Origin: Candidatus Krumholzibacteriota bacterium
GTDB taxonomy: Bacteria > Krumholzibacteriota > Krumholzibacteriia > JAJRXK01
Direction of reading: 5' to 3'
Length of the DNA stretch: 64,000 nucleotides
Assembly: GCA_024276305.1 (NCBI GenBank)
Contig: JAJRXK010000108.1
Span: 8,172 to 72,171, forward strand
Made by a program: the position numbers and the translations under genes
Shown here: one piece after another, positions 1 to 64,000 of the stretch
How positions within the stretch are numbered: the stretch's first letter is position 1
Layout: each line of letters starts with the position of its first letter
Notes under the pieces: model-generated
Seen by the model: the letters and a program-made list of their open reading frames with translations, nothing else
Told to the model about the DNA's origin: nothing
Databases searched by the model: none

Positions 1-1461
1 CAACCAGTTGTTCGTCTGGCGCACGTCCTCGGCATCCATGTCTTCGCGCAGGACCACCAAGAGATCGAAGTGTCGCGCGGCCCTCGTGTTGACGCTCACT
101 CTCAGCAGCCGAAAGTTTCCTCGGGCCTGGACCCGCGAAATCCACAGACCCGCCGCCGCGATGTGTTGGACCCGGAATTCCTCTTCCTCGTGGGCGAGGA
201 TGACGGCCTGTTCGAGAAAGGAGGTCTCGCACACCAGGACTCGCATTCGCTCGCGGGTCGGGAGATCCACGTCGTCGTCGAAACGTGCGATGCGCTGCCA
301 CTGTTCGGCTTCGAGGTCCACGTGCTGGCGGTCGAGTCTCTCTTCGAACCACAGGAAGTTGCGGGCCAATTGGGTCTGGGCGAAGGCCGCGAGTTCCTCG
401 TCCTCCCCCAGCAGGATCCAACTCGCCAGCTCCGCCCGGACCGACTTGTAGTAGATCTCCTGGTGACGGACGAAGTCGCCCAAGAGGGTCAGGATGTGCT
501 GAATCTGTTGCCTCACCACCGGCCGCGCCGGCCATTCGATGCGTCGGCGGTATTCGGAGAGTCGACGACGCAGGGCGGTCAACCGACGGGGACCCACCGA
601 GGCCCGGGCCAGGATCTGGATGCTCTCCTCGTTGAGAAAACTCAGACCCGAGTCGAGGAAGTGCCCGAAACCGGGGTCCTCTTCGGCGGCTCGGCGATCG
701 AGGAGGAGAATCCGGTAGGCGAGACAGCGGAGCTCTTCACTCGGGTGACGCGCCAGAGTGGCGAGTCGGCTCCGGAGGACGGAGGCCAGGCGCTCGTCCA
801 ATTCGGGCAGGTCCCGCCCCAATTCCTTCAATTCGGTGCGGCAGCGTTGGTCCTCCCCCAGAAGCGCCTCCGCCAGGCGGCGGTGGAAGCGGCGCAGCTC
901 GGGAGGGAGGCCCGAGCCCAGATCATCGACTCCCCGATCCCTCCGGGGGGCGTGGTCATCGGGCAGCAGCAGGATCGAATCCCAGGGGTCGGATCGGACG
1001 TCCCATCCCGCACGACAGGGGACCGCAGCGAAGAGCTGGGCGTTGCCCAGCCAGAGCCGAGGTTGCCGGGCCAGCACCCCGAGGTCGACGACCCATGCTC
1101 CCTCTTCGGGGGGTCTTCTGCAGGAGTAGACGAAGTCGCCGATCTGCACTGCCCGGTCGGAGGTCCGGGAGATCCGGAGAAAACGGGCGTGCCGCAGATC
1201 CTTCAGGCCGTCGGGGAGCGCCACCCAATCGCTCTCGAGCGAACCCAGATCGCGGAGGATCCACCGGGGCAGTCTCACTCGGATCCCGTCGATCTCGTGC
1301 TCGAGCTGGGGACTGCGGTAGAGCTCGGCGATGAGCTCGGCGAAGTGCTCCTGGATCACTTTTCGCCGGTAGGTCTGCTTCGGCGTCAGCTCCCCGAGCT
1401 GCGGATCGAAGTCCCGGCGGAGCAGTGCGAAGTCGATGACTCTCTCGAAGGGGGCGAGAGA
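1..1461 (-). CDS. Continuation of acyl-CoA ligase reading frame past in-frame TAA (conserved ligase C-terminal motif, then >=430 aa uncharacterised extension); partial, runs off left edge
   Basis: Minus-strand frame immediately after the TAA at 1462-1464 reads SLAPFERVIDFALLRRDFDPQLGELTPKQTYRRKVIQEHFAELIAELY..., which matches the extreme C-terminus of ACSL/FadD-type ligases. The frame stays open with GC3-rich codons and protein-like composition to position 1. It is absent from the ORF track only because no stop lies inside the window. Confidence 0.6.
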
Positions 1462-3210
1462 TTAGTTCGCCGCGGCGATGATGCGTTGGAAGTACTCTCG
1501 TTCTCGGTCAGGAGTGCCGAGCTGCGCCAGCACCGCGTCCTCCCGGTCGGGAACGATCAACAGCACATTCCACGAACGGTGGTCTCCGACGAGGAAGGCC
1601 CGTCGCACTCCGGCCGTCTCCTCCAGGATGCGCTCGATCTTTCGAGGGGCGATGGTCTGGCCTCGGTCGTTCTTGTAGATGTCCTTGATGCGATCGACGA
1701 TCTGGAGCTGCCCGTTCTCCAATTCGCGGAAGAGATCGCCGGTTCGGAGCCAGGTCTTGGGAGAAGCTTCGGGGCGGGGCAGACAGACCAATCCCTCGGC
1801 GTCGGGATCGAGGTAGTCGGCGACATAGGGCCCTCCGATGCTCATCTCTCCCTGGGCATCGAGGACGAGGTCGATCCCCGGCAAGGGCCTTCCCACGCTG
1901 TCGTCGACATAGTCGCCCGCCGGACTCATGGTGATTCCCCCCGTCGCCTCGGTCATGCCGAAGCCGCTGCAGAGCTCCACTCCATGGCGGTGGAAGAAGC
2001 GGAAGATGCGGGGGTCGAGGTAGCCCGCGGCGGAGAGTCCCCACCGCAGGCCCGAGCCCACGACCTGCCGCAACGCGGCCTCCTTCTCCTCTCCCGACGA
2101 GACCCGGTCCATGGCCTCGAGGCAGCGGTCCCGCATCTGTTTCCACCGCAGCGGAATGCCGATCAGGCCGGTGGGTTCGACTTCGGGGAGCGCACTCAGA
2201 AAGGTCTCGGCCGAAGTGTTGCCCACGAAGACATAACGTCCTCTCCAGTAGAGCATGGCCAGGAGTTCGAGGAAGCGACCGAAGGTGTGGTAGAGCGGAA
2301 GGTAGCAGAGCAGGATCTCGTCGCGTCCGACCGCCGGAAGCGCCGCGGCCCGACAGAAGCGCTTGGTCACGAGGTGGAGGTCGGTGAAGGCCACTCCCTT
2401 GGGGCGGCCAGTGCTTCCGGAGGTGAACATCACCGTGGAAATGGCCCGGGGATCGACTTCGCGGCGATCGGCCAGGAGCGATTCGACCTGTTGAGGAGAG
2501 AGGGCCGCGGCCAGATCGTCCAGACGTTCGACATCCCCGGTTCGGACCCAGGCACTGTCCTCGAGAGAGAGGATTCCGAAGGTCGACTTCCCCTTGCGCC
2601 GCAGATCGCAGAGCCTCTGCTGCCGTTCCTCGGTATCGGTGACCACGAGGTCGATGTCGAGGCGGCGGAGAATCCAGTGGAGGTGGTCGAGGGGGGTGTG
2701 CACGCTCAGCGGGGTGACGACGATGCCCTCGGTGAGGCATCCCAAGTCGCAGCAGGCGCCGGCCACGGAGTTGTCCAGGTAGAGAGCCACCCGGGGGCGG
2801 TCTGAGGGTCCCTCCTCGTGCCGACCACGAGCGATGAAGGTGGCGGCATAGCGGCGGGCCCGTTGACGCAGGGGTCCCACCCCCCAGCTGCGCCGGCCGG
2901 TCGCGGTCGCTTCCACCAGGTAGACCCTCTCGGGATCTTCCTCCGCTCGTCGCTCCAAGAGGGTGCCCAAGGTGTAGCGACTCCGCTCGATGAGGCGGAT
3001 GCAGAGCGGCGCCCACACCTCATCCCGCGATTCGCGGTCGAGAGCCCCGAGGAAGTCGGGATCGCTGGTGAGGTCGAGAAAATCGTGGGCCAGGTCGCGG
3101 GGAAGGGACGCGGGCTCGGCGCGAGAGAAGGCGCGCAGGAGGGACCGCGCGAGGTCGCGGTCGCGACTCTGCGACCACTCGCTCAGTCGGCGTCGAAGGG
3201 CATCGTCCAT
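1462..3210 (-). CDS. Long-chain-fatty-acid--CoA ligase (AMP-forming), terminated prematurely by in-frame TAA
   Basis: 582-aa ORF with the AMP-binding signature TSGSTGRPKGV, a TGD motif (WLRTGDL) and IVDRIKDIYKNDRGQTIAPRKIE. It stops about 50 aa before the expected end of the family. Confidence 0.85.
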   Translation of the reverse strand: MDDALRRRLSEWSQSRDRDLARSLLRAFSRAEPASLPRDLAHDFLDLTSDPDFLGALDRESRDEVWAPLCIRLIERSRYTLGTLLERRAEEDPERVYLVEATATGRRSWGVGPLRQRARRYAATFIARGRHEEGPSDRPRVALYLDNSVAGACCDLGCLTEGIVVTPLSVHTPLDHLHWILRRLDIDLVVTDTEERQQRLCDLRRKGKSTFGILSLEDSAWVRTGDVERLDDLAAALSPQQVESLLADRREVDPRAISTVMFTSGSTGRPKGVAFTDLHLVTKRFCRAAALPAVGRDEILLCYLPLYHTFGRFLELLAMLYWRGRYVFVGNTSAETFLSALPEVEPTGLIGIPLRWKQMRDRCLEAMDRVSSGEEKEAALRQVVGSGLRWGLSAAGYLDPRIFRFFHRHGVELCSGFGMTEATGGITMSPAGDYVDDSVGRPLPGIDLVLDAQGEMSIGGPYVADYLDPDAEGLVCLPRPEASPKTWLRTGDLFRELENGQLQIVDRIKDIYKNDRGQTIAPRKIERILEETAGVRRAFLVGDHRSWNVLLIVPDREDAVLAQLGTPDREREYFQRIIAAAN

Positions 3211-3363
3211 CGTGACCTTGGCATTCCTCGCGGTGGGATCCGCCCCGTACTCTGCGGCAAATCGCAGGCCGCGTACACGCCAAAACTTCCCTTGCCAAGG
3301 GTCGAGGGCGGGTGGGAGATTGCTTCTCGCACCCCGTCTTGGACCTCACCGGAAGGAATCGAC

Positions 3364-3711
3364 ATGCGCAGTCTCCACGCCGCGTTCTTCCTGTCCTTCG
3401 TCGCCTCGACCGTGGTGCAGTGGAACGATCCGGATTGGTTGCCATGGATGGCGATCTACGCGGTGGCCGCCTGGGAGAGCGGACATGCGGTCTTCGGACG
3501 ACAGGAGCGAGCCCGGGCCCTGGTGGTGGCCTTGGTCGCCCTCGCCTGGCTCACGAAGATCGGACCCGAAGCTCTGCACGGAGATTGGGTCTTCAACGAG
3601 GTGCAGCGCGAGAGCGGAGGCCTGCTCCTGGTCAGTCTCTCGATGATGGCGGTCTGGCACAGTCCGGTCGAGGTCTCGGATCGACTCGCGGATCAGTCCT
3701 CGAGAAACTGA
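3364..3711 (+). CDS. Small hydrophobic membrane protein, hypothetical
   Basis: ATG preceded by GGAAGGA. 115 aa with 3-4 predicted TM segments (FFLSFVASTVV, ALVVALVALAWL, LLLVSLSMMAVW). Confidence 0.5.
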   Translation: MRSLHAAFFLSFVASTVVQWNDPDWLPWMAIYAVAAWESGHAVFGRQERARALVVALVALAWLTKIGPEALHGDWVFNEVQRESGGLLLVSLSMMAVWHSPVEVSDRLADQSSRN

Positions 3712-4388
3712 TCGAGGAGTTCCTCGAGGACTTCGTGGGACCGAGCAAAACGGTCTGGGCGAGCCAGGATCTCGGTGGGAGATTGGACGTAGGGGCCCTC
3801 TCCGTCGAGATCGTCGGGGCACATCTGGATCAACTGTTCCGCGCCTTCGGGAGTCATCTCCAAGTGGAATTGGATGCCCAGGACGCGGTCGCCCAGACGG
3901 AAGGCCTGGTGGGCACAGCCCCGGCTGCGGACGAGTCCGACCGCCTCTTCGGGGAGGGTGAAGGCCTCGCGGTGCCAATGGAAGACCTCTTCGCTGCGGA
4001 CCAGGATTCGGCCCAGAGTCTCCATGGCGTGACCTTCGGCGGCCTAGATGCCGAACCAGCCGATCTCGGCCTGTTCCGCGGGCCGAATCTCCGCTCCCAC
4101 GGCCTCCGCCAGAAGCTGGGCTCCGAGGCAGATGCCCAGGATGCGGGCCTGGGTTCGCAGGGCTTCGGTCAGGAACTCCTTTTCGGCGGCCAGCCAGGGG
4201 TGGTCCTCGAGGTCGTGGACGCTCATGGGCCCGCCCATCACCACCAGCAGATCGACCTCGTGGGGATCGGGAAAGACCGCGCTCTCCCAGCTCCGGGTGG
4301 CGGAGATCTGGGAGGCCCGGCCCGCGAGGAGGGGCCGGAGGTGACCCAGTCCTTCGAAGGGTGCGTGCTGGATCCAGTGAACGCGCAA
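3693..4388 (-). CDS. Class I glutamine amidotransferase (GATase1-like) interrupted by an in-frame TAG at 4044-4046
   Basis: The N-terminal fragment carries VMGGPMSVHD...ILGICLGAQLLA (catalytic Cys motif). The C-terminal fragment carries VFHWHREAF...GIQFHLEMTPE (His/Glu region). Both are in one frame, separated only by TAG. TTG start at 4388. Confidence 0.75.
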
Positions 4389-4566
4389 GCTTCTACCTCG
4401 GGCCCGAGAGTGCAGCGCCAGAATGCAACGGACCGGGGAGGGAAGTCCAGTCCGGAGAGGCCATCGGGGCCTTCCTTTCCTATCCTCTGGTCTGCAACCA
4501 TGGGGGTCCCCACATCCCTCTCCGGGAGGGGGATCCCGCAGTCCGGCTTCGCCCAGGAGGGTTCTG

Positions 4567-4767
4567 ATGCCACTCTATGACTATCACTGCCCCGACTGCG
4601 GTCATCGATTCGAAGAGTTTCGGCCGATGGCGGAACGCGACCACGCTCCCTGCCCGAAGTGCGGGAAAGAGGCGGACAAGCAGTTGTCCGGCTTCTTCAG
4701 TCCCCGTTCGACATCGTCCTCATCGACCCCCCCGCCCTGTGGCGGAGGTGGGCTCCCCGGGGGCTGA
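4567..4767 (+). CDS. FmdB-family zinc-ribbon protein
   Basis: MPLYDYHCPDCGHRFEEF...CPKCG, two CxxC pairs, 66 aa. Confidence 0.8.
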   Translation: MPLYDYHCPDCGHRFEEFRPMAERDHAPCPKCGKEADKQLSGFFSPRSTSSSSTPPPCGGGGLPGG

Positions 4768-4800
4768 GGCATCTGATCCCGCGCGCCCGGCGGGCGCGCA

Positions 4801-5427
4801 TCAAGTCGAGAGGCGGGGATTGAGAGTGTAGGTGCCGACCCACTGGGCTTCGGCCAGAACGTGCCCCTCCATGGCGTCGCGGACCTCCACCCCGCCGAAT
4901 TCCCCTCGAAGGTCCAGGGTGGGCAGATCGAGGGCGTAGAGGCAGAAATGATAGTGGTGGAGGATCGAGTCGTTCCAAGGGGGACAGGGTCCGTCATAGC
5001 CCCCGTAGCTGCCGCTCATCTCTGGATCGTCGGCGAACCACTGGGTGTAGTTGTTGATGCCCTGCACCCCGAATTCGCAACTCCCGGGTTCTTTCCCCCG
5101 AGGGGTCACCCCGTCGCTGGCCGCCGCTTCGGCGATTCGGCTCCGCTGGGGCGAGATGTCCACGAGAACCCAGTGAAAGAAATCGATCCGAGGTAGGTCG
5201 GGCGGAATCTCCCTCCCCTCCTGATTCACGTCTTCGGCCGAACTCGGGACGTCACGGTCGTAGCAGAGCAGGACCAGTGACTTCGTGGCGGAGGGGAGAT
5301 CATCCCAGCGAATCTCCGGATTGCGATTGGCACTCCACTTCACGTGGCTCTCCGGGTCGGGGGCCCCGAAGGCGAAGCGGGGGTCCATGGCCTCACCATT
5401 GGCGAAGGCCGGAATCTCCATGCGCAT
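4801..5427 (-). CDS. YbhB/YbcL-family phosphatidylethanolamine-binding (Raf kinase inhibitor-like) protein
   Basis: FFHWVLVDI and GYDGPCPP...HHYHFCLYALD motifs. ATG at 5427 is preceded by GAGAGAGGAG. The longer upstream ORF extension has no ribosome-binding site. Confidence 0.8.
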   Translation of the reverse strand: MRMEIPAFANGEAMDPRFAFGAPDPESHVKWSANRNPEIRWDDLPSATKSLVLLCYDRDVPSSAEDVNQEGREIPPDLPRIDFFHWVLVDISPQRSRIAEAAASDGVTPRGKEPGSCEFGVQGINNYTQWFADDPEMSGSYGGYDGPCPPWNDSILHHYHFCLYALDLPTLDLRGEFGGVEVRDAMEGHVLAEAQWVGTYTLNPRLST

Positions 5428-5646
5428 CGTTTTCTCCTCTCTCGCAGAAGCCCGATCGGGGCGGCATTGCAGACTCCATGGTCGCCCATTGAACCCCGCC
5501 TGGGGCCATTCCACAAGGGCGACACTTCTCCCCGCCTCCATGGACTTCCAGCCGCCGATCCTGCTACACTGGGGAGTCTCGTCTCGCCAGCAGCGCGCCC
5601 TGCGCGTTTGCGCACTTTTTCTGCCTTCAACCTCTGGAAGTCCACC

Positions 5647-7419
5647 GTGCGCTCCCGATTCATCTCCGCATTGAGCATCGCTTCACTCCTGCTTCTCTCA
5701 CTGCCCGTGATGGCGGGCACCCTCGCTCCGATCCTTCCCGACGGGGACTTCGCCGAGTGGTCCACCGTTCCCACCCTGGGGGTCGACCCCGCCGGCGATG
5801 GTGGCACCGTGGATTTCGGCACGGTCTGGGCCGCCAACGACCAGGATTGGTTCTACCTCCGCTTCGAGGTCGGGGGAGAGATCCAGCCCGACGAAGGGCA
5901 GGATGTGGTCCTGTACCTCGACACCGATCTGAACAGTTCCACCGGACAGTCCATCCAGGGGATCGGGGCGGATCTGGTGTGGGAGTTGGGGCTCCGCAAT
6001 GGGACCTTCTACACTCCCTCGGCCAAATCCGTCGGTCACGCCGACGTGGGCCTTCGCATCTCTCCCACGGTGAGCAGTACCGAATTCGAGATGGCCTTCG
6101 ACCGCAATGCGCTTCCCGCTTCGGGGAAGAGTCTCTTCCCCGGGAACTCGGTGCGCGTGGTCCTCGAGGATCGAAACGGAGGGGATACCGCACCCGATAG
6201 CGGAAGCTATCTCTACGACTTTGCGGCCGGAACCCTCACTCCGGCCACCCTCCCCACCAGTCGGGCGGGCGCGAGCCACCTCCGTATGGTCACCTGGAAC
6301 ATCCAGAGCGACGGCCTCTTCAGCGGAGGATCGACCGAGGCGGCCCAGCAGCGCATGTCCCAGGTGATGGATCCCGACATCTTCCTCTTCGAAGAGGTCT
6401 GGAACCACAACGCCAATGATGTGGCTGCGCAGGTCGAAGTCCTTCTTCCCAGCGGAGCGGGTCAGACCTGGAATGCGATCAAGATCGACAGCGGCAATGT
6501 CATCTGCACTCGGCTGCCGATCCTCAACAGTTGGGAGATCTATCCTGCGCACCGCCTCACCGCCGCTCTCCTCGACGCCAGCAGTAGCCTGGGCCAGGAC
6601 GTGCTGGTGATCGCCAATCACTGGCGTTGTTGCACCGCCGATGCCGAACGTCAGAACGAAGCCGACGCCCTGGTGGCCTTCTTGCGCGACGCTCGGACGC
6701 CGGGCGGAGTCATCGACCTGGCCCCCAACACCCCGGTGATCATCGGGGGAGACTTCAATCTGGTGGGGTGGGCGGCCCAACTCACGACCGCCATCACCGG
6801 CAACATCGCCGACAATGGAACCTGGGGTCCGGACAGTCCTCCCGACTGGGATGGATCCACTCTGGACGTGGTGCCGGCCCGACATGTGGACGCACGGGAG
6901 TCCTATACCTGGCGGCGGGACAGCAGCTCCTTCTACGCCGGGCTCCTCGATTGGATGTTCTACACCGCGAGTGCCGTGGAATTGGGCAATCACTACGTTC
7001 TCGAGACGCGGACGATGAAGTCCAGCACCCTCGGTGCGCTGGGTTTGAATGCCGATGACACCATCGTCGCCAGCGACCATGCGCCCCGGGTCGCGGACTT
7101 CTTCATCGCCCAGAGCACCGGAGCCGATCCCACGCCTCGGGCCCCGCATCTGGGCTTGGAGATCTATCCGAATCCGGCCAATCCCCGGGCTCGCATCCGC
7201 TTCGAACTCGGACAGAGCTCGGAAGTGGAATTGAGCATCTACGATGCCGCGGGCCGCTTCGTACGGACTCTCCACCAGGGCGCCCTCGGAGTCGGGACTC
7301 ATGAATACGTGTGGGACGGCACCGATGCCGCCGGCCGTGAAGTCGCTTCCGGAGTCTACTTCGTCCAGGTGCGTGGAGATCGGGCCCATCAGACCAAGTC
7401 GCTGGCGCTGGTGCGCTGA
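5647..7419 (+). CDS. Secreted endonuclease/exonuclease/phosphatase (EEP) family protein with T9SS-type C-terminal sorting domain
   Basis: Signal peptide FISALSIASLLLLSLPVMAG after a GTG start. EEP core (MVTWNIQSD..., VIGGDFN, ASDHAP). Last ~85 aa LEIYPNPANP...VELSIYDAAGR...ASGVYFVQV match the Por-secretion/FlgD-Ig-like C-terminal domain. Confidence 0.75.
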   Translation: MRSRFISALSIASLLLLSLPVMAGTLAPILPDGDFAEWSTVPTLGVDPAGDGGTVDFGTVWAANDQDWFYLRFEVGGEIQPDEGQDVVLYLDTDLNSSTGQSIQGIGADLVWELGLRNGTFYTPSAKSVGHADVGLRISPTVSSTEFEMAFDRNALPASGKSLFPGNSVRVVLEDRNGGDTAPDSGSYLYDFAAGTLTPATLPTSRAGASHLRMVTWNIQSDGLFSGGSTEAAQQRMSQVMDPDIFLFEEVWNHNANDVAAQVEVLLPSGAGQTWNAIKIDSGNVICTRLPILNSWEIYPAHRLTAALLDASSSLGQDVLVIANHWRCCTADAERQNEADALVAFLRDARTPGGVIDLAPNTPVIIGGDFNLVGWAAQLTTAITGNIADNGTWGPDSPPDWDGSTLDVVPARHVDARESYTWRRDSSSFYAGLLDWMFYTASAVELGNHYVLETRTMKSSTLGALGLNADDTIVASDHAPRVADFFIAQSTGADPTPRAPHLGLEIYPNPANPRARIRFELGQSSEVELSIYDAAGRFVRTLHQGALGVGTHEYVWDGTDAAGREVASGVYFVQVRGDRAHQTKSLALVR

Positions 7420-7475
7420 ACCGAAAAGCGGTGGCAGGGCGTCGTCGAGGACGAGCCCTGCACTCTGTCTGTCCA

Positions 7476-7513
7476 CAGAGAGAAGGGGCGCCCGAGGGCG
7501 CCCCTTCTCTCTG
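7476..7513. terminator. GC-rich 18-bp stem hairpin between convergent genes (putative bidirectional terminator, no U-tract)
   Basis: cagagagaaggggcgccc-ga-gggcgccccttctctctg, a perfect inverted repeat. Confidence 0.45.
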
Positions 7514-7560
7514 GTCTGCATCACGACCCGGCGGAGGGTCCGCCGTTGGTCGCGACAATT

Positions 7561-8259
7561 CTACTCGTCGTAGCTGGCCTTGACCGAAGTCCAGGAAGCA
7601 TCATCGACCGGAACGGTGATCAGATCGAAGTCCGTCGTGCGACGGGGCAGGATCTCACCGGTGCCATTGAAGCACTTGGTCGCACCCACGATGGCGACCA
7701 CGTCGCCGAGCATACCGTCGACCACGGCGGTATCGATGCCGGTGGTTCCGTCGACGAAGACGGTGACCGCACCGCTGCCGTCATCGATGCTGTAGATGCT
7801 GTTGAAGCCGGCGCTCACCAGGCTCAACACACCCTGAACATGCATGAAGTCGGCGAGCTGATCGGTCCCGGCCGCGAGTGCACCGGTGGTGATGTGATTC
7901 GCCACGGGCACGTTGCCACTGCTGTTGATGACGAAGGTGGTGCCATTGAGCTGAATCTCGCTGCCGAAGGCACCGACGGTTCCGGTCATCGTGATGTTGT
8001 CACCCTCGAAGATCACGCCCTGGGTGGCGGAATCGAAGAACGTGATGCCGCCATTGGGGCACTGCACATAGACTGCACCGCTGTTGTAGGTGCCGGCCTG
8101 CACGTAGACCGTACCGGTCAGGGTCACCAGGGTCCCGGCCAGCGGAGACGGCGCACAGCCGTTGGTTCCGATGCCGTGGATGTCGGCGGCGGTCTGCGCC
8201 ATGGCGCTTCCGGCGACGAAGACGAGGACGAGAGAGAGAAGCATGATCCTCTTGATCAT
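7561..8259 (-). CDS. Secreted hypothetical protein (Gly/Thr-rich beta-type domain)
   Basis: ATG preceded by AGAAGGG. Signal peptide MIKRIMLLSLVLVFVAGSAMA. No catalytic motifs recognised. Confidence 0.6.
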   Translation of the reverse strand: MIKRIMLLSLVLVFVAGSAMAQTAADIHGIGTNGCAPSPLAGTLVTLTGTVYVQAGTYNSGAVYVQCPNGGITFFDSATQGVIFEGDNITMTGTVGAFGSEIQLNGTTFVINSSGNVPVANHITTGALAAGTDQLADFMHVQGVLSLVSAGFNSIYSIDDGSGAVTVFVDGTTGIDTAVVDGMLGDVVAIVGATKCFNGTGEILPRRTTDFDLITVPVDDASWTSVKASYDE

Positions 8260-8595
8260 TGGGCCCTTCTTTCATGGAGTGAATCTGGTGTCGACATGCC
8301 CGCACCCGGGATGGACCCATCCGCCTCCGCCGAGGGGCAGCGCAGAGGGCCGTTACGAGGACCCGGGAGGGCCTTCACAGTCTCGATGGTAACAATTCGG
8401 CCACCTTTCTTCTACTGCCATTCCTCCGGACTGGATGAAGATCAGGCAGTACTTTCACCAAATGTACGATTTTGGAGCCTTGGCTTCGGCTCCCCTCTGC
8501 GCTGCGGAGTTGGTGGTTCGACGAAGGGAGCTCCCGCGAGTATTCTTGACCCCGTTCTCCACTTCCCTCCCCACCGTTCTCTGGAAAGGCCTTCC

Positions 8596-10677
8596 ATGCA
8601 TCGACGCCTACTCTCCGTCGTCGTTCTCCTGCTGCTGCCGGGCGTGGCCGCGGCCGATTCTCACCCCTTCGACGTGCACGACCTGCTGGCGATGCAGCGG
8701 GTGTCTGCGATGGCCGTGTCACCGGATGCTTCCCGGGTGGTGTACACGCTGCGCACCACGGACTTGGAAGCGGACCGGGGAAGGACCGATCTCTGGATGG
8801 TCGATGTGGAGAGTGGCCGGACTCGTCAGCTCACCTCGCATCCGGCCTCGGACGGCAGCGCCACCTTCGCGAGGGACGGCAAGAGCCTCTACTTCCTCTC
8901 TTCGCGGTCGGGGACTTCGCAGGTGTGGTGGCTTTCGCTCGAAGGCGGAGAGGCCCTTCCGGTGACCGACCTCCCCCTCGACGTGGGCACCTTCCGAATC
9001 TCTCGGGACGGCACCCGGATCGCGGTCAGCCTGGAGGTCTTCGTCGATGCGGCCACCCTCGAGGAAACGGTCGACCGTCTCGGCGCCGGCAGTGAGGACG
9101 CGGGAATCGTCTACGACTCGATCTTCGTTCGCCACTGGGACCAGTGGAAGGACGGACGCCGCCGCCACCTCTTCGTCGCGCCCCTGCGCGGCCGTGAGGT
9201 GGTCGGGGATTTCGTGGACATCATGCCGGGAATGGATGCCGATTGCCCCAACCAGCCCTTCGGCGGGAGGAGCGATTACACCTTCACTCCCGAAGGAGAC
9301 CGGCTGGTGTTCTCGGCCCGGGAGGTGGGAGCTTCCGAGGCCTGGAGCACGGATTTCGACCTCTATCTCGGGTGGTCCGACGGCGAGAAGGCACCCCAGT
9401 GCCTCACCTCCGAGAACGAAGCCTGGGATGCCCATCCGGTCTTCTCCCCCGACGGATCCCGCTTGGCCTACCTGGCCATGCGAGAGCCGGGCTACGAGGC
9501 GGATCGCTATCGTGTCGTCCTGCGCTCGTGGTCGGGGGTCGACCATGAATTCGGGGAGGCAGAGTGGGTGACCGAGGAGTGGGATCGTTCTCCCTCTTCT
9601 CTGAGCTGGGCCCCCGATGGGGGAAGTCTCTTGGCCCATGCCTCCAATCTGGGACGTCGTAGCCTCTTCCGCATCGATCTGGCCAAGGGAGGGGCCACGG
9701 AGTTGGTGGCGGGGGGGAGCGTCGCCGCCGAAGCGGAGGTCGGTGACAAGTTGTTCTATGCGGTGAGCGGTTTCGGGGGGCCCACCGAGCTCTACCACGC
9801 CCGCCGAGATGGTTCGCGGGCCGAGCGGCTCACCCACGTCAACGACGCGCGGGTGGCCGAGGCGGAGATGGGAACCTCCGAGCAATTCCACTTCGTGGGA
9901 GCCAACGGCGATACCGTCTACGGTTGGTTGGTGCGTCCGGTACCTTTCGACCCGGCCCACAAAGCCCCGGTGGCCTTTCTCATCCACGGCGGTCCTCAGG
10001 GGAGCTTCGGCACCAACTTCCACTATCGATGGAATCCTCAGGTCTACGCCGGTCGGGGCTATGCGGTGGTCATGATCGACTTTCACGGTTCGTCCGGCTA
10101 CGGCGAGGACTTCCAGAATGCCATCCAGAAGAATTGGGGTGGATGGCCCCTCGAAGATCTGCAGAAGGGGCTGGCCTACGTCCTCGAGCAGAACCCCTGG
10201 ATGGATGGCGACCGGGTGGCGGCCCTGGGGGCGAGCTACGGCGGCTACATGATCAACTGGATCGCCGGAAACTGGCCCGATCGCTTCACTTGTTTGGTCA
10301 ACCACGACGGCCTCTTCGACACCCGAGCCGGATACTATGCCACTGAGGAGTTGTGGTTCCCCGAGCGGGACTTCGGGGGAACCCCCTGGGCTCGTCCCGA
10401 ATTCTACGAGAAATGGAATCCGGCCAACTTCGTGGGCAACTGGAGGACTCCGATGCTGGTGGTTCATGGTGGCCGGGACTACCGGGTCCCTCTGTTCCAT
10501 GGCTTGGCGGCCTTCAACGCTCTGCAGCGACGGGGAATCGAGAGCCGACTGCTCTACTTTCCGAAGGAGAACCACTGGGTGCTACGACCGCAGAACAGCA
10601 TCCAGTGGCACGAGGAAGTGCTCGACTGGTTGGATCGATTCAACCAGGGCGAGGCGCAGCCGGCCTCCACTCGTTGA
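8596..10677 (+). CDS. S9-family serine peptidase (prolyl oligopeptidase / acylaminoacyl-peptidase-like)
   Basis: Signal peptide. Beta-propeller-like N-terminal half. C-terminal hydrolase domain with GASYGGY nucleophile elbow, plus HGGRD and His near the C-terminus. Confidence 0.85.
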   Translation: MHRRLLSVVVLLLLPGVAAADSHPFDVHDLLAMQRVSAMAVSPDASRVVYTLRTTDLEADRGRTDLWMVDVESGRTRQLTSHPASDGSATFARDGKSLYFLSSRSGTSQVWWLSLEGGEALPVTDLPLDVGTFRISRDGTRIAVSLEVFVDAATLEETVDRLGAGSEDAGIVYDSIFVRHWDQWKDGRRRHLFVAPLRGREVVGDFVDIMPGMDADCPNQPFGGRSDYTFTPEGDRLVFSAREVGASEAWSTDFDLYLGWSDGEKAPQCLTSENEAWDAHPVFSPDGSRLAYLAMREPGYEADRYRVVLRSWSGVDHEFGEAEWVTEEWDRSPSSLSWAPDGGSLLAHASNLGRRSLFRIDLAKGGATELVAGGSVAAEAEVGDKLFYAVSGFGGPTELYHARRDGSRAERLTHVNDARVAEAEMGTSEQFHFVGANGDTVYGWLVRPVPFDPAHKAPVAFLIHGGPQGSFGTNFHYRWNPQVYAGRGYAVVMIDFHGSSGYGEDFQNAIQKNWGGWPLEDLQKGLAYVLEQNPWMDGDRVAALGASYGGYMINWIAGNWPDRFTCLVNHDGLFDTRAGYYATEELWFPERDFGGTPWARPEFYEKWNPANFVGNWRTPMLVVHGGRDYRVPLFHGLAAFNALQRRGIESRLLYFPKENHWVLRPQNSIQWHEEVLDWLDRFNQGEAQPASTR

Positions 10678-10678
10678 G

Positions 10679-11098
10679 ATGAGACAGGCTTCGACCACCT
10701 TTTGCATCGGCACTCCGGGACCGGGAACGATCGAGTTCACGGACCGGGTGCGCCAGTGGCTCGAGCAGGAGTCGGTGGTGGAGGGACTGTTGACCCTCCA
10801 CATTCGTCACACCTCGGCGTCGCTCTTGTTGCAGGAGAATGCCGACCCTCAGGTGCAGCGAGATCTCGAGCGATTCTTTCGGCGCTTGGTCCCCCCGGGG
10901 GATCCCCTCTTCGAACACGTGGCCGAGGGTCCCGACGACATGCCGGCCCATGTGCGTTGCGCTCTCACCACCACCCAACTCTCGATCCCGGTGGTCAGGA
11001 GTCGTATGGTGTTGGGGACTTGGCAGGGGATCTTCCTCTTCGAACATCGCGACCATCCCCATCGGCGGGAGGTCGCAGCCCACTTTCTGGGAGAGTAA
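10679..11098 (+). CDS. yjbQ: YjbQ/UPF0047-family protein (secondary thiamine-phosphate synthase-like)
   Basis: LLTLHIRHTSASLLLQENADP...DDMPAHV...GTWQGIFLFEHR. Start is 1 nt after the upstream stop (TGAgATG). Confidence 0.8.
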   Translation: MRQASTTFCIGTPGPGTIEFTDRVRQWLEQESVVEGLLTLHIRHTSASLLLQENADPQVQRDLERFFRRLVPPGDPLFEHVAEGPDDMPAHVRCALTTTQLSIPVVRSRMVLGTWQGIFLFEHRDHPHRREVAAHFLGE

Positions 11099-11101
11099 GA
11101 G

Positions 11102-11608
11102 ATGTCGCAGAAACTCCGCCGGGGATTCCTGGTTCTCATCGGAATCTTCGCCGTGGCCCAAGTCTTTCAGCCCGATCGTCAGCCTCCTTCTCCTTCGGCC
11201 TCCTCGATCTGGGACGAGCCGACTCTGCCGACGGAGGTCTCGGCGATCCTGTCCCGCGCCTGCTCGGATTGCCACAGCAACCGGACCGAGTGGCCGTGGT
11301 ATTCTCGGATCTCTCCCATCTCCTGGCTGGTGGCTCACGATGTCGACGAGGGGCGCGGCCATTTCAACTTCTCGCAGTGGAGTGACTACGAGCCCTACCG
11401 TCGCTACAAGATTCTCGAGGAGATCTGCGAAGAAGTGGAGGAGGGAGAGATGCCGCTGGCGATCTACCTCCCGCTGCATCCCGAGGCCAAGCTCGATGCG
11501 GAGGATCTGAGGACTCTCTGCACCTGGACCCGGACCTGGATGGACGAACTCCGGCCGCAGATCGGGGATTCACCGGACCGGTCCGAGGATCACGATCACG
11601 ACGATTGA
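11102..11608 (+). CDS. Haem-binding-domain protein
   Basis: N-terminal TM, CSDCHSNRTEWPWYSRISPISWLVAHDVDEGR signature. Confidence 0.7.
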   Translation: MSQKLRRGFLVLIGIFAVAQVFQPDRQPPSPSASSIWDEPTLPTEVSAILSRACSDCHSNRTEWPWYSRISPISWLVAHDVDEGRGHFNFSQWSDYEPYRRYKILEEICEEVEEGEMPLAIYLPLHPEAKLDAEDLRTLCTWTRTWMDELRPQIGDSPDRSEDHDHDD

Positions 11609-11707
11609 GTCCTCTACCCCTCGAGCCCAAGACCTTCGAGCCAAAGATGAAGAGGGCGCCCACCCCACGGTGAGCGCCCTCTCTCTTGGGGTCTCTGCCG
11701 TCGCCAG

Positions 11708-13081
11708 CTAGAAGCCCGCCGGACCGCCTTCGAGCAACTTGGCCTCGATGCGGCGGTTCTGCTCGCGACCCTCTTCGGTGTTGTTCTCCGCGATGGGATT
11801 CGCTTCGCCGTAGCCCACCGAGACGATCCGGTCGGGGGTGATCCATTCGAAGCGTTCGATCATGAAGTCCCGAACCGCGTCGGCGCGAGCCTGGGAGAGT
11901 TGCAGGTTGGTCGCGTCGCTTCCGTAGCTGTCGGTGTAGCCGCCGATCTCCACCTTCATGGAGGGCCACTTCTGGAGAATGCGCGCGAGGGTACGGATCG
12001 TCGAGGTGATCCCCGAATCGATCTTGGTCTTTCCGGGGCGGAAGCGAACGTCGTCGAGGACGAGGAGCTTGTCGGTGTAGAAGCCTCGCTCCATGTCGGA
12101 CTCGATCCGCGGGCAACCCTTCAGGTCCACCCCAATGCCCAGGGGCGTATCGGGACAGTCATCGAGTCCGTCGTAGACTCCATCGCGGTCCGAATCGATC
12201 GGGCAGCCCTCCTCGTCGATCACCGCTCCTTCGGGAGTCTTGGAGCAGCGGTCGAGGCCGTCGTAGACGCCGTCTCCATCGGAATCGGAGGGGCAACCCA
12301 GCGAATCCACCACCGCTCCCACCGGAGTGCCGGGGCACTCGTCGATTCCGTCGAACACTCCGTCTTGGTCGGTGTCGACCGGGCAGCCCTTCGAGTCCAC
12401 GACCACTCGATCGGCGGTGCCGAGGCAGTCGTCGAAGCGGTCGATTACTCCATCGCCGTCGAGGTCCTTGTGCCAGTCGTCCCCGAATTCGAGCTGCACG
12501 CCGACCGAGGTCATGAAGTTGTGGTGGAGCCCGTCGTCGAGGACCCCGATCTCGTCGAATTTGACCAGGGCGTCCTTGAAGTCCAGGCGGAGGGACCAAC
12601 GGTGGAAGGGCCCGTCGCCCATCGGCACCAGCACTCCCGCCCCGTAGGACCAGCCTCGGGCGCGTCCGCTGCCGCCGAGTCCTTTGGGGTCGAGGTGGAT
12701 CTCCGACCATCCCGCGGTCAGATAGGGAACCAACCGCGAATCCGGGAGGAATTGGTATTTGAAGTCGGCGCTGAGGTGACGGACGATCACCTCGCGACCT
12801 CCGCTGCGTTCGATGGTGGGCACGTAGCCCAGAGTCCCTTCGATGCCGAAGTTCCGGGTGAATTGGAAGCCCAGGGCTCCTCCGAAGTAGATGTCGTCGT
12901 GGACCCCGGAGAACTCCGACATCACTCCCGCCCCGGCCAGGGGAGAGAAGGTCACGCGGGCACCATTGGGCTTGGCCTCCACCGCGCTCGCCATCCACGA
13001 CAGACTGACGAAGAGGACCCAGGCGAGTCCGGTAGCGCGGCGGAAGAACGACGAAGGGGTGAACGCGGGTGTCGACGACAC
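11708..13081 (-). CDS. OmpA-family outer membrane protein with thrombospondin type-3 repeats
   Basis: N-terminal beta-barrel region, five DxDxDGVxDxxDxC repeats, and a C-terminal OmpA peptidoglycan-binding domain. GTG start at 13081 is preceded by AGGGAGG and followed by a signal peptide. An alternative ATG lies at 13183. Confidence 0.8.
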   Translation of the reverse strand: MSSTPAFTPSSFFRRATGLAWVLFVSLSWMASAVEAKPNGARVTFSPLAGAGVMSEFSGVHDDIYFGGALGFQFTRNFGIEGTLGYVPTIERSGGREVIVRHLSADFKYQFLPDSRLVPYLTAGWSEIHLDPKGLGGSGRARGWSYGAGVLVPMGDGPFHRWSLRLDFKDALVKFDEIGVLDDGLHHNFMTSVGVQLEFGDDWHKDLDGDGVIDRFDDCLGTADRVVVDSKGCPVDTDQDGVFDGIDECPGTPVGAVVDSLGCPSDSDGDGVYDGLDRCSKTPEGAVIDEEGCPIDSDRDGVYDGLDDCPDTPLGIGVDLKGCPRIESDMERGFYTDKLLVLDDVRFRPGKTKIDSGITSTIRTLARILQKWPSMKVEIGGYTDSYGSDATNLQLSQARADAVRDFMIERFEWITPDRIVSVGYGEANPIAENNTEEGREQNRRIEAKLLEGGPAGF

Positions 13082-13220
13082 GGGGGATACCTCCCTGGGC
13101 CCAGAGGGCCATGAAACGACGAAAGCAAGCGCCCCAGCGAGGGGCGCCTGCTCTATGGAACAGCCTCGAAGCGGATCGCGCAAGGGCTTCTGCGCCGGAG
13201 AGGTGGCGATCCCCTCCGGC

Positions 13221-14309
13221 TCAGTTCTTTTCGGGTCGGATCCAGTGGCAGGTGTAGCCGCCGGGATGCTTTTCCAGATAGTCCTGATGGTAGTCCTCGG
13301 CGTCGGTCCAGGGCCCCGCGGCTTCGATCTGGGTCACGATGGGGTCGTCCCACTGACCGGAGGCTGCGACCTCGGCCTTGATGGCCTCCGCGATCTCTCT
13401 CTGCCGCTCGTCGTGGGTGAAGATGGCCGAGCGGTATTGCGTTCCCCGGTCATTGCCCTGGCGGTCGACGGTCGTGGGGTCGTGAATCCGGAAGAAGAAA
13501 CGGAGGAGGTCGGCGTAGCTCAGTCGGCGGGGATCGAAGACCACCCGAATGCTCTCGGCATGGCCCGTCCGGCCGGTCCGCACCTGTTCGTAGACCGGAT
13601 TCTCCACCTTTCCTCCGGCATATCCGACCTGGGTATCGAGGACCCCATCGAGATCCCGGATCAGGTCTTCCATTCCCCAGAAGCAGCCTCCCGCCAGGGT
13701 GGCCACCTCCCGTCGTTGGTTCGTGGACACCGCGAGGTCCTCCTCCCTCAGAATCCCAGCTTTCACGAAATCCGCCGCATAGTCGCCATAGCCCTCTGCG
13801 ACCAGCTCCTCGGCCGGAATGAAGCGCAGTGCCGCAGAATTGATGCAATAGCGCAGGCCGGTGGGCTGCGGGCCATCGGGGAAGACGTGGCCGAGGTGGG
13901 AATCGGAATGCCTGGCCCGGACCTCGGTGCGGACCATCCCCGCGGTCTCGTCGCGGAGCTCGACGATGTTCTGGCGGTCGAGGGGGCGGAGGAAGGCCGG
14001 CCATCCGCTCCCCGAATCGTATTTGTCGATCGACGAGAAGAGGGCTTCTCCCGAGACCACATCCACGTAGATGCCCGGGGCATCGTGGTGGTAGTAGCGG
14101 TTCTGGAAGGGACGCTCGGTGCCGTTCTCCTGGGTGACCTGGTATTCGAGGGGATCGAGGCGAGCTCGCAGCTCGGCCGGAGTGGGCTTTTGGAAATTCG
14201 TCACGTCGGGACCTCGTTGGGCCCATGCGAGACCGAAGGTCCCGCCAGTGCAGACCATGCAGAGCCAGCACATCCACACGAGCTTGGGGTCGGGTCGGAA
14301 TCGTCTCAT
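13221..14309 (-). CDS. msrAB: Bifunctional peptide-methionine sulfoxide reductase MsrB-MsrA, secreted
   Basis: Signal peptide. MsrB motif RYCINSAAL. MsrA motif [11 protein letters not shown] is preceded by AGGAG. The upstream 580 codons of the listed ORF are non-coding shadow. Confidence 0.85.
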
Positions 14310-14347
14310 GAGCGCTCCTGGGGGAAGCCGCAGATGGTGCACATAGA

Positions 14348-17300
14348 CTAGACTCTGCCGTCCCCGGAGGCAATGGCCCCGCGTCCGAGTCTCCGCCGCA
14401 GGCGGCTGGGGAGGTCGAGGAGATCCTCGAGGATCAAGTAGCCGGAGGGCACCAGGAGAAGGGTCACCACGGTGGAGAAGAGCACCCCGAAGGCCAGACT
14501 CACCGCCAGCGGAATCAGGAATCGGGCCTGCAGGCTGCGTTCGAGCAGGATCGGAGTGAGTCCGGCGAAGGTCGTGACCGAGGTCAGCAGGATGGCCCGG
14601 AAACGGGCCGCTCCGGCGCGGCGCACGGCTTCGTGCATGTCGACTCCCTCGCGGCGCCGGCGATTGACATAGTCGACGAGGACCAGGCTGTCGTTCACCA
14701 CCACGCCGGTCAGGGCCACCATTCCCACCACGCTCAACACGCTCAAGGACATGCCCATCAGGATGTGTCCCCAGATCGCGCCGACCAGTCCGAAGGGGAC
14801 TGCAGTCATGACCACCAGGGCGTGGAGGTAGGAGCGGAAGGGAATGGCCATCATGGCGTAGATCACCATCAGGATGACCGCAAATCCCCGGATCAGCCCG
14901 TGCATGGACTCGCGCTGCTCCTTCTGCTCGCCTTCGATGGTCCAGTTCACCCCCGGATGCCGAGCCAGGATTTCGGGGAGGTCCTTCGAGGTGAGCGATG
15001 CGATCACTTCGGTGGCATTGGCCACTGCGTCGTCGACGTCGGCGGTGACATTGATCACTCGCTGCCGCTGCACCCGGTGGATGGTGGAGAATCCCCGGCC
15101 GAGCTCCGCGCGGGCGACGCGGTACAGGGGGGCTTCGATGCCGCCGGGGAGACGGATGCGCAGCCCCCGCAAGTCCTCGAGACTTCGTCGTCGGGATTGG
15201 GGATAGCGCACCATGACCTTCACTTCGTCTCGTCCCCGCTGAATGCGCTGGGCTTCCGCTCCGTAGAACGCCTGCCGCACCTGGCGGGCCAGATCCGCTT
15301 GGGTCAGTCCCAGGAGTTCCCCCTCGGGCAGGATGTGGAGTTGGACCTCTTGCTTGCCCTGGCGGTAGTTGTCGCGGATGTCCTGCACGCCGGCATAGCC
15401 CGCGAGACGATCCTCGAGTTCCGTGGTCACCGCGGCCAGGGCGTCGAGGTCGTGGGAGGCGAGTTGAATGTCGATGGCCTCGCCGGCCCGGAAGAGCGAG
15501 GATCGGAAGGAGAGGGCGCTGGCTCCCGGAATCTCTCCGCAGCCTTCTCTCCACCGTCGGGCGATTTCGGCCGCGCTCACTTCTCGATCGGCAGAAGGCA
15601 CGAGTTCGAGAGTGACTTCGCCGAGATGCGACCCTTTGAAGTTCCCCTCGGGAGTTCCCATGGGCCCTCCGCTCTCGAGGGCGCTGGGTTGGTCGCCGAC
15701 CGCGGCGTAGGAGTGGAGGATCACCGCCTGGCCTCCGGCCTCCTCGGACAAGCTTCTCTGGAGGTCGGCGGCGACCTTCTCGAGCCGCTCGATGGCCGCG
15801 TTGGTGGCCGCCACCGGAGTCCCGAGGGGCATCTCCAGCGAAGCGGTGATCGATTCGGACTCGACCTCGGGCATGAAGGTGAACTTCAGGAATCCGCCCG
15901 CGACAGAGCCGGCGGTGAGCAGCACGGTGGCGACGCCCGCCGCCACCGCGGTGTAGCGCCATCGCAGACAGAGATCGAGGAAGGGCTGGTAGCGCTCGGC
16001 CACGAAGCGTTCGAGACCTCGGGCCACGGCCTCTTGAATCCGGTACCACCACTGCGTCAGGCCCCGGTGCGAGGGCTGGGTTGGGGACTTCATGTGCTTG
16101 AGATGGGCGGGCAGGATGAGTTGCGATTCGACCAAGGAGAAGATCAACACCGGAATCACGATCAGGGGAATCACTTTCCAGATCTTCCCGGTATTCCCGG
16201 GGATCATGGTCAGCGGGACGAAGGCGGCGACGGTGGTCAGCACTCCGAAGATCACCGGGGTGGCGACCTCTTGAGTTCCCTCGACGGCGGCGCGCACCGC
16301 GTCGCCGTGGCGGCGGTAGTGGGTATAGATGTTTTCGCCCACGACGATGGCATCATCGACCACGATTCCCAACACCAGGATGAAGGCGAAGAGGGTGATC
16401 AGATTGATGGTGACCCCGAGCACCGGCATCAGCCAGATCGCTCCCAAGAAGGACACCGGGATTCCCAGACTCACCCACAGGGCGAGGCGGAAGCGCAGGA
16501 AGAGAGCCAGTACCAGGAACACCAGTACGAGACCGGTCATTCCGTTGCGCAGGAGCAGATCCCGACGGCCCTTGAGGTGGACCGACATGTCGTTCCACAC
16601 CGTCATCTGGATGCCCTCGGGCAACCAGGTCGAGGCCTGGTCGATGTAGTCGTAGACCTTCGACGCGATGTCGATGGCATCTTCGTCGCCGACTCGGTAG
16701 ACCTGCACCATGACCGCACTCTGGTGGTCGAAGCGTGACGACTGATCGGTCTCAGCGAATCCATCGATGACCGTGGCGACCTCCGACAACCCCAGACGGC
16801 TGCCATCCGTCTCCTGCCGCACCGCGATTCGGTCGAAGTCCCGGCCCACGTAGGCTTGGCCCACGCTCCGCACCAAGATCTCGCCCCCTTCGGTCTTGAT
16901 GCTGCCGCCGGGGAGGTCCAAGGAAGAACTCCGCACCGCCTGGACCACTTCGTCGAAGCTCAGGCCCAGACGACGCATCTGACTTTCGCTCAGGGCGATG
17001 GTGATCTCGTAGGGCCGGGCGCTCACGAGGTCGACTTGGGAGATCCCGTCGATGAGAGCCAGCTCGTCACGGACCCTCTCGCCCAACTTCTTGATCGAGA
17101 CTTCGTCCGCCGGGCCGGAGATCGCGACGCTGAGCACCTGGCGTCGCACGACCAACTCGCCGATCACCGGCTTTTCGGCTTCCTCGGGAAAGGTGATGAT
17201 GGCGTCGACCCGGGTCTTCACGTCGTCGAGGACTCGGCGCAGGTCCTCGCCGGGTTTGACCTCGATGGTCACCACCCCGCGGCCCTCGTCGCTGCTCGAC

Positions 17301-17545
17301 CGGATCTCGTCGATGCCGTCCACCCCTTGGACCTGTTCTTCGATCTTGATGCAGATCGACTCCTCGACCTCCGAGGGAGTTGCCCCGGGATAGGGGACGG
17401 TGACCACCACCGCGTCGGCGGAGAATTCGGGGAAGATCTCCTGCCGCAGGGTGAACACCGTGGTCAGCCCCCCCGACAGGACCAGAATCATGAGCACATT
17501 GGCCGCGACGGAATTCTCGGCGAACCAGCGAACCACGCCCTTCAT
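14348..17545 (-). CDS. RND efflux permease (AcrB/HAE1-like)
   Basis: 12-TM RND architecture, about 1065 aa. ATG overlaps the upstream adaptor's stop (ATGA). Confidence 0.9.
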
Positions 17546-18705
17546 CGTTCCGACTCCCCGACCGGCTGAACTCGCATCGCTTCGACCACCGCGGAGAGGG
17601 GGGAGAGGCAAATGCGTTCGCCGTCTTCCAGCCCGCCGGCCAGGATCGTGTCCCTGCGGCCTCGCTGCAGGACTTCGACTTCGCGGATGTCGATGCGGTC
17701 CTGCGCATCCACGACCAGGACCGTGGAGTCGGGTCGAAGGGCGGCGGTGGGAATCCGGATCCCTTCGACCTCTCGTCCCAGGATCTCCGCTTGGACGAAC
17801 ATCCCCACCGCCAGGGGAGTGGTGGTGCCGGTGTTGCGCCCGTAGGGGTCGGCCACTCGCGCCACGAGGTGTACCATTCGGGTGCGGGAGTCGATTTCCG
17901 CTTCACTCCGCTCGATGAATCCTTCCCACTGCCCTTCCCGCTGGGCGAAGTTGCAGCGGAGCACCACTCTCGGGCCGTGGTCCCGAGGCTGGGCCCGGAA
18001 TCCCAGGGGCAGATCGAGGTAGGCCAGATCCGAGTCGGGGATCGGCAGGCGGATCTCCGCGTAGTCCACGGCGTAGACGGTCGCGGCCACCGTTCCCGGA
18101 GCCAGAACATCTCCCAGGTCGACATTCTTCGATCGGATTCGGCCGTCGTAGGGGGCCACGAGGCGACTGCGGTCGAGGTCGCGTCGGGCCTTGTCGACCA
18201 GGGTCTGGGCCGAGGCCACCGCGGCGCGGGCGGAGGCGAGCTGAGGCCGCCGGAGGACCAGATCCGAGGGAGGTCCGCCCTCGAAACTCTCCCACTCCTG
18301 TGCGGCCACGCTCCGTTCCTGGTCTTCGAGGGCCAGGCGAAGCTGGGCCGCCACCAGAGCCTCCTGGGCCTGGGCCAGGGTCACTCGCAGATCCCGATCG
18401 TCGAGGACCAGCAGAGTGTCTCCCTCTTCGAAGAAGGACCCGGGGCGGAAGTGGTCGCTCACGCGGACCACCCGTCCGCCGACTTCGGCCACCAGCCGGC
18501 TGGAGGTCCGAGGACTCACCGTGCCCTGAGTGCGAACGACCAAGCGGTGGGCTGCGAGGCGGACGGTCTGGACCTCCACTGAGGGAACCACTCGAGGACG
18601 GGGTTGGCGGTCGGGTTCGGCCCGTAGGCCGCGAAGCCCTCGCATTCCGAGCCCTCCGACCACGAGGATGAGGATGGGAAGCAGGAGAGGAAGGCGGCGT
18701 CTCAT
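17542..18705 (-). CDS. RND efflux periplasmic adaptor (membrane fusion protein)
   Basis: HlyD/MFP-like sequence. ATG preceded by GAGGTG. N-terminal anchor MRRRLPLLLPILILVV. Confidence 0.85.
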   Translation of the reverse strand: MRRRLPLLLPILILVVGGLGMRGLRGLRAEPDRQPRPRVVPSVEVQTVRLAAHRLVVRTQGTVSPRTSSRLVAEVGGRVVRVSDHFRPGSFFEEGDTLLVLDDRDLRVTLAQAQEALVAAQLRLALEDQERSVAAQEWESFEGGPPSDLVLRRPQLASARAAVASAQTLVDKARRDLDRSRLVAPYDGRIRSKNVDLGDVLAPGTVAATVYAVDYAEIRLPIPDSDLAYLDLPLGFRAQPRDHGPRVVLRCNFAQREGQWEGFIERSEAEIDSRTRMVHLVARVADPYGRNTGTTTPLAVGMFVQAEILGREVEGIRIPTAALRPDSTVLVVDAQDRIDIREVEVLQRGRRDTILAGGLEDGERICLSPLSAVVEAMRVQPVGESER

Positions 18706-18709
18706 GGAT

Positions 18710-20173
18710 TCACCTCGAAGTCGTGGAAGATGGGGAGGAAGTTGGCGGAGTCGGTGAGAGGCCTCCACCCAGGGCGACATGGAGGTCCACCCGTTGGCGG
18801 AGGCGCTGGGCTTCGAGAGAGACGAGTTGGGTCTCGGCCTCCAGGAACCGGCGCTGGGACTCCAACACCACCAGGAAATCTCCCACCCCGCGACGGTAGC
18901 GCGCTTCGGAGAGGTCGGCGGCCCGTCGGGCCGAGGCCGTGGCCCGACGGAGGGCCGCTTCCCGCGCGGCCAGGCCGGCCTCGGCGTCGAGGGCATTCTC
19001 GACTTCCTCGAAGGCCTGGAGGGCGGTGGTGGCGTATTGCTCCAGGCTCGCCCGCTGGGCCGCACGCTGAGCCTGGACTCGGGCCCGGAGACGTCCACCC
19101 TGGAAGAGGGGTTGGACCAGGTTTCCGGCGATCGACCAGATGGAGAAGTTGCCGTCGAGGAGGTCGGAGAGTTGGTCGCTGGTGGTTCCCACGCTGCTGC
19201 TCAGACTGAGGCGGGGCAGCAGGTCTCGGCGGGCCGCAGTCAGGAGGGCTCCACTGGCGGTCAGACGTCGTTCGGCCGCCACCAGATCCGGGCGCCGCAG
19301 GAGAAGATCCCCGGGCAACCCCGCGGGAGGAAGGGGCCGGAGGGGGGGAAGATCGCCATGCTCTTCGAGAGCGGCGCGAGGATAGCGGCCCAGCAGAATC
19401 TCCAGCTGCCGACGACTGCGGTCTTCGGCGGTCTGACGCTCCTCGAGGAGGGCCTGAGCCGAGGCCCATTGGGTGCGGGCCAGATGGAGGTCGAGGGAAG
19501 AGGTCAAGCCCCGTTCGTAACGAGACTGGGTGTGGCGAAGGGTCTGGGCGTAGGTCTCGACCGTGCGCTCTGCGAGTTCCCGCAGGCGACGACTCTCGAT
19601 CACCGCGGACCAGGCCCGGATGGACTGGGCCGCCACACTCAGACGCGCTCCTTCGAGGTCGGCCTGGCTGGCCTGCCACTGGGCGACCGAGGCCCGAGCC
19701 TGCTGGCCGAGCCGATTCCACAGGTCGATCTCCCAGGAGCTCTGCAATCCGAGGGAGTAGGAATTCGAAAGCGAAGATGCGGGACCCGGTCCCGGAAAGG
19801 GCAGACCCACGAAGATCTGCTTGCGCCGCGAGACCCCGGAGGTGGCCTCGAGTTGGGGCCAACGGCCGGCTCCGGCGATGGTCACATTGGCGCGGGCGGC
19901 CTCGACATTCGCGAGGGCGATGCCCACGCTGGGATTGTGAGCCAGAGCTTCCTCCACCACCGAATCGATGCGGGCATCGGCGAAGGCGGTCCACCAGGCT
20001 TCGGTCGGAGGAGGCAGAGGGAGGTCCCCCTCGGTGGAGGTCTCCCAGGCTTCGGGAATCTCCACTCGGTCTTGCAGGGTTGTGGGCCGCCCGGGTCCGG
20101 GTGCGGTCGCGCATCCCATTCCCACCGAGAGCAGAAGGGCTGCGACTACCCCTCGTGATAGGAGTCGTCTCAT
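18710..20173 (-). CDS. TolC/NodT-family efflux outer membrane factor
   Basis: Signal peptide, tandem TolC repeats. ATG preceded by GAGGTG. Confidence 0.85.
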   Translation of the reverse strand: MRRLLSRGVVAALLLSVGMGCATAPGPGRPTTLQDRVEIPEAWETSTEGDLPLPPPTEAWWTAFADARIDSVVEEALAHNPSVGIALANVEAARANVTIAGAGRWPQLEATSGVSRRKQIFVGLPFPGPGPASSLSNSYSLGLQSSWEIDLWNRLGQQARASVAQWQASQADLEGARLSVAAQSIRAWSAVIESRRLRELAERTVETYAQTLRHTQSRYERGLTSSLDLHLARTQWASAQALLEERQTAEDRSRRQLEILLGRYPRAALEEHGDLPPLRPLPPAGLPGDLLLRRPDLVAAERRLTASGALLTAARRDLLPRLSLSSSVGTTSDQLSDLLDGNFSIWSIAGNLVQPLFQGGRLRARVQAQRAAQRASLEQYATTALQAFEEVENALDAEAGLAAREAALRRATASARRAADLSEARYRRGVGDFLVVLESQRRFLEAETQLVSLEAQRLRQRVDLHVALGGGLSPTPPTSSPSSTTSR

Positions 20174-20796
20174 GCTTTCACCTCATCGGTGGCGGGAGCC
20201 TCGAATCCCGCCTCTACGAAGGCCAGAAGTCGCCGCAACTGTCGTTCGGGATCGGTGTCCCGAGAGCGGAGCTCCTCTGGTCCGGAGGGGACGGTGGAGT
20301 GCAGCATCGCGCCGATCATGAATCGAAAGCGCGCCTGGATCTCCTCGGGAGAGAGTTCGGGGCAGATGGGCAGGAGAATGCGGTAGCGCTCGATGACGGG
20401 GCCGAAGAGCCGGTCGAAGTGGCGGGTGGTGATGGCGCCGTCCTCGTGAAGGATGCGCGCCAGTCCCATCAGAATCCACGCGTCGACCCGGCGCAGTTGC
20501 TCCACGGCCGGTCGAAGGAAGGACTCCAGGACTCGGCGCAGGCTGGGAAGGGCCGGGGCCGCCTCTGCGATGGCCAAGTCCAGGCGGCGGATCCGCTCCT
20601 CGTTGATGGGGCCGATGCGTCGCTGGAACACCGCCTCGAGGAGATGTTCCTTCGAACCGAAGTGATAGTGGACGGCGGCCAGATTCACTTCCGCCGCCTC
20701 GGTGATCGCGCGCAGGGAGGCCCGATCGTATCCGTGCTCGGCGAAGAGTCGCTCGGCGTGGTCGAGGATCCTCTCGCGGGTATCGGGTCGGGGCAT
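20170..20796 (-). CDS. TetR/AcrR-family transcriptional regulator
   Basis: N-terminal HTH (ILDHAERLFAEHGYDRASLRAITEAAEVNLAAVHYHF). Its stop overlaps the downstream outer membrane factor's start. Confidence 0.85.
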   Translation of the reverse strand: MPRPDTRERILDHAERLFAEHGYDRASLRAITEAAEVNLAAVHYHFGSKEHLLEAVFQRRIGPINEERIRRLDLAIAEAAPALPSLRRVLESFLRPAVEQLRRVDAWILMGLARILHEDGAITTRHFDRLFGPVIERYRILLPICPELSPEEIQARFRFMIGAMLHSTVPSGPEELRSRDTDPERQLRRLLAFVEAGFEAPATDEVKA

Positions 20797-20825
20797 CGCA
20801 GGTCCTGGGTCAGAGGAATCGGATG

Positions 20826-20866
20826 CAGGATTCGAACGAGTGTTTCAAACGGACGTTTGAATCCTG
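20826..20866. promoter_or_regulatory. Nested palindromes, candidate TetR operator upstream of efflux operon 1
   Basis: CAGGATTCgaacgagtgtTTCAAACGgaCGTTTGAATCCTG. The inner 18-bp perfect palindrome TTCAAACG-GA-CGTTTGAA is flanked by CAGGATTC/GAATCCTG arms. Confidence 0.5.
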
Positions 20867-20934
20867 ACCCCCAAGATCGGAGTGGAAGCTCTCGCCCGCA
20901 ACGGCTTGGGGATCTCTTGGGCGCCCACCCTCCT

Positions 20935-23900
20935 TCAGGGAGATCCGTCCTCCAACGGAAGCCCAAGAGCCCAAAGGAGTTGTGCTCGCCTTGACTGGAG
21001 TTGGGCCTGGGCCCGGACCCAGCGGCTCTCGGCCCGGGTGCGGGCCGTCTCGGCGTCGAGGAGGCGAGTCAGAGTGGCCCGGCCTTCGCGGTAACGGAGT
21101 TGGATCACCCGATAGGCTTCGGCCGCGGCCCGTCGGCCCTCAGAAGCCGCGGTCAGCTGGGCTTCGGCCGTCGAGAGGGCGGAACGGGCGACTTCGATCT
21201 GTCGGCGGATCTCGCGATCGCGGCGGCTTCGCTCGTACTCGGCCTGCCGGGCCCGGGCTCGGGCTCGGGCACTGCGGGCGGAGATCTCTCCCCCCGACCA
21301 CGGGGTCCAATGCAAACCGGCGGCGAGGTCCACCGAATCGTCCCGGAGTTGCGGGTCGGCCTCCGGCCAGAAGGTGCTCCATCGGGCATAGGCCACGACT
21401 TCGGGCCAACGCTCCCGGTGGGCGGCTTCGGCCTGGGCCTGGGCCCCGGCCAGTCGGTGGGTCGCGGCCTCGAGTTCCGGACGCCGCGGCGCCTTCACCC
21501 CGAGGGGCTCGGGGGGGACCATCACTTCGGAAGCTTCGGCCAGGGGGGGCAGCTCCTCGAGGGGGATCCCCAGGAGTTCGGCCAGGAAGGACCTCGCTTC
21601 CGTCCAGGCTCCGTGGGCCGCCACCCGAGCGGCGCGGACTTCGGCCGCCCGTGCTTCGAGCTGGAGGAGGTCGGCCTCGAGAGCTCTTCCGGCTTCGGCC
21701 CGCAGGCGGGCGTCGTCCACTTCGCCTTGGACCAGGGTCAACGCCGATTCCTGGACCCGCACTTCGGCCCGGGCCGACTGGACGAGGAAGTAGACTCGGG
21801 CCAGATCGACTTCGAGCTGTCGAGTGCGGGCTCGATGCAGAGCCTCTTCCGACTTCCATTGGAGGCGGGCCGCGCGAATCGAGGACTCGCGGGAAGCGCT
21901 GAAGATCTGCCAATCCGCTCGGGCCTCGCCGGTGATCAGATTCACGCTGGCATCGGGATCGAAGGCCAACAGATCCTCGGGGCCGCGGATGTCGCGGAGT
22001 TGCACTCCGAAACTCTGAGCGGGATCACTGGTGCGCAGGAAGTTTCCCGACACCGACAGGCGTGGCCAACGCGCGGCGCGAGCCAGCCCGTAGTCCGCCG
22101 ATGAGGCCTCGACCGCAGACTCGGAGATCGCCCACTGGGCGTTGTTCGCGCGCAGGTGCCCGAGGGCATCGTCCAGGCTCAGCTCGGTCGCCGTGGCCGG
22201 CACCGTCCCCCCCAAGGTCCACAGCCCGAGCAGTACTCCTGCGGTGGTGAGGCCTCCGAGCCGGCGTCGACGCCCGCGGCCGGCGACTTCGCGCCGCATG
22301 AATTCGAGGGTGAGTGCGGGCACCAGAACCAGCGTGACCACCGTCGAAGCTCCGAGCCCGCCGATGACCACCCAACCCAGGGGTCCCCACATCGATCCGC
22401 CGAAGAGGGTCAGGGGCAAGAGCCCCGCTTGCGTGGTGAGGGTGGTGAGAAGAATGGGCTGCAGTCGGGTCTGGGCTCCGCGGCGGACGGCCTCGGACAG
22501 TTCCATTCCCTCGCGCAGGTTCCGGCTGATGCGGTCCACGAGCACGATGGCGTCGTTGACCACGATGCCGGTCAACGCGAGGAGCCCGATGAAGGCGGTG
22601 AATCCGAACGGCCAGCCACTCACCAGCAGTCCGACCACCGCTCCCGCCAGCGCCACCGGGATGCTGGTGAAGATCACGAAGGGCAACTTGAAGGACGAGA
22701 ACTGCAGCACCAAAATGCCGTAGATGAGCCCCAGGGCGATGAGCACATTCTGGAGCATGCTCAGAAAGGCGCGATCGCGTTCCTCGTCTTCGCCGATCAC
22801 TTCCCAGGATTCGCGGCCGTCGAGGGGGAGCCCTTTGACGGTGGGCATGAGGTCGGCCACGATCTCCGTGGCCAACCGGCCATCGAGATCGGCCCCTACG
22901 ACCACCGATCGTTCGAGGTCGGTGTGCATGATCCGCGCATAGGTCGGCGCCAGCCGCGGGGAGCTCAGTGACGAGAGGGGAACCGGAGCCGAACCTGCCA
23001 CCGGAATCCGGATGCGGGCGAGGTCGTCGAAGCTCTCCCGACCCTCGGGGGCGACGCGGACCACGACGTCGATGTCCTCGTCCTGACGGCGCAGGGTCGT
23101 CGCCGTCGCCCCGGCCATGGCCACCCGGATCTCCGCCGCCACCATTGCGGTTTCCAACCCGGCGCGTTGGACCTTGACCGGGTCCAAGCGGAGGTCGAGG
23201 CGTGGCGGACCGGGTTTGAGATCGTGCGACACATTGATGGCGCCGGGAATCTCGTGTAGCGCGGCGGCGAGCTGGTCGGCGTGGGCCCGCAGGCGTTCGA
23301 GGTCGGGGCCCTTGAGGCGAATCGAGACCGGCATTCCCACCGGGGGACCCTGCACGAAGAGCTTGGTCTCGAGGTCCAGTTTCGGGTGCTGAGCGAAGGC
23401 GCGGCGGATCTCCCGGGCGAAGTCGGGGATCTCTTTCGACCGGGATCGGGGGACGGTGACCAGCAATTCGGCAAAGTTCGCCTGCTCGAAACTCCGAATG
23501 ATGTTGTAGTAGGTAAGGGGATTTCCCTTGCCCACGTTGGTGGTCACGTGCACCGCCATGTCCTGGGCGCGGACAAAGTTCTCGACTTCGATGGCGGCGG
23601 CTTCGGTGGCTTGGAAGTTCGTCGCCTGGGGAGTCTTCACTCGAATCAACAGCTGCGGTTTGTCGTCGGCCCTCGGGAAGAAATTGAATCCAACCTGAGT
23701 GCTGAGGGTCATCACCAGGGCCGACGCAACGAAGATGGTGAGAATGGTGGTCCGCGGCTTGCGGTCCAAGGTCTCCAGCACTCGAGCGTAGAAGCCCTGG
23801 GAGGCGAAGCGATTCAGCGCGGGTTGGAGCCCCTGCGGTCGGGCGGCCGCGTCGGTGGCGAAGAGGCGTGAGGCGATGAGTGGGGTCGCGAAGAGGGCCA

Positions 23901-25320
23901 CCGCCAGGCTGACGAGGAGCACCACCGAGACCACCGAGGGAATGTCGCGGGTGAAGTCTCCAACGGACCCGGCCATGAAGAGCATGGGCACGAAGGCCGC
24001 AATCGTGGTGGCCGTGCTGCTGGTGATGGCCGAGGCCACCTGCCCCGTGCCTTCGATGGCGGCGTCGCGGGCGCTGCGTCCCCGATGTCGTTCGTAGAGA
24101 ATCGCTTCGAAGACCACCACCGCATTGTCGACCAAGAGGCCCAGCACCACCACCAGACCGGCGATGGACATCTGCTGGAGAGAGATGCCGCAGGATTCGA
24201 GGAGCCAGAAGCTGATCCCGACGGCGAGGAACATGGCCGTGGAGGCTACCACCGCGGCGCGCCATCCCACGAGAAGGACGACGAAGAAGACGATGATCCC
24301 CGCGCCCTGGAAGAGGCTCATCCCGAAGGTCGACAGGCGGGCGTGCACGTCCTCGCTCTGATCGAGGACGATCTCGGCCTGGATGTGAGAGGGAAGACTC
24401 TTTCGAAAGTCGTCGAAGCGGTCGCGGGCGGACTCGGTCAGCGCGAAGACATTGCGGCCTTCCTTCAGAGTGGCAGTGACGAGAGTGGCCGGTCGGCCGT
24501 CTTGCCGGACCAAGTAGGTCGCATCTTCATATCCCCAGCTCACGGTGGCAAAGTCGCCGAGGCGCACCGGTCTTCCGTCCACGCTCCGCAGAACGGTGTC
24601 GCGAATCTGGTCGAGCGTCTCGAAACGCGAATTGGGCCGGATGCTCAACTTTCGGGGACCGGTCACCAGAGTGCCGCCGGGGAGGTCTCCGTTGGCCGAC
24701 GCGAGCGCGGCCATCACTCGTTGCAGGGTCAGCCCGGCGCTGGCCATTCGGGCGGGATTCACCAGCACTTGCACTTGGGTGTCCAATTCTCCTTCGACTC
24801 GGACTTCCTTGACGTCGGGCAGAGTGTTCCAACGGTCCTGGAGTTCTTCGGCCCAATCCCTGAGCTCTTCGGCGGTGGCGGTGGAGGAGGAGATCGCCGC
24901 CTGCAACACGGTGACCGAAGAGGGCTGGATCGAGCGCAGGGAGAGTTCGACCACTCCCTGCGGGAGGTCCGCCTGGACCGCGTTCACGCGCTGGACGAAT
25001 TCGTCGTAGGCATTCTCCTTGTCGGAATCATCCACCCATTCCGCGGTGATCACCGCTACACCGTCCGCCGCAATGGACTCGATGATCTCCACGTCCTCGA
25101 GTTCGTGGATGGATTCTTCGAGGGGCTCGAGCACGCGATTCTCGAGCTCCTCGGGGGTGGCTGCGGGATAGATCACGGTGACGATCCCGCCGAAGGAAGG
25201 CAGCTCCGGGTCTTCTTGCCGAGGCATCTTCAGAAAGCTCACCGCGCCCAGGACGACCGCGGCCAGGGTCAGGACGATGACGAAGCGGTAGTTGGCGAAA
25301 GCAAACCGGGTGGGATTCAT
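20935..25320 (-). CDS. Single 1461-codon ORF: RND permease (25320..22300) fused in-frame, with no stop, to a TolC-family outer membrane factor (22299..20935) that retains its own ATG and signal peptide
   Basis: The RND part ends ...LVPALTLEF. It is followed immediately by MRREVAGRGRRRRLGGLTTAGVLLGLWTLGGTVPATA|TELSLDD and TolC repeats to the stop at 20935. Confidence 0.8.
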   Translation of the reverse strand: MNPTRFAFANYRFVIVLTLAAVVLGAVSFLKMPRQEDPELPSFGGIVTVIYPAATPEELENRVLEPLEESIHELEDVEIIESIAADGVAVITAEWVDDSDKENAYDEFVQRVNAVQADLPQGVVELSLRSIQPSSVTVLQAAISSSTATAEELRDWAEELQDRWNTLPDVKEVRVEGELDTQVQVLVNPARMASAGLTLQRVMAALASANGDLPGGTLVTGPRKLSIRPNSRFETLDQIRDTVLRSVDGRPVRLGDFATVSWGYEDATYLVRQDGRPATLVTATLKEGRNVFALTESARDRFDDFRKSLPSHIQAEIVLDQSEDVHARLSTFGMSLFQGAGIIVFFVVLLVGWRAAVVASTAMFLAVGISFWLLESCGISLQQMSIAGLVVVLGLLVDNAVVVFEAILYERHRGRSARDAAIEGTGQVASAITSSTATTIAAFVPMLFMAGSVGDFTRDIPSVVSVVLLVSLAVALFATPLIASRLFATDAAARPQGLQPALNRFASQGFYARVLETLDRKPRTTILTIFVASALVMTLSTQVGFNFFPRADDKPQLLIRVKTPQATNFQATEAAAIEVENFVRAQDMAVHVTTNVGKGNPLTYYNIIRSFEQANFAELLVTVPRSRSKEIPDFAREIRRAFAQHPKLDLETKLFVQGPPVGMPVSIRLKGPDLERLRAHADQLAAALHEIPGAINVSHDLKPGPPRLDLRLDPVKVQRAGLETAMVAAEIRVAMAGATATTLRRQDEDIDVVVRVAPEGRESFDDLARIRIPVAGSAPVPLSSLSSPRLAPTYARIMHTDLERSVVVGADLDGRLATEIVADLMPTVKGLPLDGRESWEVIGEDEERDRAFLSMLQNVLIALGLIYGILVLQFSSFKLPFVIFTSIPVALAGAVVGLLVSGWPFGFTAFIGLLALTGIVVNDAIVLVDRISRNLREGMELSEAVRRGAQTRLQPILLTTLTTQAGLLPLTLFGGSMWGPLGWVVIGGLGASTVVTLVLVPALTLEFMRREVAGRGRRRRLGGLTTAGVLLGLWTLGGTVPATATELSLDDALGHLRANNAQWAISESAVEASSADYGLARAARWPRLSVSGNFLRTSDPAQSFGVQLRDIRGPEDLLAFDPDASVNLITGEARADWQIFSASRESSIRAARLQWKSEEALHRARTRQLEVDLARVYFLVQSARAEVRVQESALTLVQGEVDDARLRAEAGRALEADLLQLEARAAEVRAARVAAHGAWTEARSFLAELLGIPLEELPPLAEASEVMVPPEPLGVKAPRRPELEAATHRLAGAQAQAEAAHRERWPEVVAYARWSTFWPEADPQLRDDSVDLAAGLHWTPWSGGEISARSARARARARQAEYERSRRDREIRRQIEVARSALSTAEAQLTAASEGRRAAAEAYRVIQLRYREGRATLTRLLDAETARTRAESRWVRAQAQLQSRRAQLLWALGLPLEDGSP

Positions 25321-26414
25321 CGCTGCACCTCGTCGACGATCCGAAGTGCATCGCCCTCTCGGAGAGTGTCGGGAGCGTGGTCGACGACCCGGTCGCCGGC
25401 CCGGATTCCCGCGAGGATCTCGACCCAGTCACCGCGGACGGGTCCGGTCTGGACCTTCAGGCGGTGGATTCGACCCCCCTCGATTCTCCACACGCTCGCT
25501 CCGTCGTCTCCGATGCGGAGGGCGGAGAGGGGCAGGACCACCCGGGAGGCTTCGGCCGAGGTAGGGGAGGTGAATTCGACTTGGGCCACCAAGCCGGGGA
25601 GGAGGGATCGCTGCGCATTGTCGACCACCACTCGCAGGAGAACGGCCCCCGACCGCGGATCGCTCTCGAGGGGCGGATGGTCCACGCGGCCGGTGGCGGC
25701 GCCGACCCCCGGAACCACGACCTGGACCGCCGCATCGAGGTCGATGCTTCCGAGGTCGCCGGCGGCCACCGCCAGGTCGACTTCGAGCTCGTCGGTGGCG
25801 ATGACTTCGAAGGCCACCGCGCCCGGAGCGACCACCTCGCCGCTCTCCACCAGGCGCCGGCGGACCCATCCGCCGAAGGGAGCGCGGAGTTGGGACCGAT
25901 CGATCCTCCACTGGGCCAGACGAAGGGTGGCCCGTGCGGCCCGCACTTCGGCCTCCTGCCCGTCGAATTCTTCGTCGGAGAGGGCCTTCTGGTCCTTGAG
26001 ACGGCGGCTGCGTTGGAGACTCTTCTCCAGATAGTCGGTACGCGCCTTTGCCCGGGCGACCGCCGTTTCGAAGGGCACCGGGTCCAGCCGAGCCAGCACC
26101 TCTCCGGCTCCGACCTCTTGGCCCTCGTCGAAGGTCCATTCGGCGATCACCCCGTCGACGGCGAAGGAGAGCGTGGCCCGTCGGCGCGCACGCAGAGTCC
26201 CGTCGGCGGTGAGTGGGGAGGTCGAGGCTCTGTCTCTGAGAGCCTCGGCTCGGACGACTCGAAGGGCTCGGGGGGCCGGGGACTGATCCGGGGAGGCCGC
26301 GGCGGAGGGCATTCCACCGCAGGCGCCGAGGCTCAGGAGGAGGAGAGTCGAGACGGTCAGGCCGGCCTGCCTTCGGATTCCGGGGCGGATCGGAGTTGGG
26401 TCGAATGTGGACAT
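25317..26414 (-). CDS. RND efflux periplasmic adaptor (lipoprotein MFP)
   Basis: MSTFD...LLLLSLGACGG lipobox. HlyD-like sequence. Its stop overlaps the RND start. Confidence 0.85.
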   Translation of the reverse strand: MSTFDPTPIRPGIRRQAGLTVSTLLLLSLGACGGMPSAAASPDQSPAPRALRVVRAEALRDRASTSPLTADGTLRARRRATLSFAVDGVIAEWTFDEGQEVGAGEVLARLDPVPFETAVARAKARTDYLEKSLQRSRRLKDQKALSDEEFDGQEAEVRAARATLRLAQWRIDRSQLRAPFGGWVRRRLVESGEVVAPGAVAFEVIATDELEVDLAVAAGDLGSIDLDAAVQVVVPGVGAATGRVDHPPLESDPRSGAVLLRVVVDNAQRSLLPGLVAQVEFTSPTSAEASRVVLPLSALRIGDDGASVWRIEGGRIHRLKVQTGPVRGDWVEILAGIRAGDRVVDHAPDTLREGDALRIVDEVQR

Positions 26415-26456
26415 CGGAGAAATTCCTTGGGGAGGGGAGTGGGACGACAAGTGTCT

Positions 26457-26470
26457 ACTGAACGTTCAGT
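26457..26470. promoter_or_regulatory. Perfect 14-bp palindrome ACTGAACGTTCAGT, candidate TetR operator
   Basis: Lies between the TetR stop and the adaptor start. Its sequence partner is at 27233-27246. Confidence 0.5.
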
Positions 26471-26529
26471 CAGTAGCTTGGGTGGCAAGAGGGGGGAAGG
26501 CGAGGTGTCCATGGGATCCTTCGCGCGAA

Positions 26530-27195
26530 TCAGGAAGAAGGGGGGGAGGTCGCGATGCCTCGCATGAAGACCTCGATGGCGTGCTCGAGGTATTCGAGGT
26601 CACGGTCTTCGCAGCCCTCCACGAGTCCACACTCGAGGAGGTGGGAGCCCTTGCTCATGTGCCACATGAGGCAGATGTCAACGAAGGTCTTGACCACGAA
26701 TCCGGGATCGAGCTCGGGACGGATGAAACCCGCCGCCTGCCCTTCGGCGATGCGTTGGGCGCCGAGGACCTCGAGTTCCGCACCGAGCTCTCGCTTGTGG
26801 ACGAGAGGCTTGTCCTTCCATCCCTGATTCGCCATCCACCAGGCCAGAAGGCGGGGGACGTGGGGGTTCTCCTTCAGGAAGTGGAAGTAGAGCCGGATGG
26901 CCTGTTCGAGCAAATCGGGGCCCACCTCCTGGGCCCCCGACAGCATCGCCATCATCCCATCGAAGTAGGGAGCGAAGACCTCTTCCATGACCGCGTCGAA
27001 GAGATCCTGCTTGCCTTCGAAGTAGTGGTAGATGAGTCCCTGAGGGACTTCGGCCTTGGTGGCGATGATCCCGGTCCGAGCTCCAGTGAAACCGTGCTCG
27101 ACGAACTCGGCCCGGGCTGCCGACAGGATCGCGGCGCGGGTCCGCTCGGGATCCCGACTTCGGTTCCTGGAGGGGTGGGGTTTCGTCAAGGCCAT
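26530..27195 (-). CDS. TetR-family transcriptional regulator
   Basis: HTH (ILSAARAEFVEHGFTGARTGIIATKAEVPQGLIYHYF). ATG at 27195. Confidence 0.85.
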   Translation of the reverse strand: MALTKPHPSRNRSRDPERTRAAILSAARAEFVEHGFTGARTGIIATKAEVPQGLIYHYFEGKQDLFDAVMEEVFAPYFDGMMAMLSGAQEVGPDLLEQAIRLYFHFLKENPHVPRLLAWWMANQGWKDKPLVHKRELGAELEVLGAQRIAEGQAAGFIRPELDPGFVVKTFVDICLMWHMSKGSHLLECGLVEGCEDRDLEYLEHAIEVFMRGIATSPPSS

Positions 27196-27232
27196 CTCCT
27201 GGGGTTCTGCGGACGGGGCCAAGGTAGCGTTA

Positions 27233-27246
27233 ACTGAACGATCAGT
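27233..27246. promoter_or_regulatory. Near-palindrome ACTGAACGATCAGT, candidate TetR operator in divergent promoter
   Basis: 12/14 symmetric. Half-sites are identical to the 26457 site. Confidence 0.45.
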
Positions 27247-27359
27247 CAATACCTCTGGTTGCATTTTGGGGGGCGGCGGGTGGAGTCTCCGTCCTTCTCA
27301 GTCCTGGAGGGCTGCCGTATCTTGCCGCCGGAGCAGGATCGCCCCGGCCGGAGACCCGC

Positions 27360-28448
27360 ATGCGCCTTTTTCGTGACCTGTTGAACTTGGCCAGTGCGGC
27401 AGCGGTGGCGGGGATGCTTCTCTGGGTCTTCGGCGCCGAATTCGCGAATTCGGTGGCTCCCTATCCCTTCGATGAAACGATCGGACGTCACCTGCCCGCC
27501 CCGGGATCGAGCCTTCGTTTCCGGACCGAAGGTTGGGCGACCACCCACTATGCCGAGCACGGCTTGTTGGCGGTGGACGTCGAGGCCCTCGCCTCTCGGC
27601 CCGACACCCTTCCGCCCCCGATCCTCGTCGGAGTGTGGGGAGACTCCTTCGTGCAGGGGGTCCACGTCGACGACGGGATGAAGTTCAGTAGCCAGTTCCG
27701 TCGGCTCCTGGGCGACGACTCGGAGGTCGCGTTGGTTGCGATCGGCCAGCCGGGTTGGGATGTCACCGATGTGGTCGACCTCGTCGACCGATACGAGGCC
27801 CTCTACGACTTCGAGGCTCAGCTCCTCGTGCTTCACGACCTCTTCGACTTCTCCCCCAACGAAGAGACCTTCGTGACCGATCCCGCCTTTCGCTTCGTGT
27901 CCCGCGAGCGCCACCCTCCGGCCCCGCGCCTGCGGTCGCGGTTGGCCGCGCTGCGCTTGGACTTCGTGTGGGTCTCCTGGGAACGCCTGTTCCTGGCCCA
28001 CCGCAATCCCGTCGGGGGCGCGCCCCTGCGTTGGAGGCCCGGTCCGGTCCCGTCGACCGCCAAGACCTGGCCGAGTTGGACCCAACTCGAGGAGGTGTCG
28101 CCTGCGGCCTGGGACTTTGCCCTCGACCGTCTCGTCGGCAGTTCGCAACGACGGTGGACCATCGTCTACATCCCGAGAATCCCCTTCTTCGACGGAGGTC
28201 GGGTGCAGCTTGAAGAGCCTGCGGTGGGGATCGTGCGACGCTTCGCCGAACACTGCTCGGCGCGCGGCGTGGAGTTCGTCGATCTCTCGGACCGACTGAA
28301 AGCCTTCTACCTCGACCGCGGACGCTCCGCCTTCGGCTTCGACAACGGCCAGGTGGGTCGCGGCCACCTCAATGCCGATGGCCATCGCATTCTGGCCGAG
28401 GCCCTGGTCGAGTGGAGCCGTGAGCAGGGCTTCGGGGTGGACGACTAG
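27360..28448 (+). CDS. Membrane-anchored SGNH/GDSL-type esterase-acyltransferase domain protein (DltD/AlgJ/PatB-like)
   Basis: N-terminal TM. VGVWGDSFVQG (GDS motif). Located immediately upstream of an MBOAT gene. Confidence 0.65.
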   Translation: MRLFRDLLNLASAAAVAGMLLWVFGAEFANSVAPYPFDETIGRHLPAPGSSLRFRTEGWATTHYAEHGLLAVDVEALASRPDTLPPPILVGVWGDSFVQGVHVDDGMKFSSQFRRLLGDDSEVALVAIGQPGWDVTDVVDLVDRYEALYDFEAQLLVLHDLFDFSPNEETFVTDPAFRFVSRERHPPAPRLRSRLAALRLDFVWVSWERLFLAHRNPVGGAPLRWRPGPVPSTAKTWPSWTQLEEVSPAAWDFALDRLVGSSQRRWTIVYIPRIPFFDGGRVQLEEPAVGIVRRFAEHCSARGVEFVDLSDRLKAFYLDRGRSAFGFDNGQVGRGHLNADGHRILAEALVEWSREQGFGVDD

Positions 28449-28452
28449 CGCC

Positions 28453-29868
28453 ATGCTCTTCACTCGACTCGAATTCTTCGGGCTCCTGGCCTTCACCCTC
28501 GTCTTCTTGTACCGGGTCGGGTCGGCCCGCCTGCGAAAGCTCTACCTCCTCGCCGCCAGCTACTACTTCTACGCCTTCTGGGATTGGCGATTCTTGGCTC
28601 TGCTGATGGCTTCCACCCTCTGCGATTTCGGAGTGGGTCGCGCCCTCTCTCGCTGCGACCGGTCTCGGGTGCGGCGGGCCTGGTTGACCCTCAGTCTGGT
28701 CGCGAACCTGGGCATCCTGGGTTTCTACAAGTACTTCGACTTCTTCGTGGTCGAGCTTTCGCGCCTGACCGGCGGGTGGGATCCGGGCTCTCACCTCCTG
28801 GGACTCGTGTTGCCGATCGGCATTTCCTTCTACACCTTCCAAACCCTCAGCTACACCATCGATGTGTATCGAGGGCGATTGCAACCCACGTCCTCCTTCA
28901 CGGATTTTGCACTCTACGTGGCGTTCTTTCCCCAGCTCGTCGCCGGACCGATCGTGCGTGCGCGGGAGTTGCTGCCTCAACTCGCCGAGAATCGTCACCC
29001 CTCCCGTGATCGCCTCTTCGCCGGGGCGCAGACTTTCGTGTTCGGATTCTTCAAGAAGGTCTTCATCGCCGATCGGGTGGCGGTATTCGTCGACGGAGTC
29101 TTCGCCGACGCGGGAGCCTTCGACGCGGTGACCACCTGGCTCGCGGTCCTCGCCTATGCGGTACAGATCTACTGCGATTTCTCCGGCTACTCGGACATGG
29201 CGATCGGGACCGCTCGGATGCTCGGCTACGACTTCGCCGAGAACTTCCGTCACCCCTACCTCGCACGGAGCCTGTCCGAGTTCTGGCGCCGGTGGCACAT
29301 CTCTCTCTCCACGTGGTTGCGCGACTATCTCTACCTTCCCCTGGGGGGCAGTCGCGGGGGTCGCCTCTTCACCTTTCGGAATCTGGGAATCACCATGGTG
29401 TTGGGAGGACTGTGGCACGGGGCGGCTCTGCACTTCATGGCCTGGGGCGTGTGGCACGGGGTGGCTCTCGCGGTCGAACGTGCGGTCGCACCGCGACTCC
29501 TCGGGGGGGCTTCGATGTCGCGACGAATTCCACCCCGGCTGATCTCGGTCGCGAGTTGGGGAGTGACGACTCTGGTGGTGGTCGTGGGGTGGGTCTTCTT
29601 CCGCGCGACGGATTTTCCCGCCGCGGGACGCCTTCTCTCGGCCATGGTCGGCCACAGTGGGGGTGGGTTGCGATGGATTCATCCCTTCGCGGCCGCCGCG
29701 CTTCTGATGGTGGCGATGTGGCACCTGTGGTGGGCGATGGGTCCCGAGCGCTGGCGTCCTCCCCTGGCGCAGAATTGGGCGACCGCGCTATGGCTCTGCT
29801 TCTTGGTGGGTCTGTGCTTCGCCTATCCTCCTCGAGATCCCAATCCCTTCCTCTATTTTCAGTTCTAG
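28453..29868 (+). CDS. MBOAT-family membrane-bound O-acyltransferase (AlgI/DltB/PatA-like)
   Basis: Multi-TM. Conserved His region (WHISLSTWLRDYLYLPLGG, WHGA). Confidence 0.85.
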   Translation: MLFTRLEFFGLLAFTLVFLYRVGSARLRKLYLLAASYYFYAFWDWRFLALLMASTLCDFGVGRALSRCDRSRVRRAWLTLSLVANLGILGFYKYFDFFVVELSRLTGGWDPGSHLLGLVLPIGISFYTFQTLSYTIDVYRGRLQPTSSFTDFALYVAFFPQLVAGPIVRARELLPQLAENRHPSRDRLFAGAQTFVFGFFKKVFIADRVAVFVDGVFADAGAFDAVTTWLAVLAYAVQIYCDFSGYSDMAIGTARMLGYDFAENFRHPYLARSLSEFWRRWHISLSTWLRDYLYLPLGGSRGGRLFTFRNLGITMVLGGLWHGAALHFMAWGVWHGVALAVERAVAPRLLGGASMSRRIPPRLISVASWGVTTLVVVVGWVFFRATDFPAAGRLLSAMVGHSGGGLRWIHPFAAAALLMVAMWHLWWAMGPERWRPPLAQNWATALWLCFLVGLCFAYPPRDPNPFLYFQF

Positions 29869-29986
29869 GTGCCGAATTCCCGGCGAGACTCTACACTGAG
29901 GAATCGACTGGTGGATTCGCAGCGGGCGATGATGACCGGCGCAGGCCCCAGGATCGTGGCCTGGGCCAAGAGGTGAATGAGAGTCC

Positions 29987-30649
29987 ATGTCCTCCGAAAA
30001 GGACCCGACACACTCGGACGGGGTGGTCGTACCAGGGAATGGAGGTTCCGCGCCGCAGGCGGCGAGGAGCTCCGCGTCGGAGTTGGCCCCGCCCAGCCGC
30101 GAGGAACTGCTCCGGGTACGAGACCGCGAAGAGGCTGCCCTCGGTCGATTCTTCGATCGCTACTTCTCGCACGTCTACGGCTTGGTCCGTCGACTCCTGC
30201 GCGATGAGACGCTCGCCGAAGATGCCACCCAGGAAGTCTTCCTCAAGGTCCACCGAGCCATCGACCGCCTGGATCCCGAGAGAGATCCTGCGCCCTGGTT
30301 GACCACGATTGCCTACAACGTGTGTCGTGATCGCTGGCGCTCGTCGGCCGACAAGATGGATCGGCAGTCCTCGTCCATCGAGGACCAGCCCGGACTCTCC
30401 AATCGTCTCGGGGACAGCCGGTCGACTCCGGAAGAGGACGCGTTGGCCCACGAGCGGCAGCGATTGGTCCAAGAGGCCATCTCGCGCCTGCCCGAGCCCC
30501 AGCGCGAAGTGGTGGTGTTGCATGACTACGAGGGAATGACCCACGACGAGATCGCGCAGATGGTGGGGGCGAGCCACGCGGCGATCCGCAAACGATACTC
30601 GCGCGCGTTGAACGCGCTGGCCGACCTCCTGAAGGAAACGCTGGGATGA
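29987..30649 (+). CDS. RNA polymerase sigma-70 factor, ECF subfamily
   Basis: Sigma-2 region (FFDRYFSHVYGLVRRLL...DATQEVFLKV) and sigma-4 region (VVVLHDYEGMTHDEIAQMVG). Confidence 0.85.
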   Translation: MSSEKDPTHSDGVVVPGNGGSAPQAARSSASELAPPSREELLRVRDREEAALGRFFDRYFSHVYGLVRRLLRDETLAEDATQEVFLKVHRAIDRLDPERDPAPWLTTIAYNVCRDRWRSSADKMDRQSSSIEDQPGLSNRLGDSRSTPEEDALAHERQRLVQEAISRLPEPQREVVVLHDYEGMTHDEIAQMVGASHAAIRKRYSRALNALADLLKETLG

Positions 30650-31503
30650 GCTCACAAGATCCGATCCGCAACGACCCCGACTCTGCGTTGAGCCCAGCGC
30701 AGCTTCGGGTGCAGGCGCTTCTGCGGTCTACCGAGGCACCGGCGGCGCGCGAAGATTTCCGCATTCGACTTCGCCAACGTTTTTCGAGTGGAGACTTCGA
30801 GGTCGGGGAGGATCTCCGATCGTCCGGCGCAGCTCGGCCTTCCCCGGCTCCTCGGAGTCGGTGGAAACTGCGATACGGGGTGCCCCTGGCGGCTGCGGCA
30901 GCCGTGGTCCTCATGTTCTCCCTCTGGAATCCAGGGACGACCTGGGAGGTCATGAGCGTGGCCGCGAATACCGCGCACGTGAACCTCGACGGAGAAGAAT
31001 TCTCCTGCGACGACCTCAGCCTCATTCAGGCGGCTCTGCATCCAGGCTGCAAGATCGAGGTTCCCGAAGGTGGGCAGATAGAGATCCTCGATCAGGGGAA
31101 ACTCGTCCTCCAGCTCAATGGCTCGGTGGCGGTCACCCTTCCTTCGCTTCCGTTTCGCTGGTTCGGGAGCACCCTCGAGTCGGTCTTCACCGGGCGGGGC
31201 ACTCTGCGGGTGGCGACCGCGGAGCAATTCGCCGGGACCCGCTATCGTCTGCGGTCGGCGGGAGTCGATCTCGAGGTCACGGGAACGACCTTCGCGGTGA
31301 TCCAGACCGAAGACGAGACCTGCATTTGTGTCCTCGATGGTGAAGTCGTGGCGACCCTGCCGGACGGATCCAAACGCTCCGTCTCCGGCGGGCGGCGCCT
31401 GACCATCCGGCGTGCCAGCGGACAGATCGAGGAGGGCGAGATGCATCCGGAGGAGCGGAGCCAGCTCCGCGAGCTGCGAATGCGGACGGACCACATCAGC
31501 TGA
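30646..31503 (+). CDS. Anti-sigma factor (single-pass, FecR-like periplasmic domain)
   Basis: ATGA overlap with the sigma-factor gene. One TM (LAAAAAVVLMFSLW). FecR-like C-terminal domain. Confidence 0.65.
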   Translation: MSSQDPIRNDPDSALSPAQLRVQALLRSTEAPAAREDFRIRLRQRFSSGDFEVGEDLRSSGAARPSPAPRSRWKLRYGVPLAAAAAVVLMFSLWNPGTTWEVMSVAANTAHVNLDGEEFSCDDLSLIQAALHPGCKIEVPEGGQIEILDQGKLVLQLNGSVAVTLPSLPFRWFGSTLESVFTGRGTLRVATAEQFAGTRYRLRSAGVDLEVTGTTFAVIQTEDETCICVLDGEVVATLPDGSKRSVSGGRRLTIRRASGQIEEGEMHPEERSQLRELRMRTDHIS

Positions 31504-32266
31504 GGCGGGCCTGGGTCGAATCGGGACGGCGGGCGATCAGCACCAGGCGGGAGCTTCCCACTCCGAAGTCCTCGAGTTCCATGCTCCCGTAGGATTCGAA
31601 GTCGCCGAATCCGATCTCCGAGAGCATGGACTCCAACTCCCGGTAGGAATAGATGCGGATGGAGCTTTCGACTTGGTCGAAGCAGTCCGGTCCCGCGAAG
31701 GTCCACATGCTCAGGACCCGTGAACTCACCGGGTCGAATTGGCGCTCCTCGGCCACCACGATCTCTCCGGCCGGATACCACTGCCGCTCTTCGAATTCGG
31801 GAAGCAGGGTCTCCAGGCACTGGGTGTCCACGACCAGGCTTCCCCCGGGCCGCAGCGCCTCGAAGATCCGCGAGAAGTAGCGGCGATCTTCGTCCTCTCC
31901 CGCGTAGCCGATGCTCGACCAGATCGAGAAGGCCGCATCGAAGGGACCCGAGAGCTGGAGGTCCCACATGTCGCCCTGCCGGTAGTCGATGGTCAGGCCC
32001 CGGGCCGCGGCTCGTTGCCGGGCGAATTCCAGGAAGTCCGCACTGCGGTCCACGCCGGTGATCGAATGCCCCCACTGGGCAAAGTGCTCGGTGATCCGTC
32101 CCTCGCCGCAGGGCACGTCGAGGAGGCGGGATCCGCTCTCGAGCTGGAGCATCTCTCTCAAGGCCTCCGCGCTGCGGCGGCTTTGGTCGGCGGAGAAGGA
32201 CTGTGGCTGGACCTGGCGCCAGGCACTGGCGAAGAAGCGCTCGTGCCAGGGGCTCTCTTCGAACAT
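31496..32266 (-). CDS. Class I SAM-dependent methyltransferase
   Basis: LLDVPCGEGRIT (motif I) and RPGGSLVV. Confidence 0.8.
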   Translation of the reverse strand: MFEESPWHERFFASAWRQVQPQSFSADQSRRSAEALREMLQLESGSRLLDVPCGEGRITEHFAQWGHSITGVDRSADFLEFARQRAAARGLTIDYRQGDMWDLQLSGPFDAAFSIWSSIGYAGEDEDRRYFSRIFEALRPGGSLVVDTQCLETLLPEFEERQWYPAGEIVVAEERQFDPVSSRVLSMWTFAGPDCFDQVESSIRIYSYRELESMLSEIGFGDFESYGSMELEDFGVGSSRLVLIARRPDSTQARLS

Positions 32267-32426
32267 CGCATCCCTTTCGAGGTGGGGAATCCGGAATCTA
32301 CGCGGGACTCTGCGAGGGGCGCAGTCCGGTCCAGCTTAGGTCGATCCCGGGGCGGGGGCCACCGCACCCTTGCTTGACCCGGAGCTCGGCCTCGGGCAGG
32401 CTCGGGTCCCAAAACGGAGGTCTACC

Positions 32427-34397
32427 TTGCCCGACGCAAAGAGTGGACTCGATCCGCGAGCCTACCTTCCCCTGGCTCCGGGCGAGACCTACCCGTCCTA
32501 CGTCCCTGCCGACGAGAGCCCGCCCGAGTTCACGCTCAAGGCCATCCTCTTCGGCATCCTCTTCGGGATCGTTTTCGGAGCCGCCAACGCCTATCTCGGG
32601 TTGAGGGCGGGGCTCACCATCAGCACTTCGATTCCGGTGGCAGTGATGACCGTGGCCGCCTTCCGGGCCCTGGCCGCGGCCGGGGGAAGGTCTTCGATCC
32701 TGGAGGCCAACACTTCGCAGACCATCGGATCGGCCTCGAGTTCGGTGGCCAGCGGGATCATTTTCACGCTCCCGGCTCTCTTCCTCTGGGGCGTGGCCCC
32801 GTCCTTGGCCCAGATGACCGCACTGGCGGTGGCCGGAGGCTGTCTGGGGATCCTCTTCATGGTGCCGCTGCGCCGTTTCCTCATTCATCGGGAACACGGA
32901 CACCTGCCCTATCCCGAGGGCACCGCCTGCGCGGAGGTTCTCGTGGCCAGCGAAGAGGGCGGAGGAAAGGCACACTATGTGTTCTGGGGAATCGGCGGAG
33001 GGGCCTTCTTCAAGCTCCTCACCTCGTGGTTGCACCTGATCCCCGGCGAGTCCGTCGCCCGCATTCCCGGCCTTCGCAAGGGAGAAATCGGGACCGAGCT
33101 CTCCGCGGCCCTCTTCGGAGTGGGGTACATCCTGGGTCGCCGCGTCTCGCTCATCATGGTCGGGGGAGGGCTGCTCTCCTCCTTGGTCTTGATTCCCGGT
33201 CTCGCCATCTGGGGTGGGGAACGCGAGCTGCCTCTCTTTCCGGAGACTTCGATGCTGCTGCGGGACATGTCTCCCTCGCTCCTCTGGACTCGGTACATTC
33301 GCTACATCGGAGCCGGAGCGGTGGCCACGGCCGGACTGATCACCCTGGCGCGGAGCATCCCGCTCATGGTGGAGAGCTTCCGGAGGGGTGCCTCCCAGTT
33401 GCGGAGCTCTCTCGGGAGTGGCGAAGAGGCGGCGGTCGACCGGACCCAGACCGATCTGAGTCTGAAGACGGTGGGCATTGGGGTGCTTCTGGTGACGGCC
33501 TTTCTGGCCGTGGTTCCCTTGGCCTTCTCCGGAGTGGGGGGCATCTTTCCTCGGCTGGTGGCTTCGGTCTGCGTGGTGGTCTTCTCCTTCTTCTTCGTGA
33601 CCGTGGCTTCGCGCATCGTGGGATTGGTGGGGGTCACCTCCAACCCGACGAGCGGGATGACCATCGCCGCTCTGCTCGGAACCTCGGTGATCTTCCTCGC
33701 ATTGGGGTGGACCGATCTGCTGGGCAAGGCGACCGCCCTGACTGTGGGTTGTGTGGTGGCGATCGCGGCGTCGATCTCCGGAGACACTTCCCAGGATCTG
33801 AAGACGGGATATCTCCTGGGCGCCACGCCCCGTCGTCAGCAGATCGGCGAGTTGGTGGGGGTGCTGACCTCGGCGGTCTTCGTCTGCCTCTCGGTCATCC
33901 TCCTGGAGAAGTCCTTCGGCTTCGGCGGAGCAGATCTTCCTGCGCCGCAGGCGGCCCTCATGAAGATCGTGATCGAGGGAGTGCTCGACCAAGAGTTGCC
34001 CTGGGTCCTGGTGGGCATCGGCGCGGTGATCGCGGTGGTCTGCGAACTTCTGCGCATCCCCTCTCTGGCCTTCGCGGTGGGCGTCTATCTCCCGGTGGCG
34101 ACCATGGTCCCGGTCTTCTTCGGAGGCATGCTGCGGTGGTTTCTGGAACGCAGTGCGGCGGATGAGACCCAGGCCGGAGAGCGTCGAGAACGAGGGATTC
34201 TGCTCGGGAGTGGATTCGTGGGAGGAGAGGGCCTGCTGGGGGTCGCCATCGCGGGGGTCGCCTTCGTGCAATCGCGCAAACCCGCCGGAATCGGGACCGA
34301 TTGGCTCGGCCCGGAGTGGGTGGCGCAGCTCGTGGGCCTGGTGGCCTTCCTCGGACTGATCTATGCCTTCGCACGCTTGGCGCGGGCCGAAGAGTAG
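32427..34397 (+). CDS. OPT-family oligopeptide transporter
   Basis: Multi-TM with OPT signatures. TTG at 32427 is preceded by GGAGG. An upstream alternative start lies at 32370. Confidence 0.8.
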   Translation: MPDAKSGLDPRAYLPLAPGETYPSYVPADESPPEFTLKAILFGILFGIVFGAANAYLGLRAGLTISTSIPVAVMTVAAFRALAAAGGRSSILEANTSQTIGSASSSVASGIIFTLPALFLWGVAPSLAQMTALAVAGGCLGILFMVPLRRFLIHREHGHLPYPEGTACAEVLVASEEGGGKAHYVFWGIGGGAFFKLLTSWLHLIPGESVARIPGLRKGEIGTELSAALFGVGYILGRRVSLIMVGGGLLSSLVLIPGLAIWGGERELPLFPETSMLLRDMSPSLLWTRYIRYIGAGAVATAGLITLARSIPLMVESFRRGASQLRSSLGSGEEAAVDRTQTDLSLKTVGIGVLLVTAFLAVVPLAFSGVGGIFPRLVASVCVVVFSFFFVTVASRIVGLVGVTSNPTSGMTIAALLGTSVIFLALGWTDLLGKATALTVGCVVAIAASISGDTSQDLKTGYLLGATPRRQQIGELVGVLTSAVFVCLSVILLEKSFGFGGADLPAPQAALMKIVIEGVLDQELPWVLVGIGAVIAVVCELLRIPSLAFAVGVYLPVATMVPVFFGGMLRWFLERSAADETQAGERRERGILLGSGFVGGEGLLGVAIAGVAFVQSRKPAGIGTDWLGPEWVAQLVGLVAFLGLIYAFARLARAEE

Positions 34398-34415
34398 CCC
34401 GAACTCCGCCTTCGA

Positions 34416-36650
34416 TCAGCGCAGCGTCGCGCGCTGAACTTCGGTGCGGGTTCCGTCGCTCAATTCGAGTTGGACTTCGGTCAATCCGCTGCGAAGGGTC
34501 ATGTCTCCACCCCGGGCAAAGGAGAGAACTTCGCCACTGCGGGGATCGCGAACGATGATCACCGGATGCAGCGTGGGATCCCACTGGAGTCGAAGTTCGT
34601 TGTGGCCCTGGCGTTCGATCGAGTAGGGAAGGCGCCGGGCCGATCGGCCGACGTCCCGATTGCGGCTGCGTTGCAGAGCGCGGCTTCGGGGGCTCCGCGC
34701 CTCGACTTCGTAGAGAGCGGCGGCCTGGGCCGCGGTCACCGGCACCGTCCAGGCGAAGGCGCCCTCTTCGAGATTCGGGTGATCGGCGAGACGCGGGAGC
34801 TCGAAGCTCAGATCGAAGAGGGTGCGCCCCGCTTCGTCGCGGGCGTCGATCCGAAGGTCCCCTCGCCGCAGGGGCAGGTGAGGCCGCGCCTGGACCAGGA
34901 AGGCGGGTTCGAGAATCAGCTCCCCGTCGTGAACGCGGCCCCACACCAGGATACACGAGCTGGGACGGCCCGACAGCGTCTTCGATGCCGCGCCCATGAA
35001 GTCGAGAATCCGAGTGTAGGTGTAGTCCGAGATCCACTGCGGATTGCAGTAGCCCATGATGTCGGTGTAGGAAGCGGGATCCTTGATCGCGGGGATCGTC
35101 AGGTCGATGCCGCGGACTCCGATGGAGGCGCCGGAGTAGGGATAGTTGGGATCGGGATTCGCGGGTCCTCCGCAGGGAGAATGGGGTCGGCCCAAGTTGT
35201 GCCCGATCTCGTGCGCAGCCACTCCGGCCCGTGAATTGGATCGGTCCCATCCCATGGCCACATTGTAGCCCTGACTCTTGGAGAAGGGCACGTAGCCCAG
35301 TCCGGCGACACCAGAGGTGTAGGTGGTCTTCACCACTCCGAAGTAGTAGCGGCTGCTGACGTCCGTCGTATTTCGCAGAGCCAGGAGTTCCTGAAGGATC
35401 TGAGTCCAGGCGCCGTTGCCGTCGTTCGATTCGAGCGGAGGGGCGGCGGTGGTGTAGGTGGTGCGCAGATCCACGTCGATGCTGGGGAAGGGGAGGAGTT
35501 TCGTGGCCAGCGCCACGTAGTCTCCCTTGTTGGCCAGGGTCGCATCTCCGCTGAGTCCGTTCGCAGATTGGAGCACGGGGACCAGACGCACCTGAAGGGG
35601 GGTGCGCGAGACGACATTCACCGGTCGCGTCGATCCATCGATGGGATAGCGGTTGTTGGTCTCGAAGCCCTCGAGCACAGTGTTCTGGGGATCGATTTCG
35701 AAGCGCACTTCGAGGTTGGGCTGGATCAGTCCGGCGGGCACCACCGTATTCCAGCTGCTGCTCAGGTCCAGAGGAGTGGGGGCGGTGGGGGTGCTGATGC
35801 CGCTGCGGGAGAGGGTCTCGCTCTGCTGGAATTGACCGTTGATGAAGTAATCCACGCGGATGTCCGGGACTTCGGCATTCACTTCGTTGGCCACTCCGAA
35901 GACTCGGAGGAAGGCATCCCGATCCCGGATCAGGGGAACGTTGAGGCTGTCGTTCTGGGTGACCTGGGAGATCTCGTAGCCGGAGATGTAGAGGTCGAGA
36001 CTGGCCCCGGTCCGCTGCCCGTAAGCGATGTAGGATCCTCCCATCCCTCCGGCGACGATGTCGAAGTTCTCCACCGCGGGGAAGGGCGCGTACTCGACCC
36101 CACCGTCGCTGATCACCGCCGCGGTCACCACATAGGTTCCGGGGGTGAGACTCCTCAAGGTGTCGGACTGGGTCACGGACTGCGAGTAGGAGCCCGGTCC
36201 GGTCACCAGCACCGAGGCCGAGGCTCCCGCGGGAACTCCGCTCAGGGAGATGAGCAGGCTGCCCTTGGTGATCGCTCCGGTGTAGTTCACGCTGGCCGGG
36301 CGAGGGTCGCCGGTGCCGATCATGAGGTTCTGGGTGGGAGTGTTCGGCGTGTACTCCCAATCTCCGGAACTCACCACCGAACTCGTCAGGTTGTAGGAGC
36401 CGGGCGCGAGGTCGGTCATGACTTCACTCGTGCTCACGTGGTGGGAGTATCCCCCCGGCCCGGTCACCAGGATGTCGGCATTCACCCCACTGGGTAGCCC
36501 TTGCACGCTCAAGTCCAGACCTCCGGTGGTGGGAGGAGCCGGTGCGGTGTTCTGGGAACTCTTGGAGCAGGCTCCCAAGCCCAGGGCCAGGACCGTGAGG
36601 GCGCAGATCTCGAGTCGGGAGCGGAGGCGACCGCAAGACAGGGAAGGCAT
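34416..36650 (-). CDS. Metzincin-type zinc metalloprotease lipoprotein with Ig-like/beta-sandwich repeats
   Basis: Lipoprotein signal (LALGLGACSK). HEIGHNLGRPH matches the extended metzincin motif HExxHxxGxxH. ATG at 36650. Confidence 0.7.
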   Translation of the reverse strand: MPSLSCGRLRSRLEICALTVLALGLGACSKSSQNTAPAPPTTGGLDLSVQGLPSGVNADILVTGPGGYSHHVSTSEVMTDLAPGSYNLTSSVVSSGDWEYTPNTPTQNLMIGTGDPRPASVNYTGAITKGSLLISLSGVPAGASASVLVTGPGSYSQSVTQSDTLRSLTPGTYVVTAAVISDGGVEYAPFPAVENFDIVAGGMGGSYIAYGQRTGASLDLYISGYEISQVTQNDSLNVPLIRDRDAFLRVFGVANEVNAEVPDIRVDYFINGQFQQSETLSRSGISTPTAPTPLDLSSSWNTVVPAGLIQPNLEVRFEIDPQNTVLEGFETNNRYPIDGSTRPVNVVSRTPLQVRLVPVLQSANGLSGDATLANKGDYVALATKLLPFPSIDVDLRTTYTTAAPPLESNDGNGAWTQILQELLALRNTTDVSSRYYFGVVKTTYTSGVAGLGYVPFSKSQGYNVAMGWDRSNSRAGVAAHEIGHNLGRPHSPCGGPANPDPNYPYSGASIGVRGIDLTIPAIKDPASYTDIMGYCNPQWISDYTYTRILDFMGAASKTLSGRPSSCILVWGRVHDGELILEPAFLVQARPHLPLRRGDLRIDARDEAGRTLFDLSFELPRLADHPNLEEGAFAWTVPVTAAQAAALYEVEARSPRSRALQRSRNRDVGRSARRLPYSIERQGHNELRLQWDPTLHPVIIVRDPRSGEVLSFARGGDMTLRSGLTEVQLELSDGTRTEVQRATLR

Positions 36651-36831
36651 GACAGAACTCCGGTGCGGGGTCGAGGGGGTGGACTTCCCGCGGCCCTTGC
36701 AACCGGAGTTCCCGCAGCTTCCCCCTCCTGTTGGGGGCGCGACCTTCCCTCTGAGGGCGCAAAGGTCCTCGGGCGGGGTCAGAGTCTTTGCGAATGGAGT
36801 CAGGCGTCTTGCAAAGTGGGAGGGGGGCAGA

Positions 36832-38121
36832 TCAGAGAAGGCGCCTCGGCAGTACCACCAGATTGGCCAGGAAGAGTCCACTCACCAGCCCCACCGCGAT
36901 CAGAGCCACCGCGGAAGCGGTCTCGACCCCGGTCAGAACGTCGTTGGTCAGAAGGGATTGAAGACTGGCCAAGCCCAAGCTCCCCGGCACCAGAGGCAGG
37001 AGTCCCGGGACCAGGGGAATGGCGGTGGGGACGTCCTGCCACCGGGCCAGGCCGTTGCTGCACACTCCCAGGACCAGCGCCCCGAGGGCGGCCCCGAGCT
37101 CGGGCCCCAGCCACGAGCTCCCGAGTCGAGTTCCCAAGTAGCTCACGACCAGGACCGGAAGGATCAGTCCCAGGTCCCGCCACCGAGCCTGGAAGAGCAT
37201 GACCAAGGAGATGGCCATGGGCACCACCGCCAGGGGCAGGGTCCAATCCGGCAGGGCCACCGGGGGGTGCGGGATGGGCGGCCCGACCAGGAGTGCGGCC
37301 AGCCGGGCTCCGAGAGCCACCCCGAAGCCGAGTTGGAGGAAGGTCACCATCGAACTCGAGAGGCGCGCGGTGCCGCTGACCACGTGACCACTCGCCAATT
37401 CGTTCATGGCCACGGTCATGGAGAGCCCGGGCACGAGGACGATGAGGCTCGAGAGGACCACGATGGGAGAGTAGAGGTCGAAGAGACCGGCTCCCGCGGC
37501 CGAGGCCCCCGACGCCACCAGGCCCGCCACCGCAGGGAGCAACTGTCGGACTCGCGGATTGGGTCCGGTCAGCACCGCGAGAAATCCGACCGCCAGGCCC
37601 AGGGCGGCCGAGGCCACGATCTCGTGAGTGCCACCGTCGAAGATTCGGGCCACCGAGGCCGAGGAGAGGGCGAAGCCCAGGATGACCGCCGGTCCGGGAA
37701 AGCGCGACGGGGCCTCGACCACCGCTTCGACTCGGTCTCGCGCGGTGGCCGCGGGCATGCGTCCTTCGACCACTTCCTTGATCACCGAGTGGAGCTCGGC
37801 CAGCTTGCCCAGGTCGCTCTCCCCCGCATCCACCCGCAGCAGGCGGGTGCGTTGGCGGTCGAGGTCGCCGAAGGAGGCCAGAATCGAGGTGGGAGAGATC
37901 AGGAACTTGGCTTCGACCCCCAGGAGCTCCGCGATCGAAGAGAGAGCTTCTTCGAGGCGGTGCGCGGGAGTGCCGTAGACGTGGAGGCCCCGGGCGAGAC
38001 GCAAGAGGAAGGCTTCGGCCGCTTCGTGGTCGACTTCGGCGATCCGGGGAGTGACCGATGAATCGGAGCGGGGCGCCCACAGCCGCCCCGGTCGCAGAGA
38101 ATGTCGCCAGAGTGCCTTCAT
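36832..38121 (-). CDS. Threonine/serine exporter (ThrE) family membrane protein
   Basis: DUF1212-like N-terminal half plus 5-TM C-terminal half. ATG at 38121. Confidence 0.75.
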   Translation of the reverse strand: MKALWRHSLRPGRLWAPRSDSSVTPRIAEVDHEAAEAFLLRLARGLHVYGTPAHRLEEALSSIAELLGVEAKFLISPTSILASFGDLDRQRTRLLRVDAGESDLGKLAELHSVIKEVVEGRMPAATARDRVEAVVEAPSRFPGPAVILGFALSSASVARIFDGGTHEIVASAALGLAVGFLAVLTGPNPRVRQLLPAVAGLVASGASAAGAGLFDLYSPIVVLSSLIVLVPGLSMTVAMNELASGHVVSGTARLSSSMVTFLQLGFGVALGARLAALLVGPPIPHPPVALPDWTLPLAVVPMAISLVMLFQARWRDLGLILPVLVVSYLGTRLGSSWLGPELGAALGALVLGVCSNGLARWQDVPTAIPLVPGLLPLVPGSLGLASLQSLLTNDVLTGVETASAVALIAVGLVSGLFLANLVVLPRRLL

Positions 38122-38360
38122 CGCAGCAACCGAAGTCGAGAGTCGGAGAGGAGTCGCGCGGCGGAGTGGCCGGAGGTCGAGAGCGGAGTCCGAGGACCGG
38201 TCTGCGACCAAGACTAGTGGCGCGGATTGCGATCCGCACGGGATCTTTGGGAAGCGGAGTGGTAGGGTAGGTGCTGAGCGCGACCAGTCGTGGCGCGCCC
38301 AGCGAGCCTTCCGCCGGTGCCACCTCTCGGGCACCCGCGACGGGATGGGGGTTGAGGTCG

Positions 38361-39641
38361 ATGGGACGACGGAATCACAATGTAGTCAGTGCGATTCTGG
38401 GAGGGGGGCGAGGAACTCGACTCTATCCTTTGACTCGTGATCGTTCCAAGCCGGCAGTTCCGTTGGGAGGGCGTTTTCGGCTCATCGACGTTCCGCTGAG
38501 CAACAGTCTCCATGCGGGATTCGACCGGATCTACGTGCTGACCCAATTCAACACCGCGAGTCTGCACCGGCACATCACCCGCACCTACCGCTTCGACACC
38601 TTCTCTCAGGGCTTCGTGAACATTCTCGCGGCCGAACAGACTCGTTCGAACGACGACTGGTACCAGGGAACGGCCGATGCGGTGCGCCAGAATCTCGAGC
38701 GTCTCTCCGACGGGGATCCCTCCGAGGTCTTGGTGCTGGCCGGAGACCATCTATATCTCATGAATCTCGGCCGCTTCTTGCGCTTTCACCGCGAGCGCAA
38801 TGCCGACGTGAGCATCGCCGTCCACCCTGTCTCCCGCGAGGAGGCTCCGGACCTGGGCATCATGCGTCTCGATGACGCGGGCCGCATCGTCGCCTTCGTG
38901 GAGAAGCCGCAGGATCCGGCGCAGCTCGACGAGCTCACCCCGAGCCCCGATGTCTTTCGTCGCCTCGGATTGCGGGCCGCCCCGGGATCCCTGCTCGCGA
39001 GCATGGGGATCTATACCTTCGCGATGGGAGTGCTGCGCCACCTCCTGACCAATGACACAGAGGCGACGGACTTCGGTCGCGAGATCATTCCTCAGGCCAT
39101 CGAGACCCATCGGGTCTTCGGCTTTCCCTACGACGGCTATTGGGAGGACATCGGGACCATTCCCTCCTTCCACCGCGCGAACCTCCAACTGACCGAGCCG
39201 GTGCCCCCCCTCAATCTCTACGACTCGGTGCGCCCCATTTACACCCGTCCTCGTTTCCTGCCGGGGAGCAAGGTTCAGAATTGCCGGGTGGAGCAGGCCG
39301 TCCTCTGTGCGGGGAGCATCCTCGAAGGAAGCGAGATCCGTCATTCCATCGCGGGGATTCGTTCGGTGATCCGTCGAGACTCGATCATCGAAGACGCGGT
39401 GATCATGGGGGCCAGCAGCTACGAGAAGCGCAACGAAAGGGTTCAGGGGGTCAAGATCGGAGTGGGAGAGGGATGTGTGATCCGCAATGCAATCGTCGAC
39501 CTCGACGCTCGCATCGGGCGTGGATCGAAATTGATGAATGCAGCCGAAGTCCAGGAATTCGATGCAGAGAATTACAGTATTCGGGAGGGGATCATCGTGG
39601 TGCCCAAAGGAGCGGTGATTCCTCCGGGCACCACGATCTGA
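38361..39641 (+). CDS. glgC: Glucose-1-phosphate adenylyltransferase
   Basis: GGGRGTRLYPLT, a left-handed beta-helix C-terminus, and FVEKP. Confidence 0.9.
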   Translation: MGRRNHNVVSAILGGGRGTRLYPLTRDRSKPAVPLGGRFRLIDVPLSNSLHAGFDRIYVLTQFNTASLHRHITRTYRFDTFSQGFVNILAAEQTRSNDDWYQGTADAVRQNLERLSDGDPSEVLVLAGDHLYLMNLGRFLRFHRERNADVSIAVHPVSREEAPDLGIMRLDDAGRIVAFVEKPQDPAQLDELTPSPDVFRRLGLRAAPGSLLASMGIYTFAMGVLRHLLTNDTEATDFGREIIPQAIETHRVFGFPYDGYWEDIGTIPSFHRANLQLTEPVPPLNLYDSVRPIYTRPRFLPGSKVQNCRVEQAVLCAGSILEGSEIRHSIAGIRSVIRRDSIIEDAVIMGASSYEKRNERVQGVKIGVGEGCVIRNAIVDLDARIGRGSKLMNAAEVQEFDAENYSIREGIIVVPKGAVIPPGTTI

Positions 39642-39646
39642 ATTCC

Positions 39647-40264
39647 TCAGTCCTGGTCTTCGGTCACCGCCGAGAGCAGTTTCTCCTTGAGACCATCGTC
39701 GACCGGCGGATCTCCATAGTAGATCGCGAAGAAGGAGCGGCCGAAGCCCGCTCCTTCGATCACCCCGCGCACTTCGCCATTCACGGAGACTTCCAAGCCC
39801 TTTCCGGGAAGGTAGAGCATGCGTAGGTCGTCACCCTTCATGAGCTTCTCATCCCCGAAGACATTGAGGAATTGCTCTCGCTCCCCTGCGATGTCGTCGT
39901 AGGGCACGACCGCGCACTTCTTCAGGGCCTCGTTCACCCCATTGGTGATCTTCTTGGAATCGACGTCGCGGAGCATGCGCAGGTGAATCTCCTTGGGAGC
40001 ATCGGCGTCGACGATCGCTTTCCCGGGGTCGTCTCCGAGTTCCACCGAGCTGTCGATGTAGCCCACCGCAGCGTAGACTTTCCAGAAGATCTTCTTGCGG
40101 AGAGCCGCCCCCGTGGCCCGCAGGGTCGAGGTACTACCGTCGTATTCGACTTCGATCGTGGCCGGGAACTCCTGCTTCGACTTCTTCTCGACGATCGTGT
40201 CGGAGAAGGCCAAGTTCGGCAGGAGCATGCCGCAGAGGACCAGGCCCAGGGCTCGACGCATCAT
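39647..40264 (-). CDS. Chalcone-isomerase-like family protein, secreted
   Basis: AAGGAG 6 nt upstream of ATG-ATG. Signal peptide MMRRALGLVLCGMLLPNLAFS. Confidence 0.6.
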   Translation of the reverse strand: MMRRALGLVLCGMLLPNLAFSDTIVEKKSKQEFPATIEVEYDGSTSTLRATGAALRKKIFWKVYAAVGYIDSSVELGDDPGKAIVDADAPKEIHLRMLRDVDSKKITNGVNEALKKCAVVPYDDIAGEREQFLNVFGDEKLMKGDDLRMLYLPGKGLEVSVNGEVRGVIEGAGFGRSFFAIYYGDPPVDDGLKEKLLSAVTEDQD

Positions 40265-40427
40265 GAGGACTCCTTGGTCGACGTGAACAATGAATCGTGG
40301 CATCGAGCCTATCCCAACTGGAGCGGAGTGCAAAGGTTTCTCCGGTGGTTTGCACCGTGGATGGTCGGCGCTACACTCTTGCCCCTGGGCCGAAGGAATG
40401 GGCCCCCTCTGTCCTCGAAAGGCTCGC

Positions 40428-41324
40428 ATGACCACCGTCATCACGACTCCTACCGGAAATATCGGGCGCACACTCACCTCCCTGCTCCTCGACGCCGGTC
40501 TCGATCTGCGACTGTTGGTTCGAGATCGGACCAAGGTGGAGGACTTCGCGTCGAGAGGAGCGGAGGTCTGCGAAGGTTCTCTCGATGACGAAGATTTCGT
40601 GGGCGAGGCGACCGAGGGCGCGGAGCAGCTCTTCTGGGTCACGCCCCCCGATTTGACGGCCGAGGACTATCGAGAGCGTCAGAACGAATTCGGTCGGGTC
40701 GCGGCCGCGGCCGTCTCGAGGCAGGCCATCGGGAGAGTGATTCACCTCTCGAGCTTGGGGGCGCAGGAAGGCCAGGGCAACGGGCCCATCGGCGGACTCC
40801 ATGACAACGAAGCTCGACTGGAGGCGGTGGCCGACCACCTTCTCCATCTGCGTCCGGCCTTCTTCATGGAGAATCTTCTGGCCCTCGTGCCGATGATCGC
40901 GACCCAGAAGACGATTCTTCAGCCCATGCCGGCGGACCATCCCCTGGCCATGGTGGCCACTCGGGACATCGCGCGGGTGGCGGCCGACGAGATCCTCGAT
41001 CCCACGTGGACCGGTCATCGCATCCGGGGGGTGCATGGCCCGGGGGACTTCACCTGGACCGAAGTTGCGGAAGTGGTGTCGCGGGTGATGGGGGAAGAAG
41101 TGACCTATGTCCCGGTCCCCGGCGATGCGGTGCGCCAGGCCCTCGCCGCGGTGGAGATCCCCTCCTCCACCGCCGCTCTCTACGTGGAGATGCTCGAGGG
41201 ATTCGGCTCCGGACGGATTCGCAGCGCGGAGCCGCGGGACCAGATGACCACCACGCCGACCTCTCTCGAGACCTTCGTCTCGGACACTCTGTTTCCGGCG
41301 GTCGCCGCATTCACGGGATTCTAG
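40428..41324 (+). CDS. NmrA-like / NAD(P)-binding Rossmann-fold protein
   Basis: ITTPTGNIGRTL glycine-rich NAD(P)-binding motif. Confidence 0.75.
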   Translation: MTTVITTPTGNIGRTLTSLLLDAGLDLRLLVRDRTKVEDFASRGAEVCEGSLDDEDFVGEATEGAEQLFWVTPPDLTAEDYRERQNEFGRVAAAAVSRQAIGRVIHLSSLGAQEGQGNGPIGGLHDNEARLEAVADHLLHLRPAFFMENLLALVPMIATQKTILQPMPADHPLAMVATRDIARVAADEILDPTWTGHRIRGVHGPGDFTWTEVAEVVSRVMGEEVTYVPVPGDAVRQALAAVEIPSSTAALYVEMLEGFGSGRIRSAEPRDQMTTTPTSLETFVSDTLFPAVAAFTGF

Positions 41325-41333
41325 GTTCCCGAA

Positions 41334-42017
41334 GTGGAGAAGGATTCGAAGTTTCGTCTCGTGCTCGCGCTGCTTCTGCCCACCGTTCTGGTGGGAGTGG
41401 GCATCCGCGGTCTGCACCACGCTGTCGCGGCCTTCGTCCTCTACATCGTGGGAGGGTGCTTGGTGGGGCCCTGGTGGATTCTGGGGGCGCGTCCCCTCCG
41501 CGGGCATCAGGGCTGGACCTTCCGCGGAGTGGGGGGCGATCGCCTGTGGATGCATGCGGGGGCGTGGTTGGTGATCGGTGCGGGTTTGGTGGGGCTCTAC
41601 CTTCTGCTCAGCCCTTGGCTCCTCGACCCCGCCGAGGTCGCCGCCCGTCTGGAGAGCTTGGGCTGGCCGCGGCAGGGTCAGGCTTTCCTTCTCGTGGGCT
41701 TCGTGTTGGTGGTTCCGGTGGCCGAAGAATGGTGGTGGAGAGGGCAGGCCCTCCCTCGATGCCGCCGGGCCTTCGGAGATCGCAAGGGCATCGGGGTCTC
41801 GGTGTTGGCCTTCAGTGCTTATCACGTGGTCGTTCTCGGGGAGCTCTACGAACCGAGCTCGGTCATGATCCGAATGATCGCGATTGCCGGAGGGGGGTGG
41901 ATCTTCTCGGGGATGGCCGCGCACACCCAGGGATGGCGATGGTCCTGGTCGAGCCACTTCGCCGCGGATCTGGCCATTGTGGCGGCCTTTCTCCTGCTGG
42001 TGGCACCCGCGATCTGA
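41334..42017 (+). CDS. CPBP-family intramembrane glutamic endopeptidase (CAAX protease-like)
   Basis: Multi-TM. EEWWWRG and FSAYHV motifs. Confidence 0.75.
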   Translation: MEKDSKFRLVLALLLPTVLVGVGIRGLHHAVAAFVLYIVGGCLVGPWWILGARPLRGHQGWTFRGVGGDRLWMHAGAWLVIGAGLVGLYLLLSPWLLDPAEVAARLESLGWPRQGQAFLLVGFVLVVPVAEEWWWRGQALPRCRRAFGDRKGIGVSVLAFSAYHVVVLGELYEPSSVMIRMIAIAGGGWIFSGMAAHTQGWRWSWSSHFAADLAIVAAFLLLVAPAI

Positions 42018-42034
42018 GACCCCCGAGCTGGGTC

Positions 42035-43372
42035 TCAGGCGCGCACGGTCCCCGGACCGTGGAGGGCGATGCGCAGGACGAAGCAGATGCTCACCACTGC
42101 CAGGCCCAGGGCGAGTCCCCACCACAGGCCGGCCAAGCCCAGCCCCCGGGGAAAGGCCAGGAACCAGGCCAGGGGCAGGGCCATCAGATAGAAGCCCACG
42201 AAATTGAAGACCGCCGCCGGCCGGGTCGAACCCATGCCTCGCAGAATCCCCGCTCCCACGACCTGGGTTCCGTCGAAGAGCTGAAAGGCCGCCGCCACCG
42301 GGAAGATGGAGGCAGCGAGGGCCAGAACTTCGGCGTCCGTGGTGTAGAGGCGGGCGATGGCATGGCGGGCCACCACGAAGGCTACCGCCGAGACGCTCAT
42401 CACCGAGGCTCCCATGACCAGGGCGATCCAGGACGCCCGCCGCGCCAGCCGGGCCTGACCCGCTCCGAGGAGGTTCCCCACCCGAGTGACCGCCGCCTGA
42501 CTGATCCCCAGGGGAACCATGAACGACACCGAGGCGACGTTGAGGACGATGGTATGGGCCGCGATGGACAATTCCCCCATGTGGCCGGCCAGGAGAGTCG
42601 CGGTCTCGAAGGCCCAGATCTCCAGCGAGAGCTGGATCCCCACCGGAGTTCCGAAGCTCAACACCTCCCGCAATCCCCTCCATTGCCAGGCCTCCCGGGA
42701 GAACCCGGTCCAGCCTTCGTGGGTCAAGCGCAGTCGCCAGATCGCCAGGATCAAGACCACGGCCATGAACACCCGAGTGGACCCGGTGGCCAGGCCCGCG
42801 CCCTGGACGCCACGGGCCTCGAAGCCGAGGTGCCCGAAGACCAAGATCCAATTCGCGAGGATGTTGAAGAGATTGGCTCCCACCGCCAGGACCATGGTTG
42901 GCCATACGATGCCCCGACCCTGGAGGTACTGGCGGAGGGCGGTGTAGACCATGAAGGCCAGCGCTCCGGGAATCTGGGCTCGGGTATAGGATTGAGTCAG
43001 AGTGCAGAGAACCTCCTCCTGACCCAGCATGCGCAGGAAGGTCGCGGAATAGGCCCAGAGCAGGGCCAAGGGAAGGCTCGCCGCCGCCCCCACGATGAGA
43101 CCGCGTTGGAGGATGAGGCTCAGTCGGTCCTGATCGCGGGCTCCGTGGGCTTGGGTCACGATGGGATCGATCCCGATGATCAGTCCCATTCCGAAGACCA
43201 TGGTGCCCATGGTCCAGACATGGCCCAGTGCGGCCGCGGCCAGAGCCTGTCGCCCCACATGACCGACCATCACCGTGTCCACCACCCCCAGCATCATGGT
43301 GGCCAATTGGGTCACCACCACCGGAAAGGCCAGGACGCCCAAGCGCCGGATCTCGTCACGAATGGGGGGCAC
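42035..43372 (-). CDS. MATE-family efflux transporter
   Basis: 12 TM with an internal repeat. Typical MATE N-terminal region. Confidence 0.85.
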   Translation of the reverse strand: MPPIRDEIRRLGVLAFPVVVTQLATMMLGVVDTVMVGHVGRQALAAAALGHVWTMGTMVFGMGLIIGIDPIVTQAHGARDQDRLSLILQRGLIVGAAASLPLALLWAYSATFLRMLGQEEVLCTLTQSYTRAQIPGALAFMVYTALRQYLQGRGIVWPTMVLAVGANLFNILANWILVFGHLGFEARGVQGAGLATGSTRVFMAVVLILAIWRLRLTHEGWTGFSREAWQWRGLREVLSFGTPVGIQLSLEIWAFETATLLAGHMGELSIAAHTIVLNVASVSFMVPLGISQAAVTRVGNLLGAGQARLARRASWIALVMGASVMSVSAVAFVVARHAIARLYTTDAEVLALAASIFPVAAAFQLFDGTQVVGAGILRGMGSTRPAAVFNFVGFYLMALPLAWFLAFPRGLGLAGLWWGLALGLAVVSICFVLRIALHGPGTVRA

Positions 43373-43530
43373 GGCTCACCTCAGGGTCCTCAGGTCGAGA
43401 AGAACGGCCCATCCTAGCGGATGGGTCCTCTGGCCGGGAAAGCGTTTCTGGGGGCTGGCCAAAAAGGTAAAATCTCGCCCTTGGGCCTTGCCGATCTCCT
43501 CGGGCGTCCTATTTTGGCTAGGATCTTGAT

Positions 43531-43549
43531 ATTGAGAACCGTTCTCAAT
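43531..43549. promoter_or_regulatory. 19-bp palindrome ATTGAGAAC-C-GTTCTCAAT in AT-richer divergent promoter
   Basis: Perfect 9-bp arms, about 45 bp upstream of the porin-like gene start. Confidence 0.45.
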
Positions 43550-43594
43550 GACTTTCCGTCACCCGCCCCCAGGGGCCCTCCCGAGGAGTTGTCG

Positions 43595-44893
43595 ATGCCA
43601 CGTCCCGTCCCTCCCTTCCAAAACTCGGGGTTGATCTGGGCCCTGGTGGCAGTCCTGGGCGTCTTCGGTCCACCGGCCGCCGAGCTCCGGACCGAAGAGC
43701 CCGACCTGAACCGGAAGGTCGAGATCCTGGCCGCGGAGCTCGCGAGCCTGCGGGAGCAGCTCACGGTGCCCGAAACCGACGAACAGATCCCTCAGGCCCG
43801 AGGCCTCGGTCCGGCGGCGGCCAAGGTCTATGGTGTGCAACAGGGTCTGTCGATCGGCGGTTACGGGGAATTCTACTTTGGTGCGCCGGTGGAGGAGAAG
43901 GCGGCCAGCGGAGCCCGGAACACCGCGGACTTCTACCGTTTCGTGGCCTACATCGGCTACAAGTTCAGCGACTCCATTCTGCTCAATACCGAATTGGAGT
44001 GGGAGCACGGGGGATCGGAAGTCTCGGTGGAATTCTCCTACTTGGATTTCCTCATCAGCCCGGCCTTCAGCATTCGGGCGGGAAGCGTGCTCGTGCCCAT
44101 GGGAATCACCAACCAACGTCACGAACCCACGGTCTATCGCGGGAACTTTCGGCCGGAGATCGAGCGCAGGATCATTCCCACCACCTGGGGAGAGATGGGG
44201 GTGGGCGCCTACGGTTCGCTGGGTGGGGTCGCCCACTACTCGGCCTATGTGCTCAACGGTTTCGACGCCGCAGGATTCGGAGCCGAAGGAGTCCGGGGGG
44301 GAAGGCAGAAGGCGCAGGAGGCCACCTTCGAGGACATCGGCGGGGTCTTGGCCCTCGAATTCTCCGGTGGGGACGACGCTTGGAATCTGGGGGCCTCGGC
44401 CTACTACGGGCAGGCGGACCAGGGTCGTTTCACCGACGCTTCCGGAGCCCTCATCGAGGTGACCAATCGCATCGCCGAGGCTCACCTCCGCCTTCACCAT
44501 CGGGGGCTCGAAGTCCGAGCCCTCTATGTCACCTCCGACCTCGATGGAGTGCGGGCCCTTCTCGACAGCCCCGAATGGAGTGGGAGTGCGGTGGTTCCCA
44601 CGGCTCAGGAGGGCTGGTACGTGGAAGCGGCCTACGACCTCGCGCCCACTCTCTGGGGCCGCGAGGATCTTCAGCTCTCCCCCTGGCTGCGCTACGAAAG
44701 TTTCGATCTCCAGGAACGGGTCCCCTCGGGCCTTGTCGCCGACGACGCCCTGGCCCAAGGCCGGCTGAGTCTGGGTCTCGAGTTCCGGCCCGATCACCAG
44801 GTGGTGCTCAAAGCCGAATACGTTCACAAGAGTCACGATGCCAGCTCCGCTCTCAGCGATGAGATCCGGGTCGGAGCGGGATTCATCTACTAG
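43595..44893 (+). CDS. Outer membrane beta-barrel (porin-like) protein
   Basis: GAGGAG 7 nt upstream of ATG. Signal peptide, alternating amphipathic beta-strands, C-terminal aromatic residue. Confidence 0.65.
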   Translation: MPRPVPPFQNSGLIWALVAVLGVFGPPAAELRTEEPDLNRKVEILAAELASLREQLTVPETDEQIPQARGLGPAAAKVYGVQQGLSIGGYGEFYFGAPVEEKAASGARNTADFYRFVAYIGYKFSDSILLNTELEWEHGGSEVSVEFSYLDFLISPAFSIRAGSVLVPMGITNQRHEPTVYRGNFRPEIERRIIPTTWGEMGVGAYGSLGGVAHYSAYVLNGFDAAGFGAEGVRGGRQKAQEATFEDIGGVLALEFSGGDDAWNLGASAYYGQADQGRFTDASGALIEVTNRIAEAHLRLHHRGLEVRALYVTSDLDGVRALLDSPEWSGSAVVPTAQEGWYVEAAYDLAPTLWGREDLQLSPWLRYESFDLQERVPSGLVADDALAQGRLSLGLEFRPDHQVVLKAEYVHKSHDASSALSDEIRVGAGFIY

Positions 44894-44905
44894 CCCGAGG
44901 AGGCG

Positions 44906-45547
44906 GTGATGGCTTGTCCCAAGTGTGCAGCAGGCGGAGAGAGCGCCTGTACTCCCCGCCAGAAGCGCCATTGGTCGAGGTGGTTCTGGGTGGCGGTGGT
45001 GTTGGGGCTCACCCTTCTGTTTCTCCGCGATGCGGCGGATGCGGCGGTCTATCAGAGCAAGGCTTCGGCCCTGGAGATGGCCTTCCCGGGGGCGGATTCG
45101 GTGGTCACCGAGAGTGTCTTTCTCGATGAGGATCTCGTGGCCCGGATCCGCACTGCGGCGGGAACCGCGCCGGACCGGCGGATCCTCAACCGTTATGTGG
45201 GCTGGAAAGACGGTGAGAAGTTGGGTTGCGCCTATTTCGAGACCCACCGGGTCCGGACTCTCCCGGAGACCCTGATGGTCGTCGTACGACCGGCGGGGGA
45301 GATTGCCGCGGTCCATCTCATTGCCTTCCACGAACCCCCCGAATACCGAGCCTCGGATCGATGGCTCGAACAGTACGCCAGCCATTCCCTGGATCGCGAC
45401 CTCGCACTCGGACGTGGCGTGGCGGGGATCGGCGGTGCTACCCTCACCGCCCATGCGGTGAATGCGGCGGTGCGGAGGGTCTTGGCTCTCGACCGACTCA
45501 GCCGAGGGCCGGCCCGGACCCTCGACTCGGCTTCCCTTTCGGAATGA
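44906..45547 (+). CDS. Membrane-anchored FMN-binding domain protein with N-terminal Cys-rich cytoplasmic motif
   Basis: CPKCAAGGESAC, then a TM. The FMN_bind domain carries GIGGATLTAHAVNAAV, a flavinylation-type T/S-GAT site. Confidence 0.7.
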   Translation: MMACPKCAAGGESACTPRQKRHWSRWFWVAVVLGLTLLFLRDAADAAVYQSKASALEMAFPGADSVVTESVFLDEDLVARIRTAAGTAPDRRILNRYVGWKDGEKLGCAYFETHRVRTLPETLMVVVRPAGEIAAVHLIAFHEPPEYRASDRWLEQYASHSLDRDLALGRGVAGIGGATLTAHAVNAAVRRVLALDRLSRGPARTLDSASLSE

Positions 45548-45556
45548 AGAGGCTCC

Positions 45557-46078
45557 ATGCGCTTCGTGGTGACTGGTGAGTGGAATCGAAACGCGCTGCT
45601 GCGCGTCATCCTCCTGCTCTTCCTGGTCTATGTGGCTCTCTTCTGGATCACCGATTGGGTGCTGTGGTTTCAGAAGATGAACCTGAGCCCGGAGTCGATT
45701 TCGGCCTACTACCTCGGAGACAGCACTTCGGAATTCGGGCGTCCGCCACGTCCACTCGGGGCCATCGCGGAGGTGAGCCACTTCCACCTCTTCGCGATGG
45801 GAATGTTGGTGATGACCCTCACCCACCTCCTGCTCTTCTTGCCCATCTCCATACCCTGGAAGGTCGGACTGGTTTGCACCACCTTCTTCTCGGCGTTGTT
45901 GAACGAGGGAAGTATCTGGCTCATCCGTTACCTTCACCCCGGCTTCGCCTGGGTCAAGCTCGGCGCATTCCTCCTCCTCCAACTCGCATTGTTGGGCATT
46001 CTGATCGCATTGGTCGTGGGGGTGGCCCGGCCGGGGCGCAATGCCTATACGGACAGCCAGGCCGGCAGGTTGGGATGA
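45557..46078 (+). CDS. Polytopic membrane protein with conserved His residues (DUF4405-like)
   Basis: 4-5 TM. HFHLFAMGMLVMTLTHLL. No signal peptide. Confidence 0.5.
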   Translation: MRFVVTGEWNRNALLRVILLLFLVYVALFWITDWVLWFQKMNLSPESISAYYLGDSTSEFGRPPRPLGAIAEVSHFHLFAMGMLVMTLTHLLLFLPISIPWKVGLVCTTFFSALLNEGSIWLIRYLHPGFAWVKLGAFLLLQLALLGILIALVVGVARPGRNAYTDSQAGRLG

Positions 46079-47028
46079 GCGTCTCGGGCCGACTCTTCGG
46101 GGGAATGCTTCTCTGGGTCGGAATCGGAATGATGTCGACGCCGGGTCCGGAGGCGGCGGTGGCCGCAGAGTCCACTCGTTGGGTGATGGGTACCGCTCTT
46201 CGGGTGGTCCGCTTCGATGCCGGAGGCGAGGAGGACGCTCGACGCACCGACCGGCTCTTCGAGGTGGCCGAGCAGTGGGACGAGTGGTTGAGTCCCTATC
46301 GGGAAGACTCTCTCCTCTCCTCCTTGCACCGGCATCCCGGGCAGCGACGCCCCGTGCCTGCACCGGTACGCGATTACTTCGAACGATCGCGTCGCGACCA
46401 CGATCGTACCGGCGGCCTCTTCGACATCCTCCACACCTCCTCGAATCCGGCGAGGGCCTGGGAGGGCTTGGATTTCTCCCCATCGGGGTCTTCCCCCTGG
46501 GTGCGCCTGGAGGTCGGGGTAGTGGTGGATCCCGGAGGCAATGGCAAGGGCGTGGCCCTGGCCGCGATGGTCGACTCGTTGCGGGCCTGGGGAGAGCGCC
46601 GCGCACTCCTGGATTTCGGTGGCAGTAGTTGGTACGCGGTCGGTCGTCCCCAGGAGAGTCCGGAGTGGAGGATCGACCTGGAGGATCCTCGGGGCCGGGT
46701 GCTCGGCACCGTGCGATGGCACGACGCCGCGTTGTCGATCTCTCAGACCCGGCTCCGAGCTGCAGAGAACGGCGGCGGGGCCGCTCACATCGTGGATCCT
46801 CGCAATGGACGGCTGGTGGTCGGGGAGCGGACCGCAGTCGTGCTCTCGCCCGACGCGGTGGATGCGGAGGTCTTGTCGACGGCGCTCCTCGTGGCCGGAA
46901 CCGCGGGCCTCTCCCTCGTGGATCACTACCCCGGGGCGACGGCGGTCATCCTCGATGCCGAGGGAGTGCACCGGAGCTCAGGAGCCGGGACTCGGTGGTT
47001 CCTTCCGGCTTCGCCTCGCTCTCCCTGA
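46075..47028 (+). CDS. apbE: FAD:protein FMN transferase
   Basis: Signal peptide. AHIVDPRNG motif. ATGA overlap with the upstream gene. Confidence 0.85.
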   Translation: MSVSGRLFGGMLLWVGIGMMSTPGPEAAVAAESTRWVMGTALRVVRFDAGGEEDARRTDRLFEVAEQWDEWLSPYREDSLLSSLHRHPGQRRPVPAPVRDYFERSRRDHDRTGGLFDILHTSSNPARAWEGLDFSPSGSSPWVRLEVGVVVDPGGNGKGVALAAMVDSLRAWGERRALLDFGGSSWYAVGRPQESPEWRIDLEDPRGRVLGTVRWHDAALSISQTRLRAAENGGGAAHIVDPRNGRLVVGERTAVVLSPDAVDAEVLSTALLVAGTAGLSLVDHYPGATAVILDAEGVHRSSGAGTRWFLPASPRSP

Positions 47029-47744
47029 TTCGCTCTCCTCCTCGGGAATCAGAGGTCGGGACTCCACCGCGTCCACGGCTTGCCACGCGATGGCGTAGCC
47101 CAGGATCACCTGGGACAGATAGTGCTTGTGGTCGTTGATCCTCGACCATCCCACCGCCGGTGAGATCGAAGTGGCGATGACCCTGGGAAGGGTCAGGCCG
47201 CATCGACGTGCGGCCACGAGCCAGGGAATGGCGCCGATGAAGCAATGACCCGAAGCGGCGTTGTCATCGGCGAAGGGACGGAAGCGGGGCCCATGGGTGT
47301 GGTCCTTGGGTCGTGCTCCCCCCAGACCGCGCTGCACCGTCCACAGGGTGGGCAGTCCCACGACCATGGCGGCGAAGCTCTGACGACCCCAGCGGGAGAG
47401 GGGAGTGCTGGCCCAGAAGCGATCCATCAACGCGAAGGCCGCCCATACTCCGAACCATCCCCGTTCGCCGAAGTGGTGCAGGGTCTTCGCGATCCGATCG
47501 GAGCGGGGCCCTTGGACCCGGCGGTGGTGCCAGGATTCCACGGCCTCGTCCGCTCCGCCATAGGCCAGCAAGGCCGCTCCGCCGATGGCGACGGCGAGGC
47601 GGAGGACATTGCGGCGGGTGTAGAGGCGGCGGTAGTCCTTCCCCGTTCTGCGGACCAAGCCCTCTCCCCGTCGGGGTCGGTTCCTCAACCCCCAGATCGC
47701 GGTCGCGAACCACAGGAGGATGACCAGGACGAAGACGGAGTTCA
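46978..47744 (-). CDS. PAP2-family phosphatase
   Basis: KDHTHGPRFRPF, SGH and SRINDHKHYLSQV (the three PAP2 motifs). GTG start overlaps the upstream stop. Confidence 0.75.
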
Positions 47745-49208
47745 CTTCAGCTCGGCCGGGAAGTCGAGGTCGAAGGCTTCGAGGCTTCCGGTTGCGGGGT
47801 CGCCCCACAGGAGTCGGTGATGGTTGGTGTCGGCGATCAGCAGGCGCTGGCCGACGGCGGTGATTCCGGCCGGTTCGTCCAGAGCCGTGGAGTCGGCCTC
47901 CGCGAAGAGATTCCGGCACCGCCGGGTTCGCAGATCGATGGCCTTGATCTTGTGATTGAAGGTGTCCGCCACGTAGAGGATCTCTCCGATGCGGGCGAGA
48001 TCCATGCAATGCTGCAGGAGAACGTCTTCGCCCTCGCCATCGACGTCTCCATAATCGAAGAGTCCTTGGCCGACCACCGTCTGTACGATTCCCTCTTCCA
48101 GATTCACCGCTCGCACGCTGCTGACTTCACTGTCCGCGACCATCAGATGGTTCCCGGCCAAGCAGAGACCGCTGGGTTGGGCAAAGGCGGCCTCTTGCAA
48201 CGAGGCGTCGATGTGGTCCTCCACTCCACTCCCCGCCCACGCTCCGATTTCGGCCTTCTCGATGTCGTAGAGCCACAGCTGATGGCTTCCGGCCATGGCG
48301 ATGACCAGGTGGTCTCCCGCTGCGACCACGTACCAGGGCGAACGCAGCGCATTCTCCAGCGGACGCTCGGGGTCGTGGTCGTCTCCACTGGTCCCGAGCT
48401 CTCCGTTGCCGGCGATCGTCTCCACCCAGAAGAGGTCGAGGTCGATGCGTCGCAATGCATGATTTCCCCGATCGGCCACGTAGAGATGGTGGTGGTGCCG
48501 GGTCATCCCCTGCGGATCCCGGAAGGTGGCGTGGTCGTGCCGTCCGTCACGGAGTCCGGGACTTCCGTCGCCGATGATCTTTTCCACCCGTCCGGCGTGG
48601 TCGCAGACCACGATGCGGTGGTGACCGCTGTCGGCGATGTAGATCCGTCGGTCGTCCGCGGCGACCTTTCCCGGATAGTAGAGTTGATGGTGGTCGGTGG
48701 TGGGGTCGGATCCGGGGTCGCGGAAGTCGGGGCGGAGGCAGCCCTTCTCGTTGCCTTCGGCCAGCAACTCTTCGATCCGGCCGGAGAGATCGTCGACCGT
48801 GGTCTCGCCGGAGATGTGCTCGCGCACATAACCCTCGGCGTCGACGAGAACGATCGTGGGCCAGGCTTTGACCAGGAATTGGGACCAGAGTTCCTGTCGC
48901 GAATCCATCACCACCGGGTGCTGGATGTGGTAGCGATGGACGGCATTCGCCACGCTCTCGTAGTCCTGCTCCTGCAGGAACTTGGGAGTATGGACACCGA
49001 CGACCTGCACCGGGGCGAGGGCGAATCGCTCTTCGATACGTGAGAGATGGGGCATCATGTGAAGACAGTTGATGCAGCAGTGGGTCCAGAAATCCAGGAC
49101 GATCACCTGCCCCTTCATCTGGGCGGTCCACTCGGCGGGGTCTTCGCAGTTCAGCCACGGGACATCGCTTGGGAGCTCAGCGGCGCGGACTTTCCCCAGG
49201 TCGGTCAT
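47742..49208 (-). CDS. Thioredoxin-like (TlpA-type) domain fused to NHL-repeat beta-propeller
   Basis: FWTHCCINCLH active-site region. Six NHL-like repeats (YVADRGNH, LIADTNHH and others). Confidence 0.8.
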   Translation of the reverse strand: MTDLGKVRAAELPSDVPWLNCEDPAEWTAQMKGQVIVLDFWTHCCINCLHMMPHLSRIEERFALAPVQVVGVHTPKFLQEQDYESVANAVHRYHIQHPVVMDSRQELWSQFLVKAWPTIVLVDAEGYVREHISGETTVDDLSGRIEELLAEGNEKGCLRPDFRDPGSDPTTDHHQLYYPGKVAADDRRIYIADSGHHRIVVCDHAGRVEKIIGDGSPGLRDGRHDHATFRDPQGMTRHHHHLYVADRGNHALRRIDLDLFWVETIAGNGELGTSGDDHDPERPLENALRSPWYVVAAGDHLVIAMAGSHQLWLYDIEKAEIGAWAGSGVEDHIDASLQEAAFAQPSGLCLAGNHLMVADSEVSSVRAVNLEEGIVQTVVGQGLFDYGDVDGEGEDVLLQHCMDLARIGEILYVADTFNHKIKAIDLRTRRCRNLFAEADSTALDEPAGITAVGQRLLIADTNHHRLLWGDPATGSLEAFDLDFPAELK

Positions 49209-49369
49209 GGATTCTCTTGGGCTCGGGGACGGAGGCGATCTGCGGGCTAGAGTGCCGTCTCGACCACATTTCGTCCAGCCGCGACTGGGCACAGCCTTGA
49301 CGAGCCCCCTCTCCGAAGAGATCTTGAGCGTTCATGGGGTCCGAGAGCCTTCGTCCTGGGGAGAGAGCC

Positions 49370-49633
49370 ATGTCACGCTTCGGCGCAGTGAGTCTGGTCT
49401 TCGGTCTTCTCGTAGTCGCCCTGGTGGTCTTTTCTCTCCGCGGAGTGGATGAGGCGACCTGCGAAGTCTGCGTGACCTTCAAGGGGCGCACCGAGTGCAG
49501 GATCGGGCAGGGACGGACCCGGGAAGATGCCATTCGCCAGGCCCAGACCTCCGCCTGCGCGGTGATGACCAATGGGATGGACGAGGTCGTGGCCTGTGGC
49601 CGCGTGGAGCCCAAGAGCGTGTCCTGCGAGTAG
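49370..49633 (+). CDS. Small membrane-anchored six-cysteine protein, hypothetical
   Basis: GGGGAGAGAG upstream of ATG. TM (VSLVFGLLVVALVVF), then CxxC plus four more Cys in 55 aa. Confidence 0.5.
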   Translation: MSRFGAVSLVFGLLVVALVVFSLRGVDEATCEVCVTFKGRTECRIGQGRTREDAIRQAQTSACAVMTNGMDEVVACGRVEPKSVSCE

Positions 49634-49649
49634 AACGCTCGCCACGCTC

Positions 49650-51416
49650 TCAGGGGGCCGGCATTCGGAGGGCCAGGATTGCTCGCAGCCGGTCGTTCCA
49701 ACTCTTCGGCTGGTCGAGTTCTTCGATGCAGATCGGCATTCGCCATCCCCAGTTCTCGTGGCTGGGAGTTCCCGGCACATTGATTCGCTCGTCGGCCGGA
49801 TCCAGCGGGCGCAGGGTTTCGTCGATGGCGAAGCAGTCGGGCAGCAGCAGCACGCAGAGCATGGAGCTCGTGCGCAGATTCCGTCGCAGAATCATCTCCA
49901 CGGTCTCTCCATCGAGTCGGTCGGGGACCTCTCGGTGACCGTGGATGGCTCGGGTGTAGTAGAGCGTGCGAGTCGCATGGTCCTCTTCTTCCCACCAACC
50001 CCGGATCGACGAGGCGTCGTGCAGTCCCGGAGCGCAGACGCTCAATTCGGGAAAGTGCGCCGGATCCCAGAAGGGCCGGTCCGCCTCGTTCTCGGCCCGA
50101 CACCATCTCTCGACTCGCAGGCCGGGAATGCCCAGATCGTCGAGGACCTCGGGAACGCAGGAGGGCACCGCTCCGAGGTCTTCGGCGCAGAGCAACATCT
50201 CCGTCTCGTGGCGCAAGGCCCCCAGTCTCTCCCTCCCCAACTCTCCCCATCGCCTTTCCCTCTCGGACTCGTTCTGCAGGAAGAGCTCCCGCAGAATCTC
50301 GCGTCGGCTGGGATCGAGGTCCAGGAAGAGGGGTTTCTGTTCCCACTCGAAGCGGAGTCCCCACTGGGTGGGGGTGGCGGGTAGGCGGAGGAGCGGCCCC
50401 TCCGGAGCGGCCAGGGCATCGAGTTCTTCGGAGCGGATCCCGCGGGCCGCGAAGCGGCGAGGATCGAGGGGGAGGGTGGGGACGTAGTGGCCATCTCTGC
50501 CACTGGTGTGGGGGAGGTCGATGCGCCAGATGCGGAAGAACCCCAGTACGTGGTCGATGCGCAGGGCTCGATAGTACTGGGAGGCATGACGAATCCTCCG
50601 GCGCCACCAGGCGTAGCCATCTTCGCGCATTCGCTCCCATCGATAGCAGGGAAATCCCCAGTACTGCCCCTCCTCGCAGTAAATGTCCGGGGGAGCGCCG
50701 GCGCGGCCTTCGAGGTCGAAGAGGTCGCGGTAGAACCAGACGTCGGCACTCTCTTCCTGGAGGAGGATGGGGACATCCCCCTTCAGAGCGACCCCCAGCT
50801 CCTTCAGGCGTTGGGCGCTCGCGAGCAGCTGACGATGGGCGTGGTACTGGACCCAGGTATGGTAGAGCCACTTCCGGTGCCTCGACTGCAGGAGATCTTC
50901 CAGGTCCTGGGGGCGGGGACGGCGGTAGTGCACCCACTCCGACCAGGGACGGCCTTCGTTCTCCTCGAGGAGGATCTTGTAGGCGGCGTAGACGTGGACC
51001 CAGTTCTGCTCGGTGGCGAAGGCCTCGAGTTGGGCCTCGAGGGCCCGGGGATCGAGACTCTCGAAGATCGAAGCCAGGACTCGGGTCTTGGCCGCCAGAA
51101 CGGCGTCGTAGTCCACCCGCGCGGTCTTGGCCAATTTCAGTTGTTCGGCCAGGTAGTCCTCGAGGAAGGTCGGATCGGGGGCGATCTCCTCGATGCAGAG
51201 GTAAATGGGATGGAGGGCCACCGCGCTGACCCCCGCATAGGGCGAGGGGTCGTCCCCGGTGTCCTGGACCGGCAGGATCTGGAGGAGATCGAAGCCCAGT
51301 CCCGCGGCCCACTGGCCGAAGGGAACGAGGTCCGGGTATTCGCCGATCCCGTGGTGACCCCGGCGGAGGGCCGAGAGAGGAGTCGCGACTCCGGTGCGGA
51401 AGGCGGAAGAGTCCAA
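49650..51416 (-). CDS. malQ: 4-alpha-glucanotransferase (amylomaltase, GH77)
   Basis: GH77 signature regions (LRIDHVLGFFR, catalytic Asp/Glu context), 588 aa. Confidence 0.9.
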   Translation of the reverse strand: MDSSAFRTGVATPLSALRRGHHGIGEYPDLVPFGQWAAGLGFDLLQILPVQDTGDDPSPYAGVSAVALHPIYLCIEEIAPDPTFLEDYLAEQLKLAKTARVDYDAVLAAKTRVLASIFESLDPRALEAQLEAFATEQNWVHVYAAYKILLEENEGRPWSEWVHYRRPRPQDLEDLLQSRHRKWLYHTWVQYHAHRQLLASAQRLKELGVALKGDVPILLQEESADVWFYRDLFDLEGRAGAPPDIYCEEGQYWGFPCYRWERMREDGYAWWRRRIRHASQYYRALRIDHVLGFFRIWRIDLPHTSGRDGHYVPTLPLDPRRFAARGIRSEELDALAAPEGPLLRLPATPTQWGLRFEWEQKPLFLDLDPSRREILRELFLQNESERERRWGELGRERLGALRHETEMLLCAEDLGAVPSCVPEVLDDLGIPGLRVERWCRAENEADRPFWDPAHFPELSVCAPGLHDASSIRGWWEEEDHATRTLYYTRAIHGHREVPDRLDGETVEMILRRNLRTSSMLCVLLLPDCFAIDETLRPLDPADERINVPGTPSHENWGWRMPICIEELDQPKSWNDRLRAILALRMPAP

Positions 51417-51424
51417 GGTCGGTC

Positions 51425-52183
51425 TCAGTTCGTGATGGGGAGCGCCTCGGCCACGTCGCCGTAGAGGTGTGCGAGGACCTCCCGCCGAGTGGGAGGAGTG
51501 GGGTATCCGAGTTCGCGGATTCGGTCGCGGATGACCTGCAGCTCTTCGATGGGCGCGTTGTCGACCTCGTCCACCAGGACCTCGTGGGTGAAGCGTCGCA
51601 CCCTCACCTGGAGGCGGCGATCGAAGGTGGCGGACCAGACGATCTTCTGGTCCCTCAGATCGAAGACATCCACGCTGAGTCCCACGTGGTGCCGACTCAA
51701 GAGCTCGATCTCGAAACGAATGCGATCTTCCTGGTCGTAGCGGGTCTGCTCGTGGGTGCGTTCGACCTCATCGATGTCGATGCGTCCGAGCAGGACATAG
51801 CGTCCGAGCGGGCGTCGTCGGGAGAGGGCGCCGAGGGCGGGTGCCGCGAGCCTCGCGCTGCGGGCATATTGGTCGAGAATCCCGGCGTACTCGTCGACAT
51901 CCCCGGCCAGCAGAGCTTGGGCCGGCCCCACCAGAGTCAGAGACGACTCCTCGCTCAGGCGCCGCCGCAGATTCTCCCCGAGGGTCAAGGGATCGTCGGT
52001 GCCGGTGGTGTCGGCGACCGAAGGTGCGACGACCACCGCGCCCACGATCAACCCGCCTTCACGGAGGGCGTGGTCGTCGAAGTCGGGGTCGGTGTAGACC
52101 GCCTTCTGCGCGCCTCCACACCCGACCAGGACGGTCCAGACCAGGAGGGTCCGAGCAGCCCAACCCATTTCCGGCCGGGACAT
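51425..52183 (-). CDS. Hypothetical lipoprotein
   Basis: Lipobox LVGCGG. No recognised domain. Start is either of two nearby ATGs. Confidence 0.5.
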   Translation of the reverse strand: MSRPEMGWAARTLLVWTVLVGCGGAQKAVYTDPDFDDHALREGGLIVGAVVVAPSVADTTGTDDPLTLGENLRRRLSEESSLTLVGPAQALLAGDVDEYAGILDQYARSARLAAPALGALSRRRPLGRYVLLGRIDIDEVERTHEQTRYDQEDRIRFEIELLSRHHVGLSVDVFDLRDQKIVWSATFDRRLQVRVRRFTHEVLVDEVDNAPIEELQVIRDRIRELGYPTPPTRREVLAHLYGDVAEALPITN

Positions 52184-52260
52184 TCGCAGGGGGAGCTTCG
52201 AATTCGGTCTCGACATCCGAGGCTTTCCTTGGAGGAGGTGCGGGCAGAAAGCGCCGAAGT

Positions 52261-53292
52261 CTAGCGTCCCCAGTTCAACAGTGGCAACACTCGTCGTCCG
52301 CGGGGATTGTCCCAGACCACATTCACCAAGCCGACCTGCACTCCGTGCAGCTCTCGGGTGAGGTTGATGAGTCCCACCGACAAGCCGCTCACCCGGGTGT
52401 CGAAACGGTTGTAGGCACTGATGGAGATCCCCTTCAAGCTCACTCCGACGTTGCGCAATCCCGAGAGCGCGATGCCCTCCACCCGGTCGCTGTCCAACCC
52501 CAGTCCCGCGATGGCGACGCCGCGGACTCTCTGGCCCACCGCCAGCCCCAGACCGGCCACCGCGAGGCCGGTGAAGTCACGGCCCACTCCCGCTCCCAGT
52601 CCGGTGACCAGAAGACCGGCGGCCCCTTCTCCGACGCTCATGCCCAGGCCGCTGACGCCGACTCCTCGCAGACGCTCTCCGACTCCCGCTCCCAATCCGG
52701 CCAGGACTACCCCGCCGAAGTCCCGTCCCACGCTCATTCCCAAACCACCGATGATCAGACCTCGGGCGTCGCGACCCACTCCGGCCCCGAGCCCCGCGAT
52801 CGCGATGCCGTCGAAGTCGGTCCCGATGCCCATGCCCACTCCCGCCACCAGAAGTCCCCGGCCGAAGGCCGGGGCCGAACTGTTCTCGGCCCAGCCGGCA
52901 TGACCTCCGCCGATGGCAATGCCCACCAGGCCGACCCCGATCCCGGAGAAACTGCGGGTGGCCTCGATGCCGACCCCCGCGAGATGAATTCCTCGAAGAG
53001 TCTCGGCCCCACTGCCCCAGAGTCCGATCCCCACTCCGTCGACCGTCCCCGACCGCATGGATCGGGACCTCCACAGAGTCAGGTTGAGCCCCCGGATGGT
53101 GTCGAGTTCGTGGTCGTGGAGATTGACGCGAAGCCCGGTCCACCGAGGGGAATTGCCCAGGCTCAGTCCGGTCTGCGAGAAGCCCAGGTCCACCGAGGAG
53201 GCGGAGGTCAGCGATGCCCCCAAGAGCAGGGCCAAGGCCACCGTGACTCCCACCGCTCTCCTCGAGCACCGGGCGGGAATGCGTGGCCTCAC
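52261..53292 (-). CDS. Secreted glycine-rich tandem-repeat protein (about ten 16-residue repeats), family not recognised
   Basis: GTG at 53292 is preceded by GGAG and followed by a signal peptide. Repeats of the form GRDFGGVVLAGLGAGV / GERLRGVGVSGLGMSV / GRDFTGLAVAGLGLAV. Confidence 0.6.
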   Translation of the reverse strand: MRPRIPARCSRRAVGVTVALALLLGASLTSASSVDLGFSQTGLSLGNSPRWTGLRVNLHDHELDTIRGLNLTLWRSRSMRSGTVDGVGIGLWGSGAETLRGIHLAGVGIEATRSFSGIGVGLVGIAIGGGHAGWAENSSAPAFGRGLLVAGVGMGIGTDFDGIAIAGLGAGVGRDARGLIIGGLGMSVGRDFGGVVLAGLGAGVGERLRGVGVSGLGMSVGEGAAGLLVTGLGAGVGRDFTGLAVAGLGLAVGQRVRGVAIAGLGLDSDRVEGIALSGLRNVGVSLKGISISAYNRFDTRVSGLSVGLINLTRELHGVQVGLVNVVWDNPRGRRVLPLLNWGR

Positions 53293-53345
53293 CAGAGGCT
53301 CCGGTCCTATCACGGGCGATCTCCAGGGTGCGGCGGGGGAAGAAT

Positions 53346-55175
53346 TCACAGGATTCCCAATTCCCTCAAGCTCGATTCGAGTTGGGTGACCAGCTGATCG
53401 CAGCGTTGGACCACGTCTTCGATGGGACCTGCTTCGCGTAGATTCACTCCCGCGCGTTGGAGCTGATCGATGGGATGGGAGGAGCTTCCCGATGCCAGGA
53501 GCTCGAGATAGCGTGGGACCACCACCTCGCGATTCTCTCCCTGCATGGCCTTGGCGATCGCCGCGGCCGAGGCGAAGCAAGTCGCGTACTGGTACACGTA
53601 GTAGGGTGTTCGGTAGAGATGGGGAATGCGGGCCCAGGTGAGAGCATAGGCCTCGTCGTGGACGATGGCATCTCCGTAGTAGTCGACCATCAGTTCTCGA
53701 TAGATCTCCGACAGGCTGTCCGCGGTCATGGCCTTCCCCGCTTCGATGTCTCGATGGGCGCGGAGTTCGAAGTCGGCGAAGAGAACCTGGGTGTAGAAGG
53801 TTCCCACCATGCTGTCGATGGCGTGCTGCAAGAGCAGGGTTCGTTCGCCGGGGTCACGGCTCTCGGCGAGGAGATGATCGAGGAGCAGACCCTCGTTCAA
53901 GGTCGATGCCACTTCGGCCACGAAGATGGTGTAGTCGGAGTAGACATAGGGTTGGGCGGCATGAGCGAGGACGGTGTGCATGCTGTGGCCCATCTCATGG
54001 GCCAGGGTGAACATGTCTCCCCGGGTGTCCTTGTAGTTCATCAGGACGTAGGGATGAACGCCGTAGACCGGGGCGCTATAAGCTCCCGACCTCTTCCCGG
54101 CATTCTCGTAGACGTCGATCCAGCCCGACCCGAAGGCCTCCTGCAGGCGGGACTGGTACTGTTCTCCCAAGGGGCGCACCGAGGCCACGATGTGTTCGAC
54201 GGCTTCCTCGTAGGGATAGGAGAGATCGCGGCGGACCAGGGGAACCTGAGAGTCGTAGAGGTGCATCTGCTCGAGGCCGAGGGCCTGTTGGCGCAGCCGG
54301 AGATAGCGCCGGAGAGGTGCGACCGCACTGCGGGTCGTCTCGATCAGGTTCTCGACCACCGCGGTGGGGATGGCATCGCCGTCGAGTGAGGCCTCGAGGG
54401 TCGACGCATAGCCTCGACTGCGGGCGAAGAACCAGTCCCGATGACATACTGCGCTGTAGAGGGCCGCATAGGTGTTCCGGTGATTCTCGAAGACCCCGTA
54501 GAGGGCTTCGAAGGCGGCGCGGCGATCCTTCTGGGAGGCACTGGTGCTCAGCAAGTGGTGGTAGGTCGAATAGGTGAGGGTGATTTCTTCCCCACTCTCG
54601 AGGACGATCCGGGGCCACTTGATGTCGGCACCACTCAGCATCGAGTAGGCTTCCCGGGGGGCGTTCGCGAGTTGAGAGGTGTAGCTGAGGAGGGTCTCTC
54701 GGGCTTCGTCGAGGACGTGTCGCTGTTGACGGAAGAGATCCGAGAGATAGAAGCGGTAGGGACCGAGCCGAGGATCTTCGGTGCACCAACGATCGACGCA
54801 CTCTTCCCCGAGGGCGAGGAGTTGGGGACGAAACCAGGCGGTCGCCGTTCCGGCCCGGGCCAGAAGCTCGGTCACCCGTTGTTTGTGGGCGGCGATCTCG
54901 TTGCGTCGGAGGTCCTCGTCGTGCATGAGCGCCGGATACCACCACACCCGTTGCGCCGCTTCGTCGATGCTGTCGTTGAGGCTCAAGATCTCGACCAAGG
55001 TCGATGCCCCCTCGGCCACTCGGCCCTGGAAGGCCTGCATCCGGTCGATCTGCTCTTCCAGAGACTTCATCGCCGTGTCCCAGGCGTCGAAGTTCTCGAA
55101 GATCTGCTCCAGCTTCCATCGCCGGTCGGCTGGAATCTGCTCACGAGGGAGAGGTTTCGTCGCCGTGGACGGCAT
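53346..55175 (-). CDS. pepF: Oligoendopeptidase F (M3B family)
   Basis: HEMGH zinc motif. M3 fold-length protein. ATG at 55175. Confidence 0.85.
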   Translation of the reverse strand: MPSTATKPLPREQIPADRRWKLEQIFENFDAWDTAMKSLEEQIDRMQAFQGRVAEGASTLVEILSLNDSIDEAAQRVWWYPALMHDEDLRRNEIAAHKQRVTELLARAGTATAWFRPQLLALGEECVDRWCTEDPRLGPYRFYLSDLFRQQRHVLDEARETLLSYTSQLANAPREAYSMLSGADIKWPRIVLESGEEITLTYSTYHHLLSTSASQKDRRAAFEALYGVFENHRNTYAALYSAVCHRDWFFARSRGYASTLEASLDGDAIPTAVVENLIETTRSAVAPLRRYLRLRQQALGLEQMHLYDSQVPLVRRDLSYPYEEAVEHIVASVRPLGEQYQSRLQEAFGSGWIDVYENAGKRSGAYSAPVYGVHPYVLMNYKDTRGDMFTLAHEMGHSMHTVLAHAAQPYVYSDYTIFVAEVASTLNEGLLLDHLLAESRDPGERTLLLQHAIDSMVGTFYTQVLFADFELRAHRDIEAGKAMTADSLSEIYRELMVDYYGDAIVHDEAYALTWARIPHLYRTPYYVYQYATCFASAAAIAKAMQGENREVVVPRYLELLASGSSSHPIDQLQRAGVNLREAGPIEDVVQRCDQLVTQLESSLRELGIL

Positions 55176-55386
55176 CGTGGTGCTCCATTCTTGGGCGAGA
55201 AGGCGGTGATGGCCCCAGAATTGCAAAAACCTTCGGATGCAGCGGAAGCCCGCCGACGCCGGAGGCGCCAACCGCAACCAAAGTACTCGAAGGAGGGGGA
55301 TTCGGCTCTCGCTCCTTCGATTCGAAGGGACTAGGGTGGCGATTCGACAACCCAGTTCGTCGACGACCGGCCCGCCTCTTTCCGGG

Positions 55387-57795
55387 ATGGAGATGGCGAG
55401 AGCCCTCGCCCGAGGCTCGGGGATCGCGGAGATCATCCGCCCCATTCTCGACCACATCGCCTTCCGCTGCGGTCGGGAAGCGATCGCTCTCTACGAACTC
55501 TCCGAGTCCGGAGGGAGCCGGCGAGTGGCCGCGGTCGGAAGCCTGGCCGCGGGAGAGGGGCAGGTGCCGGTGGCCCTGTTTCCGCTCCTGCATCAGGTCC
55601 TGAAGACGGGCCAGCCCCGAAGCCTGGAGTCTTCGGTGCTCGAGGAGGAGCTGCGCGGCACGCCTTATCAGCTCCTCCGGAGTGCAACCCTCCTTCCCAT
55701 CTCGGTGACCGACGATCTCGGCGCGGTCTTGGCTCTCGGAGACCCGATCCGTTCCGAGGCCGAGGACGAGGGTCGGGATCTCGTCACCGAACTGAGCTGC
55801 GAAGTGGGAACCTTGGCCCTCGTCCTCGTGCACCAAGCCCATGCCCAGCCTCTGCATCGAGGAGTAGAAGCCGAGCCGGATCCCACCGAGCGCATGTTGG
55901 CCCTGACGACCTTGAGAGACATGATTCCCCAGGTGGTGTTGGTCAAGGACCTCGAGAACCGGGTGTTGTGGGCGAATCGCCGGGCCGAGGAGTTCTACCA
56001 TCTGCGTCGGGAGCAGATGGAAGGCGAATTCCTCTGGGAGATCGATCCTCTCAACGCGGCCCAGTCCTACCGGGCCGATCTGGCCGTTCTCGAATCGGGG
56101 GAGGCCCAGTCGGGCTCGTTGGAGTGCATCACCGGGATGCAGGGCGAAGAGGTCTGGCTCCGAGTGGATCGAGCTCCGGTCTTCGGAGATGGGGGCCGGA
56201 TCGTGGCCGTGGTCACCGCCGCCGAGGAGGTCAGCGATCAGCTGCGCTCGGCCGAAGCACTCCGGCAGCGGGAAGAGGACGCATCCCGGGCCGAACGCCG
56301 CCGGGACCAGTATCTCCTGGCCCTGGCCAGCGAAGTTCGGGAGCCCTTGGTGCAGGCCCAGCGACGCCTGGCCCAGTTGCGAAGCTCCGAAGAAGATTCC
56401 GCCCTCGCCCAGGCCCTCGACGCGATCCTCGAGATTCAACAGCAGTCCCTGTCCAACATTCAGGATCTCCTCGATTTCTCGCGGGTGGAGAATGGCAACC
56501 TGGCCATCCAGACCTACGATTTCGACCTCGAGGAGATCGTCTGGGACGTGCTTTCGGCCTGCGAGCGAAGTGCGCGGCGCCGAGGCATCGAATTGGCGAG
56601 CCGAGTCGCTCCGGAATGCCCGACCCGGGTTGCCGGCGATGCCAGCCGGGTCCGCCAGATCTTGATCCAGATCGTGGGATGTGCGCTGCGGGTGGCGCGA
56701 GGCGGAGAGGTCTTTCTGCTCTGTTCTCCTCTCGGCGAAGATCGCACCGCGCCTCTTCTGCGATTCGAAGTGCGCGCCCCGTCGTCGAATCTCAATCTCC
56801 AGGAGCTCGAGGAGTATTTCGCGGCCTACCGCAGCGACGTGGCTGCCGGCGAAGCGGTGGATTCGACCCACGAACTCCGGCTGGCCCTGGCCCGGACGCT
56901 GACCCGTCTGCTGGGAGGCGAGGTCGACGTGGAGATTGCCGCCGATCGCAGTTTCGTGTGTCGGTGTCAGATTCCTCTGCGCCGCCCCATCGATCTGGGG
57001 GTTGTCGGCGCGAGTGCTCTCCCCCGGGCGGGAGCACGAGTCCTGCTCTGCGAACCGAATGCGAATATGCGAGCCATTCACGATCAGCGTCTGCGAGATC
57101 TACAGATGGTCGTCGACACCGCCTCCCAGCCGAGGGTGGGAGCGGAGATGGTGCGGGCGGCCTTCCAATCGGGGTGGCCCTACGACGTCGTGATCTGCGA
57201 GCGCTCCGACGAGGGGCAGGATTCCCAGCTCGCGACCGCGGTGGACGAGGTCGGTCGAGGAACCATGGTCTGGATGATGGACGGTCGCCCCTCGAGGGAA
57301 GAGATCGAGAGCGGTGAAGTGCTCCGTCTCCCCTGGCGGCAGAACGATCTCCGTGAGCTCCTCTGCCGAAGTTGTGGAGCCCAATCGGGAGAGGTCGATC
57401 TGCGTTCCGGCCACGAAGGGGAGCGCAGTTTTCTGGTGGTGGACGACGATCCCGTGCGGGCCCAGGTGACGGCGTTCGCCTTGCGGCGGATCGGTGGAAG
57501 CGTGTGGGTGGCGTCGAAGCAGGAGGAGGCCCTCGACCAGATCGAGCGCAGGGACTTCGACCTGGTGATCGTGGACGAGGACTGGCTCGCGCGGGGACAC
57601 GAAAGCATCGTCGACGATCTGCGCCGTCTGGAGGGGAGTCAGCGTCGCACCCGCATCGCGGTGGGAGTCCACGAAGTGGATCCGGCGCGAGTGGAAGAGC
57701 TGGCCGCCCGCGGATTCGATGGGCTCATCGGGAAGCCCCTCGACGTCGACGCCCTCTTTCGCATCCTTGCCTGCGGTGGGATGGTGACCCTCTGA
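55387..57795 (+). CDS. Hybrid sensor protein: GAF-PAS, degenerate (pseudo) HisKA/HATPase, degenerate receiver, then intact receiver
   Basis: H-box reads ASEVREPL (no His). N, G1 and G2 boxes are replaced (CALRVA, APSSNL, ELRLAL). The first REC-like domain lacks the acidic pocket (LLCEPNA, ICERSD). The final REC is intact (LVVDDDP, DLVIVDED, GKPLD). Confidence 0.75.
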   Translation: MEMARALARGSGIAEIIRPILDHIAFRCGREAIALYELSESGGSRRVAAVGSLAAGEGQVPVALFPLLHQVLKTGQPRSLESSVLEEELRGTPYQLLRSATLLPISVTDDLGAVLALGDPIRSEAEDEGRDLVTELSCEVGTLALVLVHQAHAQPLHRGVEAEPDPTERMLALTTLRDMIPQVVLVKDLENRVLWANRRAEEFYHLRREQMEGEFLWEIDPLNAAQSYRADLAVLESGEAQSGSLECITGMQGEEVWLRVDRAPVFGDGGRIVAVVTAAEEVSDQLRSAEALRQREEDASRAERRRDQYLLALASEVREPLVQAQRRLAQLRSSEEDSALAQALDAILEIQQQSLSNIQDLLDFSRVENGNLAIQTYDFDLEEIVWDVLSACERSARRRGIELASRVAPECPTRVAGDASRVRQILIQIVGCALRVARGGEVFLLCSPLGEDRTAPLLRFEVRAPSSNLNLQELEEYFAAYRSDVAAGEAVDSTHELRLALARTLTRLLGGEVDVEIAADRSFVCRCQIPLRRPIDLGVVGASALPRAGARVLLCEPNANMRAIHDQRLRDLQMVVDTASQPRVGAEMVRAAFQSGWPYDVVICERSDEGQDSQLATAVDEVGRGTMVWMMDGRPSREEIESGEVLRLPWRQNDLRELLCRSCGAQSGEVDLRSGHEGERSFLVVDDDPVRAQVTAFALRRIGGSVWVASKQEEALDQIERRDFDLVIVDEDWLARGHESIVDDLRRLEGSQRRTRIAVGVHEVDPARVEELAARGFDGLIGKPLDVDALFRILACGGMVTL

Positions 57796-57823
57796 GTTTC
57801 GGTCCGAGACTTCGACCTTCATC

Positions 57824-57856
57824 GAGAAGCCCCGGTCCCTGAGACCGGGGCTTCTC
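57824..57856. terminator. Perfect 14-bp stem / 5-nt loop hairpin between convergent genes
   Basis: gagaagccccggtc-cctga-gaccggggcttctc, 30 nt after the sensor gene's stop. Confidence 0.5.
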
Positions 57857-57910
57857 GCCGCTACCCTTGGGGAGGGCTGGCGTGGCTCCGCCGTGCGGTG
57901 GCGAAGAGAT

Positions 57911-58894
57911 TCAATTCTCGTGCAGCTCCTCGAGTTCCGCGCGAAGTTCGCTCACCTGCTCCTGCAGCTCCTCGAGTTTCTCGCGAAGGCTCCGATCCCC
58001 GCGCATCTCTTGGTATTGGTGAAGTCGCATCCTGGGTCCCCGGAACTTGTGGAGTCCCTGGGGCGCTCTCGGGGGTCCGGGGAAGCGATCGTTCTTGCCA
58101 TCGGGAATGACCATGGTGAAGAACTGATCCTCCTGGAGTTCGACTTCGACGCTCTTCTTCTTTTTCTCGCGGAGGAAGTCGATCTTCACCCGGTCTCCGC
58201 TCTCGTAGTCCGAAAGGGCGGCCTGAAGGTCCGTAGTGTCTTCGACCTCTTCGCCGTCGACGGCCAGAATGACATCGCCCGGCTGCAGTCCCGCCTCCTC
58301 CGCTGCGGAATCCTCGGCCACGCTCAGGACCAGGGCCCCCTCCTCCGTTCCGAAGTAGCGGCCCAGCTCCTTGCCGAGGGTCTCGATCCGGGCCCCGAGG
58401 ACTCCGTGGCGGCGCCAGGAAAAACCGGGGATGTCGCCATCGAAGACTTCGATGTCGTCGTCATCCCCCGAGAAGAAGGCGAAGTTGCGGGATTGGGGGC
58501 TCTTTCCCAGGGTCACCTCGATCTTCTTGGTCTTGCCCTTGCGGAGGACTTCGACGGTGACCTCATCGCCGGCCTTCGAACGGCGGACGCGTCGCGTCAA
58601 TCCGCGCACGCTCTTGGCCGCAGTTCCGTCGAAGCTGATGATGACGTCCCCTTGTTCGATGCCGGCTTCCTCCGCCGGACTGTCTTCGACGACATCGCGC
58701 ACCAGGACGCCGTGATCGGTGCCTTCGAGGTCGAGGGCGACGAGGAGTGCATCGTCGAGGTCTTGGAGGTGAACTCCCAGATAGCCGTGGGCGGCCCCCG
58801 CGAAGGCCGGCCCGGCAAAGAGTGCCACGGCGAGGATGGTCATCAGCACGAGGCGGCGCCGAGGTCCGGACGAGGCTTGGGAATCGAGAATCAT
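57911..58894 (-). CDS. Periplasmic tandem-PDZ-domain protein with C-terminal coiled coil
   Basis: Signal peptide. Two PDZ domains (GVLVRDVVEDSPAEEAGIEQGDVI, ALVLSVAEDSAAEEAGLQPGDVI). Confidence 0.75.
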   Translation of the reverse strand: MILDSQASSGPRRRLVLMTILAVALFAGPAFAGAAHGYLGVHLQDLDDALLVALDLEGTDHGVLVRDVVEDSPAEEAGIEQGDVIISFDGTAAKSVRGLTRRVRRSKAGDEVTVEVLRKGKTKKIEVTLGKSPQSRNFAFFSGDDDDIEVFDGDIPGFSWRRHGVLGARIETLGKELGRYFGTEEGALVLSVAEDSAAEEAGLQPGDVILAVDGEEVEDTTDLQAALSDYESGDRVKIDFLREKKKKSVEVELQEDQFFTMVIPDGKNDRFPGPPRAPQGLHKFRGPRMRLHQYQEMRGDRSLREKLEELQEQVSELRAELEELHEN

Positions 58895-59079
58895 AGCAGC
58901 AGCTCCTAGCGGTCTTGAAGAGACACAGATGAAGCGACTCGCTGAGAGTCCTTCGGCTGCGGGTTCGATCGTCGTACGCGGTCCAGCCTTCCGGGTTCCA
59001 ATCGAGTCCAGAGTCCCGGCAATCGCCGTTCAAGATCTCTGGAGGGTGGCCGAAGACCCAGGAGAAGCCCTGTCCCTCG

Positions 59080-61122
59080 GTGACCGGGCGATCCTCCTCA
59101 CCAGCGTGGGAAGCCTTGGCTCCTCTATCTCTTCGTCAGCGATTCTTGGTCGCTCTGCTGCCGGTAGTGGTGGGAGGGCCTCTGGTGGTCGGCCTGGTGG
59201 CGGAGTGGTCCGCATCCCGGTCGAGAGATGCCCACTGGCGGCGCGAACTCGATGTTGGTCTGGCCGCGGTGTCGGCCCCGGTGGTCTCGCACCTGGGCGA
59301 TCTGGATTCGGCCGCTCGAGTCTTCGCCGACCGCTGGGAAGCCTTGGGAGCGGAAGCGGCGGGAGTGGAGGTGGCCCGACGCACTCCGGCTCCGGCTTGG
59401 GTGGAAGAGGCCCGGCTCCTTCTGCGCCAGTGGCCCGAAGTCGAGGAAGTCTTCGCGGTGGCGGACTCCCGCTCCGGAAAGGTCTACGCCCAGGTGCGGC
59501 GAGACTGGGTCCGCAGCTCCGTACTGCGGTCGGAGTCGGGCCCTCCGTGGGTGCGACGACGCGAAGCCCCGCCCCGCCCCGCCTTCCGCTTCACCGAGTC
59601 CGAGGGTGGTCCTCGTCTCTTCTGGACCCCGGAGTCGGGAGAGGATTCCCGTTTCGCGGTGGGTTTGGTCCTCGATCCCCGCTTTCTTCGGCGCGAGGAG
59701 GGGCCCTTCGATCTGGACCTGCCCCACTACTTTGCCCTTCTGGCCCCCGGGGGAGAGGTTCTCTTCGCCCGGAGCGTGGGCGCGGGAGCGATGTGGCCGA
59801 AAGAGCTGGCGCAGCGAGTGCGCACCATGGATCCGGCCCGCCCCGTCGATCCCCAAGCCTGGGAAGCGGAGGGTCGGAGTTGGTGGGTGGGTTGGCGCCA
59901 CGATCCCGCTTCGGGGCTGACTGCGGTTCTGGCCATGTCGCCGGACTCCCAAGGAGGACCGCAGAAATCCCTGGTGCTGGCCCTGGTCATCGCCCTGGCT
60001 GCACTCACCGGCAGCCTCTTCATCAACCACCTCGTGGGCAGGGTGACCCGTCCCCTCGAGAGGTTGGGAAAGGCCATGCGCAGGGTCGCATCAGGGGATC
60101 TCCGGCCCCGCATTCCGGTGCGGGGAAGCGACGAGATGGTCCACCTGGCGCGGTCCTTCAACTCCATGGTGACCGATCTCCACACCACCCATGAGGCCAT
60201 GCTCACCCAACGGGTGGCTCTGAGCGATGCGCTGAGGGAAGCCGAGAGCGTGGAGCGAATGAAGGACGATTTCCTGGCCCTGGTGAGCCACGAGGTGCGC
60301 ACTCCTCTGACCACCATCCTCGGAGGAATCGAATTCCTCCTCGAAGGATTTCGCGAGAGCGACAGCACTACCGAAATCGAGTTCATGACCATGGTGCAGC
60401 AGAGTGCGCAGCGCCTCGGCGATTTCATGAACGACGCCATTCTCATGGCCAACCTTCAGTCCAAGGGCGGAGAACAGGGCTTCGAGGAATTCTCCCTGAC
60501 CGGACTCGTCGACATGGAGATCGCACGGGTGCAGAAGCAGATCGAGGGCTTGGAACTCCACCTCGCTCCGAACTTTCGCCAGACCAAGGAAGTCTTCGTG
60601 GAAGGCGATTGGACTCTCTTCCAAGTCGCCGTTCAGAAGTTGCTCGACAATGCCTGGCGTCACAATCGTCCCCAGGGGAGGATCGTGGTCGACATCGTGG
60701 ACCGGATCGAGGAGGACTCGGGAGAGGATCTCGCGACGCACATGGTGGGTCTCGGACGGGGTCCGCGCCAGGAGTCCCATGTGTGGCGCGCTCTGCGCAT
60801 CGTGAACACTGGAGATTGTGTCGAGGCCCACGAGATCCCCCGACTCTTTCGCCGATTCGAACTCTCGCACGAGATCGACCACCACCAGAAAGGCTCGGGA
60901 CTGTCCTTGCCCATCGTGGCGTCCATCACCGACTACCACGGGGGAGTCCTCGAGGCCCGGCCCCGTCCGGGAGAGGGGATGGCCTTCTACCTCATTCTCT
61001 CCATGCGCGAGGCCGAGGCGCCTCGAAACCGAGTCCCGAATCAGGAGGAAGGCATCGACGATGTGGTCCGGATGGCCCGTGAACTCGGAGAGGTCCCCCG
61101 GGATCAGCCCGTCGCACTCTGA
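59080..61122 (+). CDS. Sensor histidine kinase (periplasmic sensor, HAMP, HisKA, HATPase)
   Basis: SHEVRTPL H-box. N box (LLDNAWRHN). G1 (NTGD) and G2 (GSGLSL) boxes. GTG start at 59080, with an alternative TTG about 40 nt downstream. Confidence 0.8.
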   Translation: MTGRSSSPAWEALAPLSLRQRFLVALLPVVVGGPLVVGLVAEWSASRSRDAHWRRELDVGLAAVSAPVVSHLGDLDSAARVFADRWEALGAEAAGVEVARRTPAPAWVEEARLLLRQWPEVEEVFAVADSRSGKVYAQVRRDWVRSSVLRSESGPPWVRRREAPPRPAFRFTESEGGPRLFWTPESGEDSRFAVGLVLDPRFLRREEGPFDLDLPHYFALLAPGGEVLFARSVGAGAMWPKELAQRVRTMDPARPVDPQAWEAEGRSWWVGWRHDPASGLTAVLAMSPDSQGGPQKSLVLALVIALAALTGSLFINHLVGRVTRPLERLGKAMRRVASGDLRPRIPVRGSDEMVHLARSFNSMVTDLHTTHEAMLTQRVALSDALREAESVERMKDDFLALVSHEVRTPLTTILGGIEFLLEGFRESDSTTEIEFMTMVQQSAQRLGDFMNDAILMANLQSKGGEQGFEEFSLTGLVDMEIARVQKQIEGLELHLAPNFRQTKEVFVEGDWTLFQVAVQKLLDNAWRHNRPQGRIVVDIVDRIEEDSGEDLATHMVGLGRGPRQESHVWRALRIVNTGDCVEAHEIPRLFRRFELSHEIDHHQKGSGLSLPIVASITDYHGGVLEARPRPGEGMAFYLILSMREAEAPRNRVPNQEEGIDDVVRMARELGEVPRDQPVAL

Positions 61123-61132
61123 TGGTTCGGCC

Positions 61133-62596
61133 TCAACGCCACGGAAGAGAGATGGCGGAGCTGAGCGCGATCTCCCGACTCCCGCTCGAATTGTAGGCGT
61201 GGGACTGCAGGCCCACCTCGAAGTCGAAGGCGGACCCCCGCCGGAGGAGTCCGGCCCCTCCCTGCCACCGCCGCCGCCGGTCGAATTCGATCCCCCCGCG
61301 CAAGACGAATCGGTCTCCCAGGCCCCCCTCCATGGCGGCGCGGAGGGCCGTGCCTCCCAATCCCCCGTCGGCCTGCAGGCCGATTCTCCGCGCCCCTCCT
61401 CGCCAACCCAGGTCCAGGCGCCATCGAGAGGCCGGACCCGATTCTTTCAGGCGGAGGGAACTCCCCTCTCGGCTTCGCGTGACTTCGTGGGTCAGGGGAT
61501 CGGTCTCGAAGAGGTCGACGGAGCTTCCGGGCCACCTCCATTCGGCCAGCAGGTCCGAGACTCCCGCCCCCAGTTCCCACCCTCCCATGCGGAGGGAGAC
61601 TCCCAGGTCGGCGGCCCAGGTCCCGGCTAGGCCGGAGAGCCCTCGGGCCCGAGAGAATTCTCGGCGCATTTGCGGCCGGTACTGGAGTTGCGACCCCGTG
61701 GACTCGAATTCGAGGCGTCCTCGGTAGCGCCGGTAGAAGAGACCGGTGCTCCGTCGCAGGCTCCATCCCACGGCCAGGCGCAGGGCGCGGGTCTGGGAAT
61801 TCCAGTAGGCCTCCCGCCAGTCCTCTCCGGCCCGAGGCGCGGGCCGATAGACCTCGAATTGCTTGGCCCAGCTGATGCCGCTGCTCAGATTCGCCGCGGT
61901 CCAGGTGTCCACGGTGGCGATGCCCAGGGCGCCCGGGAGCGGGGAATCTCCGTCCATCCAGGATTGCAGGCGGCGGTCGGGACGCAGATCGACCTGGACC
62001 CGCTCTTCGACCTGTGCGACCACCACCCTCAGGGTTCCCCACTGCTGGCCCAGGGGCCACTGCCTCGCCAGGGCTCCGAGGACCCGAGTGAGGCCGAGGT
62101 CACCCCCTCTTCGGGGAAGGATCTCTCTCAGGGAGGTGGGTGAGAGAAGGGCCAGGCTCGGCTCCGTCCCCGTGGGGCCGCCGAAGCCCAGTCCCTCGAA
62201 GTGCTTTCCCCCTCCGCTCAACACCAGCGGATGACGCAGACCCAGGTCCACCGCTCGGATCCACTCGAAGTCCCCGGTCTGCGGATCGAAGCTGGGCCGG
62301 TCGAAGAGCCAGGTTCCCAGCCCGAGGGGCAGTGGCAGGCGATGCCCTCGGCGATGCCCTCGGCGGGGACCTTCCTCCCAGGCCAGGTACGAAGGATTGG
62401 CCGCCAAGCTCGATGCGTCGCGGTTCCCGAAGGCAGTGCCCGCCAACGCGGCCGATCGGGGGTCGAGGCTCTGACCCTGGGCCGGAGCGAAGAGGCTGGC
62501 CCAGGAGAGGGCCACTCCGAAAAGGATCGCCACCGACCTTCTCGCCGAAGCACCCCGTTTCGGGGTCGATGGATTCGGGGATGCCAGGCGCCGCAC
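61133..62596 (-). CDS. Secreted hypothetical protein (possible outer-membrane beta-barrel)
   Basis: Signal peptide ARRSVAILFGVALSWASLFAPAQG. Gly/Arg/Trp-rich. No recognised domain. Confidence 0.5.
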   Translation of the reverse strand: MRRLASPNPSTPKRGASARRSVAILFGVALSWASLFAPAQGQSLDPRSAALAGTAFGNRDASSLAANPSYLAWEEGPRRGHRRGHRLPLPLGLGTWLFDRPSFDPQTGDFEWIRAVDLGLRHPLVLSGGGKHFEGLGFGGPTGTEPSLALLSPTSLREILPRRGGDLGLTRVLGALARQWPLGQQWGTLRVVVAQVEERVQVDLRPDRRLQSWMDGDSPLPGALGIATVDTWTAANLSSGISWAKQFEVYRPAPRAGEDWREAYWNSQTRALRLAVGWSLRRSTGLFYRRYRGRLEFESTGSQLQYRPQMRREFSRARGLSGLAGTWAADLGVSLRMGGWELGAGVSDLLAEWRWPGSSVDLFETDPLTHEVTRSREGSSLRLKESGPASRWRLDLGWRGGARRIGLQADGGLGGTALRAAMEGGLGDRFVLRGGIEFDRRRRWQGGAGLLRRGSAFDFEVGLQSHAYNSSGSREIALSSAISLPWR

Positions 62597-62661
62597 TTGG
62601 TCCCTCCGGTCCTGGCGTGGTACAAGACCCAGGAACCTTCAGTGGGAGAGGATACATATCG

Positions 62662-63648
62662 ATGACGACTCGGAGATTACGCGCCCGGCTGCATCATCAC
62701 CAGTCCGCAACTCCTTCGCCCCGCGCCATGGCGGGAGGAGTGGTCCTCTTGGTGATGGCACTGGCGTCCCTGGTTTCGGCCGAGCCCCGGCTCGAGATTC
62801 TCTCACGCGAGATGATCGACGATGTCGAGCAGGCCTACGTGCGCTACCCGTCTGGGGACCTCCAAGTCACCGGTTGGATCTTCGTCAATCCCTTCGGCGA
62901 GAACGACGTCGAGCCGGGGCTGATCTTCGCCCACGGCGGAGTGGGTGGAGTCAACGAGGCCACCCGTGCGAAGTGCCGATGGTTGGCGCAGCAGGGATAC
63001 ATCGTCTTCGCGCCGAGCTACCGCGGGGAGGACGACAGCGAAGGAGAAATCGAAATCGCCGAGGGGGAAGTCGACGACGTGGTGCATGCCATCCTCGAAC
63101 TCCGCTCCCACCCGGGGATCGAAACCGACACCTTCGTCCTGCTCGGACTGAGTCACGGCGCGCTCATCTCCGTCAAAGCGGCGGCTCGTCCCGAGCTGCG
63201 GGGAGTGGTGCGGGCGGTGGTCGCGGCTTATGGAGTCATGGACATCTACGCCTGGTATCAGTACCTCCTCGACCACGACTTCGACGTCGGTGATGCCCTC
63301 AGCCAGAGGGTCTACGGCTCCGGCCCCGAGGACCGTCCGGAGGCCTTCGCCCGCCGTCACGGTCTTGCGGTGATCGACGACCTCTCCGACGCTCCGATCC
63401 TCCTGATCCAGGGGGGGCGGGACGAGATCGTTCCTCGGTCCCAAGCGACCACCATGATCGCCGCGTTGCGCGAGAAGGGACGGCTTCAGGATCGGATCCG
63501 GATCTACCCCGATGTGGGTCATGGATTCCTCTATTGGGACGATCCCAAGCTCCACGAGCAGGTGGAGCTGCGTCAGGCGACCACCGCGTGGCAGGACATC
63601 CTCAGCTTCTTCGCGGAATTCGTGGGGCACGACGAGTACGGGGGTTAG
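62662..63648 (+). CDS. Secreted alpha/beta-hydrolase (S9/dienelactone-hydrolase-like)
   Basis: Signal peptide. GLSHGA nucleophile elbow. Asp and His (VGHGF) near the C-terminus. Confidence 0.8.
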   Translation: MTTRRLRARLHHHQSATPSPRAMAGGVVLLVMALASLVSAEPRLEILSREMIDDVEQAYVRYPSGDLQVTGWIFVNPFGENDVEPGLIFAHGGVGGVNEATRAKCRWLAQQGYIVFAPSYRGEDDSEGEIEIAEGEVDDVVHAILELRSHPGIETDTFVLLGLSHGALISVKAAARPELRGVVRAVVAAYGVMDIYAWYQYLLDHDFDVGDALSQRVYGSGPEDRPEAFARRHGLAVIDDLSDAPILLIQGGRDEIVPRSQATTMIAALREKGRLQDRIRIYPDVGHGFLYWDDPKLHEQVELRQATTAWQDILSFFAEFVGHDEYGG

Positions 63649-63653
63649 CCCGT

Positions 63654-64000
63654 GTTGCGGTGGCCTCCCCTTCTGGGCGCGGGTCGATGGGTGGCCGTGA
63701 TCTGCGGACTGGCGGCCCTTCTCTGCGTGGCGGTGTCGGCGGGTCTGGCGGCCGCAGATCCGACCCCTCTCCGACGCACTCTCCTCGATCCGCCGGGTTG
63801 GATCCGGGCCGAAGCCTCCCTGGGGACGGCGGTGGCCCGGGTGGAGGAAGTCTGGACCGAGGTCGCCGGGGACATCGCGGCGGGATTGGAGGTGGACCGC
63901 CCCGCTCCGGTGGAGATCGTTCTTCTGGAGTCGGAAACCTTCGCGCGGTGGTCGCGGGGACTGCTGCCGGAATGGGGGGTGGGCTTCGCGAACTGGCCTG
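63654..64000 (+). CDS. Partial ORF (5' end only) encoding a signal-peptide protein, runs off right edge
   Basis: GTG 3 nt after the upstream stop. VLRWPPLLGAGRWVAVICGLAALLCVAVSAGLAAA... The frame is open to the window end. It is not in the ORF track because no stop lies inside the window. Confidence 0.35.

Follow-up and report, generated by a model that had tools for sequence, protein, structure and literature searches.

A ligase gene on the minus strand of the window (the whole stretch of DNA that was analysed, 64 kb in length) is interrupted by an in-frame TAA that lies inside a conserved domain, and the same frame continues beyond it intact and conserved. TAA and TAG are normal terminators in this window, and a second gene nearby is also interrupted by a stop. 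The explanation that we place first, and in which we have even confidence, is that a very recent nonsense substitution created the TAA in a fusion gene of about 1,540 aa, so that the sequenced population carries a loss-of-function allele. An in-frame nonsense pseudogene is an ordinary kind of event.

As the first-pass annotation had reported, a 582-aa ORF (positions 1465 to 3210, minus strand, from ATG 3210 to AAC 1465) ends at the TAA (1462 to 1464, minus strand) and the frame carries on after it. This ORF, which is an entry as a predicted protein on the NCBI contig, contains the AMP-binding domain and the start of the C-terminal subdomain. The codons around the stop are GCG AAC TAA TCT CTC GCC CCC TTC GAG AGA (nucleotide context GCGAAC TAA TCTCTCGCCCCCTTCGAGAGA on the minus strand, the base after the TAA being T), and past the stop the frame reads ...N*SLAPFERVIDFALLRRDFDPQLGELTPKQTYRRKVIQEHFAELIAELY.... 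The reading frame is unchanged across the TAA and continues for 487 codons (positions 1 to 1461, minus strand), with neither a second stop nor a frameshift, until it runs off the window, and it encodes the rest of the C-terminal subdomain and a conserved middle region. The coding score per codon is high on both sides of the stop (0.32 and 0.38). Because the score is equal on the two sides and just two stops interrupt genes in the 64 kb, we regard the ligase stop as more than chance.

The same first-pass claim that the stop lies inside the homology, rather than at its end, was confirmed by the domain profiles and by an ungapped alignment with 120 homologues. The N-terminal AMP-binding domain is recognised by PF00501 (residues 85-463, nt 2958-1822, minus strand; 170.6 bits against a cut-off of 29.9; profile positions 1-379 of 384). 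The AMP-binding_C_3 subdomain (PF23562) scores 14.2 bits on the truncated 582-aa ORF, below its cut-off of 20.8, and 37.4 bits on the read-through translation (residues 517-633, positions 1312 to 1662, minus strand; profile positions 9-122 of 124), where it is split by the stop at residue 583. No single uninterrupted ORF holds the complete C-terminal subdomain, which is obtained when the TAA is read through. The adenylation domains of solved carboxylic acid reductases (6oz1, 5mso) align straight across the stop, as far as ...AELY, and the segment matching the end of this domain in the solved relatives sits 3' of the ligase stop.

The motif after the stop had been taken for the last ~45 residues of an ACSL/FadD-type ligase, a protein of about 630 aa. 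Neither part of this description held, since the 487 further codons reach the window edge and the homologues extend to ~1,540 aa; the motif ends the subdomain and not the protein, and the gene is the start of a ligase/middle region/GNAT fusion. Members of this family consist of a ligase (the first ~635 residues), ~800 residues without a Pfam hit and then, usually, a C-terminal GNAT. The window holds the first ~1,070 codons of the fusion gene; the GNAT part would fall beyond window position 1, and membership here rests on the ligase and the middle region. The best 120 homologues are single polypeptides, nearly all of 1,480-1,600 aa (typically about 1,530-1,570), whose colinear matches span 96-100% of the 1,070-residue query, with identities of 42-66%. 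A literature search for the ligase/middle region/GNAT fusion architecture found no relevant paper.

In the alignment with these homologues the stop occupies exactly one column of an ungapped region. The column is variable (Q29, A21, R19, E16, K8 and S7 among the 120) and is flanked by an invariant Asn at -1 and a near-invariant L-A-P-[YF]-E-R at +2 to +7. Gln, Glu, Lys and Ser each have a codon one base change away from TAA. Orthologues, to which the first-pass annotation had pointed as a check, carry a sense codon at this position, the closest one (locus L009) having GAG (Glu) opposite the stop, and neither the 120 homologous proteins nor 11 homologous DNA loci show a stop at this column. Under the nonsense substitution that we favour, a single base change would very recently have turned a sense codon, probably GAA (Glu) or CAA (Gln) in the ancestral ligase, into TAA. 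With the standard bacterial code translation would then end after residue 582, and the truncated product would lack the second half of the ligase C-terminal subdomain, the middle region and anything encoded beyond the window. We infer that cells really carry the stop base, with no error involved, and that the shortened ligase protein is inactive; the result would be a loss-of-function allele, that is, a nascent pseudogene, in the sequenced population.

The frame downstream of the stop shows no decay. Identity to the homologue P0001 is 63.6% upstream of the stop and 68.9% downstream, and in a relative-rate test the interrupted ligase and P0001 have the same identity to the outgroups. At columns that are at least 95% conserved, the interrupted ligase deviates in 6 of 195 and P0001 in 5 of 190, within a range of 0-7 deviations among intact homologues. 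The absence of both decay and a second lesion indicates that the event would be recent, and the ligase gene, if it is a pseudogene, is by its sequence a nascent one. An old, decayed pseudogene is ruled out by the relative-rate and conserved-column tests and by the 487 codons without a stop or frameshift. The full lack of decay would be equally expected of a functional ligase gene whose stop is read through.

The second interruption affects a class-I glutamine amidotransferase (GATase) gene (3693 to 4388, minus strand), which contains an in-frame TAG (4046-4044) 2.6 kb from the ligase stop; an intact TMEM220-family gene (3361 to 3711, plus strand) lies between the two interrupted genes. The GATase aligns to a 232-aa orthologue over 231 aa without gaps and at 64.5% identity, with the stop opposite a Glu, and PF00117 gives one continuous match (residues 43-183) across the stop at residue 115. 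In this gene, too, a substitution may have converted a sense codon, here into TAG. The TAG is embedded in CTAGG, a sequence that is the expected product (CAG to TAG) of deamination of the inner 5-methylcytosine in methylated CCAGG. The closest relative (L009) shares the gene order GATase-TMEM220-ligase. A functional link between the GATase and the ligase as the cause of a joint decay is unsupported, the adjacency being found just in L009 and absent from 10 more distant fusion-gene loci (L001-L006, L010-L013). The GATase stop speaks for a cause that is local (loss of function, or a problem of sequence quality) and against a device specific to the ligase.

Across the ~47 genes of the 64 kb, TAA 1462 and TAG 4044 are the sole stops that interrupt genes, as judged from coding signal on both sides with neither a gene boundary nor an antisense frame to account for them. 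The first-pass annotation had missed the TAG; no other in-frame TAA occurs in the ~47 genes. The remaining ~45 genes are intact, and those checked against Pfam have complete domains. A genuine TAA terminator (11096 to 11098, plus strand) closes the UPF0047 gene 4 residues past profile position 116 of 117; 3 nt further on, at ATG 11102, begins the next gene, which matches the whole Haem_bd profile. The AcrB gene stops at a TAG at profile position 1020 of 1021, and the OPT, OmpA-domain and DLH genes also close with TAG at their profile ends; twelve genes apart from the two interrupted ones terminate at TAG or TAA where their profiles lead one to expect it. The TAA above is the one genuine TAA terminator of the window, in which TAA/TTA trinucleotides number 32 on both strands and TTA is never used as a codon (0 of 19,520 codons). 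T9SS sorting domains are present among the window proteins, and one homologue is annotated Eisenbacteria; on these grounds we assign the lineage to the FCB group (Fibrobacterota-Chlorobiota-Bacteroidota).

Consensus, sequencing or assembly error is a possible alternative, to which we lend tentative credence. The T in the ligase TAA, like that in the GATase TAG, would then be miscalled in the deposited contig, with a sense codon in the cells; possible sources are low coverage at this place, a minority variant, strain collapse or an artefact of polishing. Perfect conservation on both sides of the ligase stop with no further lesion is consistent with such an error, as is the clustering of two in-frame stops within 2.6 kb while the other 60 kb are clean; had both ancestral codons encoded Glu, like those of the orthologue, each change would also be a G to T in the first base of the codon. 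The collections searched contain no close relative, as expected of an uncultured, metagenome-derived genome: the best protein relative is 66% identical, the top identity is 47% in the genome contigs searched and 50% in metagenome contigs, and all window proteins tested are singletons at 90% identity. However, overall consensus quality looks high, with 0 ambiguous bases in the window, no other broken gene among the ~47 and complete Pfam domains, and a generally poor assembly is disfavoured because the ~45 other genes are intact. Since random substitutions produce a stop in only a few percent of cases, two stops would imply many more errors in this region, yet the deviations at conserved columns given above are not raised, although this is a low-power test. 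There is also no sign of a systematic motif error, as CTAGG/CCTAG occurs 8 times in the window against 389 occurrences of CCWGG. Two fresh nonsense alleles within 2.6 kb, with the other genes intact, are above chance for a typical free-living genome, and a local sequence error fits this pattern equally well.

It is unlikely, in our estimation, that the stop is real and decoded at a useful rate, by near-cognate read-through or by an ochre-type suppressor tRNA, with some full-length ligase-GNAT and GATase being made. Both interrupted genes are otherwise under undiminished constraint, as decoding would require, but recency explains this apparent lack of decay equally well. An ochre suppressor tRNA with the anticodon UUA reads both UAA and UAG, the very pair of stops found here, both of them opposite Glu in the orthologue, and the rarity of TAA in the window agrees with decoding; no tRNA gene, however, was found within the 64-kb window. 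TAA-T, the context of the ligase stop, terminates strongly, being the most efficient termination context known in E. coli. A perfect 7-bp hairpin, UCUCUCG(N7)CGAGAGA (1441 to 1461, minus strand), begins at the first base after the TAA and includes the rare codons TCT and AGA. Its local z is -2.56, but in longer contexts z is +0.49 and -0.21, and since ~0.15% of window positions start a comparable 7-bp stem, the chance of one at the ligase stop is ~1%. The hairpin is not present in the homologous loci and has no comparable counterpart at the GATase TAG, so that as a recoding signal it was rejected; it is probably coincidental. Programmed read-through is unsupported in this case, in which the stop is not conserved in orthologues and no conserved downstream RNA element accompanies it. 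Nonsense mutation, error and bypass, as listed in the first-pass annotation, were the right set of options, but a translated or bypassed stop is disfavoured by the genes that end normally at TAA and TAG and by the absence of any stop at this column in the 120 homologues and 11 loci. Low-level decoding of UAA and UAG that the organism puts up with or makes use of, for example by a natural ochre-type suppressor inserting Glu or Gln in a genome with almost no TAA, would keep both the ligase-GNAT and the GATase functional, but this seems to us quite improbable.

We give still less weight to a functional split gene, whose two subunits would be the 582-aa ligase fragment and a downstream protein (middle region and GNAT) with an initiation of its own. 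An intact, conserved frame follows the stop, as this would require, but the break comes in the middle of the C-terminal subdomain rather than between domains. Going 3' from the stop, the nearest canonical in-frame start, read directly from the sequence, is a GTG (1357 to 1359, minus strand), and a restart there means the loss of 34 conserved residues (SLAPFER...ELTPKQTYRRK), past the most conserved motif; sequence inspection revealed no Shine-Dalgarno-like sequence 5' of this GTG. Orthologues that end at ...IIAAAN and are followed by a separate downstream gene, a case that the first-pass annotation had raised, were not found among the 120 best homologues, all of which continue past this position as single chains. 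The lowest probability goes to a variant genetic code that reads TAA, alone or together with TAG, as sense. The near absence of TAA from the window, the lack of TTA codons and the in-frame TAA and TAG in two conserved genes are compatible with it, but codon reassignment is effectively refuted by the genuine TAA and TAG terminators of the UPF0047, AcrB, OPT, OmpA-domain and DLH genes, and in-frame TAA or TAG affects just 2 of the ~47 genes. Ribosome hopping or frameshifting is rejected, as the frame is unchanged and the conserved SLAPFER directly follows the stop with nothing skipped.

The finding bears mainly on annotation: the 582-aa "ligase" and the downstream ORF belong to a single gene of ~1,540 aa and should be marked as one interrupted gene instead of two separate proteins, and the same applies to the two halves of the GATase. 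If the stops are real, an uncultured lineage has very recently lost two genes that lie next to each other. Wider interest would arise only under suppression, which we rated unlikely.

Several known systems resemble parts of this picture. Stop reassignment and natural nonsense suppression likewise place in-frame TAA and TAG in conserved genes, but in this window both codons terminate normally, 2 of ~47 genes are affected and no suppressor tRNA lies within it. The amber hotspots at methylated CCAGG, of which lacI is the classic case, are similar in that the GATase stop reads CTAGG; however, the GATase orthologue has Glu and not Gln, the ligase TAA is outside such a motif, and methylation of CCWGG is hypothetical here. 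The ordinary bacterial nonsense pseudogene (the "internal stop" class) shares with the ligase gene one in-frame stop in a conserved domain, uninterrupted orthologues and a frame that is colinear on both sides, whereas the ligase gene is extremely fresh, without a second lesion or measurable relaxed constraint in the 487 downstream codons. Among enzymes of the ANL superfamily, 6oz1 and 5mso are the closest solved structures and FadD13 and the luciferases are more distant; the likeness lies in the AMP-binding domain and the AMP-binding_C_3 C-terminal subdomain, and the difference is that in this family the ligase makes up just the first ~635 residues of a ~1,540-aa protein, joined to a middle region and usually a GNAT.

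The minus-strand ligase gene opens with an ATG at window position 3210 and runs for 582 codons to an AAC at 1465, where it meets a TAA (1464-1462); past this stop the unchanged frame continues for 487 stop-free codons to window position 1 and beyond the window edge. In Pfam searches the AMP-binding domain occupies residues 85-463 (170.6 bits), and AMP-binding_C_3 scores 14.2 bits on the 582-aa ORF alone, under the cut-off of 20.8, versus 37.4 bits on the read-through translation. The latter match covers profile positions 9-122 of 124 and residues 517-633, which places the stop (residue 583) within the C-terminal subdomain. Carboxylic-acid-reductase adenylation domains of known structure (6oz1, 5mso) also align unbroken across the stop, to ...AELIAELY. 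The ORF, the Pfam match and these alignments thus bear out the first-pass annotation, which had placed the TAA inside the ligase homology with an open frame after it.

Searching with the read-through translation gave over 2,500 homologues, of which the best 120 are all single chains that continue beyond the stop column, nearly all of about 1,530-1,570 aa. They consist of AMP-binding, AMP-binding_C_3, about 800 residues without a Pfam match and, usually, a GNAT domain at the C-terminus. Therefore the motif after the stop, previously described as the ligase C-terminal hallmark, does close the ligase module but is not the end of the protein, and the window holds approximately the first 1,070 of about 1,540 codons of a fusion gene. 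Source labels among the 120, where given, are Eisenbacteria, Acidobacteriota, Thermoanaerobaculia, Zixibacteria, Calditrichaeota and Methylomirabilis. The closest relative, P0001, comes from a Logan assembly and shares 66% identity, above which the protein database search found no relative; the best loci were 47% identical in the genome search and 50% in the metagenome search. In L009, the locus of P0001, the genes are locally arranged as in the window, with a class-I glutamine amidotransferase (GATase) gene followed by TMEM220 and the ligase gene.

We aligned the ligase gene with its best 120 homologues using MAFFT. The stop occupies exactly one column in an ungapped region, preceded by an invariant Asn (121/121) and followed at columns +2 to +7 by a nearly invariant L-A-P-[YF]-E-R. 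The stop column itself is variable in the homologues (Q29, A21, R19, E16, K8, S7), and all 120 proteins and 11 homologous DNA loci lack a stop at this position. A sense codon, which the first-pass annotation proposed looking for in orthologues, is present in P0001, with Glu at this column (encoded by GAG in L009), and in P0002, another ligase-family homologue, with Gln. A single substitution separates TAA from each of GAA, CAA, AAA and TCA.

By sequence comparison, the region downstream of the stop is not decaying. The query is 63.6% identical to P0001 before the stop and 68.9% identical after it, and on either side it is as similar to four outgroups as P0001 is. Among columns at least 95% conserved, the query departs from the conserved residue in 6 of 195 and P0001 in 5 of 190, against a range of 0-7 in intact homologues, and three of the six query deviations are shared in position with those of P0001; the coding score from codon usage is equal on the two sides. 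Because constraint is undiminished downstream, the event is very recent, or else the gene is still being read.

The first-pass annotation had also suggested counting in-frame TAA codons in other conserved genes. We scored every in-frame stop in the window for coding signal on both flanks, and only two sites with such signal were neither gene boundaries nor in antisense frames: the ligase TAA and a TAG at 4046-4044 that interrupts the GATase gene (3693-4388, minus strand), 2.6 kb away. Together the GATase halves (114 and 116 codons) form an ungapped alignment with the L009 orthologue (232 aa, 64.5% identity) in which the stop faces a Glu, and PF00117 gives a single continuous match across the stop. 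Both halves are intact apart from the TAG. Its context is CTAGG, which deamination of methylated CCAGG would yield; such an origin may be considered as a lead only.

The most likely reading, to which we give about even weight, is that a fresh nonsense substitution has created a loss-of-function allele of the ligase-GNAT fusion gene and that the adjacent GATase gene carries another fresh nonsense allele. A base error in the deposited consensus is possible, if less probable. The window has no ambiguous bases, and coding-signal scans revealed no further interrupted genes among approximately 47; of 23 uninterrupted genes compared with Pfam, none has a truncated domain, 21 having complete matches and two no match. 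Fourteen window proteins, the 582-aa ORF and the two GATase halves among them, were located in a collection of about 15 billion proteins, all as singletons at 90% identity, and the TMEM220 ORF, with boundaries as we drew them, had no exact match there.

Functional read-through or natural suppression at the ligase stop is improbable. A perfect 7-bp hairpin, UCUCUCG(N7)CGAGAGA (window 1441-1461, minus strand), begins at the first base past the TAA and could suggest recoding, but such stems start at about 0.15% of window positions, so that any given site has a chance of about 1% of one lying only a few bases away; moreover, the longer context is no more stably folded than shuffled sequence, no homologous locus has the hairpin, and nothing alike follows the GATase TAG. 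Part of the hairpin consists of two rare codons, TCT (5.9% of Ser codons) and AGA (2.2% of Arg codons); by our count from the sequence, 7 of the 37 AGA codons in the window lie in the ligase gene. The TAA is followed by T, and in E. coli TAA-T is the context in which termination is most efficient, which argues against programmed recoding. Hopping and frameshifting can both be excluded, as the frame is kept and the residues immediately past the stop are the conserved ones. A functional split gene is very unlikely: restart would need the GTG at 1359, at a cost of 34 conserved residues, and no Shine-Dalgarno-like sequence was seen upstream of it.

An altered genetic code is refuted, because TAA and TAG both terminate genes properly in the window. 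TAA is very rare here (32 TAA/TTA trinucleotides on both strands, versus 442 for TAG and 1,222 for TGA; TTA as Leu in 0 of 19,520 codons), and stop usage over about 47 gene segments is TGA 33, TAG 12 and TAA 2, counting both in-frame stops. A genuine TAA (11096-11098) ends the UPF0047 gene four residues beyond profile position 116 of 117, and the next gene, from an ATG at 11102, has a complete Haem_bd profile. TAG closes an AcrB-type pump gene at profile position 1020 of 1021 and a porin-like gene after ...GAGFIY; the OPT, OmpA-domain and DLH genes likewise end in TAG where their profiles end. No tRNA genes were found in the 64-kb window.

Elsewhere in the window, a 1,461-aa ORF (20935-25320, minus strand) fuses an AcrB-type RND pump and a TolC-like outer-membrane factor (OEP) in one frame. 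The RND part is complete (profile positions 4-1016 of 1021), and the OEP part comes with a Met of its own and a signal-peptide-like segment (codons 1008-1045), with no stop between the parts; either RND and OMF are naturally fused here or a stop codon was lost. Secreted proteins with FlgD_ig and Por_Secre_tail (T9SS sorting) domains are encoded at 5608-7419 (plus strand) and beside the orthologue (L009 1037-4222), and these domains suggest an organism of the FCB group (Fibrobacterota-Chlorobiota-Bacteroidota).

The interrupted ligase gene is an ordinary feature of an already well-known class, and its value is for annotation, which should join the fragments and mark them as a single interrupted gene. 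The family of about 1,540 aa to which it belongs (an AMP-ligase, about 800 residues without a Pfam match and usually a GNAT domain) is widespread, with its more than 2,500 matches extending across Acidobacteriota, Eisenbacteria, Zixibacteria, Calditrichaeota and others, and one literature search found no paper describing the ligase/middle region/GNAT architecture. Pat/AcuA-type acetyltransferases regulate AMP-forming ligases, and the GNAT domain fused to an AMP-forming ligase in this family recalls these enzymes.

Follow-up and report, generated by a model that had tools for sequence, protein, structure and literature searches.

The interrupted gene and its reading frame

On the minus strand, the first 3,210 bases of the window (the entire 64-kb stretch of DNA that was analyzed) translate as a run of 1,070 codons, from 3210 to 1, in which a TAA is the sole stop (Table 1). 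The 582-aa product called upstream from this stop is a 100% match to a database protein (P0001), which is a singleton in the cluster look-up. The PF00501 AMP-binding profile matches residues 85-463 of this product (profile positions 1-379 of 384; E 5.9e-50), as do the long-chain-fatty-acid--CoA ligase models of NCBIfam, and the core motifs of the ligase found in the translation (the P-loop-like TSGSTGRPKG, GFGMTE, RTGD, and the hinge motif DRIKDIYKN) are nearly invariant across the protein family described below.

The 48 codons that follow the TAA (1461→1318) encode SLAPFERVIDFALLRRDFDPQLGELTPKQTYRRKVIQEHFAELIAELY, which is the usual terminus of this type of ligase, and a further 439 codons (1317→1) remain open up to the edge of the window. 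A preliminary description of this DNA had placed the end of the ligase at …AELIAELY, and had reported a frame open for ~440 codons (at least 430 aa) beyond …ELY, and both points hold. When the stop is masked, the translation can be aligned, …AELIAELY included, as far as the final residue of 6oz1, a solved carboxylic-acid-reductase (CAR) adenylation domain, and also with the members of the family.

The protein-like, GC3-rich character originally attributed to the extension is equally well founded. The GC content at the three codon positions is 0.70/0.48/0.82 in the ligase, 0.69/0.37/0.87 in the tail, and 0.74/0.43/0.81 in the extension, a pattern (GC3 ~0.8, GC2 ~0.4-0.5) that is alike on either side of the TAA and continuous across it. 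At the local base composition, the probability of 487 codons remaining free of stops by chance is ~4e-6, and the homology of the extension, with E values down to 1e-95 in BLASTP and 2.8e-112 in HMMER, settles the question of its coding status. The ORF of 911 aa on the plus strand (70..2805) is an antisense shadow of the ligase-extension gene. A single large gene (~4.6 kb) begins in positions 1-3210 of the window, which cover its first ~1,070 codons. The annotation should be corrected as such, given that the call of a 582-aa “ligase” is truncated, and that the unannotated 1.3 kb represents the continuation of the same gene.

Table 1. Features of the ligase-extension gene in window coordinates; the limits of the extension subdomains follow the AlphaFold2 model.
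Feature	Position	Strand	Basis or description
Called ligase ORF	1462..3210	-	582 aa, ends at the TAA
N-terminal 582 codons of the AMP-forming acyl-CoA synthetase	1465..3210	-	ORF, PF00501, NCBIfam
In-frame TAA in the ligase C-terminal subdomain	1462..1464	-	Only stop in 1,070 codons
Last 48 ligase residues, with GELTPKQTYRRKVI, to …AELIAELY	1318..1461	-	Aligned to 22 family members and 6oz1
Extension subdomain 1, β-rich	967..1305	-	Model residues 1-113; strands E2-5 to E108-113
Variable linker	904..966	-	Model residues 114-134; pLDDT dips to 63; variable columns with indels
Extension subdomain 2, all-helical, α-solenoid-like (ARM/HEAT-like)	286..903	-	Model residues 135-340; H135-149 to H333-339
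Extension subdomain 3, start of an α/β domain	1..285	-	Model residues 341-435; cut by the window edge

The ligase and the consequences of the stop

In the homologues, the stretch equivalent to the 48 residues that follow the TAA is covered by PF23562 (AMP-binding_C_3), a profile that is marginal in the 582-aa product (E 0.059), in comparison with values of 1e-8 to 1e-12 in the intact relatives. In the ANL enzymes, the last C-terminal motif provides the lysine required for adenylation. Here, the Lys-containing last motif, GELTPKQTYRRKVI (GELTPKGSFRRKxI in the relatives), is present and conserved, but lies 3' of the TAA, and the core and the complete C-terminal subdomain are not found on one polypeptide. 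As this motif falls after the stop, the 582-aa product is probably inactive. The TAA would split the C-terminal subdomain of the ligase, parting the catalytic core from the Lys motif and everything downstream, which would make the gene a pseudogene of recent origin, unless the stop is due to an error in the consensus.

Among the closest known systems are the long-chain acyl-CoA synthetases of the COG1022/FAA1 type and the CAR adenylation domains (6oz1, 5mso), to the end of which the ligase of the window aligns, including the 48 residues beyond the TAA. These enzymes nevertheless stop at or near …LY, or bear carrier-protein and reductase domains, and none has an extension of the type found here.

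Structure and conservation of the extension

The extension was modeled with AlphaFold2 as a sequence of 435 residues, using an alignment of 56 sequences, which resulted in a pLDDT of 92.2 and a pTM of 0.89, in contrast with a single-sequence run that was unusable (pLDDT 38). The model has three subdomains, with a variable linker separating the first and second (Table 1). The β-rich subdomain 1 has the conserved motifs IPRWxxRDLGxLE, IGDxxY, IDLG, ARQPRLWxGN, and GWD, and the invariant columns P13, W15, D19, L20, E24, G56, D57, Y60, D74, P82, L84, W85, N88, and W101, and its copy in the window carries an insertion of six residues relative to the relatives. The motifs of subdomain 2 are RRRLEALARHP..VRCLAYRILLL, GLxFLxEESI, LRxRLxxYR, and VRAELASWxL, with R180, R193, A196, Y197, F216, F223, L224, R248, Y252, R253, E292, and W296 being invariant. 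In subdomain 3, the model contains the strands E382-392, E399-407, and E412-419 and the helix H426-434, and the conserved sequence is GIWISR…YRVSVNT..GKHYDL.

The profile searches and the structure prediction proposed in the preliminary description were conducted, and neither they nor the fold searches revealed any known family, P-loop, or HX4D motif, which bears out the original impression that the extension has no recognizable motif. The extension has no match in Pfam or NCBIfam, and the scan of 14 individual members against Pfam at E ≤ 10 was also negative, except for a single HEAT_2 match with an E of 0.036. The families of the HX4D acyltransferases and the Walker A type had no Pfam or NCBIfam match at E ≤ 1-10, and no invariant His is found in the extension. 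The sequence-profile search of the PDB returned nothing meaningful, and Foldseek, queried with the entire three-domain model, found no match at E ≤ 0.001 among 350,542 PDB chains. The search of the viral BFVD library for similar folds produced no significant match.

The best of the non-significant Foldseek matches to the whole model were importin-α, β-catenin, and designed repeat proteins (E 0.05-0.3, TM 0.2-0.3). The helices of residues 135-340 are predicted to stack in a solenoid-like manner, as in the ARM/HEAT α-solenoids such as importin-α and β-catenin, and the HP..VR..AYR.LLL motif of this subdomain looks HEAT-like. Subdomain 2 differs from the ARM/HEAT proteins in the lack of a significant profile match, given that HEAT_2 was recovered in only one of the 14 members (at the E value given above) and that no PDB profile matched.

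The invariant residues of the extension are mostly W, P, G, L, F, Y, and A, together with Arg, Asp, Glu, and Asn, and no invariant His, Cys, Ser, or Lys was found in the alignment. From this absence of invariant residues of the catalytic type, we infer a non-catalytic role for the extension, as a module for scaffolding, recognition, or regulation. The extension might, instead, be an enzyme or a ligand-sensing domain in its own right, such as a degenerate kinase-like or nucleotide-binding module that runs past the window, rather than a passive scaffold. A number of charged or polar residues are indeed conserved (D19, E24, D57, D74, N88, D102, R180, R193, R248, R253, and E292), and the YRVSVNT..GKHYDL sequence leads into a conserved SPxNVxVPExD … ILSLxGW, which may loosely recall a kinase catalytic loop. 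However, neither the extension nor this downstream block matches any Pfam, NCBIfam, or PDB sequence, and the lack of a significant fold match and of the four invariant residue types named above makes an enzymatic or ligand-sensing role unlikely.

The protein family and its distribution

A homologue search with the ligase and the first 100 residues of the extension recovered 363 proteins, many of them 1,000-1,290 aa in length, often flagged as “partial”, and labeled “AMP-binding protein”. In one source, the label of one of these proteins (P0065) is [quoted passage not shown]. When the extension alone was compared with these homologues by BLASTP, more than 30 proteins aligned over residues 1-435, with identities of 25-44% and E values down to 1e-95, and the alignments always begin directly after the end of the ligase. 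An HMMER scan, run exhaustively on 1.84 billion representatives (E ≤ 0.001), returned 175 clusters, defined at 50% identity, and the best match to the extension had 50% identity and an E of 2.8e-112. The word-indexed searches, with either the extension alone or an alignment of 14 extension sequences, had found no match, which was a false negative of the selection of candidates.

Ligase-plus-extension orthologues, which the preliminary description had suggested looking for in related genomes, were thus found in abundance. In the scan of one genome per species (the GTDB representatives), the extension region was present in 171 genomes, with a best identity of 42-43%. The domain is not, then, the novelty that it was first supposed to be, given that 175 clusters and 171 genomes already carry the region, mostly under the name “AMP-binding protein”. 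Eighty loci were kept, almost all of them from metagenome-assembled genomes, and these represent the Zixibacteria, Eisenbacteria, Krumholzibacteria, Gemmatimonadota, Fibrobacterota, Bacteroidota, Ignavibacteria/Kapaibacteria, and Acidobacteriota. The family is found in the phyla of the FCB group and in the Acidobacteriota, which represents at least seven groups at the level of the phylum.

Most of the related loci are single ORFs of ~1,535-1,640 codons, with 466-487 codons following the extension, and in the complete proteins of 1,500-1,600 aa, the extension region is always located at ~640-1065. The extension is not the end of the protein, as the relatives continue for ~470 residues beyond it, ending in a GNAT domain. 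In all six of the complete members scanned, PF00501 and PF23562 are found in the N-terminal part and the GNAT profile PF00583 at ~1,430-1,520, and the GNAT domain was present in 20 of the 20 loci scanned. The profile of the downstream part matches the Tetrahymena GCN5 in the PDB, at 1.5e-7, and nothing else, and the RGxG acyl-CoA motif is intact in the GNAT of the family. The layout of the family (~1,530-1,600 aa), as read from these sequences, is an AMP-forming acyl-CoA synthetase followed by the ~430-aa region, ~300 aa of unknown sequence, and a GNAT of the Gcn5 type.

The members of the family (P0121, P0122, and P0124, for example) are collinear with all of the 1,070 visible residues of the window gene. 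The identity between the window gene and the family members is 45-50% in the ligase and up to 44-50% in the extension, which lies directly after …LY in both cases, and all the invariant residues are shared. The window gene differs from the members in its TAA, which is present in no relative, and its identity to any member in the databases is at most ~50%. Its GNAT end would lie beyond base 1, and this part of the layout is read from the relatives. The window gene is most probably (with a probability of around 0.8) a member of this family, encoding a protein of ~1,540 residues formed by a synthetase, a region with β, α-solenoid-like, and α/β parts, and a GNAT, which is broken by one TAA.

In a minority of the relatives, the protein is split in a variable linker, located some 180-200 residues after the extension. 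At one of these loci (L053), for example, the stop shares bases with both an AAGGAG Shine-Dalgarno sequence and a GTG restart. These natural splits show that the architecture is modular and that its halves can work as separate polypeptides. The stop in the window is of a different kind, given that it is located within a folded subdomain of the ligase and has no restart signal.

No partner gene is conserved across phyla in the related loci, and the only signal from the neighborhood is a synteny with genes of the TCA cycle, mostly in the loci of the Bacteroidota. In the Bacteroidales loci, the gene is located between a divergent aconitase gene and an isocitrate dehydrogenase gene on the same strand, which begins only 33 nt downstream in one case (L028), while citrate synthase is found nearby in 12 loci. 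Given this lack of conservation of the neighborhood across phyla, the genomic context provides little support for any particular role. In the window itself, a protein with a T9SS sorting domain is encoded at 5344-7419, as would be expected of DNA from the FCB group.

The search of the literature for a fusion of an AMP-forming synthetase with a GNAT found none, recovering only systems of the Pat and AcuA types. The family is already public in hundreds of copies under generic names, yet is uncharacterized, and the window gene is a divergent (≤50% identity) and damaged member.

Origin of the in-frame TAA

In the alignment of 22 family members, the column occupied by the TAA is mostly Q (…ANQ.LAPYERV…), with K, E, R, P, A, or S in the remaining members, and its flanks are strongly conserved. 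An upstream stop was reached in 64 of the 80 related loci, and in all 64, at least 634 codons are open ahead of the extension, in one frame, which means that no stop is present at the junction between the ligase and the extension. The preliminary description had left open whether the extension is a fused domain or a separate gene, and these loci uphold the former and not the latter. The single ORF that spans the ligase and the extension in the family is not found in the window gene. As the junction is intact in the 64 loci and the homologues mostly have a Gln at this position, the TAA is, by comparison with these sequences, a nonsense mutation or a consensus error that is specific to the window sequence, and the original codon was most likely a Gln codon. 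On this evidence, the TAA is neither a site for read-through nor of biological importance. The extension in the window retains all 29 of the family-invariant residues, and no further stop or frameshift is found in the 487 codons, which indicates that the lesion is either recent or an artefact.

A second interrupted gene is found only 2.6 kb from the TAA. This gene encodes a class-I glutamine amidotransferase (GATase), with an in-frame TAG at 4044-4046, over which PF00117 and the PDB homologues align without a break, and when the whole window was screened for stops with coding-like sequence on both sides, only these two broken genes were recovered. The presence of two nonsense codons so close together points to either genome decay or local problems in the consensus or the strains, and the lesion may reflect the quality of the assembly or the decay of the genome more than the ligase-extension gene itself. 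The chances are slightly below even that the TAA is only an error of assembly or consensus, or a minority strain variant, in which case the true codon would be a sense codon (probably CAA, Gln) and the protein of ~1,540 aa would be intact. The lack of any decay after the stop is consistent with this, as is the single C→T change that turns CAA, which encodes the commonest residue of the column, into TAA, and the nearby TAG would also fit local problems of the consensus. Genuine recent nonsense mutations would look identical, however, and the screen, with just two interrupted genes in 64 kb, gave no other sign of poor quality. The metagenome searches found no match, either to the exact pattern across the stop or in the peptide scan.

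The possibility that the TAA is decoded, by programmed read-through, suppression, or reassignment, with both a short ligase and a long fusion being made, would be compatible with the open and conserved frame past the stop and with the in-frame TAG in the second gene. Gln is the usual outcome of the reassignment of TAA or TAG, or of near-cognate read-through, and it is also the main residue in the homologous column. Nevertheless, no stop is found at the junction in any of the loci that reach the upstream stop, and a “582-aa isoform” that lacks the last motif of the ligase would be odd. At 11096, moreover, the UPF0047 domain terminated by a TAA is complete (profile positions 2-116 of 117), and a separate Haem_bd gene comes after this stop in the same frame, so the TAA is a normal terminator here. 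No tRNA was found in the 64-kb window, and no Rfam element in positions 1-6000, a range that includes the TAA. A genome-wide recoding of TAA or TAG was rejected, given that only two genes are interrupted in 64 kb and that TAA terminates normally, and programmed read-through was also discarded, considering the lack of a stop at this site in the relatives and the termination at 11096; decoding of any kind is highly improbable.

Hardly more credible is the idea that the region following the TAA is an independent gene, which begins at an internal GTG, TTG, or ATG and encodes a stand-alone protein. In-frame GTG and TTG codons do exist after the TAA, contrary to the earlier assertion that a separate gene would have no start codon, and a few relatives are truly split into two ORFs, but at the different, variable linker described above (in L053, for example). 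The first of these codons is a GTG (1357-1359) within the ligase tail, no Shine-Dalgarno-like sequence precedes it or the other candidate starts, and the first in-frame ATG is found only at codon 406. The TAA is, in addition, followed by 48 residues that form the ligase's own C-terminal motif and helix, and in all the relatives, a single polypeptide contains both the ligase and the extension. The reading of a single gene broken by a lesion specific to the window sequence is therefore maintained.

Putative function and comparison with known systems

The synthetase of the family is apparently competent for the formation of acyl-CoA, and the ~730 residues located between the synthetase and the GNAT look well folded and non-catalytic. 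In the intact proteins, the extension would tether the GNAT to the synthetase on one chain, where the acyl-CoA formed by the N-terminal synthetase would be used by the C-terminal GNAT, which might then N-acylate either a protein lysine, possibly one of the synthetase itself, or a small amine.

Pat/YfiQ also combines a synthetase-like domain with a C-terminal GNAT, although the large domain of class Iα is a homologue of the NDP-forming acyl-CoA synthetases (PMC6456759). The family found here resembles these type I lysine acetyltransferases of class Iα (Pat/YfiQ/PatZ) in being large and multidomain, with a synthetase-type part and a C-terminal GNAT (PMC6456759), and its GNAT would be of the Gcn5 protein-acetyltransferase type, based on its likeness to GCN5. 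It does not belong to the Pat class, given that the large domain of Pat is NDP-forming, whereas the synthetase here is of the PF00501 type, an AMP-forming ANL enzyme with all of its visible motifs intact. Pat is a protein of ~890 aa, and contains nothing that resembles the ~730-residue middle of this family. No sequence relationship between the family and Pat was found outside the GNAT domain.

[quoted passage not shown] As described there, this is a pairing of an AMP-forming synthetase with a GNAT able to acylate it, and it offers a model for what a covalent fusion might do. AcsA and AcuA differ from the family in being two separate small proteins without linker domains, with acetate as the substrate, while the self-acylation of the family is putative. 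Both Pat/YfiQ and AcsA-AcuA would be precedents by analogy only, for how such a protein might work.

A speculative proposal, which is somewhat unlikely to hold as a whole, is that the family represents an undescribed class of bacterial acyltransferases, in which the synthetase would make the donor and the GNAT on the same chain would consume it, while the ~730-residue middle, with its three subdomains of new fold, would serve either to choose the acceptor or to gate the reaction. The location of the gene between the aconitase and isocitrate dehydrogenase genes in the Bacteroidales suggests a possible role of the protein in tuning the citrate/acetyl-CoA node through the acylation of proteins.

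To our knowledge, an NDP-forming synthetase-like domain is common to all the large bacterial lysine acetyltransferases described so far. If an AMP-forming counterpart does make its own acyl donor, it would represent a new coupling of acyl activation to acyl transfer. The ~730 residues that link the two enzymes are predicted to fold with high confidence, yet no Pfam family, solved structure, or literature was found for them. Cultivable Bacteroidota, relatives of the Prolixibacteraceae/Draconibacterium, appear to carry the family, which would make it approachable experimentally.

The family beyond the extension

In complete family members, the extension is joined to the GNAT domain by approximately 300 conserved residues (~1065-1370; L001:11291-12200 in one relative), which lie outside the window. 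This region has no match in Pfam or the PDB, and contains the motifs PRFG..RP.LGA, SPxNVxVPExD, ILSLxGW, and AIxRYxxWxxxNP, of which SPxNVxVPExD may be likened, loosely, to a kinase catalytic loop without its Asp. A word-indexed protein search with the extension itself, either as a single sequence or as an alignment, recovered no matches. This null result should not be taken as evidence of orphan status, because many protein entries in the same database share 35-44% identity with the extension over 430 residues.

Genomic neighborhoods

In the Bacteroidales/Bacteroidota relatives, the gene of ~1,540 aa lies between a divergent aconitase gene upstream and an isocitrate dehydrogenase gene downstream on the same strand (a gap of 33 nt at locus L028). 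Citrate synthase lies still farther upstream than aconitase. This synteny with TCA-cycle genes, mainly a feature of Bacteroidota loci, was recorded at L028, L041, L056, L057, L076, and L079, and also at L009, L016, L018, L020, L033, L034, L053, L058, and L067. In the window, the TMEM220-like, Zn-ribbon_8, and PEBP-family proteins are the ligase's immediate neighbors and have no evident functional tie to the ligase gene. The T9SS sorting domain of the secreted protein fits a source organism of the FCB group.

Features of the window and split-site stops in family members at other loci
Feature	Position	Strand	Remarks
TMEM220-like small membrane protein	3364-3711	(+)	Neighbor of ligase gene
Class-I glutamine amidotransferase	3693-4388	(-)	In-frame TAG, 4044-4046
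Zn-ribbon_8 protein	4567-4767	(+)	Neighbor of ligase gene
PEBP-family protein	4801-5541	(-)	Neighbor of ligase gene
Secreted endonuclease/exonuclease/phosphatase-family protein	5344-7419	(+)	FlgD-Ig and Por_Secre_tail (T9SS sorting) domains
UPF0047 (YjbQ-like), complete	~10250-11098	(+)	Ended by TAA, 11096-11098
Haem_bd (PF14376)	11099-~11600	(+)	Same frame as UPF0047
Split-site stop, locus L053	4232-4234		
Split-site stop, locus L080	5580-5582		

Stop codons and split members

The TAA codon is a working terminator in this genome, as shown by the UPF0047 gene, which it ends, with the Haem_bd gene following at once. The amidotransferase is a second gene with a nonsense interruption, at most 2.6 kb from the ligase TAA; its TAG is crossed without a break by the PF00117 match (residues 43-183), and the PDB homologues 9xfs, 3m3p, and 3l7n also align straight across it.

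Some family members stop ~170-200 residues past the extension, inside a variable linker, and in-frame homology resumes beyond the TAA. The database proteins P0026, P0031, P0035, P0040, P0045, P0047, P0066, and P0067 end in this linker, and a frameshift replaces the stop at locus L031 (~5090-5140). At L053, the stop is overlapped by an AAGGAG Shine-Dalgarno sequence and followed by GTG, an arrangement suggestive of a natural fission of the family protein into two ORFs.

Follow-up and report, generated by a model that had tools for sequence, protein, structure and literature searches.

According to our analysis, the inner-membrane pump of a drug-efflux system and its outer-membrane exit duct are encoded together in a single gene of this Candidatus Krumholzibacteriota bacterium. 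The gene lies on the minus strand at 20935..25320 of the window, by which we mean the whole stretch of 64,000 nucleotides analyzed, and consists of one open reading frame with an ATG start (1461 aa plus stop). It joins an RND permease (residues 1-1007; 22300..25320, minus strand) to a predicted mature TolC-type outer membrane factor (OMF; residues 1045-1461; 20938..22188, minus strand) through a junction (residues 1008-1044; 22189..22299, minus strand) shaped like an internal signal peptide or a 13th transmembrane (TM) segment. The best explanation is that this gene and the adaptor gene upstream of it between them supply all the components of a tripartite RND efflux pump, two genes taking the place of three, and the permease::OMF fusion is apparently an undescribed way of building a known machine.

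Chance cannot reasonably account for a frame of 1461 codons in which two domains are matched at full length, and an identical protein (P0001) is present in an NCBI-derived collection. At the junction the minus strand reads ...CTC ACC CTC GAA TTC ATG CGG CGC..., that is, ...LTLEF followed by MRREVAGRGRRRRLGGLTTAGVLLGLWTLGGTVPATA and then by TELSLDD, and a stop codon is absent. The preliminary description of this DNA had reported an uninterrupted permease and OMF frame in which ATG is the very next codon after ...LTLEF, and both statements hold: one open reading frame was found, and the ATG encodes M1008 (22297..22299, read as 22299..22297 on the minus strand). The permease part belongs to the RND permeases (PF00873), since Pfam ACR_tran, a profile of 1021 positions, matches it at full length over residues 6-1003 (E 5e-172). 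The NCBIfam model RND_permease_2 matches residues 15-1003 with 477 bits against a subfamily cut-off of 1250 bits, so that the permease falls into none of the named RND subfamilies. It has 12 TM helices, of which TM12 ends in ...LVPALTLEF. TM4 reads GLLVDNAVVV, with D398 and N399 invariant in a 24-sequence family alignment, whereas the proton-relay motif in TM4 of AcrB is DD.

The OMF part is complete as well, as the first reading of the sequence had proposed. It contains two Pfam OEP repeats (PF02321) reaching residue 1449 (E 2e-44), is matched by the NCBIfam TolC model TIGR01844 over residues 1047-1453, and is similar to OprM in the PDB (E 8e-10). Its AlphaFold2 model, a monomer model with a mean pLDDT of 82.6 and values above 85 over most of the OMF part, follows the order H1-H2-S1-S2-H3-H4-H6-S4-S5-H7-H8, i.e., the TolC topology, with 22 residues in H2 and 66 in H3; Foldseek matched it to OprN, CusC, OprM, and TolC with target-normalised TM-scores of 0.70-0.81 and E values down to 6e-20. 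The OEP repeats and the TolC-fold model together assign this part to the OMF fold. TolC-type factors carry a signal peptidase I site, while those of the NodT/OprM type carry a lipobox Cys. The 417-aa predicted mature factor lacks a lipobox Cys, and its putative export signal is an n/h/c segment with A-T-A that is internal, not N-terminal, and devoid of Cys. When the OMF part by itself served as the query for homologues, every sequence recovered was a standalone OMF with at most 32% identity, and the fused family was oddly missing.

The gene stands in a tripartite RND operon, as its cognate adaptor gene adjoins it. This gene (25317..26414, minus strand) encodes a periplasmic adaptor (MFP) of 365 aa, a probable lipoprotein (LLLLSLGAC), with a match to NCBIfam TIGR01730 RND_mfp (E 2e-56 for 25317..26450); its ATG at 26414 is preceded by AAGGAA, and its stop overlaps the permease start (ATGA). 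At the operon head, 26530..27264 (minus strand) encodes a TetR-family regulator with Pfam TetR_N plus TetR_C_21. A TetR gene occupies the equivalent place at the related loci L001, L002, L003, and L085, the last three of which show the order TetR-MFP-RND::OMF without a separate OMF gene; the adaptor orthologues of L002 and L003 likewise have 365 aa. That the organism has an outer membrane is indicated by a nearby gene joining an OMP beta-barrel domain to an OmpA domain. Rfam and tRNA scans of the window gave no match.

The junction can be divided into an n-region, MRREVAGRGRRRR, an h-region, L1021-G1038, and a c-region, TVPATA, with an A-x-A site; read as a signal peptide it runs RREVAGRGRRRR, LGGLTTAGVLLGLWTLGG, and TVPATA before T, and the predicted signal peptidase cut falls between A1044 and T1045. 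This is the layout of a Sec signal peptide, with a basic n-region, a hydrophobic h-region, and small residues at -3 and -1 (the cleavage site was read by eye and with the simple (-3,-1) rule), and it agrees with the internal signal peptide and AxA site noticed earlier. However, the segment sits 1007 residues into the chain and is therefore no classical N-terminal signal peptide. The same n/h/c layout is common to all 51 fused proteins examined, among which the median count of K/R in the n-region is 4, K/R outnumber D/E in 41, and the uncharged hydrophobic stretch that follows has a median of 22 residues with the c-region counted. In the window protein, the hydrophobic stretch is 18 residues long and the uncharged stretch 25 including the c-region. 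A-x-A occurs near the end of the stretch in 33/51 junctions; most of the 18 lacking a strict A-x-A show another small-x-small site by eye, and Pro is often found at -4 to -6. The signal-peptide design is thus kept although the junction sequence is barely conserved. In the core clade of the window protein, the OMF H1 motif (LxLxxxL) begins 1-4 residues past the small-x-small site, as judged by eye, and standalone OMF homologues show equal spacing after their N-terminal signal peptides. AlphaFold assigns the junction a pLDDT below 50, with no confident structure; signal peptides and linkers often score this low. For a signal peptide that is cleaved, the hydrophobic stretch is rather long, and longer still in some relatives, and it could be a signal anchor; A-x-A by chance is not rare in these Ala-rich proteins.

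When the frame was compared across independent assemblies from NCBI, JGI, ENA, and Logan, the same fusion was found in at least 22 homologues of full length (1458-1517 aa; 47-84% identity), and the junction is open in six GTDB species-representative genomes of Krumholzibacteriota/Eisenbacteria. In L003, a syntenic locus on a JGI metagenome contig of independent origin, a 3-nt indel at the junction does not disturb the frame; between the window and L003, codon differences number 367 synonymous and 129 non-synonymous in the RND part and 160 and 90, respectively, in the OMF part. On this sequence evidence, the fusion is conserved under purifying selection across Krumholzibacteriota/Eisenbacteria. 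The preliminary description had weighed a stop-codon loss against an error masking a normal stop. Typical operons do encode permease and OMF as separate adjacent genes, and an unfused relative of 1042 aa exists (P0024), both of which would suit a sequencing or assembly error or a recent, strain-specific loss of the stop. However, the in-frame junction recurs in the JGI contig, in more than 20 further homologues drawn from all four collections, and in the six representative genomes; it takes substitutions as well as the indel with the frame intact, and unfused RND permeases end 4-40 residues past TM12 without a hydrophobic tail. An error or one-off event is ruled out by these homologues, syntenic loci, and genomes, all open at the junction, and we assign it a practically negligible probability. 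A stop-codon loss that is recent or unique to this genome must likewise be abandoned, the fusion family being old and conserved and similar fusions occurring in several RND lineages. The comparison with orthologues that the preliminary description had proposed shows them to share the in-frame fusion as a conserved family, and the fusion is accordingly genuine without being unique.

The internal ATG invites a different reading, in which separate initiation at M1008 makes the OMF precursor and the read-through fusion is a by-product. An in-frame ATG does stand directly before the n-region in both the window and L003, and in several relatives a Met is found where TM12 ends (LMERR). Yet the 16 nt before the internal ATG contain no GGAG, GAGG, AGGA, or GGTG, confirming that a Shine-Dalgarno site is lacking there, whereas the true start at 25320 carries GAGGTG 8 nt upstream; such a motif is absent in L003 too, and no locus has a consistent site. 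As no stop codon separates the two parts, coupling by termination and reinitiation is impossible. Among the 22 fusions only P0001 and P0002 have Met at the position of M1008, no ATG precedes the hydrophobic core in L005 and L006, Met at that place is also missing in the distant fusion clades described below, and the open frame has persisted while the sequences diverged by more than 50%. As a general route internal initiation is excluded, and we regard it as very unlikely in the window protein. The view that the OMF keeps its own ATG is accurate for this sequence and its 84%-identical relative but fails for other family members; as a retained OMF start the codon was rejected, since Met is missing in most members and some have no possible start before the hydrophobic core. 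Being confined to the two closest sequences and without a Shine-Dalgarno site, the internal ATG is deemed incidental.

We think it likely that the product is a polyprotein in which a 13th hydrophobic segment exports the OMF via Sec and signal peptidase I cuts after A1044. In AcrB-type permeases, N- and C-terminus are both cytoplasmic, so that a 13th TM segment is needed to place the OMF part in the periplasm. The 12-TM permease would enter the inner membrane so that its C-terminus faces the cytoplasm, the basic stretch RREVAGRGRRRR would remain inside, and L1021-G1038 would span the membrane N-in/C-out and initiate export of the OMF part through Sec. Cleavage by signal peptidase I after A1042-T1043-A1044 would come next, the usual chaperone/BAM pathway would bring the freed 417-residue OMF to the outer membrane, the OMF would form a trimer, and the extra C-terminal helix would stay on the permease. 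As to benefits, we can only speculate that both trimeric partners would be synthesized 1:1 and the OMF delivered beside its pump. Outer-membrane proteins are normally exported post-translationally, and we know of no demonstration that a 417-residue beta-barrel precursor can be exported while attached behind a 12-TM protein that inserts co-translationally. The earlier suggestion of a polyprotein processed at an internal signal peptide is retained as the best-supported mechanism, with the cleavage itself put forward as a prediction.

Alternatively, the fusion might stay uncleaved: the hydrophobic segment would be a permanent 13th TM helix (a signal anchor), and permease and OMF domain would remain covalently linked. 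By signal-peptide standards the uncharged stretch is long (up to 36-47 residues in relatives), and P0017, P0021, and P0022 have 40-60 extra residues between this stretch and the OMF fold which could act as a tether. In the window protein, however, the first ordered residue of the AlphaFold2 model is L1047, so that the modeled fold starts 2 residues past the predicted site. Judging from helix lengths in the model, the OMF N-terminus lies in the equatorial domain, ~65 Å above the periplasmic tip, and the periplasmic head of RND permeases measures about 70 Å in established structures; at least ~130 Å would have to be bridged with 2 residues, and an uncut tether is therefore geometrically implausible. 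A well-spaced small-x-small site kept across unrelated fusion clades would also be unexplained if it were never cut. We accordingly consider an uncleaved fusion improbable, and more doubtful still is its boldest form, an uncut chain spanning both membranes as a trans-envelope pump subunit, which would need a non-canonical assembly geometry. In a milder version with cleavage, the permease may have in its retained 13th helix an integral accessory helix resembling AcrZ.

RND::OMF fusions with the same architecture and junction design were also detected at 24-32% identity to the query in Geomonas (G. anaerohicana, WP_199387283.1), Persicobacter (P. psychrovividus, WP_338399011.1), Chitinispirillaceae (MBN1600892.1), Myxococcales (HJL43199.1), and Armatimonadota (MCX6366557.1). 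In a rough neighbour-joining tree (numpy) of sampled top hits, without support values, these fusions fall into about 8-11 separate RND clades interleaved with unfused permeases. Since the distant fusions lie in different clades among unfused permeases, they are probably independent, and sequence comparison suggests that the RND::OMF fusion probably arose repeatedly in separate RND lineages. The cultured G. anaerohicana, from one such independent clade, has the gene order MFP-RND::OMF-TetR and thus the same two-gene operon logic as the window locus.

As in AcrAB-TolC, MexAB-OprM, and CusCBA, the system combines an adaptor with an RND permease of 12 TM helices and a TolC-fold OMF that would act as a trimer, here in a TetR-regulated operon; it differs from them in that permease and OMF form one polypeptide with a signal-peptide-like joint, encoded by two genes instead of three, and the fused permease would end in a 13th TM helix. 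AcrA-AcrB fusions are artificial constructs for cryo-EM which, as here, hold normally separate parts in one chain. RND superfamily components also share one chain in the SecDF fusion of Thermus, according to the available text of the 2021 Chem Rev review of tripartite pumps (PMC8277102), in which natural RND-OMF fusions are not mentioned. SecDF, however, joins halves of one inner-membrane protein and is uncleaved, and neither it nor the AcrA-AcrB constructs join proteins of two membranes, as the window fusion does. Our literature search for natural RND-OMF fusions found no description of this architecture, which does not prove its absence. By analogy, a precedent for a bacterial membrane polyprotein is the cytochrome b-c1 fusion of Bradyrhizobiaceae (FbcH, Bradyrhizobium), which is cited in PMC4986455. 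FbcH and the window protein have no sequence relationship but are alike in that a polytopic inner-membrane protein is followed in-frame by a partner bound for the periplasmic side. FbcH was reportedly found to be split at an internal signal peptide by Thony-Meyer et al. in about 1991. Its freed partner stays anchored in the inner membrane within the same complex, whereas here a beta-barrel must cross the periplasm to the other membrane.

On the usual view, each outer-membrane beta-barrel protein is exported as a precursor of its own. Here an outer-membrane channel is made as the tail of a 12-TM transporter, a design long kept and probably reinvented in several phyla. If processed as proposed, it would offer a natural test of co-translational outer-membrane protein export behind a polytopic membrane protein and a genetic means of fixing a 1:1 pump/duct ratio, and would predict RND permeases with a 13th helix. 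The cultured carriers Geomonas and Persicobacter make the idea directly testable. The distant fusions are annotated in databases only as "efflux RND transporter permease subunit"; since pipelines label such fusions only as RND permeases, their OMF is missed in efflux counts of genomes and metagenomes.

According to our analysis, one minus-strand ORF with an ATG start, 20935..25320, encodes a protein of 1461 amino acids in which an RND permease is followed, with no intervening stop, by a TolC-like protein. Pfam places ACR_tran at residues 6 to 1003 (E 5e-172) and two OEP repeats extending to residue 1449, while NCBIfam assigns residues 1047 to 1453 to the TolC-family model TIGR01844, so the preliminary description of a permease and an outer membrane factor (OMF) in one uninterrupted frame is accurate. 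The junction reads ...LVPALTLEF-MRREVAGRGRRRRLGGLTTAGVLLGLWTLGGTVPATA-TELSLDDALGHLR..., with an internal ATG (M1008) at 22299..22297; the peptide across the putative cut site A1044/T1045 is ...TVPATATELSLDDALGHLR, and from T1045 on it is TELSLDDALGHLR. GAGGTG lies 8 nt upstream of the ORF start, which shares ATGA with the stop of the preceding gene. No GAGGTG-like motif is present upstream of the internal ATG, in agreement with the earlier remark that this codon has no Shine-Dalgarno element. Upstream of the fusion and on the same (minus) strand, 25317..26414 encodes a periplasmic adaptor (MFP; TIGR01730, E 2e-56) with a lipoprotein-like LLLLSLGAC, preceded in turn by a TetR regulator at 26530..27264.

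A search across 5.8 billion proteins with the full-length query recovered an identical protein from NCBI together with about 22 full-length fusions (1458 to 1517 aa, 47 to 84% identity, 99 to 100% query coverage) originating from NCBI, JGI, ENA, and Logan assemblies. The named carriers are Candidatus Eisenbacteria and Krumholzibacteriia, and some homologues bear the JGI label "AcrB/outer membrane protein TolC." The JGI metagenome contig L003, which carries the 84%-identical copy, has the gene order of the window (TetR-MFP-fusion-TetR-OMF-MFP-RND). Between the two copies, the RND part has 367 synonymous and 129 non-synonymous codon differences and the OMF part 160 and 90, respectively, and a one-codon indel in the junction keeps the frame. 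The loci of three other family members (P0012, P0018, and P0006) have the same operon as the window. When one genome per bacterial species was scanned and a match across the junction was required, only six MAGs matched, five of them from Krumholzibacteriota/Krumholzibacteriia/Eisenbacteria and one unclassified, and the junction is open in all six. Together, the homologues from independent assemblies, the in-frame indel of L003, the operons, and the six open MAGs exclude a strain-specific stop loss and leave practically no chance that a sequencing or assembly error masks a normal stop, as the preliminary description had considered. The comparison of orthologous operons that it proposed shows that these carry the fusion as well, which is thus real yet not unique to this genome. 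One relative, P0024, is a truly unfused RND permease (1042 aa, 55% identical) on a JGI contig of 4304 nt; its C-terminus lies 35 residues past TM12, the last helix of the 12-TM permease, it has no hydrophobic tail, and the gene that follows lies in the opposite orientation. Since P0024 is placed within the fused clade in a neighbor-joining tree of the RND part, it has probably lost its OMF part secondarily.

The permease and the OMF are both ordinary members of their families. In an AlphaFold2 model of residues 975 to 1461 (mean pLDDT 82.6), the TM12 helix continues into the basic stretch, pLDDT falls below 50 at residues 1013 to 1043, and an ordered TolC-type fold begins at L1047, two residues past A1044. 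Its order of helices and strands is that of TolC, including two helices of ~66 residues. Foldseek against the PDB retrieved OprN, CusC, OprM, SilC, TolC, and VceC, with E values down to 6e-20 and target-normalized TM-scores of 0.70 to 0.81 among the top 38 matches; the best solved relative by sequence is OprM (E 8e-10). When only the OMF part served as the query, the word-indexed homologue search missed fused members retrieved with the full-length protein, so searches with the OMF module can overlook such fusions.

In the family alignment, the residues linking TM12 to the OMF fold show little conservation, yet they follow one design throughout: a stretch with 2 to 9 Lys/Arg is followed by an uncharged hydrophobic stretch of 16 to 36 residues, near the end of which stands a small-x-small motif (PATA, SAAA, PAGA, PASA, PAPA, PARA, PVSA, and others); a Pro frequently occupies -4 to -6. 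Core-clade proteins have their first OMF motif (LxLxxxL) 1 to 4 residues past the small-x-small motif, and standalone OMF homologues have exactly the same layout at their N termini, e.g., MRGLLLRQLVVAGVFIAASTPGRA followed by EKLEFKQCV. The internal ATG is incidental, because, apart from the window protein and its closest relative, no member has Met at the M1008 position (Glu, Leu, or Ile is found nearby instead), the DNA of two homologous loci, L005 and L006, has no ATG ahead of the hydrophobic core, and no consistent Shine-Dalgarno-like site precedes the OMF part at any locus examined. An EcoRI site (GAATTC) abuts this ATG (window 22297..22305, minus strand) and resembles a cloning scar; the metagenome copy on L003 has the same CTCGAATTCATG, which rules out this origin and marks the site as natural. 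In three family members (P0017, P0021, and P0022), 40 to 60 additional residues rich in Pro, Ser, and Ala separate the hydrophobic segment from the OMF fold, possibly as a spacer, or as a tether if the chain is uncleaved.

What is established is one frame under purifying selection and a signal-peptide-like junction with a complete OMF fold right after the small-x-small site, without a general internal start and in operons without a separate OMF gene. The C-terminus of AcrB-type permeases is cytoplasmic, so the basic stretch would be kept on the cytoplasmic side and the hydrophobic stretch would form a 13th TM segment whose C-terminal end faces outward, so that the OMF part would be threaded through Sec. 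Cleavage by signal peptidase I after A1042-T1043-A1044 would free a 417-residue TolC-type OMF, which would reach the outer membrane in the usual way, and helix 13 would stay on the permease. We consider such a polyprotein, cleaved by signal peptidase I, the probable arrangement because of the conserved site and, as the main argument beyond it, the geometry. In a TolC-type fold, the N-terminus belongs to the equatorial domain, ~65 Å above the periplasmic tip by model helix lengths, and the head of an RND permease adds about 70 Å in solved structures, so in an uncut chain two residues would have to span at least about 130 Å. On this estimated distance, an OMF that stays covalently joined to the permease as an uncleaved tether is unlikely. 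Internal initiation as the main route to the OMF is very improbable, for the same reasons for which the ATG is deemed incidental. The polyprotein idea of the preliminary description is therefore retained as the best explanation, but the fusion is not unique to this genome, and the factor's "own ATG" is a coincidence.

AcrAB-TolC works alike, the window system differing from it in the covalent permease-OMF link and the internal export signal. FbcH, the nearest known precedent, is cleaved at an internal signal peptide; its released part remains in the inner membrane, whereas the OMF of the window would go to the outer membrane. FbcH, from Bradyrhizobium, is a cytochrome b-c1 fusion polyprotein (PMC4986455). 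We found no description of natural RND-OMF fusions in the literature searched, including the first 300,000 characters of a 2021 review (PMC8277102) and a survey of fusions among outer-membrane proteins (PMC4827864); RND-OMF proteins are present in public databases, not annotated as fusions. The fusion is not a new machine but a recurrent, apparently undescribed way of making a known one, and it raises a concrete, testable question about the export of an outer-membrane protein made as the C-terminal end of an inner-membrane protein.

With the C-terminal 761 residues as the query, HMMER was run exhaustively against 1.84 billion cluster representatives and retrieved the window's clade and about 20 more full-length proteins (1432 to 1529 aa), plus several fragments. 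Both parts match in these additional proteins, at only 24 to 32% identity, and the junction design is the same, e.g., ...RKNSRKKPAPNAALLLPLLLLAPATAQA followed by QTLTIDEA and ...KTRAARRALGKQAAVAAALVGMVLLAGGREASA followed by EPVRQSLTLSQAV. They include the RefSeq entries of Geomonas anaerohicana (WP_199387283.1), G. azotofigens (WP_216510920.1), and Persicobacter psychrovividus (WP_338399011.1), with others in Chitinispirillaceae, Myxococcales, and Armatimonadota, and all the named ones are annotated merely as RND permeases. The Geomonas operon order is MFP-fusion-TetR; the probably independently derived fusion of the cultured G. anaerohicana (1474 aa; locus L084, 5001..9425, GCA_016458305.1) would offer a convenient experimental system. 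Unfused permeases mostly end 4 to 40 residues past TM12. Of the 268 proteins retrieved, about 51 are fused, and the 51 junctions have a median of 4 K/R ahead of the hydrophobic stretch (K/R exceeding D/E there in 41), an uncharged stretch of 22 residues (median), and, in 33 cases, a strict A-x-A toward the end of this stretch. A rough neighbor-joining tree of the RND part contains 11 maximal all-fused clades, three of which make up the window's family, divided by the unfused P0024. By parsimony, this tree requires no fewer than 10 state changes, and for most distant fused clades the nearest neighbor is an unfused permease instead of a further fused clade, a pattern which points to repeated, independent origins of the fusion.

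Directly downstream of the fusion gene, a second operon on the minus strand (14348..20796) encodes a conventional efflux system, comprising a TetR regulator (TetR_C_30; 20170..20796), a NodT-type lipoprotein OMF with the lipobox VGMGC (18710..20173), an adaptor, and an RND permease within 14348..17611. Fused and conventional operons also stand side by side in the homologous loci L002, L003, and L085, so that the two kinds of system have long co-existed. The gene at 11708..13183 (minus strand) encodes an outer-membrane protein with an OMP beta-barrel domain, a thrombospondin type 3 repeat, and a C-terminal OmpA domain, which indicates that the organism has an outer membrane and a diderm envelope. 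No tRNA genes and no Rfam families at the gathering threshold were found across the whole 64-kb window. A GDSL-like acylhydrolase and an MBOAT O-acyltransferase (27360..29868, plus strand) lie between the TetR gene of the fusion operon and an ECF sigma/FecR-like pair (29987..31503); in L003, the sigma factor pair adjoins the TetR gene directly, without these two genes in between.

Follow-up and report, generated by a model that had tools for sequence, protein, structure and literature searches.

The minus-strand frame at 52261-53292 of the window (the whole stretch of DNA analysed, 64,000 nucleotides; all features below lie on the minus strand unless indicated otherwise) is a genuine gene that encodes an exported protein, which is confidently predicted from its structural model to be a rod-shaped β-solenoid of 16-residue glycine-rich coils. 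With a probability of about 60%, the protein is a Sec-exported, single-domain, non-enzymatic β-solenoid rod of the cell envelope, the function of which we infer. The complete CDS encodes 343 aa plus a stop codon from a GTG start, with a GGAG motif 8-11 nt 5' of it. A chance open frame, i.e. the low-complexity translation of 65% GC DNA with no real protein behind it, could be argued from the 23% glycine of the product and from the long ORFs that overlap it in several of the remaining frames, e.g. 51841-53397 on the plus strand (518 aa), but the GC3 of 0.79 is that of the adjoining genes, the AF2 model is confident and synteny with the oligoendopeptidase F gene (pepF) is found in two relatives. 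Above all, thousands of full-length homologues of 30-56% identity, spread over many phyla and sharing conserved non-glycine motifs, refute this reading and leave it next to no probability.

The family is large: clustering at 50% identity gives at least 8,474 clusters at E ≤ 1e-3 and 418 at E ≤ 1e-30. Among the candidates scored, 299 were homologues at E ≤ 1e-3 (best E 1e-101), and the phyla represented comprise Gemmatimonadota, Calditrichota, Latescibacterota, Ignavibacteria, Planctomycetota and Acidobacteriota; Melioribacter, Gemmatimonas and Phycisphaera are among the genera in which it occurs. Scanning the genome collection with a five-sequence alignment recovered 47 loci, throughout in metagenome-assembled genomes of poorly studied phyla, and the same scan with the single protein as query gave no match; a tblastn search against plasmids gave none either. 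Within the window, the stretch 16544-17317, a paralogue candidate with 24% identity (E 0.007), was set aside as a compositional match, being an in-frame part of an ORF of 1087 aa (14348-17611) whose sequence resembles an RND-type efflux pump.

Regarding the repeat itself, nine in-register units of 16 residues occupy aa 141-284 (52441..52872), as delimited by lag-16 identity, AF2 strands, the family consensus and length steps. Seven of them are canonical (G-x-D/E-x-x-G-h-x-h-x-G-L-G-x-x-V; aa 157-268, starting at aa 157, 173, 189, 205, 221, 237 and 253 in one register) and two, at aa 141 and 269, are degenerate; the initial annotation, which had counted about ten, was thus right about every unit it quoted and about the single register, but not about the number. 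Its picture of a protein dominated by repeats with a glycine/aliphatic period of 16 residues is borne out by a lag-16 identity of 0.41 in aa 141-284 against 0.146±0.028 in shuffles (maximum 0.25 in 2000 shuffles), with all other lags in 13-19 at or below 0.20; over the whole protein the value is 0.214 against 0.103±0.016 in shuffles. The 48-bp periodicity, which had been proposed as a check, is present at the DNA level as well, weak but real (lag-48 identity 0.497 against 0.361±0.023 in codon shuffles), and Tandem Repeats Finder, run on 51500-54000, reported no repeat within the gene, since the repeat is too diverged in DNA. Identical residue pairs at lag 16 share the same codon in 18 of 52 cases, for 19.6 expected from codon usage; as codon sharing is no commoner than codon usage predicts, the array is, by this sequence measure, an old repeat kept by selection at the protein level, with no recent duplication.

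Across 663 units of the family, Gly stands at positions 1, 6, 11 and 13 in 100% and at position 15 in 93%, positions 4, 7, 9, 12, 14 and 16 accept aliphatic or small residues only, and positions 2, 3, 5 and 8 hold polar or mixed residues. In the alignment of close relatives, gaps span exactly 16 columns, and the distance between the N- and C-terminal motifs, taken over 227 homologues, peaks at 222, 238, 254, 270, 286, 302 and 317, with 45% of the values falling within 2 of 16 residue classes. Since this end-to-end distance varies in 16-residue steps across homologues, one unit is most likely one solenoid coil.

The AF2 prediction built from 91 sequences is all-β, with a pLDDT of 92.8 and a pTM of 0.82 (five of five models above 91), scores to be read with the caveat that AF2 can be over-confident on repeats. 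Over aa 143-277, a strict E8-2-E4-2 strand pattern recurs every 16 residues (pLDDT 96-98); in the model, such unequal strands and two-residue turns would fit stacked parallel coils, unlike an antiparallel meander or a barrel. The top PDB matches in Foldseek are nearly all β-helices, namely MpAFP, LpxD/LpxA, isopullulanase and EtpA, none of them significant, and no significant structural neighbour was found in PDB and BFVD (best PDB E 0.69, TM ~0.3; best BFVD E 3.8e-3, TM 0.18). A PDB sequence search with the single protein gave no match, and matches of the family profile to the mitoribosomal uS11m and to SurA (E 0.005-0.27) were dismissed as compositional noise. Given the model confidence and these fold matches, the β-solenoid put forward in the initial annotation is the best reading.

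The best PDB match being 3p4g, a Ca2+-dependent β-helical antifreeze, a solenoid binding Ca2+, ice or minerals, of the RTX β-roll, MpAFP region IV or ice-nucleation type, had to be weighed. In this direction also point the Asp or Asn found at position 3, after G-x-G-G, in 57% of the 663 units (Asp alone in 36%), and the modelling of ice-nucleation proteins with one 16-residue repeat per coil (PMC9418140). Such a binding role is nonetheless very improbable: the 3p4g match is not significant (E 0.69, TM 0.28-0.31, 12% identity), Pfam HemolysinCabind and Ice_nucleation have no match at E ≤ 10, position 3 is Asp in only four of the seven canonical units of this protein, with Arg or Gly in the rest, and the sequence is devoid of TxT or SLT ladders (no TxT motif within the repeat units) as well as of the GGxGxD nonapeptide.

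Export is indicated by a signal peptide at aa 1-33 (53194..53292; MRPRIPARCSRR / AVGVTVALALLLGASL / TSASS), read from the sequence as being of the Sec/SPase I type, with a basic n-region, a hydrophobic core of ~16 residues, an A-S-S cleavage region and no lipobox Cys; AF2 places a helix at aa 11-31 of this leader, with low pLDDT. Among homologues the hydrophobic leader varies and the alignment sets in at the mature 'SLDL'; about 3 of 234 instead have a convincing lipobox (a loose pattern picks out 6). By these features the repeat protein is Sec-exported, and the term secreted used for it at first holds in the sense of Sec export only.

The N-terminal conserved region, aa 34-140 (52873..53193), is made of irregular units of 15-18 residues, recognized by invariant or near-invariant columns and by AF2 strands, and contains the best-conserved non-glycine residues of the family (R55, N57, D60, N70, T72 and W74). 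Its strands at aa 34-127 reach a pLDDT of 82-97 and are followed by a low-confidence loop at ~aa 128-142 (pLDDT 59 for the block 131-140). The C-terminal conserved region, aa 285-343 (52264..52440), is defined by invariant residues (N310, G317, Q319, G321, N324 and P337) and a fixed-length tail, and exhibits the motifs SAYN, G-L-x-h-G-L-h-N, L-x-G-V-Q-h-G-L-h-N and N-P...R-V-L-P-h-h-N-W. Family-wide, the invariant residues are nearly all Gly, Asn or Gln.

No Pfam family matched the window protein at E ≤ 10 and none matched across 91 aligned members, apart from five single-member chance matches (best E 0.011); filamentous haemagglutinin, GLUG and bactofilin, the known repeat families named beforehand as possible matches, are absent from both searches. 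Ten longer relatives contain no fused domain in Pfam. One relative of 644 aa (P0122) looks by eye like a read-through artefact. The initial statement that the protein belongs to no recognized family is correct for Pfam but not for NCBIfam, as aa 303-325 (52318..52386) pass the model NF047436 (LA_2272 family surface repeat) with 26.4 bits (E 4.4e-6; the curated cut-off is 25), a margin that is narrow in this protein; the model matches 72 of the 91 homologues (best E 1.4e-10). A single stretch passes, and by eye a second, weaker G-x-Q-x-G-L-x-N copy precedes it in the family consensus. NF047437 (VC2662 family, equivalog) matches below threshold, aligning aa 191-325 to model positions 41-171 of 187, and has matches in 81 of the 91 members (best E 5.8e-13); 28.1 bits, where an equivalog needs 140, designate the protein as a relative of the VC2662 family and no member of it. 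For NF047435 (LA_2272/LA_2273 family lipoprotein), the score is 18.4 bits against a cut-off of 30 and the lipobox Cys is missing, which places the protein outside that family. From these profile matches, the repeat protein is distantly related to the uncharacterized LA_2272 (Leptospira) and VC2662 (Vibrio) families. In the searchable literature, no mention of the NCBIfam family names was found, and LA_2272, LA2273 and VC2662 are mentioned in passing only: LA2272 and LA2273 were threaded on the β-helix templates 1dab and 1air (PMC2387172), and expression of the VC2662 protein is documented for V. cholerae (PMC10865864).

In 255 homologues, the tail after the last G-x-Q-x-G-x-x-N motif always has 24-33 residues, 27-29 in ~80% of cases, and follows the pattern [RK]-h-L-P-h-h-N-[W/F/Y/h]-x-[F/L/R], e.g. 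NFNF, NAHFD, NLNL or NWGR, the present protein ending in LPLLNWGR. Of these homologues, 66 end in F and 169 have an aromatic residue among the last four. This fixed length and these terminal aromatics are what speaks for a conserved tail acting as a β-signal, that is for an outer-membrane protein handled by BAM, either an integral β-barrel or a solenoid tethered by its last strand. The genomes found all belong to two-membrane phyla, a point counted on the same side. In-silico studies of Leptospira further name LA_2272 and LA2273 as outer-membrane candidates, and the increase of VC2662 together with OmpT, OmpA and OmpV in the ΔompU proteome (PMC10865864) was counted likewise. An outer-membrane protein of this kind is still unlikely, as a transmembrane barrel would need longer and less regular strands than those of the array, with their 8 and 4 residues and two-residue turns, the fold matches include no porin or OMP barrel, the exposed positions 2, 3, 5 and 8 are polar and have no lipid-facing character, and many tails, including NWGR here, extend past the aromatic residue where the canonical β-signal has a terminal Phe.

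The points counted against the envelope rod itself include the OMP-like C-terminal tail, which might indicate a function tied to the membrane instead. They also include the colony phenotype of a V. cholerae ΔompU ΔVC2662 double mutant, which equals that of the ΔompU strain in the one assay reported (PMC10865864).

As for the genomic context, the location first described, between a lipoprotein gene and oligoendopeptidase F, is correct: pepF lies upstream (53346..55175; TIGR00181 at 589 bits, Peptidase_M3) and the gene of a predicted lipoprotein of 263 aa downstream (51425..52216; lipobox LVGC), the latter with no Pfam or NCBIfam match. Only L001 and L006, the two loci closest to this one, have pepF next to the repeat gene, the lipoprotein homologue in L001 (30.6% identity) resides beside malQ, four genes from the repeat gene, and three distant relatives have unrelated neighbour genes. 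An operon link to pepF or to the lipoprotein gene was rejected on these grounds; the adjacency to pepF is lineage synteny, and the gene neighbourhood of the family is not conserved.

The neighbourhoods examined contain no transporter or secretion partner, which argues against a secreted adhesin or a self-polymerizing extracellular fibre, such as a two-partner-secretion (TPS) haemagglutinin, a functional amyloid or the head of a trimeric autotransporter. A repetitive solenoid architecture, weak fold matches to the EtpA TPS domain, the word 'surface' in the NCBI name of the LA_2272 repeat and a few lipoprotein homologues with long disordered linkers, suggestive of display away from the membrane, would all suit such a protein. 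It is quite doubtful here, since TPS, autotransporter, curli, Fap and T9SS domains are absent from the window protein and the 91 members (Pfam), the mature protein is small (~310 residues) and the EtpA matches have E values of ~7-8 and a TM of 0.2.

Returning to the envelope rod, a stand-alone and non-enzymatic nature is supported, at the level of sequence comparison, by the variable neighbourhood, the lack of any Pfam domain in the 91 members and the 10 longer relatives, and invariant residues that are mostly Gly, Asn or Gln. Once the signal peptide is cleaved, the chain is predicted, with strong support, to wind into roughly 18 coils, of which the nine central ones are the 16-residue units. 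The glycines at positions 1, 6 and 10/11 mark the shifts in the in/out register of the hydrophobic positions and are read as coil corners; the aliphatic positions 4, 7, 9, 12, 14 and 16 are read as buried and the polar positions 2, 3, 5 and 8 as exposed. In this model the central coils serve as a spacer of variable length, homologues differing by whole coils, between an N-terminal end carrying the conserved polar R-x-N-x-x-D and N-x-T-x-W and a C-terminal end with the conserved Asn/Gln motifs and the fixed LPxxN[W/F/Y] tail, both of which would be capping and/or anchoring sites. In the silk-like G-L-G-A-G-A strand (positions 11-16), one side is all Gly and the other all aliphatic, giving an unusually constrained flat surface, and this strand face would most likely pack against another copy of the protein or an envelope component. 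If it does pack on a partner, the protein would be a structural or scaffolding element; we infer a scaffolding role, like self-association, solely from the pattern of conservation.

Beyond this, a broader and rather improbable proposal can be formulated, in which this protein would be the first example of a widespread, hitherto undescribed class of glycine-faced β-solenoid envelope rods with 16-residue coils and an OMP-like C-terminal sorting or anchoring tail. Such rods might self-assemble via the silk-like G-x-G-x-G face or be tethered to the outer membrane, the number of coils setting an envelope dimension in FCB-group phyla, Planctomycetota and Acidobacteriota, with shortened cousins in Vibrio (VC2662) and Leptospira (LA_2272). 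If the Gly/aliphatic strand is an assembly interface and the fixed tail acts in sorting, the family would represent an envelope building block of a new kind and would also offer protein engineering a compact scaffold whose length can be tuned; otherwise, a large family with no Pfam model and a predicted fold with no significant PDB neighbour is still a well-defined target, both for a new model of the family and for a first structure.

Among known systems, left-handed β-helix acyltransferases (LpxA/LpxD), bactofilins and pentapeptide-repeat proteins also form small solenoids, in which the core is aliphatic and small residues occupy the corners, and LpxD and LpxA are among the weak fold matches (TM 0.10-0.14), but these proteins are cytoplasmic with coils of 18-20 residues, and Hexapep, Bactofilin and Pentapeptide have no Pfam match in the window protein at E ≤ 10. 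MpAFP region IV (3p4g, the top-ranked PDB match) and RTX β-rolls share the glycine-rich turns and an Asp/Asn after G-x-G, whereas their coils have 19 or 18 residues instead of 16 and the Asp is not conserved here; by the RTX criterion of GGxGxDxUx nonapeptides with a conserved Asp (HemolysinCabind), the protein does not belong among them, Asp reaching 36% at position 3 family-wide. The ice-nucleation proteins InaZ and PbINP also have one 16-residue repeat per coil and a variable number of coils (PMC9418140), a correspondence that for the present protein comes from the period of 16, the AF2 strand pattern and the 16-residue length steps. Their consensus (AGYGSTQTAGEESSLT) nevertheless has no sequence similarity to the one found here (GGDLTGIAIGGLGAGA), which is devoid of TxT/SLT water-ordering ladders, of a Tyr ladder and of an Ice_nucleation Pfam match, and they contain 50-80 such coils against 9 here. 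The LA_2272/LA_2273 proteins are equally exported, all-β and uncharacterized, and the stretch G-L-x-h-G-L-h-N...L-x-G-V-Q-h-G-L-h-N fits the 30-position repeat model NF047436; the 16-residue array and the N-terminal region lie outside that model, of which one stretch matches, and in contrast to the lipoprotein form (NF047435) this protein has no lipobox. With VC2662 (NF047437), five coils plus the C-terminal motif can be aligned (aa 191-325), while members of the present family have roughly double the length and a conserved N-terminal region of their own.

The 343-residue repeat protein is encoded on the minus strand at 52261-53292, from a GTG start with a GGAG lying 8-11 nt 5' of it, and the GC3 of the gene (0.79) resembles that of pepF, malQ and the adjoining lipoprotein gene. 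The 16-residue repeat described in the initial annotation is confirmed, with an identity at lag 16 of 0.41 over residues 141-284 vs. 0.146±0.028 upon shuffling (0 of 2000 shuffles above 0.25) and of 0.214 vs. 0.103±0.016 over the whole protein. When the sequence is printed with 16 residues per line, canonical units start at residues 157, 173, 189, 205, 221, 237, and 253, and degenerate units at residues 141 and 269. The 48-nt periodicity expected to accompany it is present in the DNA (lag-48 identity of 0.497 vs. 0.361±0.023 for codon shuffles) but weak, and Tandem Repeats Finder reports no repeat inside the gene. Besides, the same codon is found in 18 of the 52 residue pairs identical at lag 16, close to the 19.6 predicted by codon usage alone, which leads to rejecting recent duplication as the origin of the array. 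The array is thus ancient and maintained by selection on the protein.

Regarding the fold, AlphaFold2 run on an alignment of 91 sequences gave a mean pLDDT of 92.8 and a pTM of 0.82, all five models exceeding 91, with the leader as a helix (residues 11-31) and the remainder as beta strand. Residues 143-277 are modelled at pLDDT 96-98 as a strict succession of an 8-residue strand, two residues, a 4-residue strand and two residues, i.e. a period of 16; such unequal strands with two-residue turns would correspond to stacked parallel coils rather than to an antiparallel meander or a transmembrane barrel. In 227 homologues, the distance between the N- and C-terminal motifs peaks at 222, 238, 254, 270, 286, 302, and 317 residues, two of the 16 residue classes holding 45% of the values (vs. 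12.5% expected), and gaps of exactly 16 columns separate close relatives in the alignment; these two independent observations agree that one 16-residue unit is one coil. The larger length peaks (222, 254, 286) follow one another at 32-residue steps, weaker ones falling in between, and GLGMSV and GLGAGV alternate between successive units over residues 173-268 (52489-52776, minus strand), which together hint at a two-coil super-repeat of 32 residues. Against solved structures, Foldseek found no significant neighbour, the best match being the Ca2+-dependent beta-helical antifreeze protein 3p4g (E 0.69, TM 0.28-0.31); the top matches, likewise non-significant, are nearly all beta-helices, namely LpxD/LpxA, isopullulanase, EtpA and ice-binding proteins, and the viral structure library yielded nothing usable. 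A solenoid binding Ca2+, ice or mineral could be read from this non-significant fold match and from Asp/Asn residues that are partly conserved, and is considered very unlikely. The beta-solenoid put forward at first is supported by the modelled strand pattern, the 16-step length peaks and the beta-helical type of the fold matches. Its handedness, its cross-section and the way its G-x-G-x-G strand faces are inferred features rather than observed ones.

In a search of 5.8 billion proteins, 299 of the scored candidates proved to be relatives at E<=1e-3, the closest one at E 1e-101 and 56% identity; all those bearing a name are labelled hypothetical protein and none of the 299 contains a Pfam domain. 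With such homologues, the possibility that the gene is an artefact is excluded for practical purposes. A family profile built from 91 relatives matched 8,474 representative clusters (50% identity) at E<=1e-3, a count whose weak tail may be inflated by glycine-rich composition, including 3,247 at E<=1e-10 and 418 at E<=1e-30. Genome matches are metagenome-assembled genomes (MAGs) throughout, the closest locus being in the MAG contig CAZQHE010000044.1, and belong to Gemmatimonadota (including Longimicrobiales), Calditrichota, Krumholzibacteriota, Latescibacterota, Ignavibacteriales and Melioribacter, Bacteroidetes, Planctomycetota and Phycisphaerae, as well as Aminicenantes and Acidobacteriota.

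The family layout comprises a conserved N-terminal region, a variable array of 16-residue units and a conserved C-terminal region. The first follows SLDL...G-I-S-I-G-N-S-x-R-x-T-G-L-R-x-N-F-R-D...G-x-N-x-T-x-W, with R55 invariant and N57, D60, N70, T72, and W74 at least 90% conserved; the last follows S-A-x-N...G-L-x-I-G-x-x-N...L-x-G-V-Q-x-G-L-x-N...N-P...R-V-L-P-x-x-N, with N310, Q319, N324, and P337 invariant. A consensus taken over 663 units reads G-[G/E]-[D/N]-h-[T/R]-G-h-x-h-[G/A]-G-L-G-h-G-[A/V], where glycine occupies positions 1, 6, 11, and 13 in 100% and position 15 in 93% of cases, positions 4, 7, 9, 12, 14, and 16 are exclusively aliphatic or small, and positions 2, 3, 5, and 8 are polar or mixed. 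Of note, homologues P0203 and P0263 carry an N-terminal extension of ~190 residues without Pfam match before the solenoid. In P0238 and P0204, a lipobox precedes a long linker, which is rich in Q in the former, and the linker of P0128 is acidic. Such extras suggest display away from a membrane.

In all 255 homologues considered, the chain stops soon after L-P-x-x-N; its tails, for instance NFNF, NAHFD, NLNL or NWGR, follow the pattern [RK]-h-L-P-h-h-N-[W/F/Y]-x-[F/L/R], and in ~80% of them the end lies 27-29 residues past the last G-x-Q-x-G-x-x-N motif. This tail (residues 332-343, 52264-52300, minus strand) resembles the beta-signal of outer-membrane proteins, the final residue being F in 66/255 and an aromatic residue occurring within the last four in 169/255. 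An outer-membrane or BAM-linked protein nevertheless appears unlikely, since residues follow the aromatic one in many tails and both strand lengths and fold matches speak against a barrel.

A Sec-exported, single-domain solenoid of roughly 18 coils, with a central part of variable length between homologues and both ends conserved, is strongly supported. The usual solenoid rise being 4.8 Å per coil, the modelled rod would be about 85-90 Å long. Glycines at positions 1, 6, and 10/11 would form the coil corners, because it is there that the hydrophobic positions change their in/out register, and the six aliphatic positions of each unit would be buried. The strand G11-L-G-A-G-A16 would alternate as in silk fibroin, one side all glycine and the other all aliphatic. 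Conservation so strict on a strand side expected to be free to vary suggests that it packs against another copy, in dimers or sheets, or against another envelope component; self-assembly specifically is a tentative proposal, rather doubtful at present. As Gly, Asn and Gln make up nearly all of the invariant residues, and as neither a catalytic-looking constellation nor a fused domain was found in the protein, it is best read as a structural element, a spacer or a scaffold.

The minus-strand order is pepF, the repeat gene, a lipobox-containing (LVGC) ORF of 263 residues (51425-52216), malQ and an NHL/thioredoxin gene. L001 and L006, the two closest loci, are the only ones in which pepF (60-61% identical) adjoins the repeat gene; the homologue of the lipoprotein gene in L001 adjoins malQ, four genes away, and three distant relatives have unrelated neighbours. 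These adjacencies not being kept, the repeat gene stands alone. In the loci compared, it is accompanied by no secretion partner, transporter or enzyme, and an adhesin or extracellular fibre, lacking any secretion partner or domain, is quite improbable. The lipobox ORF has no Pfam or NCBIfam match and its sole homologue detected among the fetched loci is that of L001 (30.6% identity). A sigma-70-like promoter match (52258-52287, minus strand; TTGCCA, 18-nt spacer, TAGACT; 9/12) overlaps the repeat-gene end just upstream of this ORF, and no terminator-like site occurs in 51300-55600. Divergent from pepF lies a long ORF (55237-57795, plus strand), the equivalent position in L001 being occupied by a histidine-kinase gene (HAMP, HisKA, HATPase_c). 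Elsewhere, an ORF of 1087 residues (14348-17611, minus strand) looks by eye like an RND-type efflux pump; its tblastn match to the repeat protein (24% identity) was dismissed as spurious, arising from G/L/V-rich membrane segments. Over the whole 64-kb window (65.3% GC), there is neither a tRNA nor a tmRNA gene, and no Rfam family reaches its gathering threshold.

As for known families, the protein has no Pfam match at E<=10, the 91 members show just five single-member chance matches, and no fused Pfam domain occurs in 10 longer relatives; filamentous haemagglutinin, GLUG and bactofilin, the families named in the initial annotation as refuting it, consequently do not apply. The view that it matches no family nonetheless requires correction, as the C-terminal motif (residues 303-325) passes NF047436, the NCBIfam domain model of the LA_2272 family surface repeat (26.4 bits vs. 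a cut-off of 25; 72/91 relatives, best E 1.4e-10). Residues 191-325 match the VC2662 family equivalog NF047437 below threshold (28 bits vs. 140; 81/91 relatives, best E 5.8e-13), and the lipoprotein form NF047435 fails (18.4 bits vs. 30); no curated model passed for the 16-residue array and the N-terminal region. From these matches, the protein shares a superfamily with the LA_2272 and VC2662 families, the latter a distant relative, and is the equivalog of neither. An exported structural solenoid of this superfamily is the favoured reading, with a probability of about 0.6.

Published information is sparse, and in the library searched no paper uses the NCBIfam family names. LA2272 and LA2273 come from in-silico surface-protein screens only and were threaded on the beta-helix templates 1dab and 1air (PMC2387172; PMC5348505), while VC2662 is enriched in the proteome of a V. 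cholerae ΔompU mutant, colonies of the ΔompU ΔVC2662 double mutant not differing in phenotype from those of the ΔompU strain (PMC10865864). Ice-nucleation proteins, in which one 16-residue repeat is modelled as one solenoid coil (PMC9418140), have no sequence relation to this protein, and their TxT ladders are absent here. These findings overturn no expectation, but the protein is well suited for building a family model and for solving a first structure. The LA_2272 and VC2662 families are already curated and uncharacterised. The subfamily of the repeat protein is large, Pfam-less and of distinct architecture, and its predicted fold has no significant solved neighbour.
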